Positions 1-64,000 are shown, counted from the stretch's first letter. The stretch: DNA of 64,000 bases from Vulcanimicrobiota bacterium (GCA_050250895.1 JBFWNU010000001.1:2948891-3012890); one strand, 5' to 3'. Notes: generated by a model not told the origin, from the sequence alone. Program-made: numbers and translations.

Positions 1-969
1 TTTCTCAGCCAACACCTGGGCGACCTCGAAAGCCTCGAGACCCTCGAGTTCTTTCGGCGGGCGGTAGCGCACCTGAGCGGCCTCTACCGCCTCGAGCCCG
101 AGTATCTCTGTGCCGACCTGCACCCCGGTTATCTGTCCACCCGCTGGGCCGAAGAGCAATCTCACCCCGTGCTACGAGTGCAGCATCACCACGCCCACCT
201 GGCCGCTCTGATGGCCGAGCACGGTTTGCCGGCCGAGTCGCGCATTCTCGGCCTGGTTTTTGACGGCACTGGTCTTGGCACCGACGGCACCATCTGGGGA
301 GGCGAGTTGCTTGAGGCCGGTTACGCCGACTTCGAGCGCAAAGCCTATCTCACCAGCGTGCCCATGGCCGGCGGCGACGCGGCCGTGCGCGAGCCCTGGC
401 GCATGGCGGCGGCTCACCTGTGGGCGGCCGGACTGCCCTGGCCCCAGGACGCTCCGCTCGTCTTGCGCCAGCAGCTCGAGCGGGCCGTCAACACTGTGCC
501 GACCTCGAGCATGGGTCGCCTTTTTGACGCCGTGGCTGCCCTGATCGGCCTGCGTCGCCAGGTCGATTACGAGGCCCAGGCGGCCATCGAAATCGAGGGT
601 CTGGCCGACCGCACCGCGCCGGGCAGCTACGGGTTCGGCTATCCTCTCGATCCCGCCCCGGTGCTCTCCGCCATTCTAACCGACCTGGCGGCCGGCTGCT
701 CGCCGGGGGCCATCTCGATGCGCTTTCATCGAGGCCTGGCCGAGGCTTGCCTGCGCCTCTGCCGTGAGCATGACCGTGGGTTGCCGGTGGGCCTGTCGGG
801 AGGCGTCTTTCAAAACATGCTTTTGCTGGACCTGGTGGTAACCGGGCTGGAGAACGCGGGATTTACGGTGCTGACGCATCGGTTGGTGCCACCCAACGAC
901 GGCGGGCTGGCCCTGGGCCAACTGGTCATTGCAGCCTGCCAATGGAAAGGAGCGAGACCATGTGCTTAG
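1..969 (+). CDS. hypF: Carbamoyltransferase HypF, C-terminal part (5'-truncated by window)
   Basis: Frame open from base 1: SQHLGDL, DLHPGY, VQHHHAH, DGTGLGTDGTIWGGE, SSMGRLFDAV and PPNDGGLALGQ motifs; directly upstream of hypCDE. Confidence 0.96.
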   Translation, partial: FLSQHLGDLESLETLEFFRRAVAHLSGLYRLEPEYLCADLHPGYLSTRWAEEQSHPVLRVQHHHAHLAALMAEHGLPAESRILGLVFDGTGLGTDGTIWGGELLEAGYADFERKAYLTSVPMAGGDAAVREPWRMAAAHLWAAGLPWPQDAPLVLRQQLERAVNTVPTSSMGRLFDAVAALIGLRRQVDYEAQAAIEIEGLADRTAPGSYGFGYPLDPAPVLSAILTDLAAGCSPGAISMRFHRGLAEACLRLCREHDRGLPVGLSGGVFQNMLLLDLVVTGLENAGFTVLTHRLVPPNDGGLALGQLVIAACQWKGARPCA

Positions 970-1211
970 GAGTTCCCGGAAAGGTGCTCGAGACCTATGA
1001 GTCTCACGGCACCCTCATGGGCAAAGTCGATTTTGGAGGGATCAAGAAAGAGGTCTGCCTGGCCTATGTTCCCGACATCCAGGTAGGCGACTACGCCATC
1101 GTCCACGTCGGTTTTGCCATCACCCGCCTGGACGAGGCTTCGGCCTTAGAGACGCTGTCGCTGTTCGAACAGATGGGTGTGTTAGAAGAAGAATTGGGGG
1201 CCCAAGCATGA
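960..1211 (+). CDS. hypC: Hydrogenase assembly chaperone HypC
   Basis: MCLGVPG N-terminus at ATG 960, with AAGGAG RBS; VHVGFAI motif. Confidence 0.96.
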
Positions 1212-2308
1212 AATACCTCAAGGAGTTTCGCGATCCCGAACTGGCCGGCCGGCTGCTCGACGAGATCAAGCGTACCATCACTCGTCCCTGGGCGGTCATG
1301 GAGGTGTGCGGAGGCCAGACCCATTCCATTATCCGCAACGGCATCGACCAGTTGCTGCCCGACCAGCTCGAACTGATTCACGGGCCCGGCTGCCCGGTCT
1401 GCGTGACCCCCCTGGAGATGATCGACAAGGCCCTCGAGATCGCCTCGCGCCCCGAGGTCATCTTCTGCTCGTTTGGCGATATGCTGAGGGTGCCCGGCAG
1501 CGAGAAAGACCTCTTTCGGGTCAAGAGCGAGGGCGGCGACGTGCGGGTCGTCTATTCGCCGCTCGACGCCCTCAAGGTGGCCCGCGAGAACCCCGACAAG
1601 CAGGTAGTCTTCTTCGGCATCGGCTTCGAGACGACGGCCCCGGCCAACGCCATGGCCGTGTTCCAGGCCAAACAGCAGGGCCTCGACAACTTCTCGATGC
1701 TGGTCTCGCATGTGCTGGTCCCTCCCGCCATCGCGGCTTTGATGGAAGACCCCGAGAACCGCGTTCAGGGCTTTTTGGCGGCCGGCCATGTCTGCAGTGT
1801 GATGGGGTATGAAGAGTATTATCCGCTGGCCGAACGCTACCAGGTGCCCATCGTGGTCACGGGCTTCGAGCCGCTCGACCTGCTCGAGGGTCTGCGCCGC
1901 ATCGTGCACCAGCTTGAAGAGGGACGCCACGAGGTGGAGAACGCCTACCCCCGGGCCGTGCGCCGCGAGGGCAATCAGCCCGCCCGCCAGATGCTCGAGC
2001 AAGTCTTCGAAAACACCGACCGGGCCTGGCGTGGCATCGGCGTCATACCCCAGAGCGGTTGGAAGCTGCGCCCCGAGTTCGCGCACTTTGACGCCCACCA
2101 GCGCTTCTCGGTCGAGAACATCCAGGCGGTCGAGTCGCCCGACTGCCACAGCGGCGAGGTGCTCAAGGGCACTCTCAAGCCTAACCAATGCCCCGCCTTC
2201 GGCACCATCTGCACTCCCCGCACTCCGCTGGGAGCCACCATGGTCTCGAGCGAGGGAGCCTGCGCGGCCTACTATCAGCACCGGCGCTTCCAGGCGGTGT
2301 CCCATTAG
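1208..2308 (+). CDS. hypD: Hydrogenase maturation protein HypD
   Basis: [21 protein letters not shown] and [17 protein letters not shown] motifs. Confidence 0.97.
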
Positions 2309-2339
2309 CAAGACCGACTTCTCGGGCTGGAGCTGCCCC

Positions 2340-3356
2340 ATGCCCCTGCGCGACTATCCCCGCATCGTGATGGGTCACGGCGGGGGAGGCAAGCTCTCGA
2401 GCGAGCTGGTCGAGCACCTCTTTCTGCCCGCCTTTGGCGATGCCACCCTGGCTCGGCTGGGGGACGCTGCCGTGCTCGAGGTGGGCGACCTGCGGCTGGC
2501 TTTCTCGACCGATACCTTCGTGGTCAACCCGCTGTTTTTCCCGGGAGGCGATATCGGCGAACTGGCCATCAACGGCACCGTGAACGACCTGGCCATGATG
2601 GGAGCCAGACCGCTCTATCTCAGCGCCGCTTTCGTGCTTGAAGAGGGCTTTGCCACCGAAGACCTGGCTCGCATCGCCCACTCGATGGGCCGGGCTGCCC
2701 GGGCGGCCGGAGTGCGCCTGGTGACGGGCGACACCAAGGTGGTCGAGCGCGGCCACGGCCACGGAGTCTACATCAACACGGCCGGTATCGGTCTGCTTGC
2801 TCCCGGCTGTCACCTTGGTCCCGACCAGGCTCGCCTGGGCGATGTGGTGCTGGTGAGCGGCCCTATCGGCAACCACGGTATGGCCATCATGAGCGTGCGC
2901 GAGGGGCTCGAGTTCGAGACCACCATCAAGACCGATTCGGCTCCTCTGTCCGGGCTGGTCGAGGACATGCTGGCGGCAGGCACGGTCCACGCCCTGCGCG
3001 ACCCGACCCGGGGCGGAGTGGCCTCGGCCCTCAACGAGCTCGCTCGGGCCTCGCAGGTGGGCATCGTGCTGAGCGAGGCGGACCTGCCGGTCGACCCCTC
3101 GGTGGCCTCGGCTTGCGAACTGCTCGGCCTGGACCCCCTCTTCGTGGCCAACGAAGGCAAGCTGGTGGCCATCGTGCCGGAACGCTCGGCCCCCGCGGTG
3201 CTGGCCGCCATGCAGGCTCACCCCCTGGGCCAGCAGGCCGCCCTCATCGGCCGCGTGACGGCCGAGAACCCCGGCATCGTGGCGGCCCGCACGCCCTTTG
3301 GCGGCACCCGGGTGGTGGACACCCAGGTGGGCGAGCAGTTGCCTCGCATCTGCTGA
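2340..3356 (+). CDS. hypE: Carbamoyl dehydratase HypE (start may be upstream, ATT at 2304)
   Basis: HGGGG, GTVNDLAM, DPTRGG, ANEGK motifs and the C-terminal LPRIC. Confidence 0.96.
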   Translation: MPLRDYPRIVMGHGGGGKLSSELVEHLFLPAFGDATLARLGDAAVLEVGDLRLAFSTDTFVVNPLFFPGGDIGELAINGTVNDLAMMGARPLYLSAAFVLEEGFATEDLARIAHSMGRAARAAGVRLVTGDTKVVERGHGHGVYINTAGIGLLAPGCHLGPDQARLGDVVLVSGPIGNHGMAIMSVREGLEFETTIKTDSAPLSGLVEDMLAAGTVHALRDPTRGGVASALNELARASQVGIVLSEADLPVDPSVASACELLGLDPLFVANEGKLVAIVPERSAPAVLAAMQAHPLGQQAALIGRVTAENPGIVAARTPFGGTRVVDTQVGEQLPRIC

Positions 3357-3798
3357 TTGCTCGCGAGGCTCGCGTTGCTCGCGTCGCTCGCGAGGGGAGC
3401 GACGACTGCGTCGTCGAGAGGGGAGCCCCGTGGCTTCGCCGGGGAGATGGGAGCGACGACTTCGTCGTCGAGATGGGAGCGAAGCTCGCGGGGCTCGCTT
3501 CGGGTTTTTGAGGTACTCGACGCTTCGCGTCGTAACTTTTGGGCGGCTGCGCCGCCGCGGGGGTGGGCTCAGGGGCGTTCGGTGAGTCCATGGACGGCGG
3601 TGTAGCGGGGGTAGTTGGGCACAGAGGAAGGAGCGACGACTGCGTCGTCGAGAGGGGAGCCCCGTGGCTTCGCCGGGGAGAGAGGAGCGCTATCTCGCTT
3701 AGGCTCGATAGCGAGGAAGGAGCGAAGCTCGCGGGGCTCGCTTCGGGTTTTTGAGGTACTCGACGCTTCGCGTCGTAACTCCGGGGCGGCTGCGCCGT
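3357..3798. repeat. Duplicated array of short GC-rich hairpins joined by GGAG-containing linkers (REP/BIME-like mosaic or structured RNA)
   Basis: Blocks ggagcgacgactgcgtcgtcgagaggggagccccgtggcttcgccggggaga (~3396 and ~3630) and ggagcgaagctcgcggggctcgcttcgggtttttgaggtactcgacgcttcgcgtcgtaact (~3476 and ~3719) each occur twice. Confidence 0.75.
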
Positions 3799-3847
3799 GG
3801 GGCCCGAGCGCAGGGTTTCGTGGGCGGGTTTGGAAAGAGCGTAGGCG

Positions 3848-4219
3848 GTGGCTGATGTCTTCGACCTGAATACCTACCTCGAGAACACCCGCGTCGAGGC
3901 TATGACGCCTATCAGGCTCGGGTGCGCGCCTATCAGACGCGGAAAGACTCAGGACCTGCTGCTCTGGGTGCAGTATGCTGTCCGCGAAGGAGGCCATGCC
4001 GGGCTTTCCCGCTGGCGAGAGGCCCCGCAGCGACTCCAGACGCGCCCGATGGCCTCGGCCGCGAGTCGCTACGCTTACTGGAAGTTGTTTGGTCTGTTGC
4101 GCCTGCAGGGCGATCACGCCGAGGCCGACGGTTTGCTTTGTCGACGTTTGCTGCGGGCAAGTTTTCGTCTCGACGGGGGCCAGATCGTTGCCTGGGAGCC
4201 TCCTCCCCAGGTGCTCTGA
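3848..4219 (+). pseudogene. Internally deleted paralog of the adjacent GHKL-like gene
   Basis: N-terminal DLNTYL matches the gene at 4219; C-terminal YWKL...ADGLLCRRLLRASFRL matches FWRL...ADQRLCKRLLFGSFRL at ~6150-6299. Confidence 0.65.
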
Positions 4220-6299
4220 TGGCGCTTGACTTGAACACCTACCTCGACCAGGTGCGGCGCGAGGGGAGACTCGACTCCGATGGCCAGTTCGTCTTGTCTC
4301 CCGAGAAGGCGCTCGAGAAGATGCGCGCCTTTCAACTGGCCGCGCCCGAACTGTATGTCGTTCATCTGCTGGCGGCGGCGGTGGCCCGGGGCGCGACCTT
4401 CTTTCGGGTGATGACCGCCAATCGCGGCGTCGAGTTCAATTTCGACGGTCTTCCGCTGGAGCGCGAAGAACTGGACGGGCTGTTCTCGGCCTTGTTAAGC
4501 CAGGGCAGTCCGACCTGGCAACGTGAGTTGGCCATTGGGGTGAACGGCGCCCTGGCTCTCGAGCCCGAACGGGTGAGCGTCGACACCTGGGCCTCTGGCC
4601 AGGGCTGGAGCCTGGTTTGCCAGGGTCAACAGATTCAGCTCGACGCCCGAGCCCACGGGTGGCGACCCGGCGCTGCCGGCACCCGCGTGCTGGTCGAGTT
4701 GGAGTTTAGTCTGCAGCGCACGTTTCGGCGTCTTAGTTCAGCCACCACCGAGCTGAAACTGCTCATGCAGATGTGCCGGTACGCCCCCTTGAGCCTGAAG
4801 GTCGACTCTTTGCTGGTGAGTCACCCGGTCTCGATGGGGGCCGGCTCGAACACGGCGCTGGCCAGATGTCGACTGCAAGCCGACCCGGCCCCTCCGGGAG
4901 CCAGCCTGGTGATTCAGCCGCTGCAAGAGCGGGAAGCGCCCTTCTGCACCGAGGAATCGGCCACCAGCCCCGGCGATTTCGCTGCCCTATTGGTGCTCGA
5001 GTCGGCCCGAAAGGCGCGCGAGCACGGCCTGACCCTGGTGGTCAACGGAGTCAACTTTCGGCGCTCCCAAGAGGTGTTGGGGTTCCCTCTGGCCTGCGGA
5101 GTGGTGAGCGCTCCGTTCTTGTCCAAGAACCTTTCTCACACCGACCTGGTGGAAGACTCCTCTTATGAGCAGTTGCTCGAACAGTTGCGCCAGCAGGTGC
5201 AGGCAATGGTCCTACGGCGCTGTGGGTCGAGCCACCCGTTTGGGCGCTACCTGGGCCCCGAGTTGGCGCAGGCCCTTGAAGAGAGCTTTCCTGACCCGCC
5301 TCCCGGCGAGGTTCGTGAGTGGTACGCTCGGTATAAGATCCTCCGCAGCGGCGCTTCCGACCAGGACTTCGAAGCCGGTCTTGCAGCCCTGGCCGAGTTC
5401 CAGGCAGAGACAGCCCAGGCCTTCGAGATGAGCTTTTCCAAACGCAGTTCGAGCTTTTGCTCGAGAGTTGGACCGACCCGGCCGATACCCAGGGTCGAGT
5501 GATCCAGGCTCGGCGACTCTTGCGGCTTCTAGACGGCTCGGGCAGCCCGGACCAGGCGGACCTGGTGCGTTCCACCCTGGCGCTCGAGAACCAGCCGGGC
5601 TGGTCGACCGCCCGGCTGGGCACCGAGTGGGAGGATCACCGGTTGGCTCTGGGCCATCGGCTCGGTCAGCGATACGACCTGGCCGAGTCGCTCCACGCGC
5701 GCGATCAGACTACCGCCTGGGGCCCGTTTCTGCTGGGGCAACTGGCCCTGGTGACCGGACAGCGCGAACGAGCGGTGGAGTATTTTCAGCGCGCTCAATC
5801 GCTCGAACCCGAGTGGGGCTTTCTTTATGATGCTTGCGCCTGTGCCTTCGAGCGCCAGGACTCGCGCCGCGAGGCCTATCGCCAGCGGGTGCGAGCCTAT
5901 GAATTGCGAAAGCCGTCCTCGGGCAGTGTGCTGTGGTTGCAGTGGTTGTCGAGGCAATCGCGGGGGGCCGCCCCGCTGCTGGAATGGGTGCGCTGGTGCG
6001 CCCGGGCGGGCCGCGCCAGCTTTCAGCTCGGCATGGCCGAGAATCAGCTATGGTATGGTGTGGAGCGGGCCCAATCGCAGGCACTTGTCTGCTGGCTGGA
6101 ACTGGAGGACTCGAACCGAAACGTGGCGAGGACTTCGGCTTTGTCGAGCTATTTGTTCTGGCGCTTGCATGACCGATTATCGGCGGATGGTATGCTCGCC
6201 CAGGCCGACCAGCGGCTCTGCAAACGCCTGTTGTTCGGAAGTTTCCGGCTGCAGGACTGCACGGTGGTAGCCGATGCTCCGGTGCCCTCGCTGCTCTAG
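4219..6299 (+). pseudogene. Degenerate GHKL-ATPase-like protein with C-terminal TPR-like region; -1 frameshift at ~5421 (real or sequencing error)
   Basis: EGRLDSDGQF...EKMRAFQL..PELYVVHLLAAAVARGA N-terminus. One extra C at gcc/ctt (5419-5423) joins ORF 4219-5502 to ORF 5457-6299 as ...AQALRDELFQTQFELLLESW... Confidence 0.65.
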
Positions 6300-7177
6300 T
6301 CCTGCGGTTCGGGCTCGGCTTCGACCGGCTCGGTAGCTGGCGCCGGCTCGGGTTCAGGGGCGGGAGCGGCTTCGGCCGGGGCCGGGGCTGCCTCGGTGGG
6401 GCCGTTGCTGCGAACCCGATAGAGGACACCCTGATCGGTCTCGATCTGCTCGATGTGAGCCTCTTTGCCTTGCTGCTTGAGTTCTTCGGCCAGTCGTTCG
6501 GCGTTGTCGGGCTTGGCAAACGCCCCGTATTGCTGGGCCCCGGAGGGAGCGGTGGAAGGCTCGGGAAGGGGACGGGCCGGCTGTTCGGCCACCTCTTTCT
6601 CGACCGGTTTCTCGGCGGGCTTTTCGGCCACCGCCGGGGTGGGGCTGGGGGTCGGTGAAGCCTCGGGCTTCTCCTCAGGCTCGGTCTTTTCGGCGACTTC
6701 CTCGGGCTTGGCTTCGCTCTCGACCGGCTTGGTCTCTTCGGGCTTTTTCACCTCGGGTTTGGTTTCGTCGGGCTTTTTGACCTCGGGCTCTTTGGGCTCG
6801 GGAGCTTTGGCTACCGACTCGACCACGGGCACCTTGACCTTGGCCTCGGCGAGCATGGCCAGGGTGGGGCCGAGGTTGGCGATGGGCTTCTTGGGAGCCG
6901 GCTTCTCGGCCGTTTCTGCCGGCGCTTTGGCCTGGCTCGCGACCGGCTTCTCGATAAACTGGGCGGCCAGCAGGGCCGACTTCTCGACCGTCAGGACATC
7001 GACGGCTGCCATCTTCTTGGCGGGAGCCGCGGCCGGCGGTTCTTTGTGCGCAAGCAGCTTGCCGTCGAGCACCAAATGGCTGGCCCAGGCAAAGCCCACC
7101 AGGCCGAGCCAGATTGCCATGACCAGAAAGGCCGCGAATTTACCGAAAAAAGTGTCTTTATAGGCTGACTTGCGCAT
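6296..7177 (-). CDS. SPOR domain protein with N-terminal TM helix and Pro/Glu/Lys-rich linker
   Basis: Hydrophobic segment at about aa 14-33; QQYGAFAKPDNAERLAEELKQQG...LYRVR is SPOR-like. Confidence 0.8.
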   Translation of the reverse strand: MRKSAYKDTFFGKFAAFLVMAIWLGLVGFAWASHLVLDGKLLAHKEPPAAAPAKKMAAVDVLTVEKSALLAAQFIEKPVASQAKAPAETAEKPAPKKPIANLGPTLAMLAEAKVKVPVVESVAKAPEPKEPEVKKPDETKPEVKKPEETKPVESEAKPEEVAEKTEPEEKPEASPTPSPTPAVAEKPAEKPVEKEVAEQPARPLPEPSTAPSGAQQYGAFAKPDNAERLAEELKQQGKEAHIEQIETDQGVLYRVRSNGPTEAAPAPAEAAPAPEPEPAPATEPVEAEPEPQD

Positions 7178-7233
7178 AGACTTGAGTATTCTTCAAGCCT
7201 GGGACCTGGATCCTGTCGCCGAAGCGTTGAATT

Positions 7234-10200
7234 TTAGCTTTGCGCCACATCGACCTCGAAATCGCCGATGCGCACGCGCTCGTCGTCGCGTTCGAGTTCG
7301 AGGTTGGCCTTCGACTCGAGGCTCTCGGTCAGCGCCAGGATCTCGGCCACGTCTTTGGCCGCCGGGCCGAGGTTGGCCACAGCCGCGATCAGGTCTTTGC
7401 GATTGGGGTTGGCCAACACGGCGGTGTAGAGTTGGGTCTGGGCCCGGGCTCCGCGGCCCAGCGCGTGGCGTTGCACCAGACTCCAGAAATTCGGGTCTTT
7501 CTGGCTGAGAATGTCGACAGCAGCCTGGCCGACCTCGGCCTTTTGACGCTCGCTCTGGCAGGCGTCCATCAGCTTGAGGGCTGCCTGGGTGAAGGTCTCT
7601 TTCTTCAGGTCGACGGCCACGGCCATTAGCGGGGCGGCCTGATGGTCGGGCTGGCCGTCGGTGATGGCCTTGAGCAAGCGGTTGGTATCGGCGGCGGGCG
7701 GCTCCGCGGCCAGCATCTCGGTGGCCAGGTTGCGCATGGCCTGGGGATTGTCTCGGTTCAGGTTGGAGACGACCGAGCCGGGTTGGCCGAAGGCCCAGGC
7801 CAGCAAGGCTTTTCGCTCGGCGGTCGACTCGAGGCCTTCCAACAGTTGATTGGCCAGGGCCTGGCGAGGAGAGGCCGGCAGCAAGGCCAGGGTCTTCTTG
7901 CCCAATTCTGGCAGATCGGTGCGCGCGTAATACTGGTCCAGGTTGGCTACGACGGTGGGAGCCAGCTCGAGGGGAGTAGCCTCGGGGTGGTCCAGCAAGG
8001 CAGAATAGACAGCTTGCTGGGTCTCGTAGTGTTTGTCCGGCCCGACCATTCCCAGGGCCCACTCGGCCGCGCTTGCGAAGGGTGGCGCTTGCTTGAGTTC
8101 TTGCACCAGCAGCCGTCCGACCCTGGCTTTGTCTTCGTGAATCAGCTGCCGGTAGACGTTGCGGGAGTAGTCGAGCAACTGGTCGGGAGTATCGGCCTGC
8201 TTGGTGGTCAGGGTCTCCCGGTAGATTTTTACCCGCGAGATCGCGTCGCTGGCCGAGGCCAGGCTGGTGGCCAGTTGGGTCAGGTGGTTCTGGGGCAACA
8301 GGTCGACGGCGGCCTTGCTCAGCGTGTGCCGGTCGTCCCACGAACCGCTAGCGTGTTCGAGCCCAACGAGTTCGTTCATCAGAGCGGTCGGTGCTTGGGT
8401 GGCTTTGGCCAGCACCGGCTTCATCAGTTCCTGGAGTGTTTTCTCGGAGAGCTTCAAGCCTCGGGCCCAGCTGGCCATGGTGGCCGTTTCCTGGTGTCGG
8501 CTCAGTTCCTCGAGCAAGATTCCGGCCAGCTTGTGATTGAGTTCGAGTTCGCCGGCCGCGGTCACGATGGCCTGGGCGCTGCCCAGAAGCGGATGGCCCA
8601 GGACCCAGCGATGGATCTTCTTGCGGTCTTCGGGCTCCTCGAGTTGGCCCAGCCAGCGGTCAGCCAGTTCGGCGGCCGGGCGGGTGGCCTCGTCCTGCCG
8701 GAGTTTGTCGACAAAGAAGGCTCCCATCTGGTCGAAGTGAGCGGTGCTCCAGTAGTCGCTCATGCCTCCCAGCACGCCCTTACCGAACCGGGCGAAATCC
8801 TCGCCGGTTTCGAGTTTGGGAATGGTCAGGGCCTCGGCATAGACGGCGTTGCGGGTCTCGTAATGGTCGAATTTGGCCGCAAGCTCGAGGCCAAACTCGG
8901 CCGCCTGGCGGGTTTCGGGGTAGGCCGTCAAAGCCTCGAGCAAAGTCTCGCCCGCCTTTTGACGGTCGTCTTGAATCAGTCGTTGGTGGATGGCCCTGGC
9001 CAGACTCGCCAGCTCGGCCGGGGTGGAGGCTTGGCGCTGCTGGTAGGCCAGGTGGTTGGTGTGGGTAGCCGAGACCTCGTCGACCACCGCGTCCACCTTC
9101 TTGGCCAGTTCGACGGCCGGGCTGCACTCGGAGCCGAGCTGAGCGACGGCTGCCCGGCTGAGCAGGCTGGCGCTGCGCCAGTTAGTGCTGCCGTGCTTGG
9201 AAAGTTCGAAGAGGTCATCAGCCAGGTCATGGGGGGTCTGAGTCACGTCTCGGCATACTTTGGCGAGCAGCCCCAGGGCCAATTCCTGGCTGATCTTGCC
9301 GTAGAGCTCGAGCGCCCAGCCGGCCAGGGCCTGAGACTCGGGTCGCTGGGCCAGCTCTTCGAGCAGGGCCCGCCCCCGTGCGTAGCTGGGCTCGGCCAGA
9401 GCGGCGAAGTCCTGGGCCGTGCTGGCAGTGGGATGGGCAAAGACCCATTGGATCACCTTTTGGCGGTCCTCGGGCTCGCTCAGGCGGCCTACCATCGAGC
9501 GGGCAAACTCGGCCGCCGTCCGGGTCTCGGGGTCGGCCGCCAGGTGGTCGAGGAAATAGTTGCCCAGGGGCTCGATGTCGTTCTTGCTCCAGTAGCCGTC
9601 GAGGCGACCGAGAATCTTACCGCCCACTGCCGCCATGGCCTTGCCGCCCTCGAGAGCGGGCAGCTCGAGCAGGGTGCTGGTGATGGCCGTGCGGGTAGAG
9701 CATTGTTGGTAGCCTTTGGCCAGCTCCAATCCGAAGCGGGCGGGCCCGGCCGTCTCGGCAAAGGCGGTCAGCTTCTCGAGCGAGCGCTCGCCGACCGTGG
9801 CCTGGTCTTCTTGAATCAAGTGATTTTGCAGGTCGCGGGCCATCTCGGCCAGTTGCTCGGGAGTGCGAGCCGTGCGCGCTTTGAGCCCCCAGATGCGGAG
9901 GTCACGCACCGAATAGGACTGCAATCCCTGGCTCATTGCCTTGACCCAGCCCAGGGCGGTGGCATAGGCAGGCTGGTCCGCCAGTGCCTCGACCAGCGCC
10001 CCTTCGATCCCCACCGGACGATCCGCCATCTGCTCGGCAAACTCCACCACCGAGAGGGTGGGATGGGCGAACACTTCCTTCTGCAGATAGAGCATGCCGC
10101 CCTCACTGGGGGGCTTGAGGCGGCTGGCCCAGGTGGCCAGAGCGGAGCTCTCGGGAAAACGCTGTAACTCTTCGATCATCAGTGTGCCGCAGGGAGTTCG

Positions 10201-10968
10201 ACTGTGTTCCCCCTGGCGGTTGTAGATGGGCAGAGTGGAGTGCAAGAACTCCTGAGCCGAAGTGGCCTCGAGGCTGGCCTGCAAGAACTCGGGCACACCC
10301 GAACGCAAGGCCCCGCGGATGGTCTCGAGCTTTTTCATGCTCTCCAGGCGACGGCCCACCGGCAGCGCGCTCAGGGGGATCCAGCCGCCTCCCTGTCCCA
10401 CCGTGGGGTCGGCCTCGGCCAGCGCGGCGCAGACGGGTTGATAGCCATGATAGAAGGCGTAGCCGTTCTTCTCGAGGTCGAGCAACTCGGCGTTGGCCGG
10501 GTCTGCATAGAAGTTGGCCAGCTGGGCCAGCTTCTTTTCCCCCTCGAGCGGCACGGCCACGGCCCCCCCGTCCATCCGCAGGTCCTGCAAACCAAAGTCG
10601 TCGGTCAGGGCGTTGTAAGCCACGTAGAGGCCACTTGCCACCGGGCCGTGGTGGCCCAGGCTTGCTTGAAAAGAGAATCCTTTTTCAGCCAGGGTCTTGA
10701 GCTGATCGGCCAGCTCGGGTTTGGCCAGTTGGCTGGTCTCCAGCTGGCCGTGCAGGGCGGCCAGTTCCTGCAAGTCTTGCTGGCTGCGCAACGGCAGCAT
10801 CGGCCCGTCGGGGGTCAGGCGCACGCCGTTGTCGGGCTGGCCCACTTCGAACCGGTCGGGGCTGACCTCTTTGTGGGTGGCGGTGAAAGGAAGGCGCCAA
10901 GACTTCTTGCGCATGAAGGTGACACCCTCACGCGCCAGGCCATGCAGTAGCTCGCCATTCCGGACCAT
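7234..10968 (-). CDS. Large alpha-helical hypothetical protein with three ~280-aa internal repeats
   Basis: 1244-aa ORF; repeats begin ARTPEQL / ASTPAEL / ADTPDQL and share LIxED, YW/YY and LxEPEDR motifs. Confidence 0.8.
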   Translation of the reverse strand: MVRNGELLHGLAREGVTFMRKKSWRLPFTATHKEVSPDRFEVGQPDNGVRLTPDGPMLPLRSQQDLQELAALHGQLETSQLAKPELADQLKTLAEKGFSFQASLGHHGPVASGLYVAYNALTDDFGLQDLRMDGGAVAVPLEGEKKLAQLANFYADPANAELLDLEKNGYAFYHGYQPVCAALAEADPTVGQGGGWIPLSALPVGRRLESMKKLETIRGALRSGVPEFLQASLEATSAQEFLHSTLPIYNRQGEHSRTPCGTLMIEELQRFPESSALATWASRLKPPSEGGMLYLQKEVFAHPTLSVVEFAEQMADRPVGIEGALVEALADQPAYATALGWVKAMSQGLQSYSVRDLRIWGLKARTARTPEQLAEMARDLQNHLIQEDQATVGERSLEKLTAFAETAGPARFGLELAKGYQQCSTRTAITSTLLELPALEGGKAMAAVGGKILGRLDGYWSKNDIEPLGNYFLDHLAADPETRTAAEFARSMVGRLSEPEDRQKVIQWVFAHPTASTAQDFAALAEPSYARGRALLEELAQRPESQALAGWALELYGKISQELALGLLAKVCRDVTQTPHDLADDLFELSKHGSTNWRSASLLSRAAVAQLGSECSPAVELAKKVDAVVDEVSATHTNHLAYQQRQASTPAELASLARAIHQRLIQDDRQKAGETLLEALTAYPETRQAAEFGLELAAKFDHYETRNAVYAEALTIPKLETGEDFARFGKGVLGGMSDYWSTAHFDQMGAFFVDKLRQDEATRPAAELADRWLGQLEEPEDRKKIHRWVLGHPLLGSAQAIVTAAGELELNHKLAGILLEELSRHQETATMASWARGLKLSEKTLQELMKPVLAKATQAPTALMNELVGLEHASGSWDDRHTLSKAAVDLLPQNHLTQLATSLASASDAISRVKIYRETLTTKQADTPDQLLDYSRNVYRQLIHEDKARVGRLLVQELKQAPPFASAAEWALGMVGPDKHYETQQAVYSALLDHPEATPLELAPTVVANLDQYYARTDLPELGKKTLALLPASPRQALANQLLEGLESTAERKALLAWAFGQPGSVVSNLNRDNPQAMRNLATEMLAAEPPAADTNRLLKAITDGQPDHQAAPLMAVAVDLKKETFTQAALKLMDACQSERQKAEVGQAAVDILSQKDPNFWSLVQRHALGRGARAQTQLYTAVLANPNRKDLIAAVANLGPAAKDVAEILALTESLESKANLELERDDERVRIGDFEVDVAQS

Positions 10969-11048
10969 GAGCCCAGCTTAGGCTACCAGACTTAACAAAA
11001 TTGGAAAACGACAGGGAGATCGGGCCTCGGCGTGAAGGCAATAGCCTC

Positions 11049-13892
11049 ATGCTCTGTCTTCATCAGCAATTCCGCCGCCAGGCCCTGCAGACTCCCGAAG
11101 CCGTGGCGGTGGTGGACGGCTCGACTACGCTCACCTATCGCCAACTCGACCAGGCCAGCGACGCCATGGCCGGTCATCTGCAGCAGCACGGTATCGGCTG
11201 CGATCAAACTGTGGGTCTGCACCTGGAGAAGTCGGCCCTCTATATCATCGGCTGCCTGGCCGCCTGCAAAGCCGGCGGGGCCTTCCTGCCCCTCTTTCTC
11301 GACTATCCGACCAGCCTGCTCAAGAGCGTCATGGAGCAGACGCGCTCCCCGGTGGTGCTGACCCGCTCGGGCCTGGAGCTGCCCCTGGCTACCCATCGCC
11401 TCGACCTGGATGTCGATCAGAGCTGGCGCCAGGCGAGTCTGTGCTCGGTCGACTGCAAGCCCGACAGCCTGATGTTCGTGGTTTATACCTCGGGCACCAC
11501 CGGCGAGCCCAAGGGCATCACTCTGCCCCACCGAGCCGCCATGCACTCCTACGCCGAGCGCTACAAGATCAGCGATTATCAGGTGGGTCAGCGGGTCGGT
11601 TGCAACATCTTCTTCGTGTGGGAGATCTTCCGTCCGCTGCTGCGCGGGGCGACCGTCTATGTCATCTCGGACGACATCATCTACGACCCGCGCCAGTTAA
11701 CCGAATTCATCGAGCATCACCGCCTGACCGAGCTCCTCTTCACCCCGTCTCTGCTCGAAACGGTGCTCAACAACGCCCAGCCCGAGGTGCTGGCTCGTCG
11801 CCTGAAAAGCCTGGAGGTGGCTATCCTCAACGGCGAGGTGGTGACCGAGCGCCTGCGTCAAAAGGCGCTGGCCCGCCTGCCCGAGACGATTCGCCTGATC
11901 AACACCTACAGCATCTCCGAGTGCCACGACGTGGCTTCTCTTGACCTGCGCGCCATCGAAGCGCCGCCTTCGGGCTACTGCCCGGTCGGCTATCCCATCG
12001 AGGGCATCTCGACCCGCATCCTTGACGACGAGCTCTATGTGGGCGGCCCGGGCCTGGCCCGCGGTTATCTGGGCAAGCCCGCGTTGACGGCCGAGCGCTT
12101 TGTCGAGGTGGAGGGCGAGCGGATGTACCGCACCGGCGACATCGCCTTCGCCCAGCCCGACGGCCGGCTAGAAATTCGCGGACGCTGCGACTCGATGGTC
12201 AAGATTCGCGGCTACAGCGTCCACCTGGGGGCGGTCCAATCGGCCCTCGAGGCCCTGCCCAGCGTCAAGGCCTGCGCCCTGCGAGCCCAGGGGCAAGAGG
12301 GCGAACACAAGCGGCTGGTGGCCTACGTGGTGCGCGCCCCCGAAGCAGACTGGAGCATCGACCGGGCCACCGGAGCCTGCCCCGTCTTGCGCGAGAGCCT
12401 GCGCCAGCAACTGGCCGATTTTATGCTCCCGAGTCTCTTTGTCGAACTCGAGCAGCTGCCGCTCTCGCCCACCACCGGCAAGCTCGACCCCGGCCTGCTG
12501 CCGCTGCCGCCACGGCGTGAGAGTCTCGACGTGAGCGACATCACCCTTACCACCGACGCCTCGCCGTCCGAGCAACTGGCTGCGATCTGTGCTCTGTGGG
12601 AACGTCTGCTGGGTCTCGATTCGGGCGCGGTCAAGCCGACCGACCACTTCTTCGATCTGGGCGGCCACTCGCTGCTGGCGGTGCGCCTGACCGTCTTGCT
12701 CGAGGAGATCTTCGGCCAGCGCATGACCGTCAAGGCCGTGGTCGACCATCCCACTCCCGCGGCCATCCTCGAATGGCTGGCCGGAAGGCGAGTCAGCGAG
12801 CCTCGCCCCGTCCCCGCCGACTATCAGCTCGACCCGTCCATCCAGCCGGCCACGACTCCGGTGCTGCTGAGCGACGCCAAAGGGATCCTGGTGACCGGAG
12901 CCACCGGCTTCTTAGGAGCTTTTCTGGTGGAGGAATTGGCCCGCCACACGCGGGCTCCCATCTATTGCCTGGTGCGAGGTTCCCAGCCGCAACAACGGCT
13001 AGACGCCAACCTGGCCCGTTACGGCCTGACCGCTCGCGCCACCGCTCTAGAGGGCGATCTGACCGCCCCTGGCCTGGGCCTGTCCGAGCACCCCTTCGAG
13101 GTGGTCTTTCACTGCGCCGCCCTGGTCAACTACGTCCATTCCTACGATGTATTAAAGCCTCATACCGTGAGCGGCACCCTCGAGGTGCTAAAGCTCGGCA
13201 AGACCCTGCACTTTATCTCGACCAACGGCATCTTTGCCGGCGGCGGCACCTACCTCGAGGACCGCCACATCGACCGATATCTCGAGCCGCTCTCGGGGGG
13301 CTACGGGTTGGCCAAGTGGGTGGCCGAGAAGCTGGTCTGGCAGGCCTACGACCGCGGCCTGCCGGTCGTGCTCTATCGCCCCGGCAACATCGGCCACCAC
13401 AGCCGCACCGGAGCGGCCAATCCCAACGATTTCCAATACCTGATTCTGCTGGGCTGTCTCAAGCTGGGCAAGGCTCCCGAGGTCGATCACTGGTTCTTCG
13501 AGATGACCCCGGTCGACGGTTTGGTGCGGGCTATGGTCGCCCTGGCCGACGACCCGCTGGCCTTCGGCCGCGTCTACAACGTGGTTCAAAGCCCCACCAC
13601 TCCGGCCCGCCAGCTGTTCGAGCGCATGCGCGGGGAAGGGCACATCTCGGGCTATCTGCCCCTGTCCGAATGGTTGAACCAGCTGCGGGCCGCGGCCCGC
13701 CGCGACGGCGACGAGACCCTCGAGGTGCTGGCCGAATCGTTGCCCGATGTCGAGGGCTATCTTGGTGACACCAGCCTCTATGACGGCACTCACTTTGCCG
13801 AGGCCCTGGCGCGCCACGGCCAGAGCCTGCCCGCGGCGGGGGTCGACTATCTGATGTTGGCCCTACAGACCGCGGGTGCGGCTAGAGGCTGA
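11049..13892 (+). CDS. NRPS-like adenylation-thiolation-thioester reductase (A-T-R), ATRR (glycine betaine reductase)-like
   Basis: YTSGTTGEPKG, YRTGD, FFDLGGHSL (Ppant Ser), TGATGFLG and GYGLAKW motifs; A domain has CNIFFVWEIFRPLLRG. Confidence 0.9.
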   Translation: MLCLHQQFRRQALQTPEAVAVVDGSTTLTYRQLDQASDAMAGHLQQHGIGCDQTVGLHLEKSALYIIGCLAACKAGGAFLPLFLDYPTSLLKSVMEQTRSPVVLTRSGLELPLATHRLDLDVDQSWRQASLCSVDCKPDSLMFVVYTSGTTGEPKGITLPHRAAMHSYAERYKISDYQVGQRVGCNIFFVWEIFRPLLRGATVYVISDDIIYDPRQLTEFIEHHRLTELLFTPSLLETVLNNAQPEVLARRLKSLEVAILNGEVVTERLRQKALARLPETIRLINTYSISECHDVASLDLRAIEAPPSGYCPVGYPIEGISTRILDDELYVGGPGLARGYLGKPALTAERFVEVEGERMYRTGDIAFAQPDGRLEIRGRCDSMVKIRGYSVHLGAVQSALEALPSVKACALRAQGQEGEHKRLVAYVVRAPEADWSIDRATGACPVLRESLRQQLADFMLPSLFVELEQLPLSPTTGKLDPGLLPLPPRRESLDVSDITLTTDASPSEQLAAICALWERLLGLDSGAVKPTDHFFDLGGHSLLAVRLTVLLEEIFGQRMTVKAVVDHPTPAAILEWLAGRRVSEPRPVPADYQLDPSIQPATTPVLLSDAKGILVTGATGFLGAFLVEELARHTRAPIYCLVRGSQPQQRLDANLARYGLTARATALEGDLTAPGLGLSEHPFEVVFHCAALVNYVHSYDVLKPHTVSGTLEVLKLGKTLHFISTNGIFAGGGTYLEDRHIDRYLEPLSGGYGLAKWVAEKLVWQAYDRGLPVVLYRPGNIGHHSRTGAANPNDFQYLILLGCLKLGKAPEVDHWFFEMTPVDGLVRAMVALADDPLAFGRVYNVVQSPTTPARQLFERMRGEGHISGYLPLSEWLNQLRAAARRDGDETLEVLAESLPDVEGYLGDTSLYDGTHFAEALARHGQSLPAAGVDYLMLALQTAGAARG

Positions 13893-14292
13893 GCCAGCCT
13901 TCGTCAGCCAGCAGTTGGCCCAGATAGTCTCTCAGGTCAACGGCCGCCTCACGCGCGTTGGTGACGTCGTCGGGAGTGAAAAGCACCGCCGGTCTATACT
14001 CGGCCTCTTCACGATCTCGCTGGAGTTTGTTCAACAAGCGGGCTCGGGAGGGGTCCAGGTCGCCATTGTGGACGTAGACTCGATGGAACTCGGAAATGAG
14101 GCCCGAATGGGTGGCCGGTTCGAGGCCACGGGCGAGAAGCGCGGCCTTGGCCGCGTGGTAGGCGGCATAGTAAAAGCGGCCGACCGCCTGGCGGTGGAAG
14201 CCCAGGGCCGCCAACTGTTCCCCAGCTTCGAACTCTTCGGTGGAGGCCTTCCACTCCTGGCTCAGATTGAACTCGCGATTCTCCGGGCTCAT
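13882..14292 (-). CDS. HEPN domain protein (MNT-HEPN toxin-antitoxin module)
   Basis: RFYYAAYHAAKAALL, THSGLISEF and REEAEY motifs; coupled to the upstream MNT gene. Confidence 0.88.
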   Translation of the reverse strand: MSPENREFNLSQEWKASTEEFEAGEQLAALGFHRQAVGRFYYAAYHAAKAALLARGLEPATHSGLISEFHRVYVHNGDLDPSRARLLNKLQRDREEAEYRPAVLFTPDDVTNAREAAVDLRDYLGQLLADEGWLSL

Positions 14293-14621
14293 ACCTCGAC
14301 GCCTTGCTCGGTGATATCGCGAGCCAGGCGGCGCTCGCGTTTTTGCAGCTCTTCGAAATCACCGACCGACATCACCAGCGGGGCCAGGGGAACGAGGAAA
14401 CCATCCTCAGCCGAGAGATCATAGGCGAGATCGTAGACGCTGTGGCGTGTGGGCCGATCGACTTCGCCGGTGAGTAACACCAAGAGGTCGAGGTCCGAGT
14501 CGGGCCGGGCTGTGCCTCGGGCGCGCGACCCGAAGGCCCTCACCCTGGCCAGCCGGGAGCCCACCAGCCCATCCAAGGCGTCACGGAACCGTTTTGCCAA
14601 CTCGCGCTCGTGCTGTTCCAT
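14289..14621 (-). CDS. Minimal nucleotidyltransferase (MNT)
   Basis: FGSRARG...DSDLDLLV motif, 110 aa. Confidence 0.9.
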   Translation of the reverse strand: MEQHERELAKRFRDALDGLVGSRLARVRAFGSRARGTARPDSDLDLLVLLTGEVDRPTRHSVYDLAYDLSAEDGFLVPLAPLVMSVGDFEELQKRERRLARDITEQGVEV

Positions 14622-14656
14622 CGGTATTACTTCGAGCCACTGTCGGGGGGGCCTTT

Positions 14657-15460
14657 CTAGCCAAAGACCAGAGCGATGGCCCGCGCCAGAGCGGTGCCGG
14701 CCAGACCCTCCGGGGCGATAGCCCGGGCGGCGCTGCGGGCCGCCTGGGTAGCGTGGGCCATGGCTACGCCAAAGCCGGCCCAGGCCAGCATGGGAGCGTC
14801 GTTGTCGCCGTCGCCGAAGGCGGCCACCTGGCCAGGCTCGATGCCCAGCTCGTCAGCAAGCAGACTAAGGCCCACGGCCTTGCTGACGCCGGGCGAGATG
14901 AACTCGAGACAGACCGGGTCGGTGGCATAGCAGTCGAGCCTTTGCAGAAAGCGACTTTGATGCCGTTGACTGGCTCGGGCAACCCGCTCGGGGTCTCCCA
15001 TCCACATCACCTTGTGCACTCCCGAGCAGTCGCTCAAAAGGTCGCTCACAATTCGATGGGGCTCGGCATTCATGGTCTGATCGCGATCAGTGAGGGGGCT
15101 GGTTTTATCCAGAAAGATGCCGGCATCGCGATAGTAGAGGACCGATAGGTCTTCGTGGCGGCCGACCTCGGTCAGTTCGACCACCAGCGCCTCGTCGACC
15201 AGCGTGGCCGCGCGCGGGCCCCCGTCGGCCTCGCGAACGACGGCGCCGTGCACCGAAACCAGCGCCGACGAGAGCCCCAGGGCTCGGTGGTAGGGCAACA
15301 TATTGGCGTGGCTTCGGCCCGAGGCCAGCACCACTTCCAGGCCGGCCGTCCGCAGCCGATTGACGGCCGCGACGTTCTCACGGCTCAGGCTGCCGTCGGG
15401 GCCCAGCAAGGTGCCGTCGATGTCGATGGCAGCCAGGCGAATGCTTGCGTTGTTGTTCAT
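14657..15460 (-). CDS. Cof-type HAD-IIB hydrolase
   Basis: DIDGTLL, ASGR, VSKAVG and FGDGDNDAPML motifs; start taken at MNNN. Confidence 0.92.
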   Translation of the reverse strand: MNNNASIRLAAIDIDGTLLGPDGSLSRENVAAVNRLRTAGLEVVLASGRSHANMLPYHRALGLSSALVSVHGAVVREADGGPRAATLVDEALVVELTEVGRHEDLSVLYYRDAGIFLDKTSPLTDRDQTMNAEPHRIVSDLLSDCSGVHKVMWMGDPERVARASQRHQSRFLQRLDCYATDPVCLEFISPGVSKAVGLSLLADELGIEPGQVAAFGDGDNDAPMLAWAGFGVAMAHATQAARSAARAIAPEGLAGTALARAIALVFG

Positions 15461-15530
15461 GGTTGCATCATAGCCGAGTTGACTGATTCCGTAAATTGAC
15501 AATTCGTCATCGGATTGATAACCTGCAGGA

Positions 15531-16397
15531 ATGGACCTGGGGCTGCTGCAATCCTTCGTCGCTCTGGCCGAGAACCGGCATTTCGGCCAGACGGCCGAGT
15601 CGCTCAATATCACCCAGCCGGCCCTGACCAAGCAGATGCAACGCCTGGAAGAGCGACTGGGCGGCTTGCTCATCGAGCGCGACACCCGCCATTTCGCTCT
15701 GACGCCCGCCGGTCGCGTGCTGCTCGAGTCGGCCAAAGCGCTGTTGCAGCAGGCCGAGCAAGCCAGCCAGCGAGTGAGCCTGGCCCTCGAGGGCAAAGCC
15801 GGACTCTTGCGAGTAGGCTTTGGCATCGCCAACCTGTCGGCCGGCCTGGGCGCTCTGTTGCGCGAGTTTCGCCTGGCCTATCCCGAGGTCGAGGTCGAAC
15901 TCCGGGACATGTCGACCCCCGCTCAACTCGAGGCCCTGGGTAACGAGGAGCTGGATGTCGGCTTCGTGCGCCTGCCGGTCACCCACCCCGGCCTGCGGGC
16001 CATTCCCTATCTCGAAGAACGGCTCATCATCGCCCACCCCGAGACCATCCCTTCGCAGGGCCTGGCCGGGTTTGCCCAGCGCCCCTTCGTGGCCACTCGC
16101 AAAGAGATCTCCACCACCTTTCGCGAGCATTTGCTGACCACTTGTCAGGCGGCCGGCTTCGTGCCCCGCATCGTCCAAGAAGCTTCTGAGGTGCTCACCA
16201 TTTTGCACCTGGTCGGAGCGGGCTTTGGAGTGGCCCTGGTCCCCCAGTCTTGCTCGGTGATGACGGTGCCTCACGTGGCCTATTCCGACACGGGACTGGC
16301 CGAAGCGTCCTGGTCGATTGGTCTGGTCTATCGCCAGGACGAGGCCAATCCGCTGGTGGAAAACTTTGTCGAGTTGGCCTTGCAGGTTCGGGCCTGA
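15531..16397 (+). CDS. LysR family transcriptional regulator, divergent from the HAD gene
   Basis: HFGQTAESLNITQPALTKQMQRLEERLG HTH plus LysR substrate-binding domain. Confidence 0.95.
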   Translation: MDLGLLQSFVALAENRHFGQTAESLNITQPALTKQMQRLEERLGGLLIERDTRHFALTPAGRVLLESAKALLQQAEQASQRVSLALEGKAGLLRVGFGIANLSAGLGALLREFRLAYPEVEVELRDMSTPAQLEALGNEELDVGFVRLPVTHPGLRAIPYLEERLIIAHPETIPSQGLAGFAQRPFVATRKEISTTFREHLLTTCQAAGFVPRIVQEASEVLTILHLVGAGFGVALVPQSCSVMTVPHVAYSDTGLAEASWSIGLVYRQDEANPLVENFVELALQVRA

Positions 16398-16501
16398 CGG
16401 GAAGGACGAGGATTGGTTGAAGCCACCCGGGTCACTTCGACGTGCCAGGTCTGCTCCTGTCGAACGCTTGTCTCGACGGAAGTTTGCCACATCAGCCAGG
16501 C

Positions 16502-16600
16502 CTGACAGAATCTGTCAGAGTCGTTCGACAGGCCTACCCCTGCGGGGCGCCGAAGAGGCCGAGCCAGTCAGGGGGTAGTGCAAAGTGACAGGCGATGTCA
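16502..16600. promoter_or_regulatory. Two TGACA-N5-TGTCA palindromes (putative operators) upstream of the GmrSD-like gene
   Basis: TGACAgaatcTGTCA at 16503-16517 and TGACAggcgaTGTCA at 16586-16600. Confidence 0.45.
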
Positions 16601-16684
16601 GCCCTATGTCCGGGTTGCAACACGTGTTGACTCGAAGGGCCCCTGAGCATCAGAAGCCCAAGATGGCTCGGCGGGAGAAAGCAC

Positions 16685-18961
16685 TTGGTCAGGACTCTCT
16701 ACAAAGACACGAACTACTCACTCGAGTATCTCGTCGAGGACCTCAAACGCGGCAACATCGCACTGCCAGACATTCAGAGGCCCTTTGTCTGGAAGCCCTC
16801 GAAGGCCAGAGACCTGCTCGACTCGATGTATCGCGGATTCCCCGTGGGCACTCTCATGTTTTGGGAGACAGGGATCGACGTCGGTGCGCGCCAGATTGGT
16901 TCTGGGGGCGCTGAACGAGTCGCTAGTCGCCTGATTGTCGATGGTCAACAACGGCTTACCTCGCTTTATGCGGTCCTGACTGGGCATCCCGTTTTGAACA
17001 AGTCGTTCGAGACGAAATGCATTCGAATTGCTTTCCACCCCGGGTCGGAAACCTTCGAGGTCACCGACGCCGCTATCGAGCAAAACCCCGAGTTCATCCC
17101 TGACATCACCGTTCTTTGGAGAGACGGCTTCCGGTCGACCGTTCGCAGCTATTTTGCCAACCTGGCTGGCAGCCGCGGGGCCGATTTGGACGAGGACGAA
17201 GAGGAAGAACTGGAAGAACGGATCGATCGAGTCTACGACCTTCGGAATTTCCGATTCCAGGTCATTGAATTGGCTTCCAGCGCGGACGAGCAGCAGGTGG
17301 CCGAGATCTTCGTTCGGATCAACTCCGAAGGTGTCAAGCTCAACCAGGCCGACTTTATCCTGACCTTGATGTCGGTCCATTGGGAAGAGGGGCGCAAAGA
17401 GCTCGAGCAGTTCTGCCGCGCGGCGGTATCCAGCAATGGGCGTGGTCCATCGCCACGCAACCCGTTCATCGATCCCGGGCCAGACCAACTTCTCCGCGCT
17501 GCGGTGGGGGTGGCATTCAGGCGAGCCCGCCTCCAGAACGTTTACAGTATCCTTCGCGGTAAAGACCTCGAAACGGGCGACTTTTCTGTGACGCTCCGAG
17601 ATCAACAATTCGAACGTCTGCGCGCGGCGCAGAAGGCGGTCCTCGATTTGACGAATTGGCATGAGTTTCAGAAGTGCTTGACCCACGCGGGCTTTAGAAG
17701 CCGCAGGATGTTGACCTCCGAGAATGCCTTGGTCTTTACCTACATTCTGTGGTTGATCGGGAGGCTAGACTTTGGAATAGAACTTCGAAAACTGCGTTCC
17801 ATCATGGCCCGGTGGTTCTTCATGGTGCACACCACCGGCCGCTACACCTCGTCGCCCGAGAGTCAGTTAGAATCCGACCTCCGGCGCATTTCCAACCTCG
17901 ATAGCTCTAACGCCGACGCGTTCGTGGAGGAGCTGGAGCGAATTATCGAGGCCAATTTCACTCGAGACTACTGGGATATCTCGTTCCCGAATCGGCTAGA
18001 CAGCTCCTCGGCCCGTTCGCCCGCCCTGTTCGCCTATTGGGCCGCGCTGCATCTGCTCGATGCAGAGCTGCTCTTCAGCGAGGTGCGCATGCGAGAGGTT
18101 TCTGACCCATCCGTGGTGGCGCCGCGTTCGGTCGAACGGCATCACCTGTTCCCGAAAGCCTACCTCGCCCAGCAAGGCTTGACGAAGACTTCGCAAGTCA
18201 ACGCCATCGCTAACATGGCCTTTCTTGACTGGCCCGAGAACATGGAGATCGGCGCTCAGAATCCAATGAGCTATTGGCCCGTGATGCGTGACAAGCTGGA
18301 TTCAGGGCGGATCGACAGACAAGCCGAATGGCACGCCTTGCCGGTAGGCTGGGAGCAACTGGACTATCCATCCTTCCTGGAAAAACGGCGCAAGCTGATC
18401 GCAAAGGTGGTGAGGAAGGGTTTTGAACAGCTAAGCGAACACGCGCACGCGACCACTCGTTCGGATCTGGAATCTGTGGTCGCAGCTGGAGAGTCCCAAA
18501 CGGTCGAGTTCAAATCGACGGCCCGCTGGAATCTGCGTGTCGGTCAGCAGGACAAGAAGATGGAGCACGTGATCGTCAAAACGGTCGGCGGTTTTCTGAA
18601 TGCAGAAGGGGGCACGCTTGTCATCGGAGTCGATGACGAGGGTCAGGTTCTCGGGCTTGAGAACGACTACAAGACGCTCGGCAGTAAGGCGAACAGAGAC
18701 GGATACGAGCTCTTTCTCAGGCAGCATCTAGACAACTTTCTATCTGTCCCGACGGCCAGGATTGTGCGTATACGGTTTGAGCAGCTGCAAGGCCTGGACG
18801 TGTGTGTAGTCTCGGTGGCTCCGTCGGCGCGACCGGTCTTTTCCAGGGCGCTCGAGGGGGGCAAGCAGCCCTCCGAATTCTGGGTACGCATCGGAAATGC
18901 CACCAAGCAGTTGCACGGCGAGGAAATGGTTCAATACCAGAAAGACCGTTGGGAAGCCTGA
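16685..18961 (+). CDS. GmrSD-family (DUF262 + HNH-like) type IV restriction protein with C-terminal Schlafen/AlbA_2 domain
   Basis: PDIQRPFVW, IVDGQQRLTSL, IFVRINS; ERHHLFP...NAIANMAFL; GESQTVEFKS...FLNAEGGTLVIGVDD. Confidence 0.88.
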   Translation: MVRTLYKDTNYSLEYLVEDLKRGNIALPDIQRPFVWKPSKARDLLDSMYRGFPVGTLMFWETGIDVGARQIGSGGAERVASRLIVDGQQRLTSLYAVLTGHPVLNKSFETKCIRIAFHPGSETFEVTDAAIEQNPEFIPDITVLWRDGFRSTVRSYFANLAGSRGADLDEDEEEELEERIDRVYDLRNFRFQVIELASSADEQQVAEIFVRINSEGVKLNQADFILTLMSVHWEEGRKELEQFCRAAVSSNGRGPSPRNPFIDPGPDQLLRAAVGVAFRRARLQNVYSILRGKDLETGDFSVTLRDQQFERLRAAQKAVLDLTNWHEFQKCLTHAGFRSRRMLTSENALVFTYILWLIGRLDFGIELRKLRSIMARWFFMVHTTGRYTSSPESQLESDLRRISNLDSSNADAFVEELERIIEANFTRDYWDISFPNRLDSSSARSPALFAYWAALHLLDAELLFSEVRMREVSDPSVVAPRSVERHHLFPKAYLAQQGLTKTSQVNAIANMAFLDWPENMEIGAQNPMSYWPVMRDKLDSGRIDRQAEWHALPVGWEQLDYPSFLEKRRKLIAKVVRKGFEQLSEHAHATTRSDLESVVAAGESQTVEFKSTARWNLRVGQQDKKMEHVIVKTVGGFLNAEGGTLVIGVDDEGQVLGLENDYKTLGSKANRDGYELFLRQHLDNFLSVPTARIVRIRFEQLQGLDVCVVSVAPSARPVFSRALEGGKQPSEFWVRIGNATKQLHGEEMVQYQKDRWEA

Positions 18962-18969
18962 TTGGCCCC

Positions 18970-19630
18970 TCATTCTTGTACCCGGTGCCTCTGTATGTCG
19001 ACGCTCAGCTCTCCTTCGCGGACCCCGAATAGTCCGGCGTAGCGCACCCGCTCGCCCGAGATATCGGCCCAATGGGTGGCATACTCCTCGATCTGACCGC
19101 CATATTCGGCGATCAGGTCGGCCACCTTCAGATGATCGGTCTTGTAGTCCACCAGTTGCCAGCCTTCGTTATCTCCCAGGGCAAGGTCGACAATGCCGAA
19201 GACCAGGGTCTCGCCGTCGCTCGAGCGCACGCCGAAGGGCACCTCGACCAGGCGGGTGTCGGCGGCCATGGCCCGGGACCAAAAGTCGGTGGTCATCACT
19301 TCGAACACGGTGTCGAGGGCCAGCGGTACCAACTCACGTAACTCGGGTTGTTCAAAGGTGAACCAGCGGGCCATCCGCTCCAGGCTCTCGACGTGGTCAC
19401 GGTCAGGAGGCCGTCCCCAAGGAGAATTGTCCAGTGACGGTCTGTCAGGACAGATTCTGTCACAGGGGGCAATGATGGCCGGATCGCTCGACCCGGGCTC
19501 AGCTGCTTTGTCTGCGCCACTACGTGGCCGAGGGGCAGTCGGTGGCTCAGCTCTGGGCCGAACTCAGCGGAGCCTGTCACTACCACTCTTACCAGCTGCT
19601 TCCGACCCTGACCGAGTTGACTCGCTGGGT
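18970..19630 (-). pseudogene. Remnant C-terminal PD-(D/E)XK nuclease domain of an AddA/UvrD-like helicase-nuclease
   Basis: EVPF...GIVDL...LVDYKTD...QIEEY RecB-type motifs; no helicase domain, and the upstream frame is interrupted by a stop. Confidence 0.7.
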
Positions 19631-19737
19631 TGATGGCGTCGAGGCGCTACTACTCACTTTGGACCAGGAGGTAAGACGATGACACCCACTCTCGATTCGG
19701 TTCAGACCGCTCGCGTTCGTCTGGCGCTCCAATCGCG

Positions 19738-20395
19738 CTACCCGGGCTTGACCACACTCAAGGAACAGCGAGGCCAATCAAGGTGTGAGTTGAGCGTCGA
19801 AATCTCTCGCTTGAGTGCAGACGGCCCCGACCTTCGGCCAGTTTGCAGAGATTTTGTCCTTGTGAGCGCGAAACCCACTCGCCTGATTCTTGAGCGCTCC
19901 GGCTGGCCAACCACAAGTTTCGGATTGAAGTTACTCGCGAGCCGGCGAAAGATGGCTTTGATGTCGGTTCGACACTCGACGCACTCTGCCGTGGCGTCGG
20001 GTCCATCGCAGCTCACCACTGGGGTCATCGGGGAAGAGCGCCACCAATGCCCAGGTTTCGCTTGCCATCGCAGGGATGCAGAGCAGGGTTTTAGGCGGCA
20101 TCTGCGTCTTGCCAAGCCAGGTCAAGACCAGCTTTCTCACGGCCTGGACGACATCTTTCGGGGGCGGGCAGGGAACAGGGTGATGGCCAGGCTCGGACTC
20201 CAGGCTGATGTCTGCATCGACTTGCAGGACCAGAAGATCGAAGTTGTTCAGCAAGGCTCCCCAACCGGCGCCGGCAGTCTCTTGTTGGCACCACAGGCGG
20301 ACCCCTTTCCAGCCGCCTCCTAAGGGCCCAGCGTGGCCACCAATGCTGCCGAGCGGTGGTTGAACGGCGACCGACTCGAGGGCGACCCTATACAT
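19738..20395 (-). pseudogene. Frameshifted partner of the ABC/AAA ATPase (DUF4276/TOPRIM-like)
   Basis: GGGWKGVRLWC, LQVDAD and CIPAMASETW motifs; frame change near 20030; overlaps the ATPase stop. Confidence 0.55.
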
Positions 20396-21566
20396 CGGGC
20401 ACGCCGCCCAGGTGGCCGTTGACCCAGAGCCTGGAGACAGTCCAAACCTCTCCATTCCGCTGAAGCTCGTCCAGGCCGAGGCGAATTCTCCGAACGTTGG
20501 TCAACCCTCTCTGGGTGCGTCCAACCGTAAAGAGCCTCACCCTGTCGTCCTCCAGCGGAAGTCCATCCAGGACGAGAGGGTTATGAGAGGTCAGCAGAAC
20601 CTGTCTCTTCTTGGGGGCGTTGAGGATCCAACGACAAAAATGCTCGGTCAGGGCGCGGGCGAGTCGGGGGTTGAGGCCGTGGTCGAAGTTATCGATTGCG
20701 AAAATACGGGGGGCGTTGGGCAGGTTGGCCAGAGCCGCTACGAAGAGCACGTAAAGCGCGCCCTCGCTGGCATCATAACTGGTGAGCAGGTTGCGCCCCT
20801 CGGCCATGTATCGGTCCTCGAAGCAAAGAACCTTCCTGGCAGTGGGAACGCTTGGCGAGATCGGCACTCCCTGCCCGGCCTCCATGGTCCGATAGGCATC
20901 AGCCCACTCGATCAGACCGAAAATCTCCTCGACGGTATCGTGGCCATCCGGCAAGAGTTGGTCCAGTTGCTGAACGGCCTCTGCCAACCTTCCTCCAGAG
21001 AGCCCGACCGGGTCGCGCGGCTGGGTCTCTTGGACCAGACCGCGCAAGACACTGGTCGTCGGTGTATAGATCGCGTAATCCAGAAGTTCCCTGAGAAACA
21101 ATGACGCCGGCGACTCGGGTGCCAGTTCGACCGCCCTGAGGGCGGCAAGTCCGCGCTGAGGGTCCAGGGCCTCTGTGCTGGCTGGCGACCGCCCTACGAT
21201 CCTCTCGGCCCCCTGTGCGAGGCTTTCGGTCTTGAATTGCCAGGCCTGTTCCTTATCTGGCGGAGGCGGAAGAAGTTCGACAGAATACTCTGCACCCTCC
21301 CCGTCTGCCCCGAGCCGGATTGCGTTGCGCGACCTATCATTCCGGAAGGAGGACTTGAACAGGTTGGATGGCCCTGGGCGGACCCCACGGCGAAGAAGCG
21401 ACTCGTCGTCGACACGGCCGTTCGCACAGGCTCCAATCACCCCGGGCGCCTCGAGCAGGTTGCTTTTGCCGCTGCCGTTTGCACCAACGAAGACGTTGAC
21501 CTGGCCTAGCTCAAGGTCTGCCTCGAGGATTGACTTGAATGCCCTGATCGTCAGCCTCGTGATCAC
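20388..21566 (-). CDS. ABC-type (AAA_21-like) ATPase of defence-associated type
   Basis: Walker A GANGSGKS, signature-like ASEG, Walker B FAIDNFD, LTSHNP H-loop; GTG start at 21566. Confidence 0.85.
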   Translation of the reverse strand: MITRLTIRAFKSILEADLELGQVNVFVGANGSGKSNLLEAPGVIGACANGRVDDESLLRRGVRPGPSNLFKSSFRNDRSRNAIRLGADGEGAEYSVELLPPPPDKEQAWQFKTESLAQGAERIVGRSPASTEALDPQRGLAALRAVELAPESPASLFLRELLDYAIYTPTTSVLRGLVQETQPRDPVGLSGGRLAEAVQQLDQLLPDGHDTVEEIFGLIEWADAYRTMEAGQGVPISPSVPTARKVLCFEDRYMAEGRNLLTSYDASEGALYVLFVAALANLPNAPRIFAIDNFDHGLNPRLARALTEHFCRWILNAPKKRQVLLTSHNPLVLDGLPLEDDRVRLFTVGRTQRGLTNVRRIRLGLDELQRNGEVWTVSRLWVNGHLGGVPDV

Positions 21567-21732
21567 TTGCGAAGCTTTGCGGTCGCTCCCGTATTCGCCT
21601 CCAACGACGAACGGATACTTGCCCGCGAGTCTTCGGAGAGGGGTTGAGCATCGAGCATCCGATGACAAGTCCTGGCGCGGAGGGACGGTAAAGTCGAACC
21701 AAGAACAAGAGCCTACGCAAGAAGGGGTTGTC

Positions 21733-24700
21733 TTGGGTAACACAACGCACGCAGCCACAAACTTTGGGTTTCTCGCCGAGCACGACCCGCTGTTGCTGCG
21801 CCTGACGCAGCAGGCGGAGCGGTACTTCGCCGAGGACCCGAACACATGCCTATTCAAGCTGCGCCAGTTCGCCGAGTATCTGCTGCCGCTGCTGGCGGCC
21901 CGCACGGGGGCGAAGGTTCGGCCGGACATGAGTTTTCACGACACGCTCCAGCTGCTGCGTCGCAATCGGGCTCTGCACGACCAGGCCCATCAAGCGTTCA
22001 ACACCCTGCGCAAAGCGGGTAACAAAGCGGCTCACGAGATGGCAGGTGACCACAGCGAGGCGCTGCAGATGCTCAAAGTGGCCCGGGCCCTGGCGGTCTA
22101 CTTTCATCAGACCGTGAAGGACCGGGGCTTCGCGCCGGCGCCTTTCCTGCCCCCACCCGACCCGAAGAGGCAGGCGGCCGAGGTCGCAGCGGAGTTGGCC
22201 GAGCTTAGGGCTGAGGTGGCTCGGGTGCTGCAGGCGAAGGCCGAAGCCGAAGCGGTGGCCCGCGAAGAGGCCCAGCGCCGGGCCGAGGCGGAGGCCAGTG
22301 TGCTGCTGGCGGCCCAAGAGAAGGCGCTGGCCGAGAGTCGAGCGGAAGAGACGGCCGAGCTGCTGGCGCAGGAGCAGGCTCGCCACGTGCAGGTGGTGGA
22401 AGAGCTGGCCACCCAGGCAGCCGAGGCTCCGGTGGAAGAGCTGGAGAAGATCAAGGCTCAGGCCAACAGCATCAACCTCGACCTTGACGAGGCGGCCACC
22501 CGGCGCCTGATCGATCAGCAACTGCGCGATGCGGGCTGGGAGGTGGATAGCCAGAAGCTGACCTGGAAGAAGGGCGTGCGACCGCAGAAGGGCAAGAGCC
22601 TGGCCGTCGCCGAGTGGCCCACCGACCATCCTGATGGCGGCAAGGGCTGGGCCGACTATGTGCTCTTTCTGGGGCTGACTCCGGTGGCCGTGGTGGAGGC
22701 CAAGCGAGCCAACAAAAACGTGGCCTCGGCCATCGGCCAGGCCAAGCGCTACAGCGAGGGGTTCCGGCTCGAGGGTGACCTGGTCGGGGCTGGAGGGCCG
22801 TGGGAGAAGTATCGCATCCCCTTTCTCTACTCGACCAATGGGCGTCCCTATCTGCTGCAATTGCAAGAGTTCAGCGGCATCCACTTTCTCGACGCGCGCA
22901 AGCCCACCAACCACTCGCGGGCTCTGCCCGCCTGGCACGCTCCCGAGGGGCTGCAGGCGATGCTGGCTCAAGACATCGACCAGGCCACGGCCGCACTCAA
23001 GCAGGAGAGTCTAGACTATCTGGGGCTGCGCTACTATCAGAATCACGCGATCCTGGCCGTCGAGGGCGCGTTGGCCGAGGGCAACCGCGAGATCTTGCTG
23101 GCCATGGCCACCGGCACCGGCAAGACGCGCACGGCCATCGGGCTACTCTATCGCCTGCTCAAGACCCGGCGCTTCAACCGCATTCTCTTTCTGGTCGACC
23201 GCACCTCGCTGGGTGAGCAGGCCCACAACGCCTTCAAAGACGTGACCATGGAGAACCTTCAGAAGTTCTCGGACATCTACGAGGTGAAGGGCCTGGGCGA
23301 CCTGGTGCCCGACCCGACCACCCGGGTGCACCTGGCCACCGTGCAGGCGATGGTCAAGCGCTGCCTCTATGCTGAAGACGATGTGCTCACGCCCGACAAA
23401 TACGACTGTATCATCGTCGACGAGTGCCATCGCGGCTACAACCTCGACCGCGAGATGTCCGAGGCCGAGCTCGAGTTTCGCAGCGAAGAAGACTACATCT
23501 CGATGTACCGCCGGGTGCTCGACCACTTCGACGCTGTGCGCATCGGCCTGACGGCCACCCCGGCTCTGCACACGACCCAGATTTTTGGCACGCCGGTCTA
23601 TCAGTATGGCTACCGCCAGGCCGTCATCGACGGCTTTCTGGTCGACCACGAGCCACCCGTCCAGATCGTCACCGGGCTGGCCGAAGACGGCATCAGCTGG
23701 CAGGCGGGCGAGCCGGTCGAAGTCTATGACGTCAAGCGCCAGAACATCGACCTGGTGCACATGGACGACGAGGTCAAGATCGAGGTCGAAGGGTTCAACA
23801 AGCGCGTCGTCACCGAGAACTTCAACAAGGCCGTGCTGGGCGAGCTAGCCAGGCACATCGACCCGGACCTCGACGGCAAGACGCTGATCTTCTGCGCCAC
23901 CGATCATCACGCCGACATGGTGGTGCGCCTGCTCAAGGCAGAGCTCGATCAGAGCTGCGGGCCCATCAACGACAATGCCATCCGCAAGATCACCGGAGCC
24001 GCCGACAAGCCGTCCGAACTGATTCGCCGCTTCAAGAACGAGAAGTATCCCAGCGTGGCCGTGACCGTCGACCTGCTCACGACCGGCATCGACGTGCCCG
24101 AGATTGTCAACCTGGTCTTCTTGCGCCGGGTGCGCAGTCGCATTCTCTACGACCAGATGGTGGGCCGAGCTACCCGCCTGTGCCCCGACATCGACAAGAA
24201 GGTCTTCTACATCTTCGACGCGGTGGGTCTGTACGCGGCCATGCAGGACTATACCGAGATGAAGCCGGTGGTCACCCAGCAGCACATCAGCTTCGAGCAG
24301 CTGGTGCGCGAAATCACCGAGGTTCCTGACCCGTTGGCCCGCCAGGAGTTTCTCGAGCAGCTCATCGCCAAGCTGCAGCGCAAGCGTTTTGACGACGAGG
24401 GCCGCCAGCAGTTCGAGACGTTGACCCAGATGACGGTGGCCGAGGTGCTCGACTTCTTTCGCAAGAACGAGGCTGACACGGTGGCCGGCTGGTTCACCCA
24501 GCACCCGACCCTGGTCAACCTGCTCGACAGCTCTACCGGTGGCGGAGCCAGGTTGCTGGTCTCCAATCACGACGACGAGGTGCGGCGGGTCGAGCGAGGC
24601 TATGGCCACAACAATCGTCGCCCCGGGGACTATCTCGAGGAGTTCAGCGATTTTCTCAAGAGCAACCTCAACGCCATCCCGGCTCTGACGGTGGTCACCC

Positions 24701-25128
24701 AGCGCCCGCGCAACTTGACCCGAGCCCAGCTCAAAGAGCTCGAGCAGGCGCTGGCCCAGGAGGGCTACATCCTCAGCCATCTCGAGAGCGCCTGGCGCGA
24801 GACGACCAACCAGGACATCGCCGCTAGCATCATCGGCTTCATCCGCCAGCGCGCGCTGGGCAGCCCGCTGTTGCCCTATGGCGAACGGGTCGACCGGGCC
24901 CTCAAGAAGATTCTGGCCAAGCAGGATTGGACCAAGCCCCAGCGCCAATGGCTCGAGCGCATCGCCAAGCAGATGAAGCTCGAGACCATCGTCGACCGCG
25001 ACACCCTCGACCAGGGCCAGTTCAAGGACAAGGGCGGTTTCAACCGCCTCAACAAGGTCTTTGGGGGGCAGATGGAGCAACTGCTGGGTGACCTGGTGGA
25101 TGCCGCATGGGAAGACGACGCAGCCTAA
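21733..25128 (+). CDS. hsdR: Type I restriction enzyme R subunit (EcoKI-like)
   Basis: ADYVLF...VVEAKR nuclease motif, MATGTGKT, DECHRG, LTATP, QMVGRATR; TTG start after GAAGGGG. Confidence 0.95.
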   Translation: MGNTTHAATNFGFLAEHDPLLLRLTQQAERYFAEDPNTCLFKLRQFAEYLLPLLAARTGAKVRPDMSFHDTLQLLRRNRALHDQAHQAFNTLRKAGNKAAHEMAGDHSEALQMLKVARALAVYFHQTVKDRGFAPAPFLPPPDPKRQAAEVAAELAELRAEVARVLQAKAEAEAVAREEAQRRAEAEASVLLAAQEKALAESRAEETAELLAQEQARHVQVVEELATQAAEAPVEELEKIKAQANSINLDLDEAATRRLIDQQLRDAGWEVDSQKLTWKKGVRPQKGKSLAVAEWPTDHPDGGKGWADYVLFLGLTPVAVVEAKRANKNVASAIGQAKRYSEGFRLEGDLVGAGGPWEKYRIPFLYSTNGRPYLLQLQEFSGIHFLDARKPTNHSRALPAWHAPEGLQAMLAQDIDQATAALKQESLDYLGLRYYQNHAILAVEGALAEGNREILLAMATGTGKTRTAIGLLYRLLKTRRFNRILFLVDRTSLGEQAHNAFKDVTMENLQKFSDIYEVKGLGDLVPDPTTRVHLATVQAMVKRCLYAEDDVLTPDKYDCIIVDECHRGYNLDREMSEAELEFRSEEDYISMYRRVLDHFDAVRIGLTATPALHTTQIFGTPVYQYGYRQAVIDGFLVDHEPPVQIVTGLAEDGISWQAGEPVEVYDVKRQNIDLVHMDDEVKIEVEGFNKRVVTENFNKAVLGELARHIDPDLDGKTLIFCATDHHADMVVRLLKAELDQSCGPINDNAIRKITGAADKPSELIRRFKNEKYPSVAVTVDLLTTGIDVPEIVNLVFLRRVRSRILYDQMVGRATRLCPDIDKKVFYIFDAVGLYAAMQDYTEMKPVVTQQHISFEQLVREITEVPDPLARQEFLEQLIAKLQRKRFDDEGRQQFETLTQMTVAEVLDFFRKNEADTVAGWFTQHPTLVNLLDSSTGGGARLLVSNHDDEVRRVERGYGHNNRRPGDYLEEFSDFLKSNLNAIPALTVVTQRPRNLTRAQLKELEQALAQEGYILSHLESAWRETTNQDIAASIIGFIRQRALGSPLLPYGERVDRALKKILAKQDWTKPQRQWLERIAKQMKLETIVDRDTLDQGQFKDKGGFNRLNKVFGGQMEQLLGDLVDAAWEDDAA

Positions 25129-25137
25129 GGAGAGCCA

Positions 25138-26577
25138 ATGCTAACCTCGAATACCCAAGATATCGTCCAGAAGCTCTGGGCTCTGTGCGACATCTTGCGC
25201 GACGACGGCATCACCTATCACCAGTATGTCACCGAGCTGACCTATCTGCTGTTCTTGAAGATGGCCCAGGAGACCGAACGCGAGGCCCAGTTGCCCGAGG
25301 GCTATCGCTGGAGGAACCTGACGGCCCAAGACGGTCAGAAACAACTCGACTTCTATCGCGAGATGTTGCTGCATCTGGGCAGCGAGGCCAAGTCGGAGCG
25401 GGTGCAGGCGATTTTCAAGAACGCCAACAGCTCGCTGACGCGGCCGCGCAATCTCAAGACCTTGACCAACAGCATCGACTCGCTCGACTGGTATAGCGCT
25501 AAGCACGAGGGCCTGGGCGACCTGTATGAGGGGTTGCTGGAAAAGAACGCCAACGAGAAGAAGTCTGGCGCCGGCCAGTATTTCACGCCGCGCCCGCTGA
25601 TCGACTGCATGGTGGCTCTGGCCCAGCCCCAGGTGGGCGAGCGGGTGCAAGACCCCGCGGCCGGCACGGGCGGCTTCTTGGTGGCCGCCGACCGCTACAT
25701 CAGGCAGCAGACGGATGACTACTTCGAGCTCTCAGATGACGAGGGGGCGTTTCAGAAGTATCAGGCTTTCTACGGGATGGAGCTGGTCTCGGACGCCCAC
25801 CGCCTGGCCCTGATGAACCTGATGCTGCACGACATCGAGGGGCACCTGGAGTATGGTGACACCCTCTCGCCCCGGGGGGCAGAGCTGCCGAAGGCCGACC
25901 TGATTCTGACCAACCCGCCGTTTGGCTCGAAGAAGGGCGGCGGCCTGCCGACCCGCGACGACTTTACCTATCCGACCTCGAACAAGCAGCTGGCCTTCTT
26001 GCAACACATCTATCGGGGGTTGAAGCCGGGCGGTCGGGCGGCCGTGGTCTTGCCCGACAACGTCTTGTTCGAGGGCAACGTGGGCGCCCGCATCCGGGCC
26101 GACCTGATGGACAAGTGCGACCTGCACACGATCTTGCGGTTGCCGACGGGCATCTTCTACGCCCAGGGCGTGAAGACGAACGTGCTTTTCTTCACCCGCG
26201 GCCGCTCGGAAGAGGGCTGCACCTCGCGGGTCTGGGTCTACGACATGCGGACGAACATGCCGTCGTTTGGCAAGCGGACCCCGCTGACCCGCGAGCACTT
26301 TGCCGAGTTCGTGACCTGCTTCGGCGACGACCCGCTTGGGTTGGCTGAACGGATCGACCAGGGCGAGGAGGGACGCTTTCGCTGCTTCACCCGCGAACAG
26401 ATTCGGGAGCGGGGCGAGAACCTGGATATTTCCTGGCTGCGCGACGAGAGCGCCGAGCATGCCGACGACCTGCCGGAGCCGGAGGAAATCGCTGGGGAGA
26501 TTTTGGGTCATCTGCAGACGGCGATGGAAGAGATGGAAGCCCTGATGGAGCTTTTGGAGGGCGGTGACGCGGAGTGA
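25138..26577 (+). CDS. hsdM: Type I R-M N6-adenine methyltransferase
   Basis: GAGQYFTPR, DPAAGTGGFL and NPPF motifs. Confidence 0.97.
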   Translation: MLTSNTQDIVQKLWALCDILRDDGITYHQYVTELTYLLFLKMAQETEREAQLPEGYRWRNLTAQDGQKQLDFYREMLLHLGSEAKSERVQAIFKNANSSLTRPRNLKTLTNSIDSLDWYSAKHEGLGDLYEGLLEKNANEKKSGAGQYFTPRPLIDCMVALAQPQVGERVQDPAAGTGGFLVAADRYIRQQTDDYFELSDDEGAFQKYQAFYGMELVSDAHRLALMNLMLHDIEGHLEYGDTLSPRGAELPKADLILTNPPFGSKKGGGLPTRDDFTYPTSNKQLAFLQHIYRGLKPGGRAAVVLPDNVLFEGNVGARIRADLMDKCDLHTILRLPTGIFYAQGVKTNVLFFTRGRSEEGCTSRVWVYDMRTNMPSFGKRTPLTREHFAEFVTCFGDDPLGLAERIDQGEEGRFRCFTREQIRERGENLDISWLRDESAEHADDLPEPEEIAGEILGHLQTAMEEMEALMELLEGGDAE

Positions 26578-28097
26578 GCTTACCAACGGGCTGGCAGCTA
26601 GTCGAACTTGGCGAACTTGGTAAGTGGGCAACCGGCGGGACGCCGAGCCGCTCTGTTCCGGAATATTTTGGAGGCGGGATCCCCTGGGTCAAGACGGGCG
26701 ATCTAGACGACGGCCCGGTAGTCACGATTGAGGAGACCATCTCCGAACTCGGCCTGAAGAACAGCAACGCCAAGCTCTTCCCCCCAGGGACACTGTTGGT
26801 CGCTCTCTATGGTGCAACAATCGGTAAACTGGGCATCCTAGTCTCAGCCGCTGCCTGCAACCAAGCCTGTGCTGCACTCCTTCCTGGCTCGACTGCGTTG
26901 GTGGTCGAGTATCTGTTTTGGTACCTCCGCTCGCGGCGAGAAGACCTGAGGGCCGCCGGCCAGGGTGGGGCACAGCCGAATATCAGTCAAGGTCTGTTGA
27001 AGGCCTACAAGTGTCCTTTGCCCCCCGTGAATGAGCAGCGTCGCATCGTGGCCAGGATTGAGGAACTGCAGGGGCGCAGCCGCGCCGCGCGGGAGTCTCT
27101 CGAGGCGATTCCACCTCTGCTGGAGCGGTTTCGTCAGTCGGTTCTCGCGGCCGCTTTTCGCGGGGACCTGACGGCAGATTGGCGCCGGGCGAACCCGGAT
27201 GTGGAGCCAGCCAGCGTGCTGCTCGAGCGCATTCGCGTCGAGCGGCGTCGGCGCTGGGAGGAGGCGGAACTCGAGCGCCTGCGGGCCAAGGGCCGAGAGC
27301 CCAAGGATGACAAGTGGAGGACGAAGTATCGTGAGCCGGAACCGGTGGACACGACGGGCTTGCGGAAGTTGCCGGAGGGTTGGGCTTGGATACACGTCGC
27401 AGAGGTTGCGGACGTAGTTGACCCTCACCCCAGCCACCGAACACCGCCGGTCGTCAGTGGCGGGGTGCCATACGTTGGAATGGGCGACTTTCGGTCGGAT
27501 GGAACACTTGATTTGGAAGGCGCTCGCAAGGTCTCGCCTAATAAGCTTCGCTCTCATCGTGAGCGGTACAGGCTGCAGTCCGGCGATTTCATCTTTGGCA
27601 AAATCGGCACGCTGGGCACCCCGATTGAATTGCCGCAGCCTTTCGATTATTGCGTTTCTGCAAACGTCATCCTGCTACAACCTGTAAGCGAAGTAAATTC
27701 ACGCTGGCTTCTCCATTACTTGGACAGCCCATACATTGGCCGCATACTCGCCGACCTATCAAGAGCGACGGCGCAACCAGCTTTCGGCATAACGAAGATG
27801 CGTCAACTGGCTGTTCCGATACCCTCACGGGCGGAGCAGGACTTTGCCGTGAGGCTCATTGATAGTCATCTAGAAAGGTCCCTTGTTGAGGGCGACGCGC
27901 TTAAGGTTGCAGCCATCTCTCTAGAGAGGCTTGACCAATCCATCCTGGTCAAAGCCCACCGGGGGGAATTGGTGCCCCAGGACCCCGATGATGAGTCAGC
28001 GTCGGCTCTACTTGAGCGCATCCGGGGCGAAGATCAGCAGGTGCCGACGAAGCCGAGGCGCAATTCGTTTAGCAAGCGGGGGACTCTTAAGCATTGA
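26574..28097 (+). CDS. hsdS: Type I R-M specificity subunit
   Basis: LPTGW/LPEGW, PLPPVNEQRRIV, AAFRGDL and AHRGELVPQDP conserved regions flank two TRDs. Confidence 0.95.
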   Translation: MSLPTGWQLVELGELGKWATGGTPSRSVPEYFGGGIPWVKTGDLDDGPVVTIEETISELGLKNSNAKLFPPGTLLVALYGATIGKLGILVSAAACNQACAALLPGSTALVVEYLFWYLRSRREDLRAAGQGGAQPNISQGLLKAYKCPLPPVNEQRRIVARIEELQGRSRAARESLEAIPPLLERFRQSVLAAAFRGDLTADWRRANPDVEPASVLLERIRVERRRRWEEAELERLRAKGREPKDDKWRTKYREPEPVDTTGLRKLPEGWAWIHVAEVADVVDPHPSHRTPPVVSGGVPYVGMGDFRSDGTLDLEGARKVSPNKLRSHRERYRLQSGDFIFGKIGTLGTPIELPQPFDYCVSANVILLQPVSEVNSRWLLHYLDSPYIGRILADLSRATAQPAFGITKMRQLAVPIPSRAEQDFAVRLIDSHLERSLVEGDALKVAAISLERLDQSILVKAHRGELVPQDPDDESASALLERIRGEDQQVPTKPRRNSFSKRGTLKH

Positions 28098-28915
28098 GAG
28101 ACTCAATCCTTGAGAGACGCCTCCAAGCCCTCTTTGCCTCCTTCGACGCGGTGTATCATGGCGGCGTTCTCGGTTCAAATGCCACAAAAGGTGCCGAGCG
28201 GGAGTCCTTCACGGGGTTGTTGCTCTCGGACATCTTTCAACAGAGCGTACGAGTCGGCACGGGGGACATCATCGATAACACTGGTAAGAGAAGCGGCCAG
28301 GTCGATCTAGTGCTTGAGTATCCGCGGGCTTTCAGCTTTCCGGCTTTTCCGGGTGGCCCTAGACTCTATCTAGCAGAGAACGTGGCAGCAGTGGTCGAGG
28401 TCAAGTCGAACCTGAAGGCACAGAAGGATCAATGCAGAGATACCGCCCAAAAGGTAAAAGAGCTGGAACGGTATTTCGAAAGGCAAAGGAGGTTGGAGCG
28501 CGCAGCAGAGCTAGAGCGGGAGGCTTGCGCCATTCAGGAAGCTGAACCCGAGCAAGCAGAAGAACTCCGATGTCGGGCTGATTACAGTCGCAGACTGGCT
28601 AAGTTCTTTCCGCCAGACCCCATCCCCGTTCTCGCAGTAGGCTACGAAGGCTGGGCCACGCTCGACGAGATTAAGAGTTGGATGGAATCCATGATCGGCG
28701 ATCCAGAGGATCCCGACCCCTCGCCGGTCGACGCCGTTTTTGTTGTCAAAAGACGTATATTCTTCCGCTTAAACACTGTGGAGGAACGGCAGAGAACCGG
28801 AGATTCTTGCCGGGGAATATCGGGGACGAAGAGCCTTCTCTGGTTACTGGAGTATATACAGGTCCTGATGGCGCCACCCACTTGTTCGCCCTCTATCAGC
28901 GCCACGTATAAGTAG
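28094..28915 (+). CDS. DUF6602/NucC-like restriction-fold nuclease
   Basis: KGAERE, GTGDIID..G..SGQVDLVLE and AENVAAVVEVKS motifs; overlaps the hsdS stop. Confidence 0.7.
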   Translation: MRDSILERRLQALFASFDAVYHGGVLGSNATKGAERESFTGLLLSDIFQQSVRVGTGDIIDNTGKRSGQVDLVLEYPRAFSFPAFPGGPRLYLAENVAAVVEVKSNLKAQKDQCRDTAQKVKELERYFERQRRLERAAELEREACAIQEAEPEQAEELRCRADYSRRLAKFFPPDPIPVLAVGYEGWATLDEIKSWMESMIGDPEDPDPSPVDAVFVVKRRIFFRLNTVEERQRTGDSCRGISGTKSLLWLLEYIQVLMAPPTCSPSISATYK

Positions 28916-29277
28916 AGCAGCGCGCCCGCAACGCCGCCCACCAGAGGTTCGACGAGGGTTTTCGCTACGAGATTCGGATTCAGGCCGGACCCGAGCGTCC
29001 CTATCTGTCGGACATCCTCGAGTTCTTGAAGGGCGTGGGGCCAGGACCGGCCAACCTGCTTGCAGAATTAGTCAAGTTGACCGATAGTGTCATTTCCGAC
29101 CTGGTTCAAGAGATCACCGGTACTTATAATTGTCGCACATCATCGGGTTTATGCCTGGTATCTCGACGACAGCGTCGAGCAGGGTGCCTACCAGGCCCAG
29201 GTTAAAGAGATCGGGCCAAAGGAAGATCCGCAGGTCCGCGTCATCGTTCGGCTACGGGCCACTCTACCTCACCCGGG

Positions 29278-29760
29278 CTACCGACGTGTCCTCGAGGGCC
29301 TTGAGTTTTGGTGAGCTAGAGGATCCCGCAACAAGTGCGCAACCTTGAAAGGTGGCGAGGTGCCCGCTTCGCCTGGTCCGGCTGGAATCAACCGAGTTTG
29401 TGGTCTGAATCGCAAGCCAGGACCGACGCTGTCCTGACCGGTCGTCGTCAAAGCGTGGCGTGCCCGCCGAACCTCCAAGCGAGCTCCGTGGCAGAGTTCC
29501 AGTAGCGCCTCTTTCAACTTTCGCCGTCCGAGCATCTGGCGCAGGTCGTTGACGACTCGGTTGTGACACCTTCCTGGCCGAGGACCTCCCCCACACGGAC
29601 ACGGGAATCTATTCGCGATCCGCTTCTTGAGGGCGCTCTTGACACAGGCGTTTACAACGCTATGAACGCCCGTGCCGTTGTCTCCATCCAACAAAGCGCC
29701 GTGTCGTATACCGAGCTTCTCGAACAGTTCCATAAAGCGGCAAAGGTTGGACAGGAGAGC
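29278..29760 (-). pseudogene. Chimeric relic: OLD-family TOPRIM-like fragment joined to a SEC-C-like (PCPCG...CH) fragment
   Basis: NLCRFMELFEKLGIRHGALLDGD followed by PCPCGGGPRPGRCHN. Confidence 0.4.
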
Positions 29761-29919
29761 CCTAGTCGTTGATGCGTTGATGTGCTCGGGAAATACAGGA
29801 TGTTAGCAACGCTCTTAATTTGATCCACACAACGCTCAAAAGTGATCCACCCCCATACCGTTATCCGGAAACTGGAGTTGAAGAGACTTCAAGTCCCGGA
29901 GCAGGCATGCTGAAAGTGT

Positions 29920-31149
29920 TTAGCGGCGAACGACAGAGCGATAGCGAACCGGCCCGGTCAACCGTTCGAGACTACCCTCATCGACGAGTCGCCGGAGCCA
30001 CTCTCGCGCCTGTGTTCTACTAATCAAGAGTTCGTCAGCCACCTGCGCTTCGGTCTTTTCACACTCCATGCGGGAACAAATCTCTCTGACTTTCGCAAAG
30101 AGTTCTTCCGCAGGGGCCCTAGTCCCGGATTTCGTAATCGTCGGGTACGCGCTCTGCTCAGATGTACAATACTTCGGTTCTCTGGAGGTAAATAGCGGGA
30201 TTTGTCCACCTCCGTTTGGAGGGACCGTGAGTGTCTCCAGCAGTTCTCGAGCGTTGCTCGGGTTGGGCCAGCGAAGTGCGCCTTTTCGCTCGAGGGCCTC
30301 TAATCCTCTCGTCAGGGTGCCAGTGGAACGAACGTAAACGGGGATTAGCCGCATGCGGTCGAGTTGCTCGACGGCTCCCGCCCAGGTACCGCCCTTCTCG
30401 AGGTCTGAATTGACGATCAATGCAGCGTCGGACAGAGCATAGATGAATTTGTTGCGTTTCATGGCATTGCCGACGTGGAATCGCGCCGAGGGATCAAAGG
30501 GAGAGATGAGAGTCAGCCGATTGGTCAGGATTGCATTCCGGTTGTCTCGATTCAGAACGGCCCTCTCAAGGCTATCTGCCAGAACTCCGACGGCCAAGCC
30601 GCCAGCGTCTATTGATCCGGTCATCGCTGCGAGGTCAACGCCGCGCGCGCCCCCTGATACGACAGGTCGCTCTGCTCTGGCGGCGAGCTGAGCGACTGTA
30701 CGGGTCCAATCTAGCAATTCCTCTCGGACATTCCGCGAGCCAACTATCGCTAGGCCGCCCGCGTCCAGATTTCTGATATTCCCACACCCGTATATGATAG
30801 GCGGCGACTCCTCCGCAAGACGACGCTTTAGCCTCAGAGGATAGCTGGCGTCCGCGCGGCTCAAGGTCCAAATAGCCTTGCTCTGCCACCTTTCAAGCGC
30901 CTGACTGAGCAAGAACCCTCTGGTCAGCAACGAAACGACTCTCTCCCCGTCTATCCCGGCGCTAGCGCACGGCGCATGAAGACCATCGGTCAGGAGATCC
31001 GCGGGCTCGCGACCAACTCTTCGAAGCTCGCGGGCGAGTCGATTGTATTCGGTCAATGTAAGCGGCTTCTCCGTAAATTCTCTCCTTCCCACAATGAGCG
31101 GCGCAGTGAGGAGCAATATTGCCTTGGTGTTGTTAGAAAGTTCGATCAT
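29920..31149 (-). CDS. DprA/Smf-domain protein (RqlI-like)
   Basis: [29 protein letters not shown] and GGTWAGA motifs; C-terminal wHTH-like region. Confidence 0.9.
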
Positions 31150-33227
31150 CCGAACCCCGTCCGAGCGAGCGCAAAGGGAAATACCTCGTCACTTCCGTTC
31201 TGCAGGAGCAGCCAGGCTGCCACTGTGAAAGTCCACCGTGAATCGACCATATCATCGACCAGAAGAACCGGCCCCTCAGGTATATTGCCACACAGACCCA
31301 ATGCGCCGTCTAGATTTAGAGCCTGCATGGAGGAGTTCTTCATAGACTTCTGCTCCGGTCGTTCAGCAACCTGTTTGAACACAGGTTGAAAGGTTAAACC
31401 AATGTGCTTCGCAAGCCGCTCAGCGAAGTCGGGAACCAGAGTCGGATGTCGCGCTGAGGGGATACAAGTCACCCAGGTAGGGGATGGAACGGGCGCCCAG
31501 TCTTTGAGCATAGCCGCTGAAGCGGCTACAAGATCATCCGTGAACCGACGCTTTTGGTATTTTCCGTCCCGAACCAGCCGTCCCCAGCCAGCATCGCCCC
31601 AGACGCAGAGGGCTCTTCCTCCCTGCGCCCTTCGGTTCTGCGGGATTGGTCCGCTGACGGCGTAACTTGTGAGTCCGCCTGGCGGCCACTGCTTTCGTGG
31701 CTCAATGGGCACGTTTGTTCGACGCAGAAAGGCTTGGGCTTCTTGCACAAGAATCGGATCTGCTTCATCCGGCAGCGGTTGAAGGTTTGACGGGGTGACA
31801 ATCTCTGGCTCTCCGTCCAGCGCGCGAACGAGGAAATCCATATGGCCTGTCGTCAAATTCACATACTCCTGCATCTGGGCCTGTTCCTGATGCCTTAACT
31901 CTGTTAGTCGCTGCGCCCTATCCCAGAAGCTTTGCTCGAGGCGGGCGGGCGTAAGCTGCCATTTCGTTTCGAACTTTACAATGGGCGGTGGCGACTCGAG
32001 TGCTAGGAGGTCTAGCGTTTTCTCTATCCGGTTTCGGCCGACATTTGCGACTTTAAGCAGTTCGGGAACACTCAGCCCTTCAGGGCTTCGAGTAAGTGCG
32101 TTGACTACTTCCTCAGCTTCCTCGCTAGTTGGAAACGCAGACTCAATGAAGAAGTTGGTGATTTCGGTGTCTTCTTCGCCGCTGAGAAGCACACCGTAAG
32201 CCGATTTAAGTGCCCGACCAGCGCGGCCGACTTGCTGATAGTAGGCAACGACAGATCCCGGTGCTTGATAGTGGACGACAAAGGCGAGATCGGGCTTGTC
32301 AAATCCCATCCCGAGCGCCATGGTTGCGACCAGAGCCTTCACATCGTTTCCCATGAGCCTATTCTCGAGGTCAACCCGCGCGCTGCCCGATTTCCCCGTA
32401 TAAGCCTCAACAGGCAAACCCTGGCATTTCAGCCAGTCGGTCACCTGATGGGCGTCCCGGATTGTGAGAGTATAGATGATCCCGCTGCCGTCAATGTTAG
32501 GCAAGTGCTCAGCCAACCACGCGAGCCGCTCGGCTTGACCGGGCAAGATGATGGTTTGAAGGTGCAGGGACGGCCTGCCTAGGGGACCTCGGATCACCTC
32601 GAGTTGCGGCCCTAGAACGCTTCGCAAATCTTCCATCACTCGCGAATTCGCGGTAGCGGTAGTGGCTAACAAACGTAAGTTCTTGGGGAGATTCCCTATG
32701 ATCCTCTGGAGCAAGCGGTAATGTGGTCGAAAGTCGTGGCCCCAGTCTGAAACGCAGTGGGCTTCGTCAACGATCAAGAGCGATATGCGGGGCGCTAAAG
32801 ATGCAAGGACTCTTTCGCGAAAGCGCTCGCTTGACAGGCGTTCCGGCGAAATGAGGAGAATGTCGACAGAGTCGTTCGCGACGGCCGTCTCGACAGGGTC
32901 CCAGTCGCATTGATTTTCACTGTTGATGGTCTCAGCAAGGAGACCCATCCGGCGAGCCGCCTCGATTTGATTTCGCATCAATGCCAGCAATGGAGAGATG
33001 AGGATGGCCGGCCCGCACCCTGCTTCCCTGAGTAGTTTGGTGCCGATGAAATAGACAGAACTCTTGCCCCAGCCGGTTCTTTGAACGACCAACAATCGCC
33101 CCTTCCCCTCGACAGTATGGCGAATCGCGTCCTCTTGGCCGTGCCGGAACCAAGTGCCCGGCTGCTGTGTCGCCAAGCGAAGAAGTTCCGCAGCTCGCGC
33201 CGGATCGTAACGTATCTTGAACGACAT
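31146..33227 (-). CDS. RecQ-like helicase with C-terminal PRTase-like domain (RqlH-like)
   Basis: [42 protein letters not shown]; C-terminal [13 protein letters not shown]. Confidence 0.92.
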
Positions 33228-33447
33228 AGTTAGCCTCCACAGTCAACGCCTCCGACTCATACAACGCCAGTTCCCGCTGGGCTTGCCTCGTGGGCGGTCA
33301 GCGCCGGTCGTTGTCCCAGTTCCATCGGACGACGTGACATCTCGCAGCGAAGGGTTACGAGCCCCAGCGGAACGAATCTTTAACACAAGCGCCGACCGAA
33401 CCTCTTTGACGTGGAGGCCGCGACTCCCTGGACGGTCGAACGCCAGC

Positions 33448-33690
33448 CTATGGGTCTGAGGAGTGGCGCTCACCCTCCAGGTCGTTTCGAAGTCTGAGGA
33501 TAGTTCCGTGAGCCAAGTCTAACATGACTAATGCACAGCCACGGCAATACCCCTTCTCGACCCGCCCCTCTTTGACCAGCAGGACCAGGTCGCCCTTCAA
33601 GATTTGATGCGCTTTACTGTGATAGCACTTTCTTCTTCTACGGGCAGTCTGGATGGCTAGGGTCTTCAAAACGGCTTTGTGTCTAGCCAC
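33448..33690 (-). CDS. Small basic zinc-finger-like protein (PARP-ZnF-like pattern)
   Basis: TARRRRKCYHSKAHQILKGD...YCRGCA; GTG start overlaps the helicase end. Confidence 0.65.
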   Translation of the reverse strand: MARHKAVLKTLAIQTARRRRKCYHSKAHQILKGDLVLLVKEGRVEKGYCRGCALVMLDLAHGTILRLRNDLEGERHSSDP

Positions 33691-35881
33691 TGCCGTCCCT
33701 CAATTCGTACACAACCTGGTCAAGAATCTCGTCCATTCCGTCGTGCGCTTTCCTCAGCTCTTCTAGATCGAGGGAGTCGCGGTCATTCGCGTCGATGTCT
33801 AAAAAACGATTGACTGCGAGGTTCAAGAGCACAATCGCTGCAGCCAGATTGTCGCTGGCAGGCGTCCTCACTTTGCTGACGAGCTCTCTTCCCGGGACCT
33901 GGAGCCCGAGCCGATTCAGGAGTTCCTTCGCTGCCGAGCGAGTTCTTTCGTTGAGGCGTCGGCGGGCTTGCTGCCGCGCCCTCTGGGGTTGAACAGGCTG
34001 CGGGATGAACGGCACTACGCTTGCGGAGTCATTTGGTTCTGAGGCTCCCAACTGTCTCTCCAGGTCAGCTTGTGCGATCCCCAACTCCTCTGGGTCAAAA
34101 CCTTTTAGGCGGATTGTTCGAAAAAGGTCGTCTATCACTCGCTGTCGCTCCTCGACGCTGAGCGGTCGCCCGAGGTAGTGGTCCTGCACAAGAGAATCAA
34201 TAGTTTCGCTTACGACTTCGATGTCCGGCCGAAATCTGCGAACCTTTTTCGATGTACTTGAGGAGAATACTCGGGACCCGTTCGCGACTTCTTGGAGGAG
34301 ACTCCGGTCATCTTGGTCAAAGGATCTAAGCTCTTCCCACCAGCGATCGACATTCAACCCCAGGTGAGAAATAACGTAAGCTCGGTTATCCGGATGGCCA
34401 GGCTGCGCCTCTTTGATAACGCGCATCACTCGGCCTATAAACTGAATGTATGGAACAATGTGGCGGAAGGGGCGAAAAATCGCCGCGACACTTAGGTTGG
34501 GGTAGTCGGCACCTTCATTGAGGATAGAAACCTGGCAGATGACATCTAATTGGAGATTCTTGAGCGCTGCTCGGGTTCGACCCTGCTCTTCTTCCGTTTG
34601 CTTGCTGTGTAGGACTGCGGCCCGAAGGCCCCTTTCTTCGTAAAGAGAACGGATGGATTTCGCGTGGTCTATAGAGCAGGCGGCCGCTATGATTTGATGG
34701 TGAGCGGTTCCATCACTTCGCAATTCCCGCAAGCTCTGAATAGAAGCGTCAACGATGTGTTCGTTGCACTCACGGGAAAGAGCCACTCCTCGACTGAACC
34801 ACGTCGTCTCCTTCAACCTGACGACTTCGTCTATGCTGTACACTTTGCCCGGTTCATTGCTGGTGAACCGAAGTTCGGTTGGCGCGAGCCTTCGGCTGGC
34901 GATGTCTTTGATATAGCCCTCGCGGATCGCACTGGCAATTGGATAGCGATAGATGAGCTCTCCGTCGACGGGTTGCCCATCACTCCTGAGCGGAGTCGCC
35001 GTGAAACTTACAACCTTTGCCTTGGGAAAACGTGAAAGCGTCTCCTTCCAGGACGGCGCAGGGGCATGGTGCGCCTCATCCACAAGGATCAAATCAAAGT
35101 AGCGGGGGCCGAACCGATCCAGCCACTTTGCCCTCGTCGTCGCTAATTGCTGTATGTTTGCCAAAAGGATGTTGGCGCTATCACAATCGTGAATGTTTGC
35201 GTTCGGTTCGAGTACCGCCGTGGTCGGATGGCTCCCGTTCGCAAAGACGGCAGTCTTCTTCCAAAAGTTTTGCGTGTTTGATGCATCCATGGATTTCTGG
35301 ACCGTGCGCAGGATCTCAAGGTTGGGCACGATAACGAGAACCCTGCCCGACGAGATTTCGAACGGCATTAAAGCCATCGTTCCCGTCTTTCCGCATCCCA
35401 CGGGCAGTTGGATGATCGCAGGGCGCGCCCTCTCCCGAGAGAAATAGGATCGAGCGGCGTGATATGCAGCTTTTTGCGGCTTCCGTAGCTCATCGTTTCC
35501 GTCGATATTCACCCGGCTTGTTAGAAAGAGCTTATGTTTGTATTCTCGACCCAGTTCTGCAAGCATGGCTGCTATCCAGGCGTTGGCCGCTTCGGATTCC
35601 GAACATTCGAGGGCGAACTCGAGGACGCATCGTGCCTCAATTTTTCTGTCGGCGTCTATCAGGCAACTCGCTTGGCTGATTAGGTTGACAGAAGCGCGCT
35701 CGCCCCGACCATCAAGGAGAAGCAACTCTGCGATTTGTCCCTCTTTGGTGGCTACGTGGCTAGCCAGCCACCTGATGGCTCTCCGCGACCCGGCAGGATT
35801 GACCTTCATCGCCTCCAACTCGAGTAGGGACTGTGATTTCTCAGTCTTGAGTCGACGCAGTTCCAAGTCTTGCGGTCTCAT
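33683..35881 (-). CDS. SF2 (ResIII-like DEAH) helicase with N-terminal helical/TPR-like domain
   Basis: LPVGCGKT, DEAHH, FTATPLRSD, LNEGAD and QFIGRVMR motifs; ATG at 35881 overlaps the upstream TGA (ATGA). Confidence 0.88.
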   Translation of the reverse strand: MRPQDLELRRLKTEKSQSLLELEAMKVNPAGSRRAIRWLASHVATKEGQIAELLLLDGRGERASVNLISQASCLIDADRKIEARCVLEFALECSESEAANAWIAAMLAELGREYKHKLFLTSRVNIDGNDELRKPQKAAYHAARSYFSRERARPAIIQLPVGCGKTGTMALMPFEISSGRVLVIVPNLEILRTVQKSMDASNTQNFWKKTAVFANGSHPTTAVLEPNANIHDCDSANILLANIQQLATTRAKWLDRFGPRYFDLILVDEAHHAPAPSWKETLSRFPKAKVVSFTATPLRSDGQPVDGELIYRYPIASAIREGYIKDIASRRLAPTELRFTSNEPGKVYSIDEVVRLKETTWFSRGVALSRECNEHIVDASIQSLRELRSDGTAHHQIIAAACSIDHAKSIRSLYEERGLRAAVLHSKQTEEEQGRTRAALKNLQLDVICQVSILNEGADYPNLSVAAIFRPFRHIVPYIQFIGRVMRVIKEAQPGHPDNRAYVISHLGLNVDRWWEELRSFDQDDRSLLQEVANGSRVFSSSTSKKVRRFRPDIEVVSETIDSLVQDHYLGRPLSVEERQRVIDDLFRTIRLKGFDPEELGIAQADLERQLGASEPNDSASVVPFIPQPVQPQRARQQARRRLNERTRSAAKELLNRLGLQVPGRELVSKVRTPASDNLAAAIVLLNLAVNRFLDIDANDRDSLDLEELRKAHDGMDEILDQVVYELRDGSG

Positions 35882-36390
35882 TGGTAATACCAGAAGAATG
35901 CCCTGCAGTTCGAGAAATTCACCACACAAACAAACCCGGGCTTTTTGAAGGGGTTGGCTTGGAGTTGAGCACGCTTGGATTCCCGTAGGTTCTCGAGGTT
36001 GCCGTCTTGCGTTCCGCTGACCTCGAGCAGAATGTCATCGCCGAGCCAATAGTCCGCTCTTTCGCCTCGTCTCGTGACCTCAGTAAATTCGAGTTGCGCG
36101 AGGGTCGTCACCAATATGCAACTCAAGCCAAGCGCGGCGAACTCAGTAATGACACTGGTTTGGTAAGTCTTCTGACACCTTCGGTAGTCGTTGGCTAGTC
36201 CCGCCCACTGCAACTTGAAATTGCATAGGGTCGGTACAGAGCCCTGGGGTCGGTGATCTACAACCAACTCGCGATCTCCGTCGGTATAGTTCGAGTTCGC
36301 TAACAGGCGAATGACCAGAGGTGAACGCCAGTCGTCGGCCCGAATGTTTGGATGATGGCTCCCGAGCTGTTGAACATCGAATGTTGGCAT
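35878..36390 (-). CDS. Putative restriction-fold nuclease (D...EVSG variant)
   Basis: TEFAALG...RRGERADYWLG...LLEVSGT pattern; start at 36390 or 36474. Confidence 0.6.
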   Translation of the reverse strand: MPTFDVQQLGSHHPNIRADDWRSPLVIRLLANSNYTDGDRELVVDHRPQGSVPTLCNFKLQWAGLANDYRRCQKTYQTSVITEFAALGLSCILVTTLAQLEFTEVTRRGERADYWLGDDILLEVSGTQDGNLENLRESKRAQLQANPFKKPGFVCVVNFSNCRAFFWYYQ

Positions 36391-36474
36391 GCTTCGAGTT
36401 TTCGGGGTTTTGGGTGGTTCTCCTGGTCCGTCTCCGCGAACCAGGAGACGTTGGCGCACCGGCTCATGCATCAC

Positions 36475-36489
36475 TGACAGATCCTGTCA
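36475..36489. promoter_or_regulatory. TGACA-N5-TGTCA palindrome upstream of the nuclease-helicase operon
   Basis: TGACAgatccTGTCA. Confidence 0.4.
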
Positions 36490-36638
36490 TCGAGGGATGC
36501 GACAGTCGAAAGACGAGTTGGGTGCAACCCCGGTTTCGTGTGAATCTGATCCTCTCGATTGCAAGGTGTCTCAGTTAAATGAAGAAGCCTCCCTGATCTA
36601 CTAAAACCCTCCGGCGGAGCCGGAAACGGGAGGCTACC

Positions 36639-37908
36639 ATGGGATTCGGCTTGCACGCCACAACACCTATTTCGCTAAGGGGGACTTCACGAGCGAGACA
36701 GCACCCCAGGGAGCGCCATTGCGAGGCTCCTTCGGCTTTCAAAATGGCTTTTGAGCGAGCGAAGGAGAGACTTGCGAAGATCCTGGAGCGGGTCTCCGAT
36801 GAGAGATTCTTGGAGCCTGGGGAGTTGGCCGAATTCGAGCGTCGCCTCCACCGAGAGGTCGCTCAAGAGTTCATCGATCCCGTGGTCGCGGCTGTGGTCC
36901 AGGACCTCCATTATGACGACGAGGTCGAGGTTCGAGCAACCATCTTGAAGATGAAGCGGCCTCATCTCAACCTCCAGGCTCCTCGCCAGACGGTTACCAT
37001 TACGTTCCTCGGCGGCTCGAAGCAGCAGGTGGTCACTCCCTACTATCTCTCGCGCCCCCCGAGAACCAAAGGTCGACCTCGCAAGACGCGGCGAAAGGTG
37101 GCCGACAGGGGGCTCTATCCGGTCCTGGAGGTGCTCGGAATCCGCTTCCGAGCATCGCTGGCGCTCACCAGCGAGGTGGCTCGCCTTGTGGCCGTCGGCA
37201 CCATCGATCAGGCCAAAGACTCCCTTGAGCGCCGGGGAATCTCGCTTGGCCGCAAGGTCATCAGCCGCATCGCCAAACGCCTCGCTATGCGAGGTCTCGC
37301 CTCGCCTATCGGGACTGGGTAGAAGAGCAAACGCAGCGTGGTTTCCGCGGAGGTTCCGCCAAGGGCCTTCGGCTTGGGATCGGATGCGACGGTGGCCGAG
37401 TTCGGTTGCGATATCCCAAGAAGCGAGGGCGACCCCGGAAGAGCGGCAGGCGGGGTTACGATGGGGAATGGAAGGAACCGAAGATTCTCATCATCTACGA
37501 GTTCGACGAGCATGGCGGCAAGAGGAAGGGTGGCCTTTGTCGGTATGACGCCAGCATGCTTCGAGCGGATGACTTCTCTGGGATCCTACGCTCGCTGCTA
37601 TGCGAAATCGGTGCCCACGAAGCCAGAGAATGGGTCATTCTCGGGGATGGTGCCGACTGGATCTGGAACCGCGTGCGGGCGCTGGTCGAGGAGCGGAAAT
37701 GTTCAACGGCCGGGAAGCCCGCCGCCGAAGGAATCTGTTCAACTACTTCAGGGACCGAGCGGAGAAGATGCGATACGAGACCTTCAAGCAGCGGGGTATC
37801 CCCGTCGGTTCCGGGGCCGTTGAGAGCTGTGTCCGAAGGGTCGTCAACCTGAGATTGAAGGGCAATGAGGAAGTCTTGGCCGTGAATCTAATTCAACTTC
37901 GAAGATGA
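36639..37908 (+). mobile_element. Degenerate transposase (ISKra4/ISLre2-like), with several frameshifts
   Basis: WKEPK, LGDGADWIWN and MRYETFKQRGIPVGSGAVES...NLRLKG occur in different frames; element ends not defined. Confidence 0.75.
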
Positions 37909-37921
37909 TCTTGACCGAGCC

Positions 37922-38594
37922 TTGCCGATTTGCGGCCGACGACGAGCGACGGTTCTAGCGGTGACCGCCGTCGATCCGGCCCGACTGAGGGCGCGAGCAC
38001 GCCGCCTTAGCAAGGAGGACATCCTCCTCATTCTGGACCGAGCCATCGAGCACGTGCCCAAAGACCAGCTCGCTGGTCTGCTCGGGTGGCAACTCAAGCC
38101 CGAGGAGGTCGCACCTGACCAGGGGTCTCTACTGGAGACGATCGAAGAGTTCGTTCGAGCCAGCTAGCGAGGCGAATACTATCAGAGCTTTTCCGGTCAA
38201 CTGGAGGAACAGCAACGAGGTGTCGGCGGGGACCCTGGCCTGGATGGCGGAGTGCGAGAGGCTTTTTACGCGCTGTATCCTTTCCCAGGAGGAACCGGTT
38301 GTGCAGCGTCAGGCGTTCGATTCTCTCTTCGCACTGTTAAGGTGCCTGGACGATGGCGACGAGATCGTGTTTTTTGCCGACGAAGGGGGCTCCTGGCAGG
38401 TCTGCCTCGACTGGTCCCAGGTCTTGCGAGCCTACTTTGCCTGTCTGTCACAAACCGTCGAGCCCACCTCTTACGCAAAGGCGGTCGATGCAATCATCAA
38501 CGACTTCGTAAGCCACGACCGCGTGAGACACTTGCATGTGGCTCTGGCTCTGGCCACGCCGGCCCAGAAAGCGGCGCTGGCGAACGAAGCCTGA
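37922..38594 (+). pseudogene. Hypothetical gene broken by a stop (38165) and a frameshift
   Basis: Two ORFs join through GEYYQSF/VNWRN; IVFFADEGGSWQV motif. Confidence 0.5.
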
Positions 38595-38651
38595 ACAAGA
38601 GTTAGCAATTCCATCGACGGGAGCCCTGATCGCCGGGCCGAAGATGGCCCG

Positions 38652-39655
38652 ATGTCGGATTCCTACGATTCTCCGTGGAAGGAAGCGCTGCACGTCTACT
38701 TCCCCCAATTTCTGGAGCTGCTGTTTCCCGAGGTCCACCAGGCCATCGACTGGAGCCGCGGCTGGCGGGTGCTCGACAATGAGCTACTCGGCAGCGCCGC
38801 CACCACAGCCCGGCGGGTCGACGTGTTGATGGAGGTGACCAGGCTCGACGGCGAGGCCAGCTGTATTCTCGTTCATGTCGAGGTCCAGAATCAGCACGAA
38901 GCCGGCTTCTCGGCCCGACTCTTCGACTATCACTATCGAATCAGACTCCATTTTGGCAAGCCGGTCTGCACGCTGGTCGTGCTCGGCGATCCGAGCCGGA
39001 CGTGGCGCCCCGACAGCCATGAAGAAGAGCTGCTCGGCTGCCGTCATCGCCTGGAGTTTCCGACCGTCAAGCTCGAAGAGCTTCGCCCCGTGATTCGCGA
39101 GCTCGAAGCCAACAATAATCCGTTCGGTCCGGTGGTAGCCGCTCATCTGCACGTCCGGTCGGCCGGCCCGATAGCCCAAAGCGGCAGCGCATCAAACAGC
39201 GGCTCGTGCGCCAGCTCTACAAGACCGGCTTCACCCGGGAGCAGATCCGGCAGCTGTTTAGGTTGATTGATTGGTTTCTGCAGCTAAGTCGGGAACAGGA
39301 GGAAGTCTTCTGGACTCAGCTAAGAAGATACGAGAGGAAGAATAAGATGCCGTACATCACCAGTGTCGAGCGCATGGGAATGGAGAGGGGCCTGGCCGAG
39401 GGTCACGAGAAAGGCCTGGCTGAGGGCCTGGAAAAGGGCATCGAGGCCGGCCACGCCCGGGGCGTTAGAGATTCGATTCGTACCGTGCTGGCCGCCCGGT
39501 TTGGCGAGGGCTTTCTTGAGCAACTCGGCGGCCTTGAGGATGTGTCCGACTCGAGCCAGCTTTCTTCCCTGACCTTGGCGGCGGTGTCCGCGGTCACCTT
39601 TGAGGACTTCCTGACGGCTCTATCCGCGACCCGTTCGCTAGCGAACGAAGCCTGA
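38652..39655 (+). pseudogene. Rpn-family PD-(D/E)XK protein, copy 1 (frameshift at ~39168)
   Basis: YDSPWKEAL, RVDVL...LVHVEVQ, LFRLIDW, MPYITSVER; CCC here versus CCCC in copy 2. Confidence 0.8.
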
Positions 39656-39712
39656 ACAAGAGTTAGCAATTCCATCGACGGGAGCCCCGATCGCCGGGCC
39701 GAAGATGGCCCG

Positions 39713-40826
39713 ATGTCGGATTCCTACGATTCTCCGTGGAAGGAAGCGCTGCACGTCTACTTCCCCCAATTTCTGGAGCTGCTGTTTCCCGAGGTCCACC
39801 AGGCCATCGACTGGGGCCGCGGCTGGCGGGTGCTCGACAATGAGCTACTCGGCAGCGCCGCCACCACAGCCCGGCGGGTCGACGTGTTGATGGAGGTGAC
39901 CAGGCTCGACGGCGAGGCCAGCTGTATTCTCGTTCATGTCGAGGTCCAGAATCAGCACGAAGCCGGCTTCTCGGCCCGACTCTTCGACTATCACTATCGA
40001 ATCAGACTCCATTTTGGCAAGCCGGTCTGCACGCTGGTCGTGCTCGGCGATCCGAGCCGGGCGTGGCGCCCCGACAGCCATGAAGAAGAGCTGCTCGGCT
40101 GCCGTCATCGCCTGGAGTTTCCGACCGTCAAGCTCGAAGAGCTTCGCCCCGTGATTCGCGAGCTCGAAGCCAACAAGAACCCGTTCGGTCCGGTGGTAGC
40201 CGCTCATCTGCACGTCCGCTCGGCCGGCCCCGATAGCCCGAAGCGACAGCGCATCAAGCAGCGCCTCGTGCGCCAGCTCTACAAGACCGGCTTCACCCGG
40301 GAGCAGGTCCGGCAACTCTTCAACCCAGGCGGTGCGTAGCCGGGCCGCCGGATTGCAGCGATAGCGCGTTCAAATGCAAGGAGCGGTGCCTGCGACGCAG
40401 CAGTTGGGCGTGATAGCGTCGCAAGACAAGGTCCGGTCGCGCATCGCCTGGGTTCAACTGATGGATTGGTTTCTGCAGCTGAGTCGGGAGCAGGAGGAAG
40501 TCTTCTGGGCTCAGCTAAGAAGATACGAGAGGAAGAATAAGATGCCGTACATCACCAGCGTCGAGCGCATGGGAATGGAAAAGGGACGCGAAAAGGGCCT
40601 GGCCGAGGGTCACGAAAAAGGCTTGGCTGAGGGCGTCGAGAAGGGGCACGCACGGGGTGTGAGAGATTCGATTCGCACCGTTCTTGCCGCCCGCTTTGGC
40701 GAAGGCTGCCTTGAGCAACTCGGCGGGCTTGAGGATGTGTCCGACCCGACCCAGCTTTCCGCCCTCACCCTGGCTGCTGCTACGGTGCCAACCATTGAGG
40801 AGTTCCTCACGATTCTTTTAGTCTAA
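39713..40826 (+). pseudogene. Rpn-family PD-(D/E)XK protein, copy 2 (interrupted by a 133-bp insert)
   Basis: Same motifs as copy 1; removing 40322-40454 restores the frame LFQLMDW. Confidence 0.8.
40322..40454. mobile_element. 133-bp miniature inverted-repeat element (MITE/REPIN-like)
   Basis: 15-bp terminal IRs aacccaggcggtgcg / cgcatcgcctgggtt (1 mismatch); absent from copy 1. Confidence 0.75.
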
Positions 40827-40828
40827 GA

Positions 40829-40859
40829 CGAGTTCACCGTCAGTGAGAGGGTGAACTCG
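40829..40859. terminator. Hairpin between convergent genes
   Basis: cgagttcacc...ggtgaactcg, a 10-bp perfect stem; no clear U-tract. Confidence 0.45.
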
Positions 40860-40891
40860 ACGGATGCCACCCCACCCCGCTCCCCTCCCGC

Positions 40892-41464
40892 CTAAGGCAA
40901 ATGGAGTCCCACTTCCATCAGGGCGATGGCAACATCATCCTGCAAGGAGCCACCCGGCAGCCGGACCAGGGCCACCAGCGCCTCGAGCGGGTCCGGTTCG
41001 GCCAGGGCTGCGCGGATCTTCTCCTGGCTGGTGTAGCGAAACAGTCCGTCCGAGGCCACCAGTAACTGGCCTGGCTGGAGCGGGCATCGGAAGGGCATCG
41101 GCATCGCCTCGCCGCTGCCGAGCAAGGGCTTGCGCCGCTGGTGCTCGGTCAGAACAAAGGTGGTATCGGCGGTTACCAACCAGGCCTCGGAGTCGCCCAC
41201 CGAAACGCCACTCAACTCGTGCTCGTCGAGGTTGACCACCAGGCCCGTCGTGTCCCCGCAGATCCGATCGGCGGCCAGCCTTCGGTCCACCTCGAGGAAG
41301 GCGTCCCACAACGGCGAGGGCTTGGCGACCATGAAGTCGACGAAGAACTGAGCGGCCTCTTCTCCACCGGCCACCCCGCCCGCTCCGTCGGCCAGGATAA
41401 CGGTGTCTGGCATCACCACCACGCGGTCCTGAGAGCGGGCGCCCGAAGGCAAGTTGATGGTCAT
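40892..41464 (-). CDS. PP2C-family protein phosphatase
   Basis: SQDR, LADGAGG, VGDS, LVASDGL and QDD motifs. Confidence 0.88.
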   Translation of the reverse strand: MTINLPSGARSQDRVVVMPDTVILADGAGGVAGGEEAAQFFVDFMVAKPSPLWDAFLEVDRRLAADRICGDTTGLVVNLDEHELSGVSVGDSEAWLVTADTTFVLTEHQRRKPLLGSGEAMPMPFRCPLQPGQLLVASDGLFRYTSQEKIRAALAEPDPLEALVALVRLPGGSLQDDVAIALMEVGLHLP

Positions 41465-42348
41465 CCCAGGCCTTTCGGGGCCGAAGCGCCCCATCCCCCG
41501 GACCGGGGAATCGGCACCCGAGCCAGCTTATCAGGGTTGCGGGTGGCGTAGATGGCGACCACCCGGTCGCCCTCGATGTCAAAAGCAAGGGTGGTGACCA
41601 CCTGGCCGGCCTCGCTGGCCACCAGACCCGGCAGTCCCCCCACGCGCGTCAACCACACCCGGGTCTGGCTCGAGGGCGCAAACTTCTGGGCCACGCCCAC
41701 GAAGAAGCGGGCCACCTTGTCGGCCCCGATGACGGGTCGCAGGGCGGCCACCGCCTTGCCGCCGCCGTCGCTGAGCAGCACCACATCCTCGCGCAGGTGA
41801 CGCATCACACCCTCGAGGTCTCCGGCCATCATGGCCTCGACCAGCTCGCTGACCAGGTTCTGAGCCGCCGCTGGCTCGGGGTGAAAGCGAGCCCGCTGCT
41901 GGCGCAGATGGGTGCGCGAGCGCGAGACCAGTTGGCGGCAGGCCGTGTTGCTTCGGCCCAGCAGCCCGCCGAGTTCGTCATAGCCAAAGTCGTAGACCTC
42001 GTGCAAAAGCCAGGCCGCCCGCTCCAGCGGCGACAGGCGCTCGAGGGCTACCAGCAGGGCCAGCGTGAGGTCTTCGGCCAGTTCCAGCGGGTCGTCCGCC
42101 TCCACGATCGGCTCCGGCAGCCAGGGCCCGGGATAGACCTCGCGCTGGTGCCGGGCCGACTTGAGGTGGTCCAGGCACAGCCGCGTGACCACCCGATAGA
42201 GCCAGGCGCGGGGGAGTTCCACCGACTGGCCCTCGAAGCGCAACCAGGCCTCCTGGACCAGGTCTTCGGCCTCGGCCAACGAGCCGGTCATGCGATAGGC
42301 CAACCGAGTGAGTTCGGCGCGGTGGGCCTCGAAAACGGTGGCGCTCAC
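41461..42348 (-). CDS. ECF41 (SigJ-like) sigma factor with SnoaL-like C-terminal extension
   Basis: AYRMTGS..EAEDLVQ, YPGPWLPEP, SDGGGK and NPDKL motifs. Confidence 0.95.
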   Translation of the reverse strand: MSATVFEAHRAELTRLAYRMTGSLAEAEDLVQEAWLRFEGQSVELPRAWLYRVVTRLCLDHLKSARHQREVYPGPWLPEPIVEADDPLELAEDLTLALLVALERLSPLERAAWLLHEVYDFGYDELGGLLGRSNTACRQLVSRSRTHLRQQRARFHPEPAAAQNLVSELVEAMMAGDLEGVMRHLREDVVLLSDGGGKAVAALRPVIGADKVARFFVGVAQKFAPSSQTRVWLTRVGGLPGLVASEAGQVVTTLAFDIEGDRVVAIYATRNPDKLARVPIPRSGGWGASAPKGLG

Positions 42349-42896
42349 GAGACCAGGGCGGCCGGCCTGGCAACCGCCACCCCCTCCACCTCGACCCGCA
42401 TGCAGACGTGACCATGGCCCAGGGCGTACTTCAAAGTGGGATAGATGCGAGCGGTCGTGAGGGCGTAAGCCAGGGTGAGAGGGGCGCGCGGGCCAAAGCG
42501 AGTGATCACTTCTTGACGCAGCTGATCGGCCTCGGGGTCGCGGGCCAGGGCGTGGCGCACGAACTCAACTGCCAGCCGAACCTCGGCCGGCAGCGCCTCA
42601 TCGTCGCCGGCCACCACCGCCGCCAGGATCGTGCCGGGCACTCCTGCCTCTTCGGCCATGCGCACCGTCAACTGGGCACAGGGACCGCAGTCCTCGGCCA
42701 CAATGGCGGCCAGTCGAGCGGCGAAGAGCGCGTCGCGGGGAACATCCCGGTCGTAGGCTCCCATCGACTGCACCAGAGCCACGCGCAGCAGCGCTCCCGG
42801 CCCGCCCGTCTGCAAGATGTCGTGGAGATAGGCGGCGTCGTAGCCGTAGCGAGCCTCGAACTTTCGGATCATTTTTCGCGATAACCAGGTGAACAT
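42345..42896 (-). CDS. Carboxymuconolactone decarboxylase/AhpD-like protein
   Basis: EDCGPC CxxC motif; AAGGAGG RBS; typical ECF41 target position. Confidence 0.8.
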   Translation of the reverse strand: MFTWLSRKMIRKFEARYGYDAAYLHDILQTGGPGALLRVALVQSMGAYDRDVPRDALFAARLAAIVAEDCGPCAQLTVRMAEEAGVPGTILAAVVAGDDEALPAEVRLAVEFVRHALARDPEADQLRQEVITRFGPRAPLTLAYALTTARIYPTLKYALGHGHVCMRVEVEGVAVARPAALVS

Positions 42897-42922
42897 GCTG
42901 TGATAGCCTCCTTTGCCTAAAG

Positions 42923-42949
42923 GACGAGACAGCCTGCTCGGTTGTGACA
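42923..42949 (-). promoter_or_regulatory. ECF41 promoter TGTCACA-N16-CGTC
   Basis: Minus strand reads TGTCACA accgagcaggctgtct CGTC, an exact match to the known ECF41 consensus. Confidence 0.85.
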
Positions 42950-43039
42950 TGCCGGCCGCCCACGGCGGGAAACATCAGGACTTCATTTGTCTGCCTGAAC
43001 TAGACATCTTGACATCAATCTTGGACAGGAGCTACCGTG

Positions 43040-43293
43040 GTGCCGTGAGACCCTCGACCCGGATGTTGCCCTGAGACTAAAGCAAGAGATGGAGCGAGAA
43101 ACAAGACCCTGAAGGCGACCGTGAACGATGCTCTTCGAAGAGGATTGAACCTCGCGTGCCACCAGGACGAGGACGAGCCTTTCCAGGTTGAGGCCCATGA
43201 CTTTGGCTTCAAGCGGGAATCGACCTGGACCGCCTCAACCAGTTGGTCGACCAGCTCGAAGCCGAAGAAGTCGCCTCGAGACATCCGTTTTGA
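43040..43293 (+). pseudogene. Degenerate VapB-type (ribbon-helix-helix) antitoxin
   Basis: TLDPDVALRLK...VNDALRRGL...IDLDRLNQLVDQLE, read across frameshifts. Confidence 0.6.
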
Positions 43294-43624
43294 TCACCCC
43301 GACGTCAATCTGCTGATTCATGCCTACAACGCCGCTTCGCCTCGTCACCAGCGAGCGAAACAGTGGTGGGAGGAGCTGATGGACGACCCGAAGGCGATCG
43401 TCGGGCTCACCTGGGTCGCCATGATGGGCTTCATTCGCGTCGTTACCCATCCGAGACACGCGCAGATCTTCTTCGGGCTGCTGGAATCTCTTGGCAGCGC
43501 AGGCAACCTCACGACCGACGCGCATCTTGCCGCGGTCGCGATCGAATTTCAAGCCGAACTCCACACCACAGATGCTGATATGTCGCGCTTTTCAGGTTTG
43601 AGTTGGCGCAATCCCATAGGCTAA
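43290..43624 (+). pseudogene. VapC PIN toxin pseudogene (frameshifted start, apparent internal deletion)
   Basis: PDVNLLIHA, GNLTTDAHLAAVAIE and DADMSRF..L.WRNP motifs; short between THPR and HAQIF. Confidence 0.7.
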
Positions 43625-43687
43625 CATCCCAGCCGGCTCCCCGCCCCGAAACGACTCCGTGTCGTTGTCCACCCCGACGAGACCAAG

Positions 43688-43824
43688 CCGTCAACTGGCG
43701 GCTGGTCGAGCGGCGACGCGCGCGTCGCGAGAAACATCGCGGTCGTAGGTCCCCTCGGCTGTGCCAGCCCAGGCTCAGCAGCGCTCCCGGGCCGCCCGGC
43801 CTGTCAAATGTCGTGGAGTTAAGC
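43688..43824 (-). pseudogene. Degenerate partial copy of the AhpD-like gene
   Basis: gcgctcccgggccgccc...atgtcgtggag and cgcgtcgcg..aacatc.cggtcgtagg match 42665-42835. Confidence 0.65.
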
Positions 43825-43825
43825 G

Positions 43826-43854
43826 TTGACCATGACTCGGTTAAGGTATATATT
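43826..43854 (+). promoter_or_regulatory. Sigma70-type promoter of vapBC
   Basis: TTGACC-N17-TATATT. Confidence 0.65.
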
Positions 43855-43887
43855 TTGGATAGATATTCGTGGGCGAAGGATGGTGTT

Positions 43888-44121
43888 ATGCAGAAAGCCA
43901 AACTGTTTAAGAATGGACAAAGTCAGGCTGTCCGTCTACCGAAGGAATTTCGGTTCTCCGGTAGCGAGGTCCATATAAAGAGGGTCGGAAACGCGGTTGT
44001 TCTGATGCCGATGGAGGGTTTCTGGGAGCCGATGCTATCGGCTCTCGACATGTTCAGCGACGACTTCATGGAGTCCCGCTCACAACCCGGTGAGCAGGTT
44101 CGGGAGGAACTCTTCGATTGA
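43888..44121 (+). CDS. vapB: VapB (AbrB/SpoVT-type) antitoxin
   Basis: AKLFKNGQSQAVRLPKEFRF motif. Confidence 0.92.
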   Translation: MQKAKLFKNGQSQAVRLPKEFRFSGSEVHIKRVGNAVVLMPMEGFWEPMLSALDMFSDDFMESRSQPGEQVREELFD

Positions 44122-44519
44122 CGCACCTCTTGGACACCGACATTTGCGTCTATCTGATTAAGCGAAGGCCTCCCGCGGTCATCGAGAGACTTCGCTCACA
44201 CCCGCCCGGAGAGATCGGTGTCTCGTCCGTGACCGTTGCCGAGTTGTCATACGGAGTTGAGAAAAGTCAGCATCGCGAGGGCAATAAGGCGGCCCTGCGA
44301 CAGTTTCTGTTGCCCCTGGTCGTGTTGGATTTTAACCACGAAGCCGCCCTGACCTATGGCGAGGTGAGGGCAACTCTGGAGCGTGCCGGCACGCCCATCG
44401 GGCCGTTCGACACGATGATTGGGGCCCACGCCTTACACCTGAACGCGACCCTGGTCACCAATAACCTCTGGGAGTTTTCTCGCATCATCGGTTTGAGAAC
44501 GGAAAACTGGTCGGCCTAA
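44118..44519 (+). CDS. vapC: VapC PIN-domain toxin
   Basis: LLDTDIC, VAEL.YG, IGPFDTMIGAHA and LVTNN..EF motifs. Confidence 0.93.
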   Translation: MTHLLDTDICVYLIKRRPPAVIERLRSHPPGEIGVSSVTVAELSYGVEKSQHREGNKAALRQFLLPLVVLDFNHEAALTYGEVRATLERAGTPIGPFDTMIGAHALHLNATLVTNNLWEFSRIIGLRTENWSA

Positions 44520-44853
44520 CATTCTTTGCGGCCGCGGGCAGAACCTTGCACCCACTCGCCCGCGGCCCAGACCAGCCAGGGCAAATCGGCCGGCGACAAG
44601 CCAAGCGTGCCCGCGACAGCACCAAGCACAAAGTGAAGAACCCGCGAGTTACCGCGGGTTCCATGAGGTCCGTATGGTCATCTATGAGAGCGGGCAAGGT
44701 CCACGCCAATTTCCCCGGCCCGCCGGCCGCGAGTCTGATGTGCAGGAGTTGCTCGCGTCCGTTGTATGTGCCTATAGATTAACCTGCCGCAGTTGGCCAG
44801 AGGTTGGACAGGCCGGGCCGATCCGACAAAGTCGTTACATCAGCTTGAACTTC

Positions 44854-46383
<1,530 letters not shown>

Positions 46384-46485
46384 CTTGGCCCTGTTGGAGG
46401 CCCGACCGGTAGGGTCCTCCAACAGGAGAGGGGGCCCTCCGCCACAAACTCGCTTAGATACTGGAAAAAAGGGGCGGGAAAAGCC

Positions 46486-48516
46486 ATGCGTTGTAGGTCG
46501 TATCTCTTGGCGCTGCTGTTGCTTGTTTTGGCTGGATGCTCGGGCGGAGGCTCGAGCTCGGGCGGAGAGGCTTCGGCGGGACCGGGACCGGTCACGACCG
46601 GGCTGGCCTTGACGGTCCGATTGGCCCCCACGCCGCGGGTGCTGGCGCGCAACGGCTTGCCCGACCTGGTGCGGGTCGAGGTCTATGACTTACTCACCCG
46701 CACTCTGATCGCCCAGGGCCAGGCTGACGTTCCTGAAGGAGCCAGCCAGGTGAGCGTCTTCGTCGGCTCGGTGCCCCCCGGGCGCTTTCTGGTGGTGGCC
46801 AAGGGCGTTGACCTCAACGGCGTGCTGCTGCTGTCTTCGGGCGAACAAGAAGTCACGGTGGTGGCCGGGTCGACCACTTCCCTCACTCTGGTCCTGTCGA
46901 GCCTGAGCCCCAGCTTGCGCTTTGCCACCCAGCCGATGAGCGCGGTGGCCGGGGCGAATCTGGTTCCGGTCGTGGTCCAGGTACTCGATGCGGCCGGCAA
47001 TCTCGATACCACCGCGGCAGTGCCCGTTACGGTGGCTCTCAACGGCACTCCTGGAATGCTGGCCGGCACCCTCACCGTCACCAGCGTGGCTGGCGTGGCC
47101 GAGTTCAGCGACCTGAGCGTCAGCCAGGCGGGCAGCTACACGCTGACCGCCTCTGCCTCTGGCTACACTTCGGCCACCAGCCAGCTGTTTGCCATCTCGG
47201 TCACGGTCGGGCCTCCCGCCCAGCTGGCTTTCGTCACCCCACCCGGCAATGTCTCGGCCTTTGACACCATGTTACCGGTGGTAGTGGCGGTGCAAGACTC
47301 GAACGGGATTTTGGTGCCCACGGCCACCAATGCGGTCACCATCGCCCTGGCCTCCAACCCGGGTTCGTCGACCCTGGGAGGCACCCTCATGGTCAACGCG
47401 GTGGGCGGCCTGGCCACGTTTTCTGACTTGACCCTCGACATGGTCGGCTCGGGATACACCCTGATGGCATCCTCCCCGGGTCTCACCAGCATCACCAGCG
47501 GCAACTTCGACGTATCGCTGGCCCCCGGGGCCTTGACCCTGGTGGGCGTAGTGCCGGTGGGCAACCTCCCCAACTATCCCGATATGTCCAGCGACGGCAA
47601 GTTTCTCTACGTACCTCTGTTTAACGCCAATCAGGTCAAAGCTTATTCGGTGGATGCGGCCACGGGGGCCCTGACCGAGTTGACCAGCAGCCCTTACACC
47701 GGGTTCTCTAATCCGGCGGCGGCGGCCCTGACGCCCGACGGCAGTTCGCTGTTCATCTCTAACGCCTCGTCCGCGAGTGCCACCACTTTTAGCGTCAATA
47801 CCACCACCGGCGATCTCACCCTCACGGGCGCGGCGGGGACCGGCGGCAATCCGCTTCGCGGCGAGGTGACCCCCGACGGCAACTTCTTCTACGTCGCCAA
47901 CTTCGCTTCCCATACGCTGTCGGGTTATCACGTGTTGCCGGGCTCGATTCTATCCGAGTTGAGCACCTCGCCTGAGGCGGCCGCTGGCTTCGGCCCCGAC
48001 TCGCTGAGCATCCGGCCAGACGGCATGTTTTGCTACTCCTCCAACGGCAACGTCTACTCCATCAATACGGGCAACGGCGACCTGACCGAGATCGCCTCTT
48101 CGCCGTTTGCCAATGCGGTCGGCGAGCCCACCATGGACGCAACGGGAAACATCCTGTTCGCCTTTGACATCGGTCCCGGAACCTTAAAGACGTCGCTGCT
48201 CAATCCCATCACCGGAGTGCCTACCCTGGCGGCCTCCGTCACCACCACGGCCGGCGCCCTGGGCACGCCAGCGGTGGAAAGCTCGAACAAGTTCATCTAC
48301 GTCAGCGATTCGATCAACGCCAAGGTCTATGGCTTCCGGTTCGACAGCAGCGGCAACCTCACGCCGGTGCCGGGCTCGCCCTTTGACAGCGGGGGTGGTC
48401 CTGGCACCCAGCCGACCTACATCATCGCCCACCCCGGCGCCGACTTTCTCTACATCTTCAACCGGGGCACCAACGACATCAGCGTCTTCGCCATCAACAA
48501 TCCCCCGGGGGCCTGA
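46486..48516 (+). CDS. Lipoprotein with two Ig-like domains and a lactonase-type beta-propeller
   Basis: LAGC lipobox; repeated F.T.P...V.V.VQD...G.A.FSDL; TPDG.F.YVAN blades. Confidence 0.82.
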   Translation: MRCRSYLLALLLLVLAGCSGGGSSSGGEASAGPGPVTTGLALTVRLAPTPRVLARNGLPDLVRVEVYDLLTRTLIAQGQADVPEGASQVSVFVGSVPPGRFLVVAKGVDLNGVLLLSSGEQEVTVVAGSTTSLTLVLSSLSPSLRFATQPMSAVAGANLVPVVVQVLDAAGNLDTTAAVPVTVALNGTPGMLAGTLTVTSVAGVAEFSDLSVSQAGSYTLTASASGYTSATSQLFAISVTVGPPAQLAFVTPPGNVSAFDTMLPVVVAVQDSNGILVPTATNAVTIALASNPGSSTLGGTLMVNAVGGLATFSDLTLDMVGSGYTLMASSPGLTSITSGNFDVSLAPGALTLVGVVPVGNLPNYPDMSSDGKFLYVPLFNANQVKAYSVDAATGALTELTSSPYTGFSNPAAAALTPDGSSLFISNASSASATTFSVNTTTGDLTLTGAAGTGGNPLRGEVTPDGNFFYVANFASHTLSGYHVLPGSILSELSTSPEAAAGFGPDSLSIRPDGMFCYSSNGNVYSINTGNGDLTEIASSPFANAVGEPTMDATGNILFAFDIGPGTLKTSLLNPITGVPTLAASVTTTAGALGTPAVESSNKFIYVSDSINAKVYGFRFDSSGNLTPVPGSPFDSGGGPGTQPTYIIAHPGADFLYIFNRGTNDISVFAINNPPGA

Positions 48517-48561
48517 TCCACGTCATTTCCCCCCCAGCCAGAACGTGATTGACTAGGACCT

Positions 48562-49626
48562 GTGAAAAAGGCTTTCCCTAAAGACAGTCTGCAGCTCCTC
48601 ATCGACAAGTTGCGCCAGGACGGCTACGAAGTGGTCGGTCCGCGGGTGCGTGACGGGGCTATCGTCTATGATACCGTCACGTCGCTCGAGCAGTTGCCCC
48701 GAGGCGTCGTCGACGAGCAGCAGCCGGGCAGCTATCGGCTGCTCCAACAGGGAGACCGCTATTTCGCCCACACGGTGGGTCCCCACTCCTGGAAAAAATA
48801 CCTGCATCCGCCCGGCCTGTGCATGTTCAAAAGCCGCCCCGACGGCACCATTACCGAGGGCGATCCGGTGGTGCGCCGGGCCTTTCTGGGGGTGAGGGCC
48901 TGCGAGTTGGCGGCTATGGCCGTCCAAGACAAGGTTTTTCTGGGTCAAGGCTATCAAGACCCGTGGTATGACGAGCGCCGCCGGGCCAGCCTGGTCATCG
49001 GCGTCAACTGCAGCCGGGCCGGTAACACCTGTTTTTGCGTGTCGATGAAGACCGGGCCCACCGTCACCCAGGGGGATGACCTGACGCTGACCGAACTCGA
49101 CGAGGTTTTTCTGGCCGAAGCTCGCACGCCCGCTGGCCAGGCCCTGCTCGAGGCTCTTCCTACCCGGGCCGCAACCCCGGCCGAAGAGCAGGCGGCCAGG
49201 GCTCAGACCGAGGCTATCCAGATGGGGCGAAAGCTCGACACCGAGGGCCTGCCGGAGCGACTCAAGGCCAACCTCGATCACCCTCGCTGGGACGAGGTGG
49301 CCGACCGCTGCTTGACCTGCACCAACTGCACCATGGTCTGCCCCACCTGTTTCTGCTTCTCGGTCGATGAGGTGACCGACCTGACCGGCGACGAGAGCAG
49401 CCGGGTGCGCCATTGGGACTCGTGCTTTACCACCAATTTCACCTACACCGCTGGCAGCTGCGAGCGGGTCAGCAACAAGTCGCGCTATCGCCAATGGCTG
49501 ACCCACAAGCTGGCCACCTGGCACGACCAGTTCGGCGAGTCGGGTTGCGTGGGCTGCGGACGCTGCATCACCTGGTGTCCGGTGGGAATCGATATCACCG
49601 AGGAGGCCAACGCCATCCGTGATTGA
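48562..49626 (+). CDS. Group 3b [NiFe]-hydrogenase (sulfhydrogenase) beta, Fe-S subunit
   Basis: [16 protein letters not shown] and [13 protein letters not shown] motifs. Confidence 0.9.
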
Positions 49627-50065
49627 TCATCCATTTACCAGGAGCTTTACCGAGGCCGAACACAAGCAGTTCGAAGCCATCTGCAAGCGGGTCGAGTTCT
49701 TGCCCGGAACCTACCTCTTGCGCGAAGACCAACCATGCGATCGCTTTTATCTACTCGAGCGCGGTCTGGTCTCGATCGAGTTGCAGCGACCTGGCCGTGA
49801 GGTGCTGCGGTTGCAAACCGAGACGGGCGGCAGCGAAGTCGGTTGGTCGTGGTTGTTTGCGCCCTACCGGGCCACCTTTGATGTGAGGACGGTCGAGCTT
49901 TGCGAGGCCTACGCGGTCGAGGCCGCCGCCATGCGCAAACTAATGGAGGACGAGCCCGCCTTCGGTTTCAAGGCCATGCAGGCGCTGCTGCACACCATGG
50001 TCGAGCGGCTGATGCAGGCGCGATTGCAGTTGCTCGACATCCACTCGGTGGGGGAGACACCATGA
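49619..50065 (+). CDS. Cyclic nucleotide-binding domain protein
   Basis: FYLLERG.V, VGWSWL and RL..ARLQLLD motifs. Confidence 0.85.
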
Positions 50066-50871
50066 TCCCACGCACGTTCGAAGTCACCAGTCGGGTCCAG
50101 GACAATCCCGTCACTTACACCCTCGGGGCCCGGGCCGTCGAAGGCCCGCCCCTGGAGTTTTGCCCGGGGCAGTTCAACATGCTCTATGTCCACGGCAAAG
50201 GCGAGATTCCCATCTCGATTTCGGGTCCGGCCTACCAACCCGAGCAGTTGCTTCACACGGTCCAGGTGGTGGGGGCGGTCAGCCGGGCCTTCACCGAGCT
50301 CGAGCCGGGCCAGCGGTTCGGCGTGCGCGGGCCTTTCGGACGCGGCTGGCCGGTCGAGGCGGCCCGGGGTCATGACGTGTGCCTGATGGCGGGCGGGTTG
50401 GGGCTGGCTCCGCTGCGTCCGGTCATCTATGCGATCGCGGCCCAGCGCGAGCATTACGGGCGGGTGGTGGTGCTCTATGGCGCTCGCCAGACGGATCTGC
50501 TGCTCTTCCAGGCAGAGTTCGGCCAGTGGCCCGACATCGAGGTGATGGTCACCGTCGACATGGCCTCGCCGGGCTGGCACGGCCATATCGGCGTGGTCAC
50601 GGGCCTGTGCCGAGCCGCGTCGCGGCGATTGGATCTCTCCAGGGCCTACGCCATGGTGTGCGGACCGCCGGTGATGATGCGCTTTTCGGTGCGCGAACTG
50701 CTGCGCTGGGGAGCCGCCCCCGAGCGGGTTTTTCTCTCGGTCGAACGCAATATGCAGTGCGGCCTGGGAGTGTGCGGGCACTGTCAGTACGGCCCCTATT
50801 TCCTGTGTAAGGACGGTCCGGTGTTTTCTTACCAGGAGCTGCAGCCCTGGATGGAGGTGCGCGAGCTATGA
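50062..50871 (+). CDS. Group 3b hydrogenase gamma (FAD/NAD(P)-binding, 2Fe-2S) subunit
   Basis: [20 protein letters not shown] and [19 protein letters not shown] motifs. Confidence 0.9.
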
Positions 50872-51644
50872 AGCCAAGACTCGCCGTGTGGAAGTTCTCG
50901 TCATGTGACGGATGCCAGCTGTCGGTGCTCGACTGCGAAGACGAGTTGCTGGCCCTGGCCGGCCAGGTCGAGATTGCCTATTTTCTCGAGGCCACCAGCG
51001 CCAGCGCCCCCGGTCCCTACGACGTGTCGTTGGTCGAGGGCAGCATCTCGACTCCTCACGAAGAGGAGCTGATTCGCCAGGTGCGTTCGCAATCGAGCTT
51101 TCTGGCCACCATCGGAGCCTGCGCTACGGCCGGTGGCATCCAGGCTCTGCGCAACTTCGCCGAGGTGGACGAATTCATCAAGACCGTCTACGCCCACCCG
51201 GAGTACATCGAGACTCTGAGCGAATGCCATCCCATCTCGGACTATGTCAAGGTCGATTTCGAGCTGCGCGGCTGCCCCATCAACAAGCAGCAGTTGTTGG
51301 AACTGCTCAACGCCCTGCTGCACGGACGGCGTCCCAACATCCCGCCCCACAGCCTGTGTCATGAATGCAAGCGACGGGGGTTAGTGTGCGTCTCGGTAGC
51401 CCACGGAACTCCCTGTCTGGGCCCCGTGACCCAGGCCGGTTGCGGAGCGCTCTGCCCGGGTTGTAACCGGGGCTGCTACGGCTGCTTCGGACCGATGGAG
51501 ACTCCCAACACCGAGGCGCTGGCGCAGCGCTTGCGCCTGCAGGGCGTGAGCGACGGCGAGATGGTGCGGCTGTTCCGTAGCTTCAACGCCAACGCTCCCG
51601 AATTCAAGGAGGCAAGTCTTCGCCATGAATACCCGCATCATTAA
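50868..51644 (+). CDS. Group 3b hydrogenase small (delta) subunit
   Basis: SSCDGCQ, GACA, GCP and [20 protein letters not shown] motifs. Confidence 0.92.
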
Positions 51645-52911
51645 AGTCGACGCCCTGGCCCGGGTCGAAGGAGAGGGCGCCCTTCACGTCCGCCTGCGGG
51701 GCGACGAGATCGAGGAAGTCCGCTTTCGTATCTTCGAGCCGCCCAGGTTCTTCGAGGCCTTTCTGCGAGGTCGCGGCTATTTGGAAGTGCCCGATATCAC
51801 GGCCCGTATCTGCGGTATCTGCCCGGTGGCCTATCAGATGAGTTCGGTGCATGCCCTCGAGCAGGCTCTCGGTCTGGAAATGGGCGACGCCTATGTCGAC
51901 TTGCGCCGGCTGCTCTATTGTGGCGAGTGGATCGAAAGTCACGCCTTACACGTGCTGATGCTCCACGCTCCTGACTTTTTCAAGAAGGCCAGCGTGCTCG
52001 AACTGGCCGAGCTGTTTCCCGAAGTGGTAGCCCGGGGGTTGGCCCTCAAGAAGGCGGGCAATGCCCTGGTGGCCGCCGTGGGCGGGCGCGAGGTCCATCC
52101 CGTCAACGTGCGCGTGGGCGGCTTCTATCGCTCGCCCGACACCCTTCATACCCTCGTCCCACAGCTCGAGAAGGCCCGCGAGATCGCGGCCGAGCTGGTG
52201 GAGTGGGTGAGCGGGTTCGACTTTCCCGAGCTCGAGGTCGACTATGAATATGTCTCGCTCTTTCACCCCGACGAGTACCCCATGAATCGAGGCCGGATGG
52301 TCTCGAACAAGGGCCTCGACATCGCCGTGGAAGACTTCTTCGAGCACTTCCAGGAAGAGCACATCGAGCATTCCAACGCTCTCCACTGTCGCCGCCTGCC
52401 GGGGCTGACGAGCTATCAGGTGGGCCCCCTGGCTCGGGTCAATCTGGCTTTCGAGCAGCTCTCGCCCGCGGCCCGCGAACTGGCCCGTCAGCACGGTTTC
52501 GAGCCGCCCTGTCTCAATCCGTTCAAGAGCATCATCGCCCGGGCGGTCGAGACCTTTTATGCGGTCGATGAGGCCCTGCGCCTGATCACTTCTTACCAGC
52601 CACCCGCTCAGCCTTACCTCACCGCCCCCAACCGGGCCGGCGTGGGCCACGCCTGCACCGAGGCTCCCCGCGGGACCCTCTACCATCGCTACGAGGTCGA
52701 CGCCGAGGGACTGATCGTGAAGGCCGACATCGTGCCTCCCACTTCGCAGAACCAGGCCCAGATCGAAGACGACCTGCGACGACTCTTGCCCAGCTTGCTC
52801 GAACGCTCCGAAGACGAGATCCAGCATCGCTGCGAGCAGGCCATTCGCAACTATGACCCCTGCATCTCTTGTGCCACCCACTTTCTGAGGGTCGAACTCG
52901 AGCGGCTGTGA
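51625..52911 (+). CDS. Group 3b [NiFe]-hydrogenase large (alpha) subunit
   Basis: RVEGEG, RICGIC (L1) and DPCISCATH (L2) with a short cleavable tail. Confidence 0.95.
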
Positions 52912-53357
52912 TCGTCGGCATGGGAAATCCCTATCGCCGGGATGATGGGGTGGGGCCGACCATGCTCGAGCGCCTCGCGGACCTTCCCACCTATTTCTGC
53001 CAGGGCGACCCCCTCGGTTTGATGACCGTCCTCGATGACCACGGCACGGTGATCATCATCGACGCTGTGCTCGGGCCAGAGCCTGGGCGAGTGCATCGAT
53101 GGGAGTGGGGCCAGACGCCGCCGGAACTGCTGGCCAGTCGCTTGTCCAGCCACAGTTTGCCGCTGCTTAGCACCCTGCGGCTGATGGAACGACAGAATCG
53201 TCTGCCCGAGCATACTGTCGTCTACGCTGTCGAGGCCGAGGACTTCTCGATGGGAGTGGGCCTCTCGCCCGCGGTCGAGGCCGTGCTGCCTGAACTAGAG
53301 CGTTGTATTCGCCAGGAATTGACACGGTTTCTTCCCAAGTCTAGGGAGCATGAGTGA
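52908..53357 (+). CDS. Hydrogenase maturation protease
   Basis: GMGNPYRRDDGVG, IIDAV and SSH motifs. Confidence 0.92.
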   Translation: MIVGMGNPYRRDDGVGPTMLERLADLPTYFCQGDPLGLMTVLDDHGTVIIIDAVLGPEPGRVHRWEWGQTPPELLASRLSSHSLPLLSTLRLMERQNRLPEHTVVYAVEAEDFSMGVGLSPAVEAVLPELERCIRQELTRFLPKSREHE

Positions 53358-54618
53358 GCTAGAGGCATACCTCGCACGTCTGTCGGCCGGAGATAGCCTC
53401 GAGCCCGGCCGGTTTACCATCGACCTCGAGAGGGCCCGCCGACAGCTGCGCGAGCACCGCTCGGCCGAACCTGCCTTCTATCTGCTCAAGGTGTTCCAGG
53501 CCCTGGTAGCGGGCGGCGCCCTGCGCATCGACCTCCACCTCAACTTCGCCGGAGTGAGGATGGCGGCCGAGGTCGACGCAGGCAGCCTGCTTACCGATCA
53601 GGCCGAGTTGATGCGGGCCATCAGCGAGCCAGATCCTCACGGGGCGCTGCGCCACCTGGCCATCGGACTCGACGCCTGTGCCAGCCAGAGCGTGGGCTGG
53701 GGGGTATGGACCGACAGGTGGGGGTGGAGCCTTAGCCTGCGCGAAGACCAGCTCGAGACCCAGCAATTAACGGCCCAGCCGAGCTGGGCTAAAGAGGGAC
53801 ACTGGGTCGAATTTCGTCTGCAGCGGCGCAGCCTGGGTTCTCTGGCAGGATTGCTGAGCGAACGCAAGGCGGTCAGCGACCGCTGCCAGTATTGCCCGGT
53901 TCCGGTTCGCCTTGATGATGTCGAGCTACCATCGGGCTGGAGAGTTCCTGAGGGCGACGAGGACTTTCCTGGGTTTCACCTGGCCGAGCGCTACCTCTGC
54001 GAGCCTCGGGGACCGGTGGGCATGACGGTTCGCGAAGACCTCGCTCTGGTCACCCAGCGCGAAGCCATCCAGCCCCGCGAGGCTGCTACCACCTACCAGA
54101 TTCAGTTGGTCGGCGCCCAGCGAGGCGGGCGGTTGCGCTGCCGCATGGCGCTGGCCCTGCCTCACCCCCAGAAGGGTTCCGACCGGCTGACCGCCGTCAA
54201 GGCCGGAGTGACCACCATGCCTCACACCATCGCCGCCGAGGGTCGTGGCCTGGAGGTGGTGGTCGAGGGTGACCACCTCACCACCGACCTGTCCGAGTTC
54301 GGGCTAGTCGAGGACGAGGCCCTGGCCGAGACGGTGGCCGAGGCGGCCCGCCAGGCAGTGGCTATGATCGACGAGCTACAAGACGCTCTCGGTCAGCTGC
54401 CCCGGCATTACCACAGCGACGCGCCTGTCTTTATCACCCTCAACCTGAGCCTGGGCGTGCTTTTTCCTCTGCTCATCCCGGTGGGCCTTGGTGAGTGGAT
54501 CTATTCTCGCCGCCGCCAGGCCCGAATCGAGCGCGAGACGCCAGACTACCGGCTCCGGGTCGGCTCCGAACTCGAGCGCACGCGCGAGCACCTGAAGAAA
54601 CTGGTTGCGCCTGGGTAG
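53350..54618 (+). CDS. Degenerate GHKL-like family protein with C-terminal hydrophobic segment
   Basis: GRFTIDLERA...PAFYLLKVFQALVAGGA, HLAIGL and LTTDLSEFGLVED motifs. Confidence 0.7.
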   Translation: MSELEAYLARLSAGDSLEPGRFTIDLERARRQLREHRSAEPAFYLLKVFQALVAGGALRIDLHLNFAGVRMAAEVDAGSLLTDQAELMRAISEPDPHGALRHLAIGLDACASQSVGWGVWTDRWGWSLSLREDQLETQQLTAQPSWAKEGHWVEFRLQRRSLGSLAGLLSERKAVSDRCQYCPVPVRLDDVELPSGWRVPEGDEDFPGFHLAERYLCEPRGPVGMTVREDLALVTQREAIQPREAATTYQIQLVGAQRGGRLRCRMALALPHPQKGSDRLTAVKAGVTTMPHTIAAEGRGLEVVVEGDHLTTDLSEFGLVEDEALAETVAEAARQAVAMIDELQDALGQLPRHYHSDAPVFITLNLSLGVLFPLLIPVGLGEWIYSRRRQARIERETPDYRLRVGSELERTREHLKKLVAPG

Positions 54619-54705
54619 GACAAGAAAGAAGCCCAAGCAAGAGACTCCGGTGACAGGGGTTAGCTGTCGGGAGTCCTCACTTGAGCACCGAGGAGTCTAG
54701 TGGAT

Positions 54706-55428
54706 TCAGGCTCGAAGGAAGGGCGAAATGTCGTGGTCCGAGTCGGAAGGGTAGGCCTGGGTCACCGCAATCGGCGGGGGACCAATGGGAGGCTTGAAGC
54801 CACCGTCGTGGTCGGAGTCGGACGGGTAGGCCATGGTGGCGATGGGCGGGCCGCCGGGGCGAGGGCCGTTGTCGGTATCCGAGTCGGACGGGTAGGCCAT
54901 GGTGGCGATGGGCGGGCCGCCGGGGCGGGGTCCGTTGTCGTGGTCCGAGTCGGAAGGATAGGCCTGAGTGGTGGCGATGGGCGGGCCGCCGGGGCGGGGT
55001 CCGTTGTCGTGGTCGGAGTCGGAAGGATAGGCCTGAGTGGTGGCGATGGGCGGGCCGCCGGGGCGGGGTCCGTTGTCATGGTCCGAGTCGGAAGGATAGG
55101 CCTGAGTGGTGGCGATGGGCGGGCCGCCGGGGCGCGGACCGTTGTCGTGGTCGGAGTCGGAAGGATAGGCCTGGGTCACTGCGATGGGGGGGCGACCGAC
55201 CTTGTGCTGGTCTTCCAGAAAGCGGTTGAAGAACGGCGAGGGTGCGGGGGCGGGTTGGCCGCCGGCGAAGTCGCCCCAGCGACGACCCATCAGCTGGCTC
55301 GAGGCCAGCAGTTGCAGCAAGTCGGGCAGTCCGAAGGAGGGGGCGGCCGGAGCGCTAGCCGGCTGGGAGGGGAAAGGGTTGAAGGAAGGGACGTAGTTCT
55401 GGGCGGGTTGAAATCTCTGAATTTCCAC
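54706..55428 (-). CDS. Multi-core microviridin/marinostatin-like (graspetide) precursor peptide
   Basis: PFFNRFLEDQ leader motif followed by seven T(Q/M)AYPSDSD cores; GTG start with AGGAGAG RBS. Confidence 0.82.
   Translation of the reverse strand: MEIQRFQPAQNYVPSFNPFPSQPASAPAAPSFGLPDLLQLLASSQLMGRRWGDFAGGQPAPAPSPFFNRFLEDQHKVGRPPIAVTQAYPSDSDHDNGPRPGGPPIATTQAYPSDSDHDNGPRPGGPPIATTQAYPSDSDHDNGPRPGGPPIATTQAYPSDSDHDNGPRPGGPPIATMAYPSDSDTDNGPRPGGPPIATMAYPSDSDHDGGFKPPIGPPPIAVTQAYPSDSDHDISPFLRA
54728..55195 (-). repeat. Tandem 66-69-bp coding repeats encoding the core peptides
   Basis: GPRPGGPPIAT(TQ/M)AYPSDSD(H/T)DN units. Confidence 0.95.
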
Positions 55429-55555
55429 GGTTGTGCTCTCTCCTGCGGCTGGTTTTGTTGGGATCATCTTAGCGGGTGAGCTTCCACCGTTCTTCCAAAC
55501 GGGGACCCACATGTTACAAGAATGTGAAACTGTGGATCGCGCCGAACTCGATGGC

Positions 55556-56152
55556 ATGCGCTCGGGACTTATTCAACTGGTGATGGTTGGCCTCGCGGCG
55601 GCCGGATTGGGCTGGTGGTTTTCCCCTCCCCCCGCGAGCGATATCCAGATCGTCCAGCAGGGACGCCGTCAGACCGTTAGCCCCGGCGGGGTGATCCATC
55701 TTCGCCGGGGCCCGTTCAAATTGGTCTTTCCCTTGCGTGCCTATCATGACGGCGAGGCCAGTATTCGGGTCGCCGGCGCGGCCTCACCACCCCCCGATAT
55801 CGGTAGCGGAGGGCCCTTCACCGAGGACGAAACCTTCGGGGAAGCCCGTGGTCTAGCGGCAGCCGGTGAGTATGATCCGTTCTATCTAAGTTGGCAATGT
55901 CACCACTACGTCATCTATGCCCCACGAGAGCCCGACACCAGCCGCGCTACTCTCGAGCAGGACCTGGGTAAGGGGCTGTATCAGGTCAGCTGGACCATCA
56001 AGCACTTTGCCAGGTGGGAGATGGACAGCGACGATCAGCAACTGCTCGAGACCGTGCCCAATCTGTATGTGCGAATGCTCGACGACCGTGACACGGACGG
56101 AGTGATAGACCCTGGAGAAGTGGTGGATTTCGAGGTGCGCTGGGATGATTAG
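55556..56152 (+). CDS. Hypothetical membrane-anchored or exported protein
   Basis: N-terminal hydrophobic segment; C-terminal DRDTDGVIDPGE acidic, Ca-binding-like loop. Confidence 0.65.
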   Translation: MRSGLIQLVMVGLAAAGLGWWFSPPPASDIQIVQQGRRQTVSPGGVIHLRRGPFKLVFPLRAYHDGEASIRVAGAASPPPDIGSGGPFTEDETFGEARGLAAAGEYDPFYLSWQCHHYVIYAPREPDTSRATLEQDLGKGLYQVSWTIKHFARWEMDSDDQQLLETVPNLYVRMLDDRDTDGVIDPGEVVDFEVRWDD

Positions 56153-56705
56153 ATGGCTATTGTTGTTGCTGTTGTTGGTTCAGCCGGCGCTGGCCGACGT
56201 GCGTTTCAAGGCCAAAGGGGCGAGCTTTACGCTGGTGGCCGGCAAAGAGGCCAGCAAGTTCAAGCTCGTCGACGGCAAAGGCAAGACGGTGGCTACCTAC
56301 AAGCTCAAGAAAGACCTGGTGCTGGTCTCGGACGGACAGCACCAAGAGGTCTACAAGCTCAAGCGCAAGCCCGACGGTTTCGATGTGCGCGGACCCGACA
56401 GTAAAGCCAAGCGTCTCTATCTGTTTCGGCGCAAAGACAAGACCGACTGGAACATCGCTGATGGGCGCGAAGTGCGAGTGATGACCGTGAGATTGCGCAA
56501 AGGCGCCTACGAACTCGATGACAAGACGGTGAGCAAAGTTCGCCTGGTGGGCGACAAGCTGGCCTTCTTCGACAAAGCCGGCAAAAGCGCTGGCGAGTTG
56601 AGCGGCACCAAGGACCTCGAGGCCGGCACCTGGATGGGGGTCGGGCAGTTCGACCCCGCTTTGCGCGGCGCGCTGTTCCTCTATCTCTCCAAGGTTGACA
56701 ACTAG
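56145..56705 (+). CDS. Hypothetical secreted Lys-rich beta protein
   Basis: Signal peptide MIRWLLLLLLLVQPALA. Confidence 0.75.
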   Translation: MIRWLLLLLLLVQPALADVRFKAKGASFTLVAGKEASKFKLVDGKGKTVATYKLKKDLVLVSDGQHQEVYKLKRKPDGFDVRGPDSKAKRLYLFRRKDKTDWNIADGREVRVMTVRLRKGAYELDDKTVSKVRLVGDKLAFFDKAGKSAGELSGTKDLEAGTWMGVGQFDPALRGALFLYLSKVDN

Positions 56706-57856
56706 AACCTGCGGAGGGGCAGGCGCTCGAGGTGGCGGTGAGGACCGCTATCGGTGACGTAGAATGCCCGCCAGCGCACTGTCTCGAAATCGCTGACCAT
56801 TTCCAGGACTTGCTCCTTGAGCCACTCCATCCGCTCCTGAAAGGCCCTGTTCCTGACCAGGCCATAGCCTGAGGCGTCGGTGGTCAGGCCGTCGCTGGCG
56901 CAGACCCCGGTGACGCCCGGGCATCCCAGATCGAGACGAGCCACCTCGATCAGCAGGCCCCGTTTGACGAAGGCGATGGTGGCCTCGCCCAACAGGTCGT
57001 AGCGAATGGCCAGCATGGCTCGACAGAACTGGCCTTCTCCAGTCTTGCGCAGGAGCACGGTGTTGGCCCCATCGCGCAAGGTCAGATGGATTTCCGTGCG
57101 CTTTGGACAAAAGTCGGTCTCGGTCACCAGGTGCATGGGCCGGCGCGCCCTGGGGTCGGGCGCCTGAATGGCGGCGGTTGCGTCCAGGTCGGAGCTATAG
57201 ATGAAGCGCTCGACCAGATGGAAGTCGGCGCTAGGGTAGCTGGAGGCTGGACCGCGAGGGGCCCCCAGTGTCGGGACCTCGAGTCGCTTGCCATCCAGCC
57301 AGATGGGAATGGCTACATAGGCGAATCCCGTGGTGAGCATCCGATGTTCAGCGGCCCGCTCCCCAGCCCCGAAAAGCCGCTGCCACAACGCGGCCGGGCG
57401 CTGGCGCACCAGTCGAATGTAGAAGGCTTCACTCTTGTTCACCTGGCTCAGGGTGTTGGTCTGGCCCAACCGCAGTAGTTGGTTATGACCCAGGATCTCG
57501 ATGCCCTCGATCTGGGCGGCGAAGGCTGACGCCAGGCCGGTGGCCAGATCGCGCCAGCATCCCGAGGCGGCCAGAGGATTGGCCAGGGCGGGCTGGAGAG
57601 TGGCCAGAAAGTCGGGCGCGATGGGATGGGCTTCTACTAGCAGGTCGTGGCGGCCCAGTCGAACGTTGATGGCGGCCGTATGGAGCCCGACCAACCCCTG
57701 CAGGATCTTCTGCAGGTAATAGCCGGGTCGTTCGAGCTGGTAGTTGGCCAGTTTCTCGCGTGCTCGGATAAAGTCGAGAGTGAACGCGCCGGAGGAGTCG
57801 AGCTGTCCTTCCTCGCGCTTTGCTTTGAGCAAAGCCTCGAACTCGCGCCGACTCAT
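56702..57856 (-). CDS. Degenerate GHKL-like family protein
   Basis: EGQLDSSGAFTLD..RAREKL..YQL..PGYYLQKILQ, DLATGL and GLTTDAS motifs. Confidence 0.75.
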   Translation of the reverse strand: MSRREFEALLKAKREEGQLDSSGAFTLDFIRAREKLANYQLERPGYYLQKILQGLVGLHTAAINVRLGRHDLLVEAHPIAPDFLATLQPALANPLAASGCWRDLATGLASAFAAQIEGIEILGHNQLLRLGQTNTLSQVNKSEAFYIRLVRQRPAALWQRLFGAGERAAEHRMLTTGFAYVAIPIWLDGKRLEVPTLGAPRGPASSYPSADFHLVERFIYSSDLDATAAIQAPDPRARRPMHLVTETDFCPKRTEIHLTLRDGANTVLLRKTGEGQFCRAMLAIRYDLLGEATIAFVKRGLLIEVARLDLGCPGVTGVCASDGLTTDASGYGLVRNRAFQERMEWLKEQVLEMVSDFETVRWRAFYVTDSGPHRHLERLPLRRF

Positions 57857-57923
57857 GGGCTGCCTTTTCGCGTCAGGGCATTCCGGGCCCTTCGCAGGGG
57901 CGGTTGGCCGCGGCGCGAAGGCG

Positions 57924-59591
57924 ATGGTCTTGGCGGACTCACTAGCTCAATTCCTGGACCAGGCGCGCGCCTCTGGCAAGCTCGAGTCGACCGGCAGGTT
58001 CAGCCTCAACGTTGACCGGGCCAACCACCTGTTGCGGGACCTCCAACTGGCCGACCGCAGCTACTATCTGCTCAAGCTGGCTCAAGCGGGCGTGGTGGGC
58101 GAGGCCAGCTGGATTTCCTATCGTTTGAGCTACGATCGAGTGGAGATTTTTCTGCGCGGCGGAGACCTCGAGCTGTTTGATACCTCCGAGGTGCTGGCGG
58201 CCCTGACCCAACAGGAGGTCCTGCTGGGCGATTCGGCCCTGTCTCATCTGGCCGTTGGACTCAACGCCGCTCTGGCCACTCGACCCAACGCCGTGGAGTG
58301 GACCGTCTGGAACGCCTGGCGCCAGGAACGACTGCGCCTGGATGGGCAGGGAACGTCGCTCGAACGACTGCGCGAGGCGCCCTGGCAGGGAGGGCAGTCG
58401 GGCTACAGCCTGGTTCTGCATCGAAACCCACCGCCGCCTCCGCCTCCGCCCGAGGAGCCGACCTTTTGGGAGCGTCTCAAAGGCTGGGTCGAAGGCAAGG
58501 CGGTGCAAGCCGCCTCGGTCAGCGAAGAGCATCGGACCCTCTCGACCCGGCTGGCGTACTGCCCGATTCGGGTCGAGGTCGACGGGCGGGTGGTCAACGC
58601 CCCCGATCTGGGGGGCAACCGGACCAATCCCAGGAACCTTCATGAGTATGAAGTCTTTCTCCATTGTGGCGGACCCAATGTCCTGGCCTTTGCGCCCACG
58701 ACAGGCCGGGCCGAGGCGACCCGCTCCAGCGACCGCTTCGAGCGGGTCGGGACCACCTGGCGCAAATCGCTAGACAACGAGTGGCTGCGCGGTTGCCTGA
58801 TGGCGGCCGTTCCTTCTCGGGGCGGCGGCCTGGCCCAGGTCACCTTCGTTCACTTCGGGGTTAGCCTTGACCCGGTGACCGTCGACCTGCGTGCTCCGGG
58901 GGCGTTGGTGGTCTCGTCCACGGCCGGTCTTTCCACCGATCTTAGCCAGCGCTCGATCGCTCAGAATCAAGCCTTCGACCAGTGGACGGACGAGGTCGGC
59001 GAGTGGCTGTGGGGCACGCCTTCGACCGCCTTCCTGGTGCATCACACCGAGCCGGCGCCGCCCTACGCCAGCCTGGGTGACTTGCCGAAGGGCGACGAAT
59101 GGAGCCTGACCTTCGATAGCGACGGAGCGCCCAAGACCCTGCTCCATCCCAGCGGAACCTCGCTTTCCTTTTCGCCGGCTCGATTGCAGGTGCCGCCGGG
59201 CCGCTGGCCTTTGGCGCCTCCCCAGAGCCTCACTCCCCGTCGTTGGCGCGAGTGGCTGGCCGGTGCCCTGCGCTGCCTGGCCGATGGGGGCCGGGTGCGC
59301 ATTACTCATCACTTTCTCAAGGGGCCTTACGTCGAGGAGGGCGACGGAGTCCTGGCTCGGTTCGAGAACGATCATCTGGTCTATCTGGCGGTCCATCGCG
59401 ACGGCCGGCCGGCGGGCTGGATCCTCGAGCTTCGCGAACCCCACCAGGGACAGGTCAGCCACGTAACCTCCACGTGGGATGAACGTTATTCCAATGGCGA
59501 AGTCATCCAGGGCGAGACCCACCTGCCGAAGATCTGGTCCGAGTGGGTCGAGGCCTGGATCGAGGCAGTCTACCGCGACACCCAGCTTTAG
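57924..59591 (+). CDS. Degenerate GHKL-like family protein with C-terminal extension
   Basis: SGKLESTGRFSLN...YYLLKLAQAGV, HLAVGLNAAL, YCPI.V.VDG and GLSTDLS motifs. Confidence 0.75.
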   Translation: MVLADSLAQFLDQARASGKLESTGRFSLNVDRANHLLRDLQLADRSYYLLKLAQAGVVGEASWISYRLSYDRVEIFLRGGDLELFDTSEVLAALTQQEVLLGDSALSHLAVGLNAALATRPNAVEWTVWNAWRQERLRLDGQGTSLERLREAPWQGGQSGYSLVLHRNPPPPPPPPEEPTFWERLKGWVEGKAVQAASVSEEHRTLSTRLAYCPIRVEVDGRVVNAPDLGGNRTNPRNLHEYEVFLHCGGPNVLAFAPTTGRAEATRSSDRFERVGTTWRKSLDNEWLRGCLMAAVPSRGGGLAQVTFVHFGVSLDPVTVDLRAPGALVVSSTAGLSTDLSQRSIAQNQAFDQWTDEVGEWLWGTPSTAFLVHHTEPAPPYASLGDLPKGDEWSLTFDSDGAPKTLLHPSGTSLSFSPARLQVPPGRWPLAPPQSLTPRRWREWLAGALRCLADGGRVRITHHFLKGPYVEEGDGVLARFENDHLVYLAVHRDGRPAGWILELREPHQGQVSHVTSTWDERYSNGEVIQGETHLPKIWSEWVEAWIEAVYRDTQL

Positions 59592-59622
59592 GTCGTCCTT
59601 GCCGGTAGTCAAAGGGGGTTAC

Positions 59623-60978
59623 TTGAGCGATGGCGAAATCGTCAGAGTGAACGAGTCTGACCCGCTCCCAGCGGAGAACGCTGAAGAACTCCCTCCCGAC
59701 CCTCCTGAACCTCCCCGGGCGCCGCCCTTCTTCGGGCCGCTGCGCGCTTTGCTAGCCTTTCTCGTCTATCAGTTCAGCTTCATTATGGGCGGCTTCGCGG
59801 TGGGTTTCGCCTATGGCATCAAGCTGGCCATCGACGGGGCCACGTCCTTCGAAAACACCCCCGAGTTGACGACCGTGCTCCACCCCTGGGTGCTGCTGGT
59901 GGGGGGACCTCTGGGAACCGTGATGTTGGGGCTCTATCTCTATCTGAGCTTACAGGGCGACCTGGCGCGCCTGGGCATGGTGGTGGCCGAACGGGCTCAC
60001 CTGATCAAGGCCGGGTTGATGGGAGCAGTGTTGGGCGGGGGGTTTTCGTGGTGGTCGCACCACACGGCTCCCAAGCCCGATTTCGAGCCGGGACCGCTGG
60101 TTCAGATGGCCACCTCCTCATCGATGGGTCAAACCGCCTGGCTGGTGATGGCCCTGCTGGTCGCCCCCATTGCCGAAGAGCTTCTCTTTCGCGGAGCCAT
60201 CTTCGAGGGGTTGAAGGCGCGACTGACGGCTTATCCTTCGGCCATCATCGTGACGATTCTGTTCTCGTTGCTGCACCTGGGCGAGACGGGCGGGCACTGG
60301 CCAGCCGTGCTGAGTGTGACGCTGCTGGGGGTGGTGCTGATGGCCCTGCGTTTACACACCGGCTCACTCTGGCCGTCGATGGTTTGCCACTTCTGCTACA
60401 ACCTGGCCCTGGCCCTCACTTTCTTGCTATTGACAGGGCCTCTGGCCGGTCCTCGGGTGAAAGCCATGCGGGCCGTCCAGGCGGGTGAGAAAGAGCAGGC
60501 TCTGGTCTATCTCGAGAAGGCTATCGCGGCCGAACCCCAGGACGGCAATCTCTACGCCCTGCGCGGACAGCTCAAAGCCAAGCTGAATCGATTGGATGGG
60601 GCCATGGAGGATTTCGACCGGGCCCTCGAACTGGGCGTGCCCAAGCCCAGAATCCTCAACGAGAAGGCCTATTTCCTGGCCACCGCCGGCCGCTACGAAG
60701 AAGCCCTCGAGCCGGCTCGCGAAGCGGCCAGACTATCCCCCGAGTCAGCCAACGTGCAGGACACGCTGGCCTACACCCTGGCCGGGATGAAGCGTTACGA
60801 CGAAGCCCTCGAGGTCTATGAACTGGCCCTCGAGCTCGATCCGGACCACGCTTATGCGCACTACGGCCGGGGGCTGGTATATCGCGAGCTAGGGCGGACT
60901 GATGAGGCCGAGGTCGAGGTTGAGGTGGGCCTGGAGCTCGACCCCTCTTTGCAAGAAGAGTGGGTTGACTGGAAGTAG
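59623..60978 (+). CDS. CPBP (CAAX protease-like) intramembrane metalloprotease with C-terminal TPR repeats
   Basis: EELLFRG, FSLLH and HFCYN motifs; several TM helices; TPRs. Start uncertain (59623 or 59647). Confidence 0.88.
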
Positions 60979-61021
60979 CGGCCGGCCAGGACCCGGGAGG
61001 GCTGGTCGGGAAGCGGCCAGG

Positions 61022-62257
61022 GTGAGCCCAGTAGAACAGCAGATTGAAGAGGTCTATCGGCAAGAGTCGCGCCGGGTGTTCGCCACCCTGGTGCGAGTGC
61101 TGGGCGACTTCGAGTTGGCGGAAGAGGCGCTGGGCGACGCCTTCGCGGCGGCTGTCAAGCAGTGGCCTCAAGAGGGAGTGCCGGGCAATCCTCGCAGCTG
61201 GCTGATTTCGGCCGGGCGTTTTCGGGCTATTGATGCCATGCGGCGCAACTCGAGGTTTGCCGAGCGCCTCGAGGTGCTGGCCCTGCAGCAGGACGAGGTG
61301 GCCCAGGCCAACGCCGAGCGCGAGCAGCTCGATGTAGAAGATGACCGGCTGCGGTTGATCTTCACTTGCTGTCACCCGGCTCTGGCTCCCGACATCCAGC
61401 TGGCCCTGACCTTGCGCGAGGTGTGTGGCTTGACCACCGACGAAGTAGCCAGCGCCTTTCTGGTCAATCCCACCACGATGGCCCAACGTCTGGTGCGCGG
61501 CAAAGCCAAGATTCGGGCCGCCGGCATTCCCTATGAAGTACCCCAGGCAGAGCAGCTGCCCGAACGGCTCGAGGCCGTCCTGGCGGTGATCTATCTGGTC
61601 TTTAACGAAGGTTACTCGCCCACCGCCGGAGAGGCTCCGACCCGGGCCGACCTCTCGGGTGAAGCCATCCGATTGGGTCGTTTGCTGCTCGAACTGCTGC
61701 CCGAGCCCGAGGTGAAAGGGCTGCTGGCCTTGATGCTCCTGCACGAATCGCGGCGCCGGGCCCGCACCTCGGATCAGGGCGAGGTGGTGCTGCTCGAGCA
61801 CCAGGACCGCTCGCTTTGGGACCGCGGCTTGATCGACGAAGGAAAGAAGCTCATCGAAGAGGCGCTGGCCTCGCGGCGCTTTGGGGTCTATACCGTGCAA
61901 GCGGCCATCTCGGCGGTGCACGCCGAGGCAGCCACTCCCGAAGCCACCGATTGGGCCCAAATCGTGGCTCTCTATGACCTCCTCGTGCGAGCCGAAGAGT
62001 CGCCGGTGGTCGAGCTCAATCGGGCTGTGGCCGTGGCCATGCGAGACGGGCCCGAGGCAGGTCTCGCCCTGGTCGACGCCATCCTCGAGCGCGGCGATTT
62101 GCAGGGATATCGGTTGGCCCACGCTGCCCGGGCTGACTTGTGCCGGCGGCTCGGTCGCAACCAGCAGGCGCGGGCTGCCTATGAGCGAGCCCTAGAGCTG
62201 ACCACGCAAGAGGCCGAGCGACGCTTTCTCGAAGGGCGTCTGCGCGAGCTAGGCTAA
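61022..62257 (+). CDS. ECF42-type sigma factor with TPR-like C-terminal extension
   Basis: [30 protein letters not shown] and LNRAVAV motifs. Confidence 0.92.
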
Positions 62258-62261
62258 GGGA

Positions 62262-62292
62262 AAGCGCCCGGAGGTGACGTCTCCGGGCGCTT
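62262..62292. terminator. Strong hairpin after the sigma factor gene
   Basis: aagcgcccggag-N7-ctccgggcgctt, a 12-bp perfect stem. Confidence 0.6.
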
Positions 62293-62434
62293 AGGGATTG
62301 GGTTGTTCTAAAAGAATGTCATAACCATGCCGTTTTGGGGAGCCTTCGCACGGGTGCGGAGGGGGCATACCATGGTGGACTCCACCAACCGATGACCAGC
62401 AGGGTCGGGGCGGTCCGAGCACAAAAATGGGGGC

Positions 62435-64000
62435 TTGCCGACTGCCTCCGGCCATATCGATCTTCGCCTGCGAAACCGGGGTCGGGTCCTTTATCTGGCC
62501 GCTCACCCTGACGACGAGAATCCGGCGCTACTGGCCTACTGGTCGTTCCACAAACGCTACCAGACCGCCTATCTGTCGCTGACCCGCGGCGAGGGGGGCC
62601 AGAATCTGTTGGGTCCGCTATTGGGCGAACCGCTGGGCCTGATTCGCACCCACGAGTCCGAGGCGGCCGGACGGATCGACGGGGCCCGGCGATATTTCAC
62701 ACGGGCCAGCGACTTCGGTTATAGCAAGCACGCCCAGGAGGCACTGGACAGCTGGCGCCCACTGGGCGTGCTGGAAGACATCATCGCCGTGCTGGCCGAG
62801 TTTCGACCTCAGGTCGTGGTCAGCCGGTTTTCACCCGAGCCCGCTCCCACCCACGGGCACCACACCGCCGCCGCGCGCCTGGCCCTGGAGGCCTTCGAGG
62901 CGGTGGCCAACCAGCCGTGGGCGCCGCGACGCCTGGTCTGGAATCGGTTTGGCCCTCCCGGCCTGGCTACCGATGTTCACTTCTACAGTCCGCTCCTGGG
63001 CAAGTCGGGGGCCGAGTTGGCCGCCGAAGCCCACAGCATGCACAAGTCTCAGGGGTTCGGCACAGCGCCGTCGCGGGGGCCTCACCTGGAATACTTCGAG
63101 CACCTGGCCGGGGTGCCCGCCGGCCGGGATTTGTTCGAAGACATCGAGGTCGGCGAGCCCCCGGTCCTTGACCTGCGTCACCCCCACCGCAGTCTCGAGC
63201 AACTCACCGATCCCGAATTGGTGGTCGATTGTCTGGGCCTGCGGTTGCGCGCCCAGGCGGCCGGGCCGCAGGTGCGCCGGGGTCCGGTCGAGGTCACCCT
63301 GTCGGCCTGCAATCCCTCGCCGGTCGATGTGCGCTGGCAGGGCCAGTGGCTGCCCTGCGGCCAAACGGTGGAACGAACCCTGCAGGCCACCGGTCCGGTG
63401 GCCTTCGAACTCGAGGTGGCGGGGCGAGCCCTGACCGTGTGGCGGACGCTCACCTACACCCGGGTCGACCCCGTGGCCGGCCAGGTGACCACCGAGGTGC
63501 TAGCGCTACCCGAGGCCAGTTTGCGCCCGCTCGATGACCTGATCCTGTTCCCGGACGCCCAGCCTCGTGCGGTCACGGTCGAACTGCGAGCCCACCACGG
63601 ACCGCTGCCGCCCGGGCGGCTGGTGGTCGGCGACCAGACCCTGGAGGTGCCGGGCGAAGGGCGCTATCCGGTGGAAGTGCCGGCGCCCTCCGCCCCCACC
63701 ACCGCCAGGTTGGCCTTCGCCGAGTTCGACCGCGATTGTATCACCATCGAGCTGCCGCCCCTGCCTCGTATGCTCTATCAGCCCGCGGCCCAGGTGCGTC
63801 TGGTTCCCCTCGAGCTGCAAACCCGCTCGCGCAGGGTGGGTTATCTGGCTGGAGCCGGCGACGCCGTTCCCGAGGCGCTGCAGCGGCTGGGCTACTCGTT
63901 GGAAACGGACCGGCTGGACACTCTGGTGGTGGGCGTGCGTGCCTTCAACGTGGCCCACTACGAGCGCGCTCGGTTGGCCGAGTTCGTCCGGCAGGGCGGC
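62435..64000 (+). CDS. PIG-L family deacetylase, long multi-domain type (3'-truncated by window)
   Basis: Frame 2 (not in the ORF track): LAAHPDDE, LTRGEGGQN, DFGYSK, HGHH and VVGVRAFN...VRQGG motifs. Confidence 0.88.
   Translation, partial: MPTASGHIDLRLRNRGRVLYLAAHPDDENPALLAYWSFHKRYQTAYLSLTRGEGGQNLLGPLLGEPLGLIRTHESEAAGRIDGARRYFTRASDFGYSKHAQEALDSWRPLGVLEDIIAVLAEFRPQVVVSRFSPEPAPTHGHHTAAARLALEAFEAVANQPWAPRRLVWNRFGPPGLATDVHFYSPLLGKSGAELAAEAHSMHKSQGFGTAPSRGPHLEYFEHLAGVPAGRDLFEDIEVGEPPVLDLRHPHRSLEQLTDPELVVDCLGLRLRAQAAGPQVRRGPVEVTLSACNPSPVDVRWQGQWLPCGQTVERTLQATGPVAFELEVAGRALTVWRTLTYTRVDPVAGQVTTEVLALPEASLRPLDDLILFPDAQPRAVTVELRAHHGPLPPGRLVVGDQTLEVPGEGRYPVEVPAPSAPTTARLAFAEFDRDCITIELPPLPRMLYQPAAQVRLVPLELQTRSRRVGYLAGAGDAVPEALQRLGYSLETDRLDTLVVGVRAFNVAHYERARLAEFVRQGG

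Follow-up and report, generated by a model that had tools for sequence, protein, structure and literature searches.

A seven-core, lysine-less marinostatin-type graspetide precursor in a Vulcanimicrobiota bacterium, predicted to be esterified in trans by an unlinked ligase

The window analysed here, a 64,000-nucleotide stretch of a Vulcanimicrobiota genome, carries on its minus strand a gene for a putative ribosomal peptide precursor with seven cores. We estimate a probability of roughly 70% that it encodes a genuine multi-core group-1 graspetide precursor of the lysine-less marinostatin type, whose cores would be esterified in trans into serine-protease inhibitors by a ligase encoded on contig 13. 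The ORF of about 240 aa, the PFFNRFL motif at 55216-55236 and the five TQAYPSDSD and two TMAYPSDSD cores given in a preliminary description of this DNA were all confirmed at the same positions. The features of the gene are as follows.

55440..55444, minus strand: Shine-Dalgarno-like AGGAG, 11-nt spacer to GTG 55428
54706..55428, minus strand: precursor gene, 240 aa from GTG 55428, stop at 54706-54708, matched by NF033738 and PF12559
55237..55428, minus strand: N-terminal leader extension, residues 1-64, typical of Xenobia-clade precursors
55261..55290, minus strand: second conserved leader element, L47..W51..G56, from an alignment of 12 leaders
55207..55236, minus strand: leader recognition motif PFFNRFLEDQ, its role taken from work on MdnA/MdnC (accessible part of PMC7823629)
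55150..55176, minus strand: core 1, TQAYPSDSD
55081..55107, minus strand: core 2, TQAYPSDSD
55012..55038, minus strand: core 3, TQAYPSDSD
54943..54969, minus strand: core 4, TQAYPSDSD
54877..54903, minus strand: core 5, TMAYPSDSD
54811..54837, minus strand: core 6, TMAYPSDSD
54736..54762, minus strand: core 7, TQAYPSDSD
54805..55173, minus strand: tandem array, 69-bp (23-aa) unit of core plus Pro/Gly linker (HDNGPRPGGPPIA); 5.4 copies with 93% matches in Tandem Repeats Finder
54628..54648, minus strand: terminator-like stem-loop with T-rich tail, 58 nt past the stop, from a consensus scan alone

The open frame spans 54706-55557, extending 5' to an ATG at 55557, and contains further in-frame starts at ATG 55512, ATG 55467 and GTG 55428. 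The last of these, also the start in the preliminary description, is most likely the correct one, because it is preceded by AGGAG at a spacing of 11 nt and because the N-terminus it predicts, MEIQRFQP, aligns with the Met starts of homologues (MQIHSNAVRPFQP in locus L015). GC3 is 0.76 in this frame and 0.64 and 0.60 in the other two, and pairwise comparison of the codons of the seven YPSDSD hexapeptides gives 40 synonymous and 0 non-synonymous differences. On this codon evidence the frame is coding, intact and under purifying selection. A 259-aa ORF on the opposite strand (54700-55479, plus) is a by-product of the GC-rich repeat. Comparison of window positions 50000-60000 with four relatives at the DNA level returned two short matches only, and no syntenic ortholog could therefore be placed in those four.

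Assignment of the gene to the microviridin/marinostatin family, as first suggested from the raw sequence, is borne out by two curated models. NF033738 (NCBIfam, microviridin/marinostatin family) scores the precursor at 68.7 bits against a cut-off of 26, and PF12559 (Pfam, Inhibitor_I10) at 33 bits against a cut-off of 21; NCBI's model would name the gene automatically. In the whole genome, 134,347 six-frame ORFs reach 40 aa or more, and a PFFxxF leader with at least two YPSDx[DE] cores occurs in only 3 of them, so that, judged as a sequence pattern, the combination of leader and cores is far beyond chance. A protein database search that scored 8000 candidates gave only 10 relatives at E <= 1e-5, with identities of 51-53% for the best of them. 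The chain could in principle be an unmodified Pro/Gly/Asp-rich repeat protein that resembles microviridin cores, a reading with which the length of 240 aa, the low-complexity linkers and the lack of biosynthetic neighbours would agree. We regard this as extremely improbable in view of the full-length leader motif, the nine-residue cores and the two family models passed, and because the same architecture adjoins ligases in dozens of loci.

All seven cores fit the pattern T-x-x-[YF]-P-S-D-x-[DE], with the donor Thr and Ser and the acceptor Asp in register. Marinostatin, a bicyclic diester inhibitor of subtilisin from marine Alteromonas, is closed by Thr3-Asp9 and Ser8-Asp11 esters and has its reactive site at Met4-Arg5; its acidic acceptors form an Asp-x-Asp arrangement, as do those of the cores described here. 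Position 3 is Ala in 7/7 cores, whereas tricyclic microviridins carry the lactam-forming Lys there. Neither this lysine nor the second ligase, of MdnB/MvdC type, by which a tricyclic microviridin sensu stricto is recognised was found. As far as the accessible part of PMC7823629 describes it, the marinostatin precursor has a PFFxRFL-type leader, and the absence of MdnB is linked to marinostatin-type products. The window precursor thus resembles marinostatin in its T-x-x-Y-P-S-D-S-D core without the lactam Lys, its PFFxRFL-type leader, a single ligase without MdnB and two expected ester rings. It differs in carrying seven cores on a 240-aa chain, in a gene that is unlinked, in a leader about 65 aa longer and in P1-P1' pairs that would be Gln-Ala or Met-Ala.

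In the sections of PMC7823629 available, MdnC is described as binding a helix motif in the MdnA leader. The corresponding PFF motif is strongly conserved in the clade: its P, F, F, L and Q residues are invariant in 12/12 aligned leaders. So is Trp51, 14 residues before PFF, which is also invariant in a second, closer alignment, and Leu47 and Gly56 are near-invariant among the same 12 leaders. The extension of about 65 aa before the motif had been called unusual. This is true relative to loci of Bacteroidota and Burkholderiales, where PFF starts 4-15 residues after the Met, but not within the Xenobia clade, where a PFF start 65-85 residues in is the rule. The extension could be a second recognition, export or solubility element. 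In two lysine-less precursors, that at L099:4894-5313 (minus; G006:C181) and protein P0011, the long N-terminal extension is replaced by a twin-arginine-like signal, ..RRRFL.. and then a hydrophobic stretch, which stands directly before PFF. These two sequences hint that some relatives may export the peptide by the Tat route after its cyclisation.

The ligase ORF lies at C13:33060-34052 (L009:10061-11053), on contig 13 of the 9.5-Mb genome. TIGR04184 (MvdD) matches it over C13:33072-34028 with 393.6 bits, which is under the equivalog cut-off of 475, a value that the ligases of 41 related genomes do not exceed either (0/41). The MvdD pre-ATP-grasp domain, PF21068, scores 103.7 bits (cut-off 27), its sole match in the genome. 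Of the solved relatives, 5ig9 is closest (294 bits), followed by CdnC (7mgv, 245 bits) and 5ig8 (212 bits). Contig 13 belongs to the same genome as the window gene: its composition matches (GC 0.64 vs 0.627, tetranucleotide r = 0.96), and four members of an 87-copy, genome-specific paralogue family lie on it. A genome search with TIGR04185 (MvdC) returned nothing beyond the contig-13 ORF, at 249 bits against a cut-off of 425, and weak hits on contig 2. There is therefore no second, amide-forming (MdnB/MvdC) ligase in the genome, which fits the lysine-less cores.

The window had been described as free of ATP-grasp ligases and transporters, and this holds on a wider scale for the former: ligase model searches found no ATP-grasp gene on the whole of contig C1 (3.9 Mb), which holds the window, and no transporter family matched any of the 47 window ORFs scanned (of 54 chosen). 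A precursor adjoining its ligase, the mark of a graspetide cluster, is accordingly absent from the window locus. The label 'orphan' given to the gene has nevertheless to be dropped; it is merely unlinked, and contig 13 carries both a cognate-type ligase and a paralogous precursor. The preliminary description had named the lack of a graspetide ligase in the genome or close relatives as a refutation. This does not apply, because the genome has one ligase and ligase model matches at E <= 1e-40 occur in 17/41 related genomes overall. Maturation in trans, as the preliminary description had proposed, would therefore be the natural reading of the sequences.

Contig C2 holds, at about 878.7-881.5 kb (L011:8716-11463), genes for an ATP-grasp maturase and a degenerate ATP-grasp. 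Beside them lies a K/E/T-rich ORF of 319 aa, which contains 4.5 copies of a 96-bp repeat and may encode a multi-repeat precursor. This cluster is probably a separate, graspetide-like system. The maturase-like gene (C2:878733-879623) reaches 149.6 bits with TIGR04187 (cut-off 350) and 107 bits with TIGR04184, and the contig-2 ATP-grasp pair, or an unrecognised ligase, might in principle mature the window precursor instead of the contig-13 enzyme. We consider this very unlikely: the contig-2 gene has no PF21068 match, its MvdD/MvdC scores are 3-4 times below those of the contig-13 ligase, and the repeat ORF that it adjoins looks like a substrate of its own.

A motif scan of the same six-frame ORFs, following the suggestion that further PFFxRFL-type precursors be sought in the genome, identified two. 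One, with five cores (TMAYPSDSD x3 and TLRYPSDSD x2) and the leader motif PFFERFLEDQ, lies on contig 13 (L009:11786-12430, minus), convergent with the ligase and with its 3' end about 0.7 kb from the ligase 3' end. A 223-aa ORF is found between the two genes and an EamA transporter gene upstream; neither has a counterpart in the relatives' loci. The other paralogue, with four TLRYPSDSD cores and the leader motif PFFNNFLEGQ, is located at C1:2826510-2827130, 176 kb from the window gene. All three precursors pass NF033738 (68.7, 61.1 and 57.7 bits) and together provide 16 cores with three P1-P1' pairs (Gln-Ala, Met-Ala and Leu-Arg). The window gene and the ligase-linked gene have the core TMAYPSDSDHD in common, and the three leaders share P-F-F-x-x-F-L-E-x-Q and the upstream Trp at an identity of 37-44% between the window leader and its paralogues (44% to the ligase-linked one). 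An upstream motif of 11 nt (<=1 mismatch) common to all three genes was not found.

The nearest relatives of the contig-13 ligase come from Vulcanimicrobiota, Candidatus Eremiobacteraeota and Candidatus Xenobia MAGs, at 54-65% identity. Their loci were found by an alignment-based contig scan; a single ligase protein as query found nothing. NF033738 matches were obtained in 9/41 related genomes (including the source genome), and in a sample of 201 genomes of the phylum the same 9 matched, all in two families. Both figures are lower bounds, because the model has false negatives: it misses precursors in G001, G035 and G040 that were found by regular expression or by eye.

The 61 named loci divide into 45 with two ligases and 16 with one, some of the latter being cut by contig ends. 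The ligase complement goes together with the core type: a precursor was detected in 40 two-ligase loci, 39 of which have TxK cores exclusively, and in seven one-ligase loci, of which five have only lysine-less cores and two are mixed. A quick IQ-TREE search with SH-aLRT support on 109 ligase sequences splits the two ligase types with support 100, and the contig-13 ligase falls on the C-type (MdnC/MvdD) side, as sister to L015 (G013; support 99). It belongs to a nine-row group (support 93) in which 9/9 rows come from one-ligase loci and 6/6 rows with a detected precursor have lysine-less cores. This association and the tree support two esters and no lactam. The bicyclic, marinostatin-like cores predicted earlier are thus indirectly supported by the single MdnC/MvdD-type ligase, the lack of an MdnB/MvdC-type enzyme and the placement in a lysine-less ligase group.

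Multi-core precursors are the rule in the clade, where L040, L042 and L049 have 15-17 cores and L017 has 20. Among the 61 named loci, which come from many phyla, 13 have a precursor with more than five cores. Loci with 15-20 tandem lysine-bearing cores beside two ligases (L017 (G022:C143), L040, L042, L049 and L053) come from Eremiobacterota MAGs and one Mariniblastus (Planctomycetota) MAG.

The arrangement of the closest relatives bears on the standing of the window gene. A metagenome scan for precursors, with the closer leader alignment as query, identified L106 and L107 as the nearest; they have the same leader and the cores TQAYPSDSD x2, TMAYPSDSD x2 and TMAFPSDSD x1, and one ligase gene follows immediately downstream. 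Of the 15 closest metagenome loci, 11 include a ligase (one weak) and the other four end at contig edges. Proximity to a ligase is thus the usual arrangement, from which the window gene departs as a dispersed copy. Unlinked copies are also found in a sister genus (g4), of which four genomes have an orthologous precursor with 6-9 cores and no ligase within the 10.5-19.8 kb around it (L097:9688-10428, L098:8866-9885, L100:9634-10554 and L101:8479-9333). Their chains mix lysine-less (TQAYPSDNE, TMAYPSDNE) and lysine-bearing (TAKYPSDNE, TEKYPSDNE, TMKFPSDQE) cores.

Since the nearest relatives (L106-L109) are ligase-linked, the window copy could be a redundant, relocated duplicate: a family member by descent that is not, or barely, expressed and matured, and that persists through recent duplication and not through function. 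The near-identical DNA of cores 1-4, which implies recent tandem duplication, points the same way, as does G001 of the same genus, where no counterpart was found and a two-ligase cluster has a different precursor. Among sequencing runs, none of RNA was listed for this stretch, which speaks neither for nor against its expression, and five DNA runs had small shares (0.05-0.09). We nevertheless hold such redundancy to be unlikely. The 240-codon frame is intact and is flanked by the Shine-Dalgarno-like site and the terminator-like hairpin, the key leader positions are all conserved in spite of the low identity to the paralogues, the core codons differ only synonymously, and unlinked precursors are conserved across the four sister-genus genomes.

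The precursor has no constant companion genes: in the window ORFs and the relatives' loci, no conserved protease, acetyltransferase or transporter was found to accompany it, and a genome search for the C39 peptidase (PF03412) gave a single match, which lies on contig 7, away from all precursor and ligase genes. Two peptidase genes lie in the vicinity: 4 kb away, an intramembrane protease of CPBP (Rce1-like) type with fused TPR repeats (59479-60978, plus), and 8 kb away, an M28 peptidase (44857-46689, minus); neither is conserved near precursors in relatives. Type II secretion/type IV pilus-like genes, encoding a T2SSF platform protein and pilin-like proteins (PilX_N or N-methyl motifs), occur within a few kb of the ligase both on contig 13 (L009:2166-5520) and in one Vulcanimicrobiota MAG (L049:6015-9875), which could be chance. 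The genome-specific family mentioned above is GHKL/MutL-like, with 87 paralogues (jackhmmer, E < 1e-8) and no Pfam match; its structure-atlas matches are Vulcanimicrobiota-specific clusters with a predicted HATPase_c_3-like fold (TM 0.5-0.57). Copies are found in the window at 3856-5499 (plus), 53350-54618 (plus), 56702-57856 (minus) and 57744-59591 (plus), three of them flanking the precursor, and at L009:8695-10098 (plus), directly upstream of the contig-13 ligase. They were considered as partner proteins of the graspetide system and rejected: the adjacency is probably coincidental, because the genome has 87 copies and the relatives' loci have only 5 such ORFs (L001, L024, L034 x2 and L049).

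Elsewhere in the window, 16631-36034 is a defence island with a GmrSD-like nuclease carrying a Schlafen/AlbA_2 domain (16631-18958), the R, M and S subunits of a type I restriction-modification system (21160-28094), and DUF6602, a DprA-like protein and two helicases (29923-36034). A stand-alone AMP-binding/PP-binding/NAD_binding_4 protein (10971-13889, plus) resembles a carboxylic acid reductase or a single NRPS-like module.

We propose that the contig-13 ligase acts on the window precursor in trans, by binding its PFFNRFLEDQ helix. By analogy with AMdnC of Anabaena, which the accessible part of PMC5934393 describes as forming two lactones per core and as acting distributively on a three-core substrate, the ligase would work distributively through the seven cores. 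In each core the omega-ester Thr1-Asp7 would form first and Ser6-Asp9 second, giving 14 dehydrations in all. No lactam would form, because the cores have no Lys and the genome has no MdnB-type ligase. Each bicyclic core is predicted to inhibit serine proteases through a canonical loop, in which P1 would be the residue that follows Thr: Gln in five cores and Met in the other two. It is about equally probable that the linkers are cut to release seven peptides and that the chain stays whole as a multi-headed inhibitor.

Several known systems share parts of this arrangement. Chryseoviridin (CdnA/CdnC), from Chryseobacterium, belongs to a different phylum and has short leaders; it is likewise a multicore group-1 graspetide, and its ligase CdnC is the second-best solved relative of the contig-13 enzyme. 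Prochlorosins are made by one lanthipeptide synthetase that serves many dispersed precursor genes, in which the leader is conserved and the cores vary. The logic of one enzyme for several unlinked precursors may be the same here, by analogy only, since the chemistry and the enzyme class are different. Ahmed et al. (2017) defined class II microviridin precursors as having up to five cores, according to the summary in the accessible part of PMC7823629. As in AMdnA/AMdnC, one leader is followed by tandem cores in the window precursor; unlike in class II microviridins, there are seven cores, no Lys, no MdnB and no lactam, no C39-peptidase transporter lies nearby, and the gene is located away from the ligase. 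Plesiocin, a group-2 graspetide, has four repeated bicyclic motifs and a potency that rises with motif number, according to the part of PMC13097080 available. Its repeated motifs on one chain, which jointly inhibit a protease, may serve as a precedent for an uncleaved multi-headed inhibitor, although its core motif, hairpin ring topology and ligase family are unrelated.

A broader model can be put forward tentatively, as possible but short of probable. One MdnC-type ligase would serve a dispersed, prochlorosin-like set of three unlinked multi-core precursors with their 16 cores, guided by a clade-specific two-part leader that combines an amphipathic stretch ending in the invariant Trp with the PFF helix. 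The products would be uncleaved, 'beads-on-a-string' multi-headed bicyclic inhibitors, spaced by rigid Pro-rich linkers.

Much of the underlying biochemistry is already published, namely multi-core precursors (class II, up to five), marinostatin-type systems with a single ligase, and distributive processing, and the window gene leaves the understanding of graspetide biosynthesis unchanged. The new elements are modest: the phylum, the core count (published counts may already include such cases), the unlinked position together with two paralogues, and the clade-specific leader. Our literature searches found no paper pairing Eremiobacter with graspetide or microviridin, and nothing related for graspetide and orphan precursor.

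The gene adds the Eremiobacterota (class Xenobia), a phylum with almost no cultured members, to the producers of microviridin/marinostatin-type inhibitors. Multi-core precursors in public data go well beyond five cores, with seven here and 20 in L017, and precursor genes can sit far from the ligase, where neighbourhood-based mining tools do not look. If a single ligase does serve a dispersed set, graspetide mining would systematically miss unlinked precursors, which recur in the sister genus, because it looks only around ligases. The three precursors form a natural panel of 16 predicted bicyclic cores with three P1-P1' pairs in a one-enzyme system, which could aid the construction of protease-inhibitor libraries.
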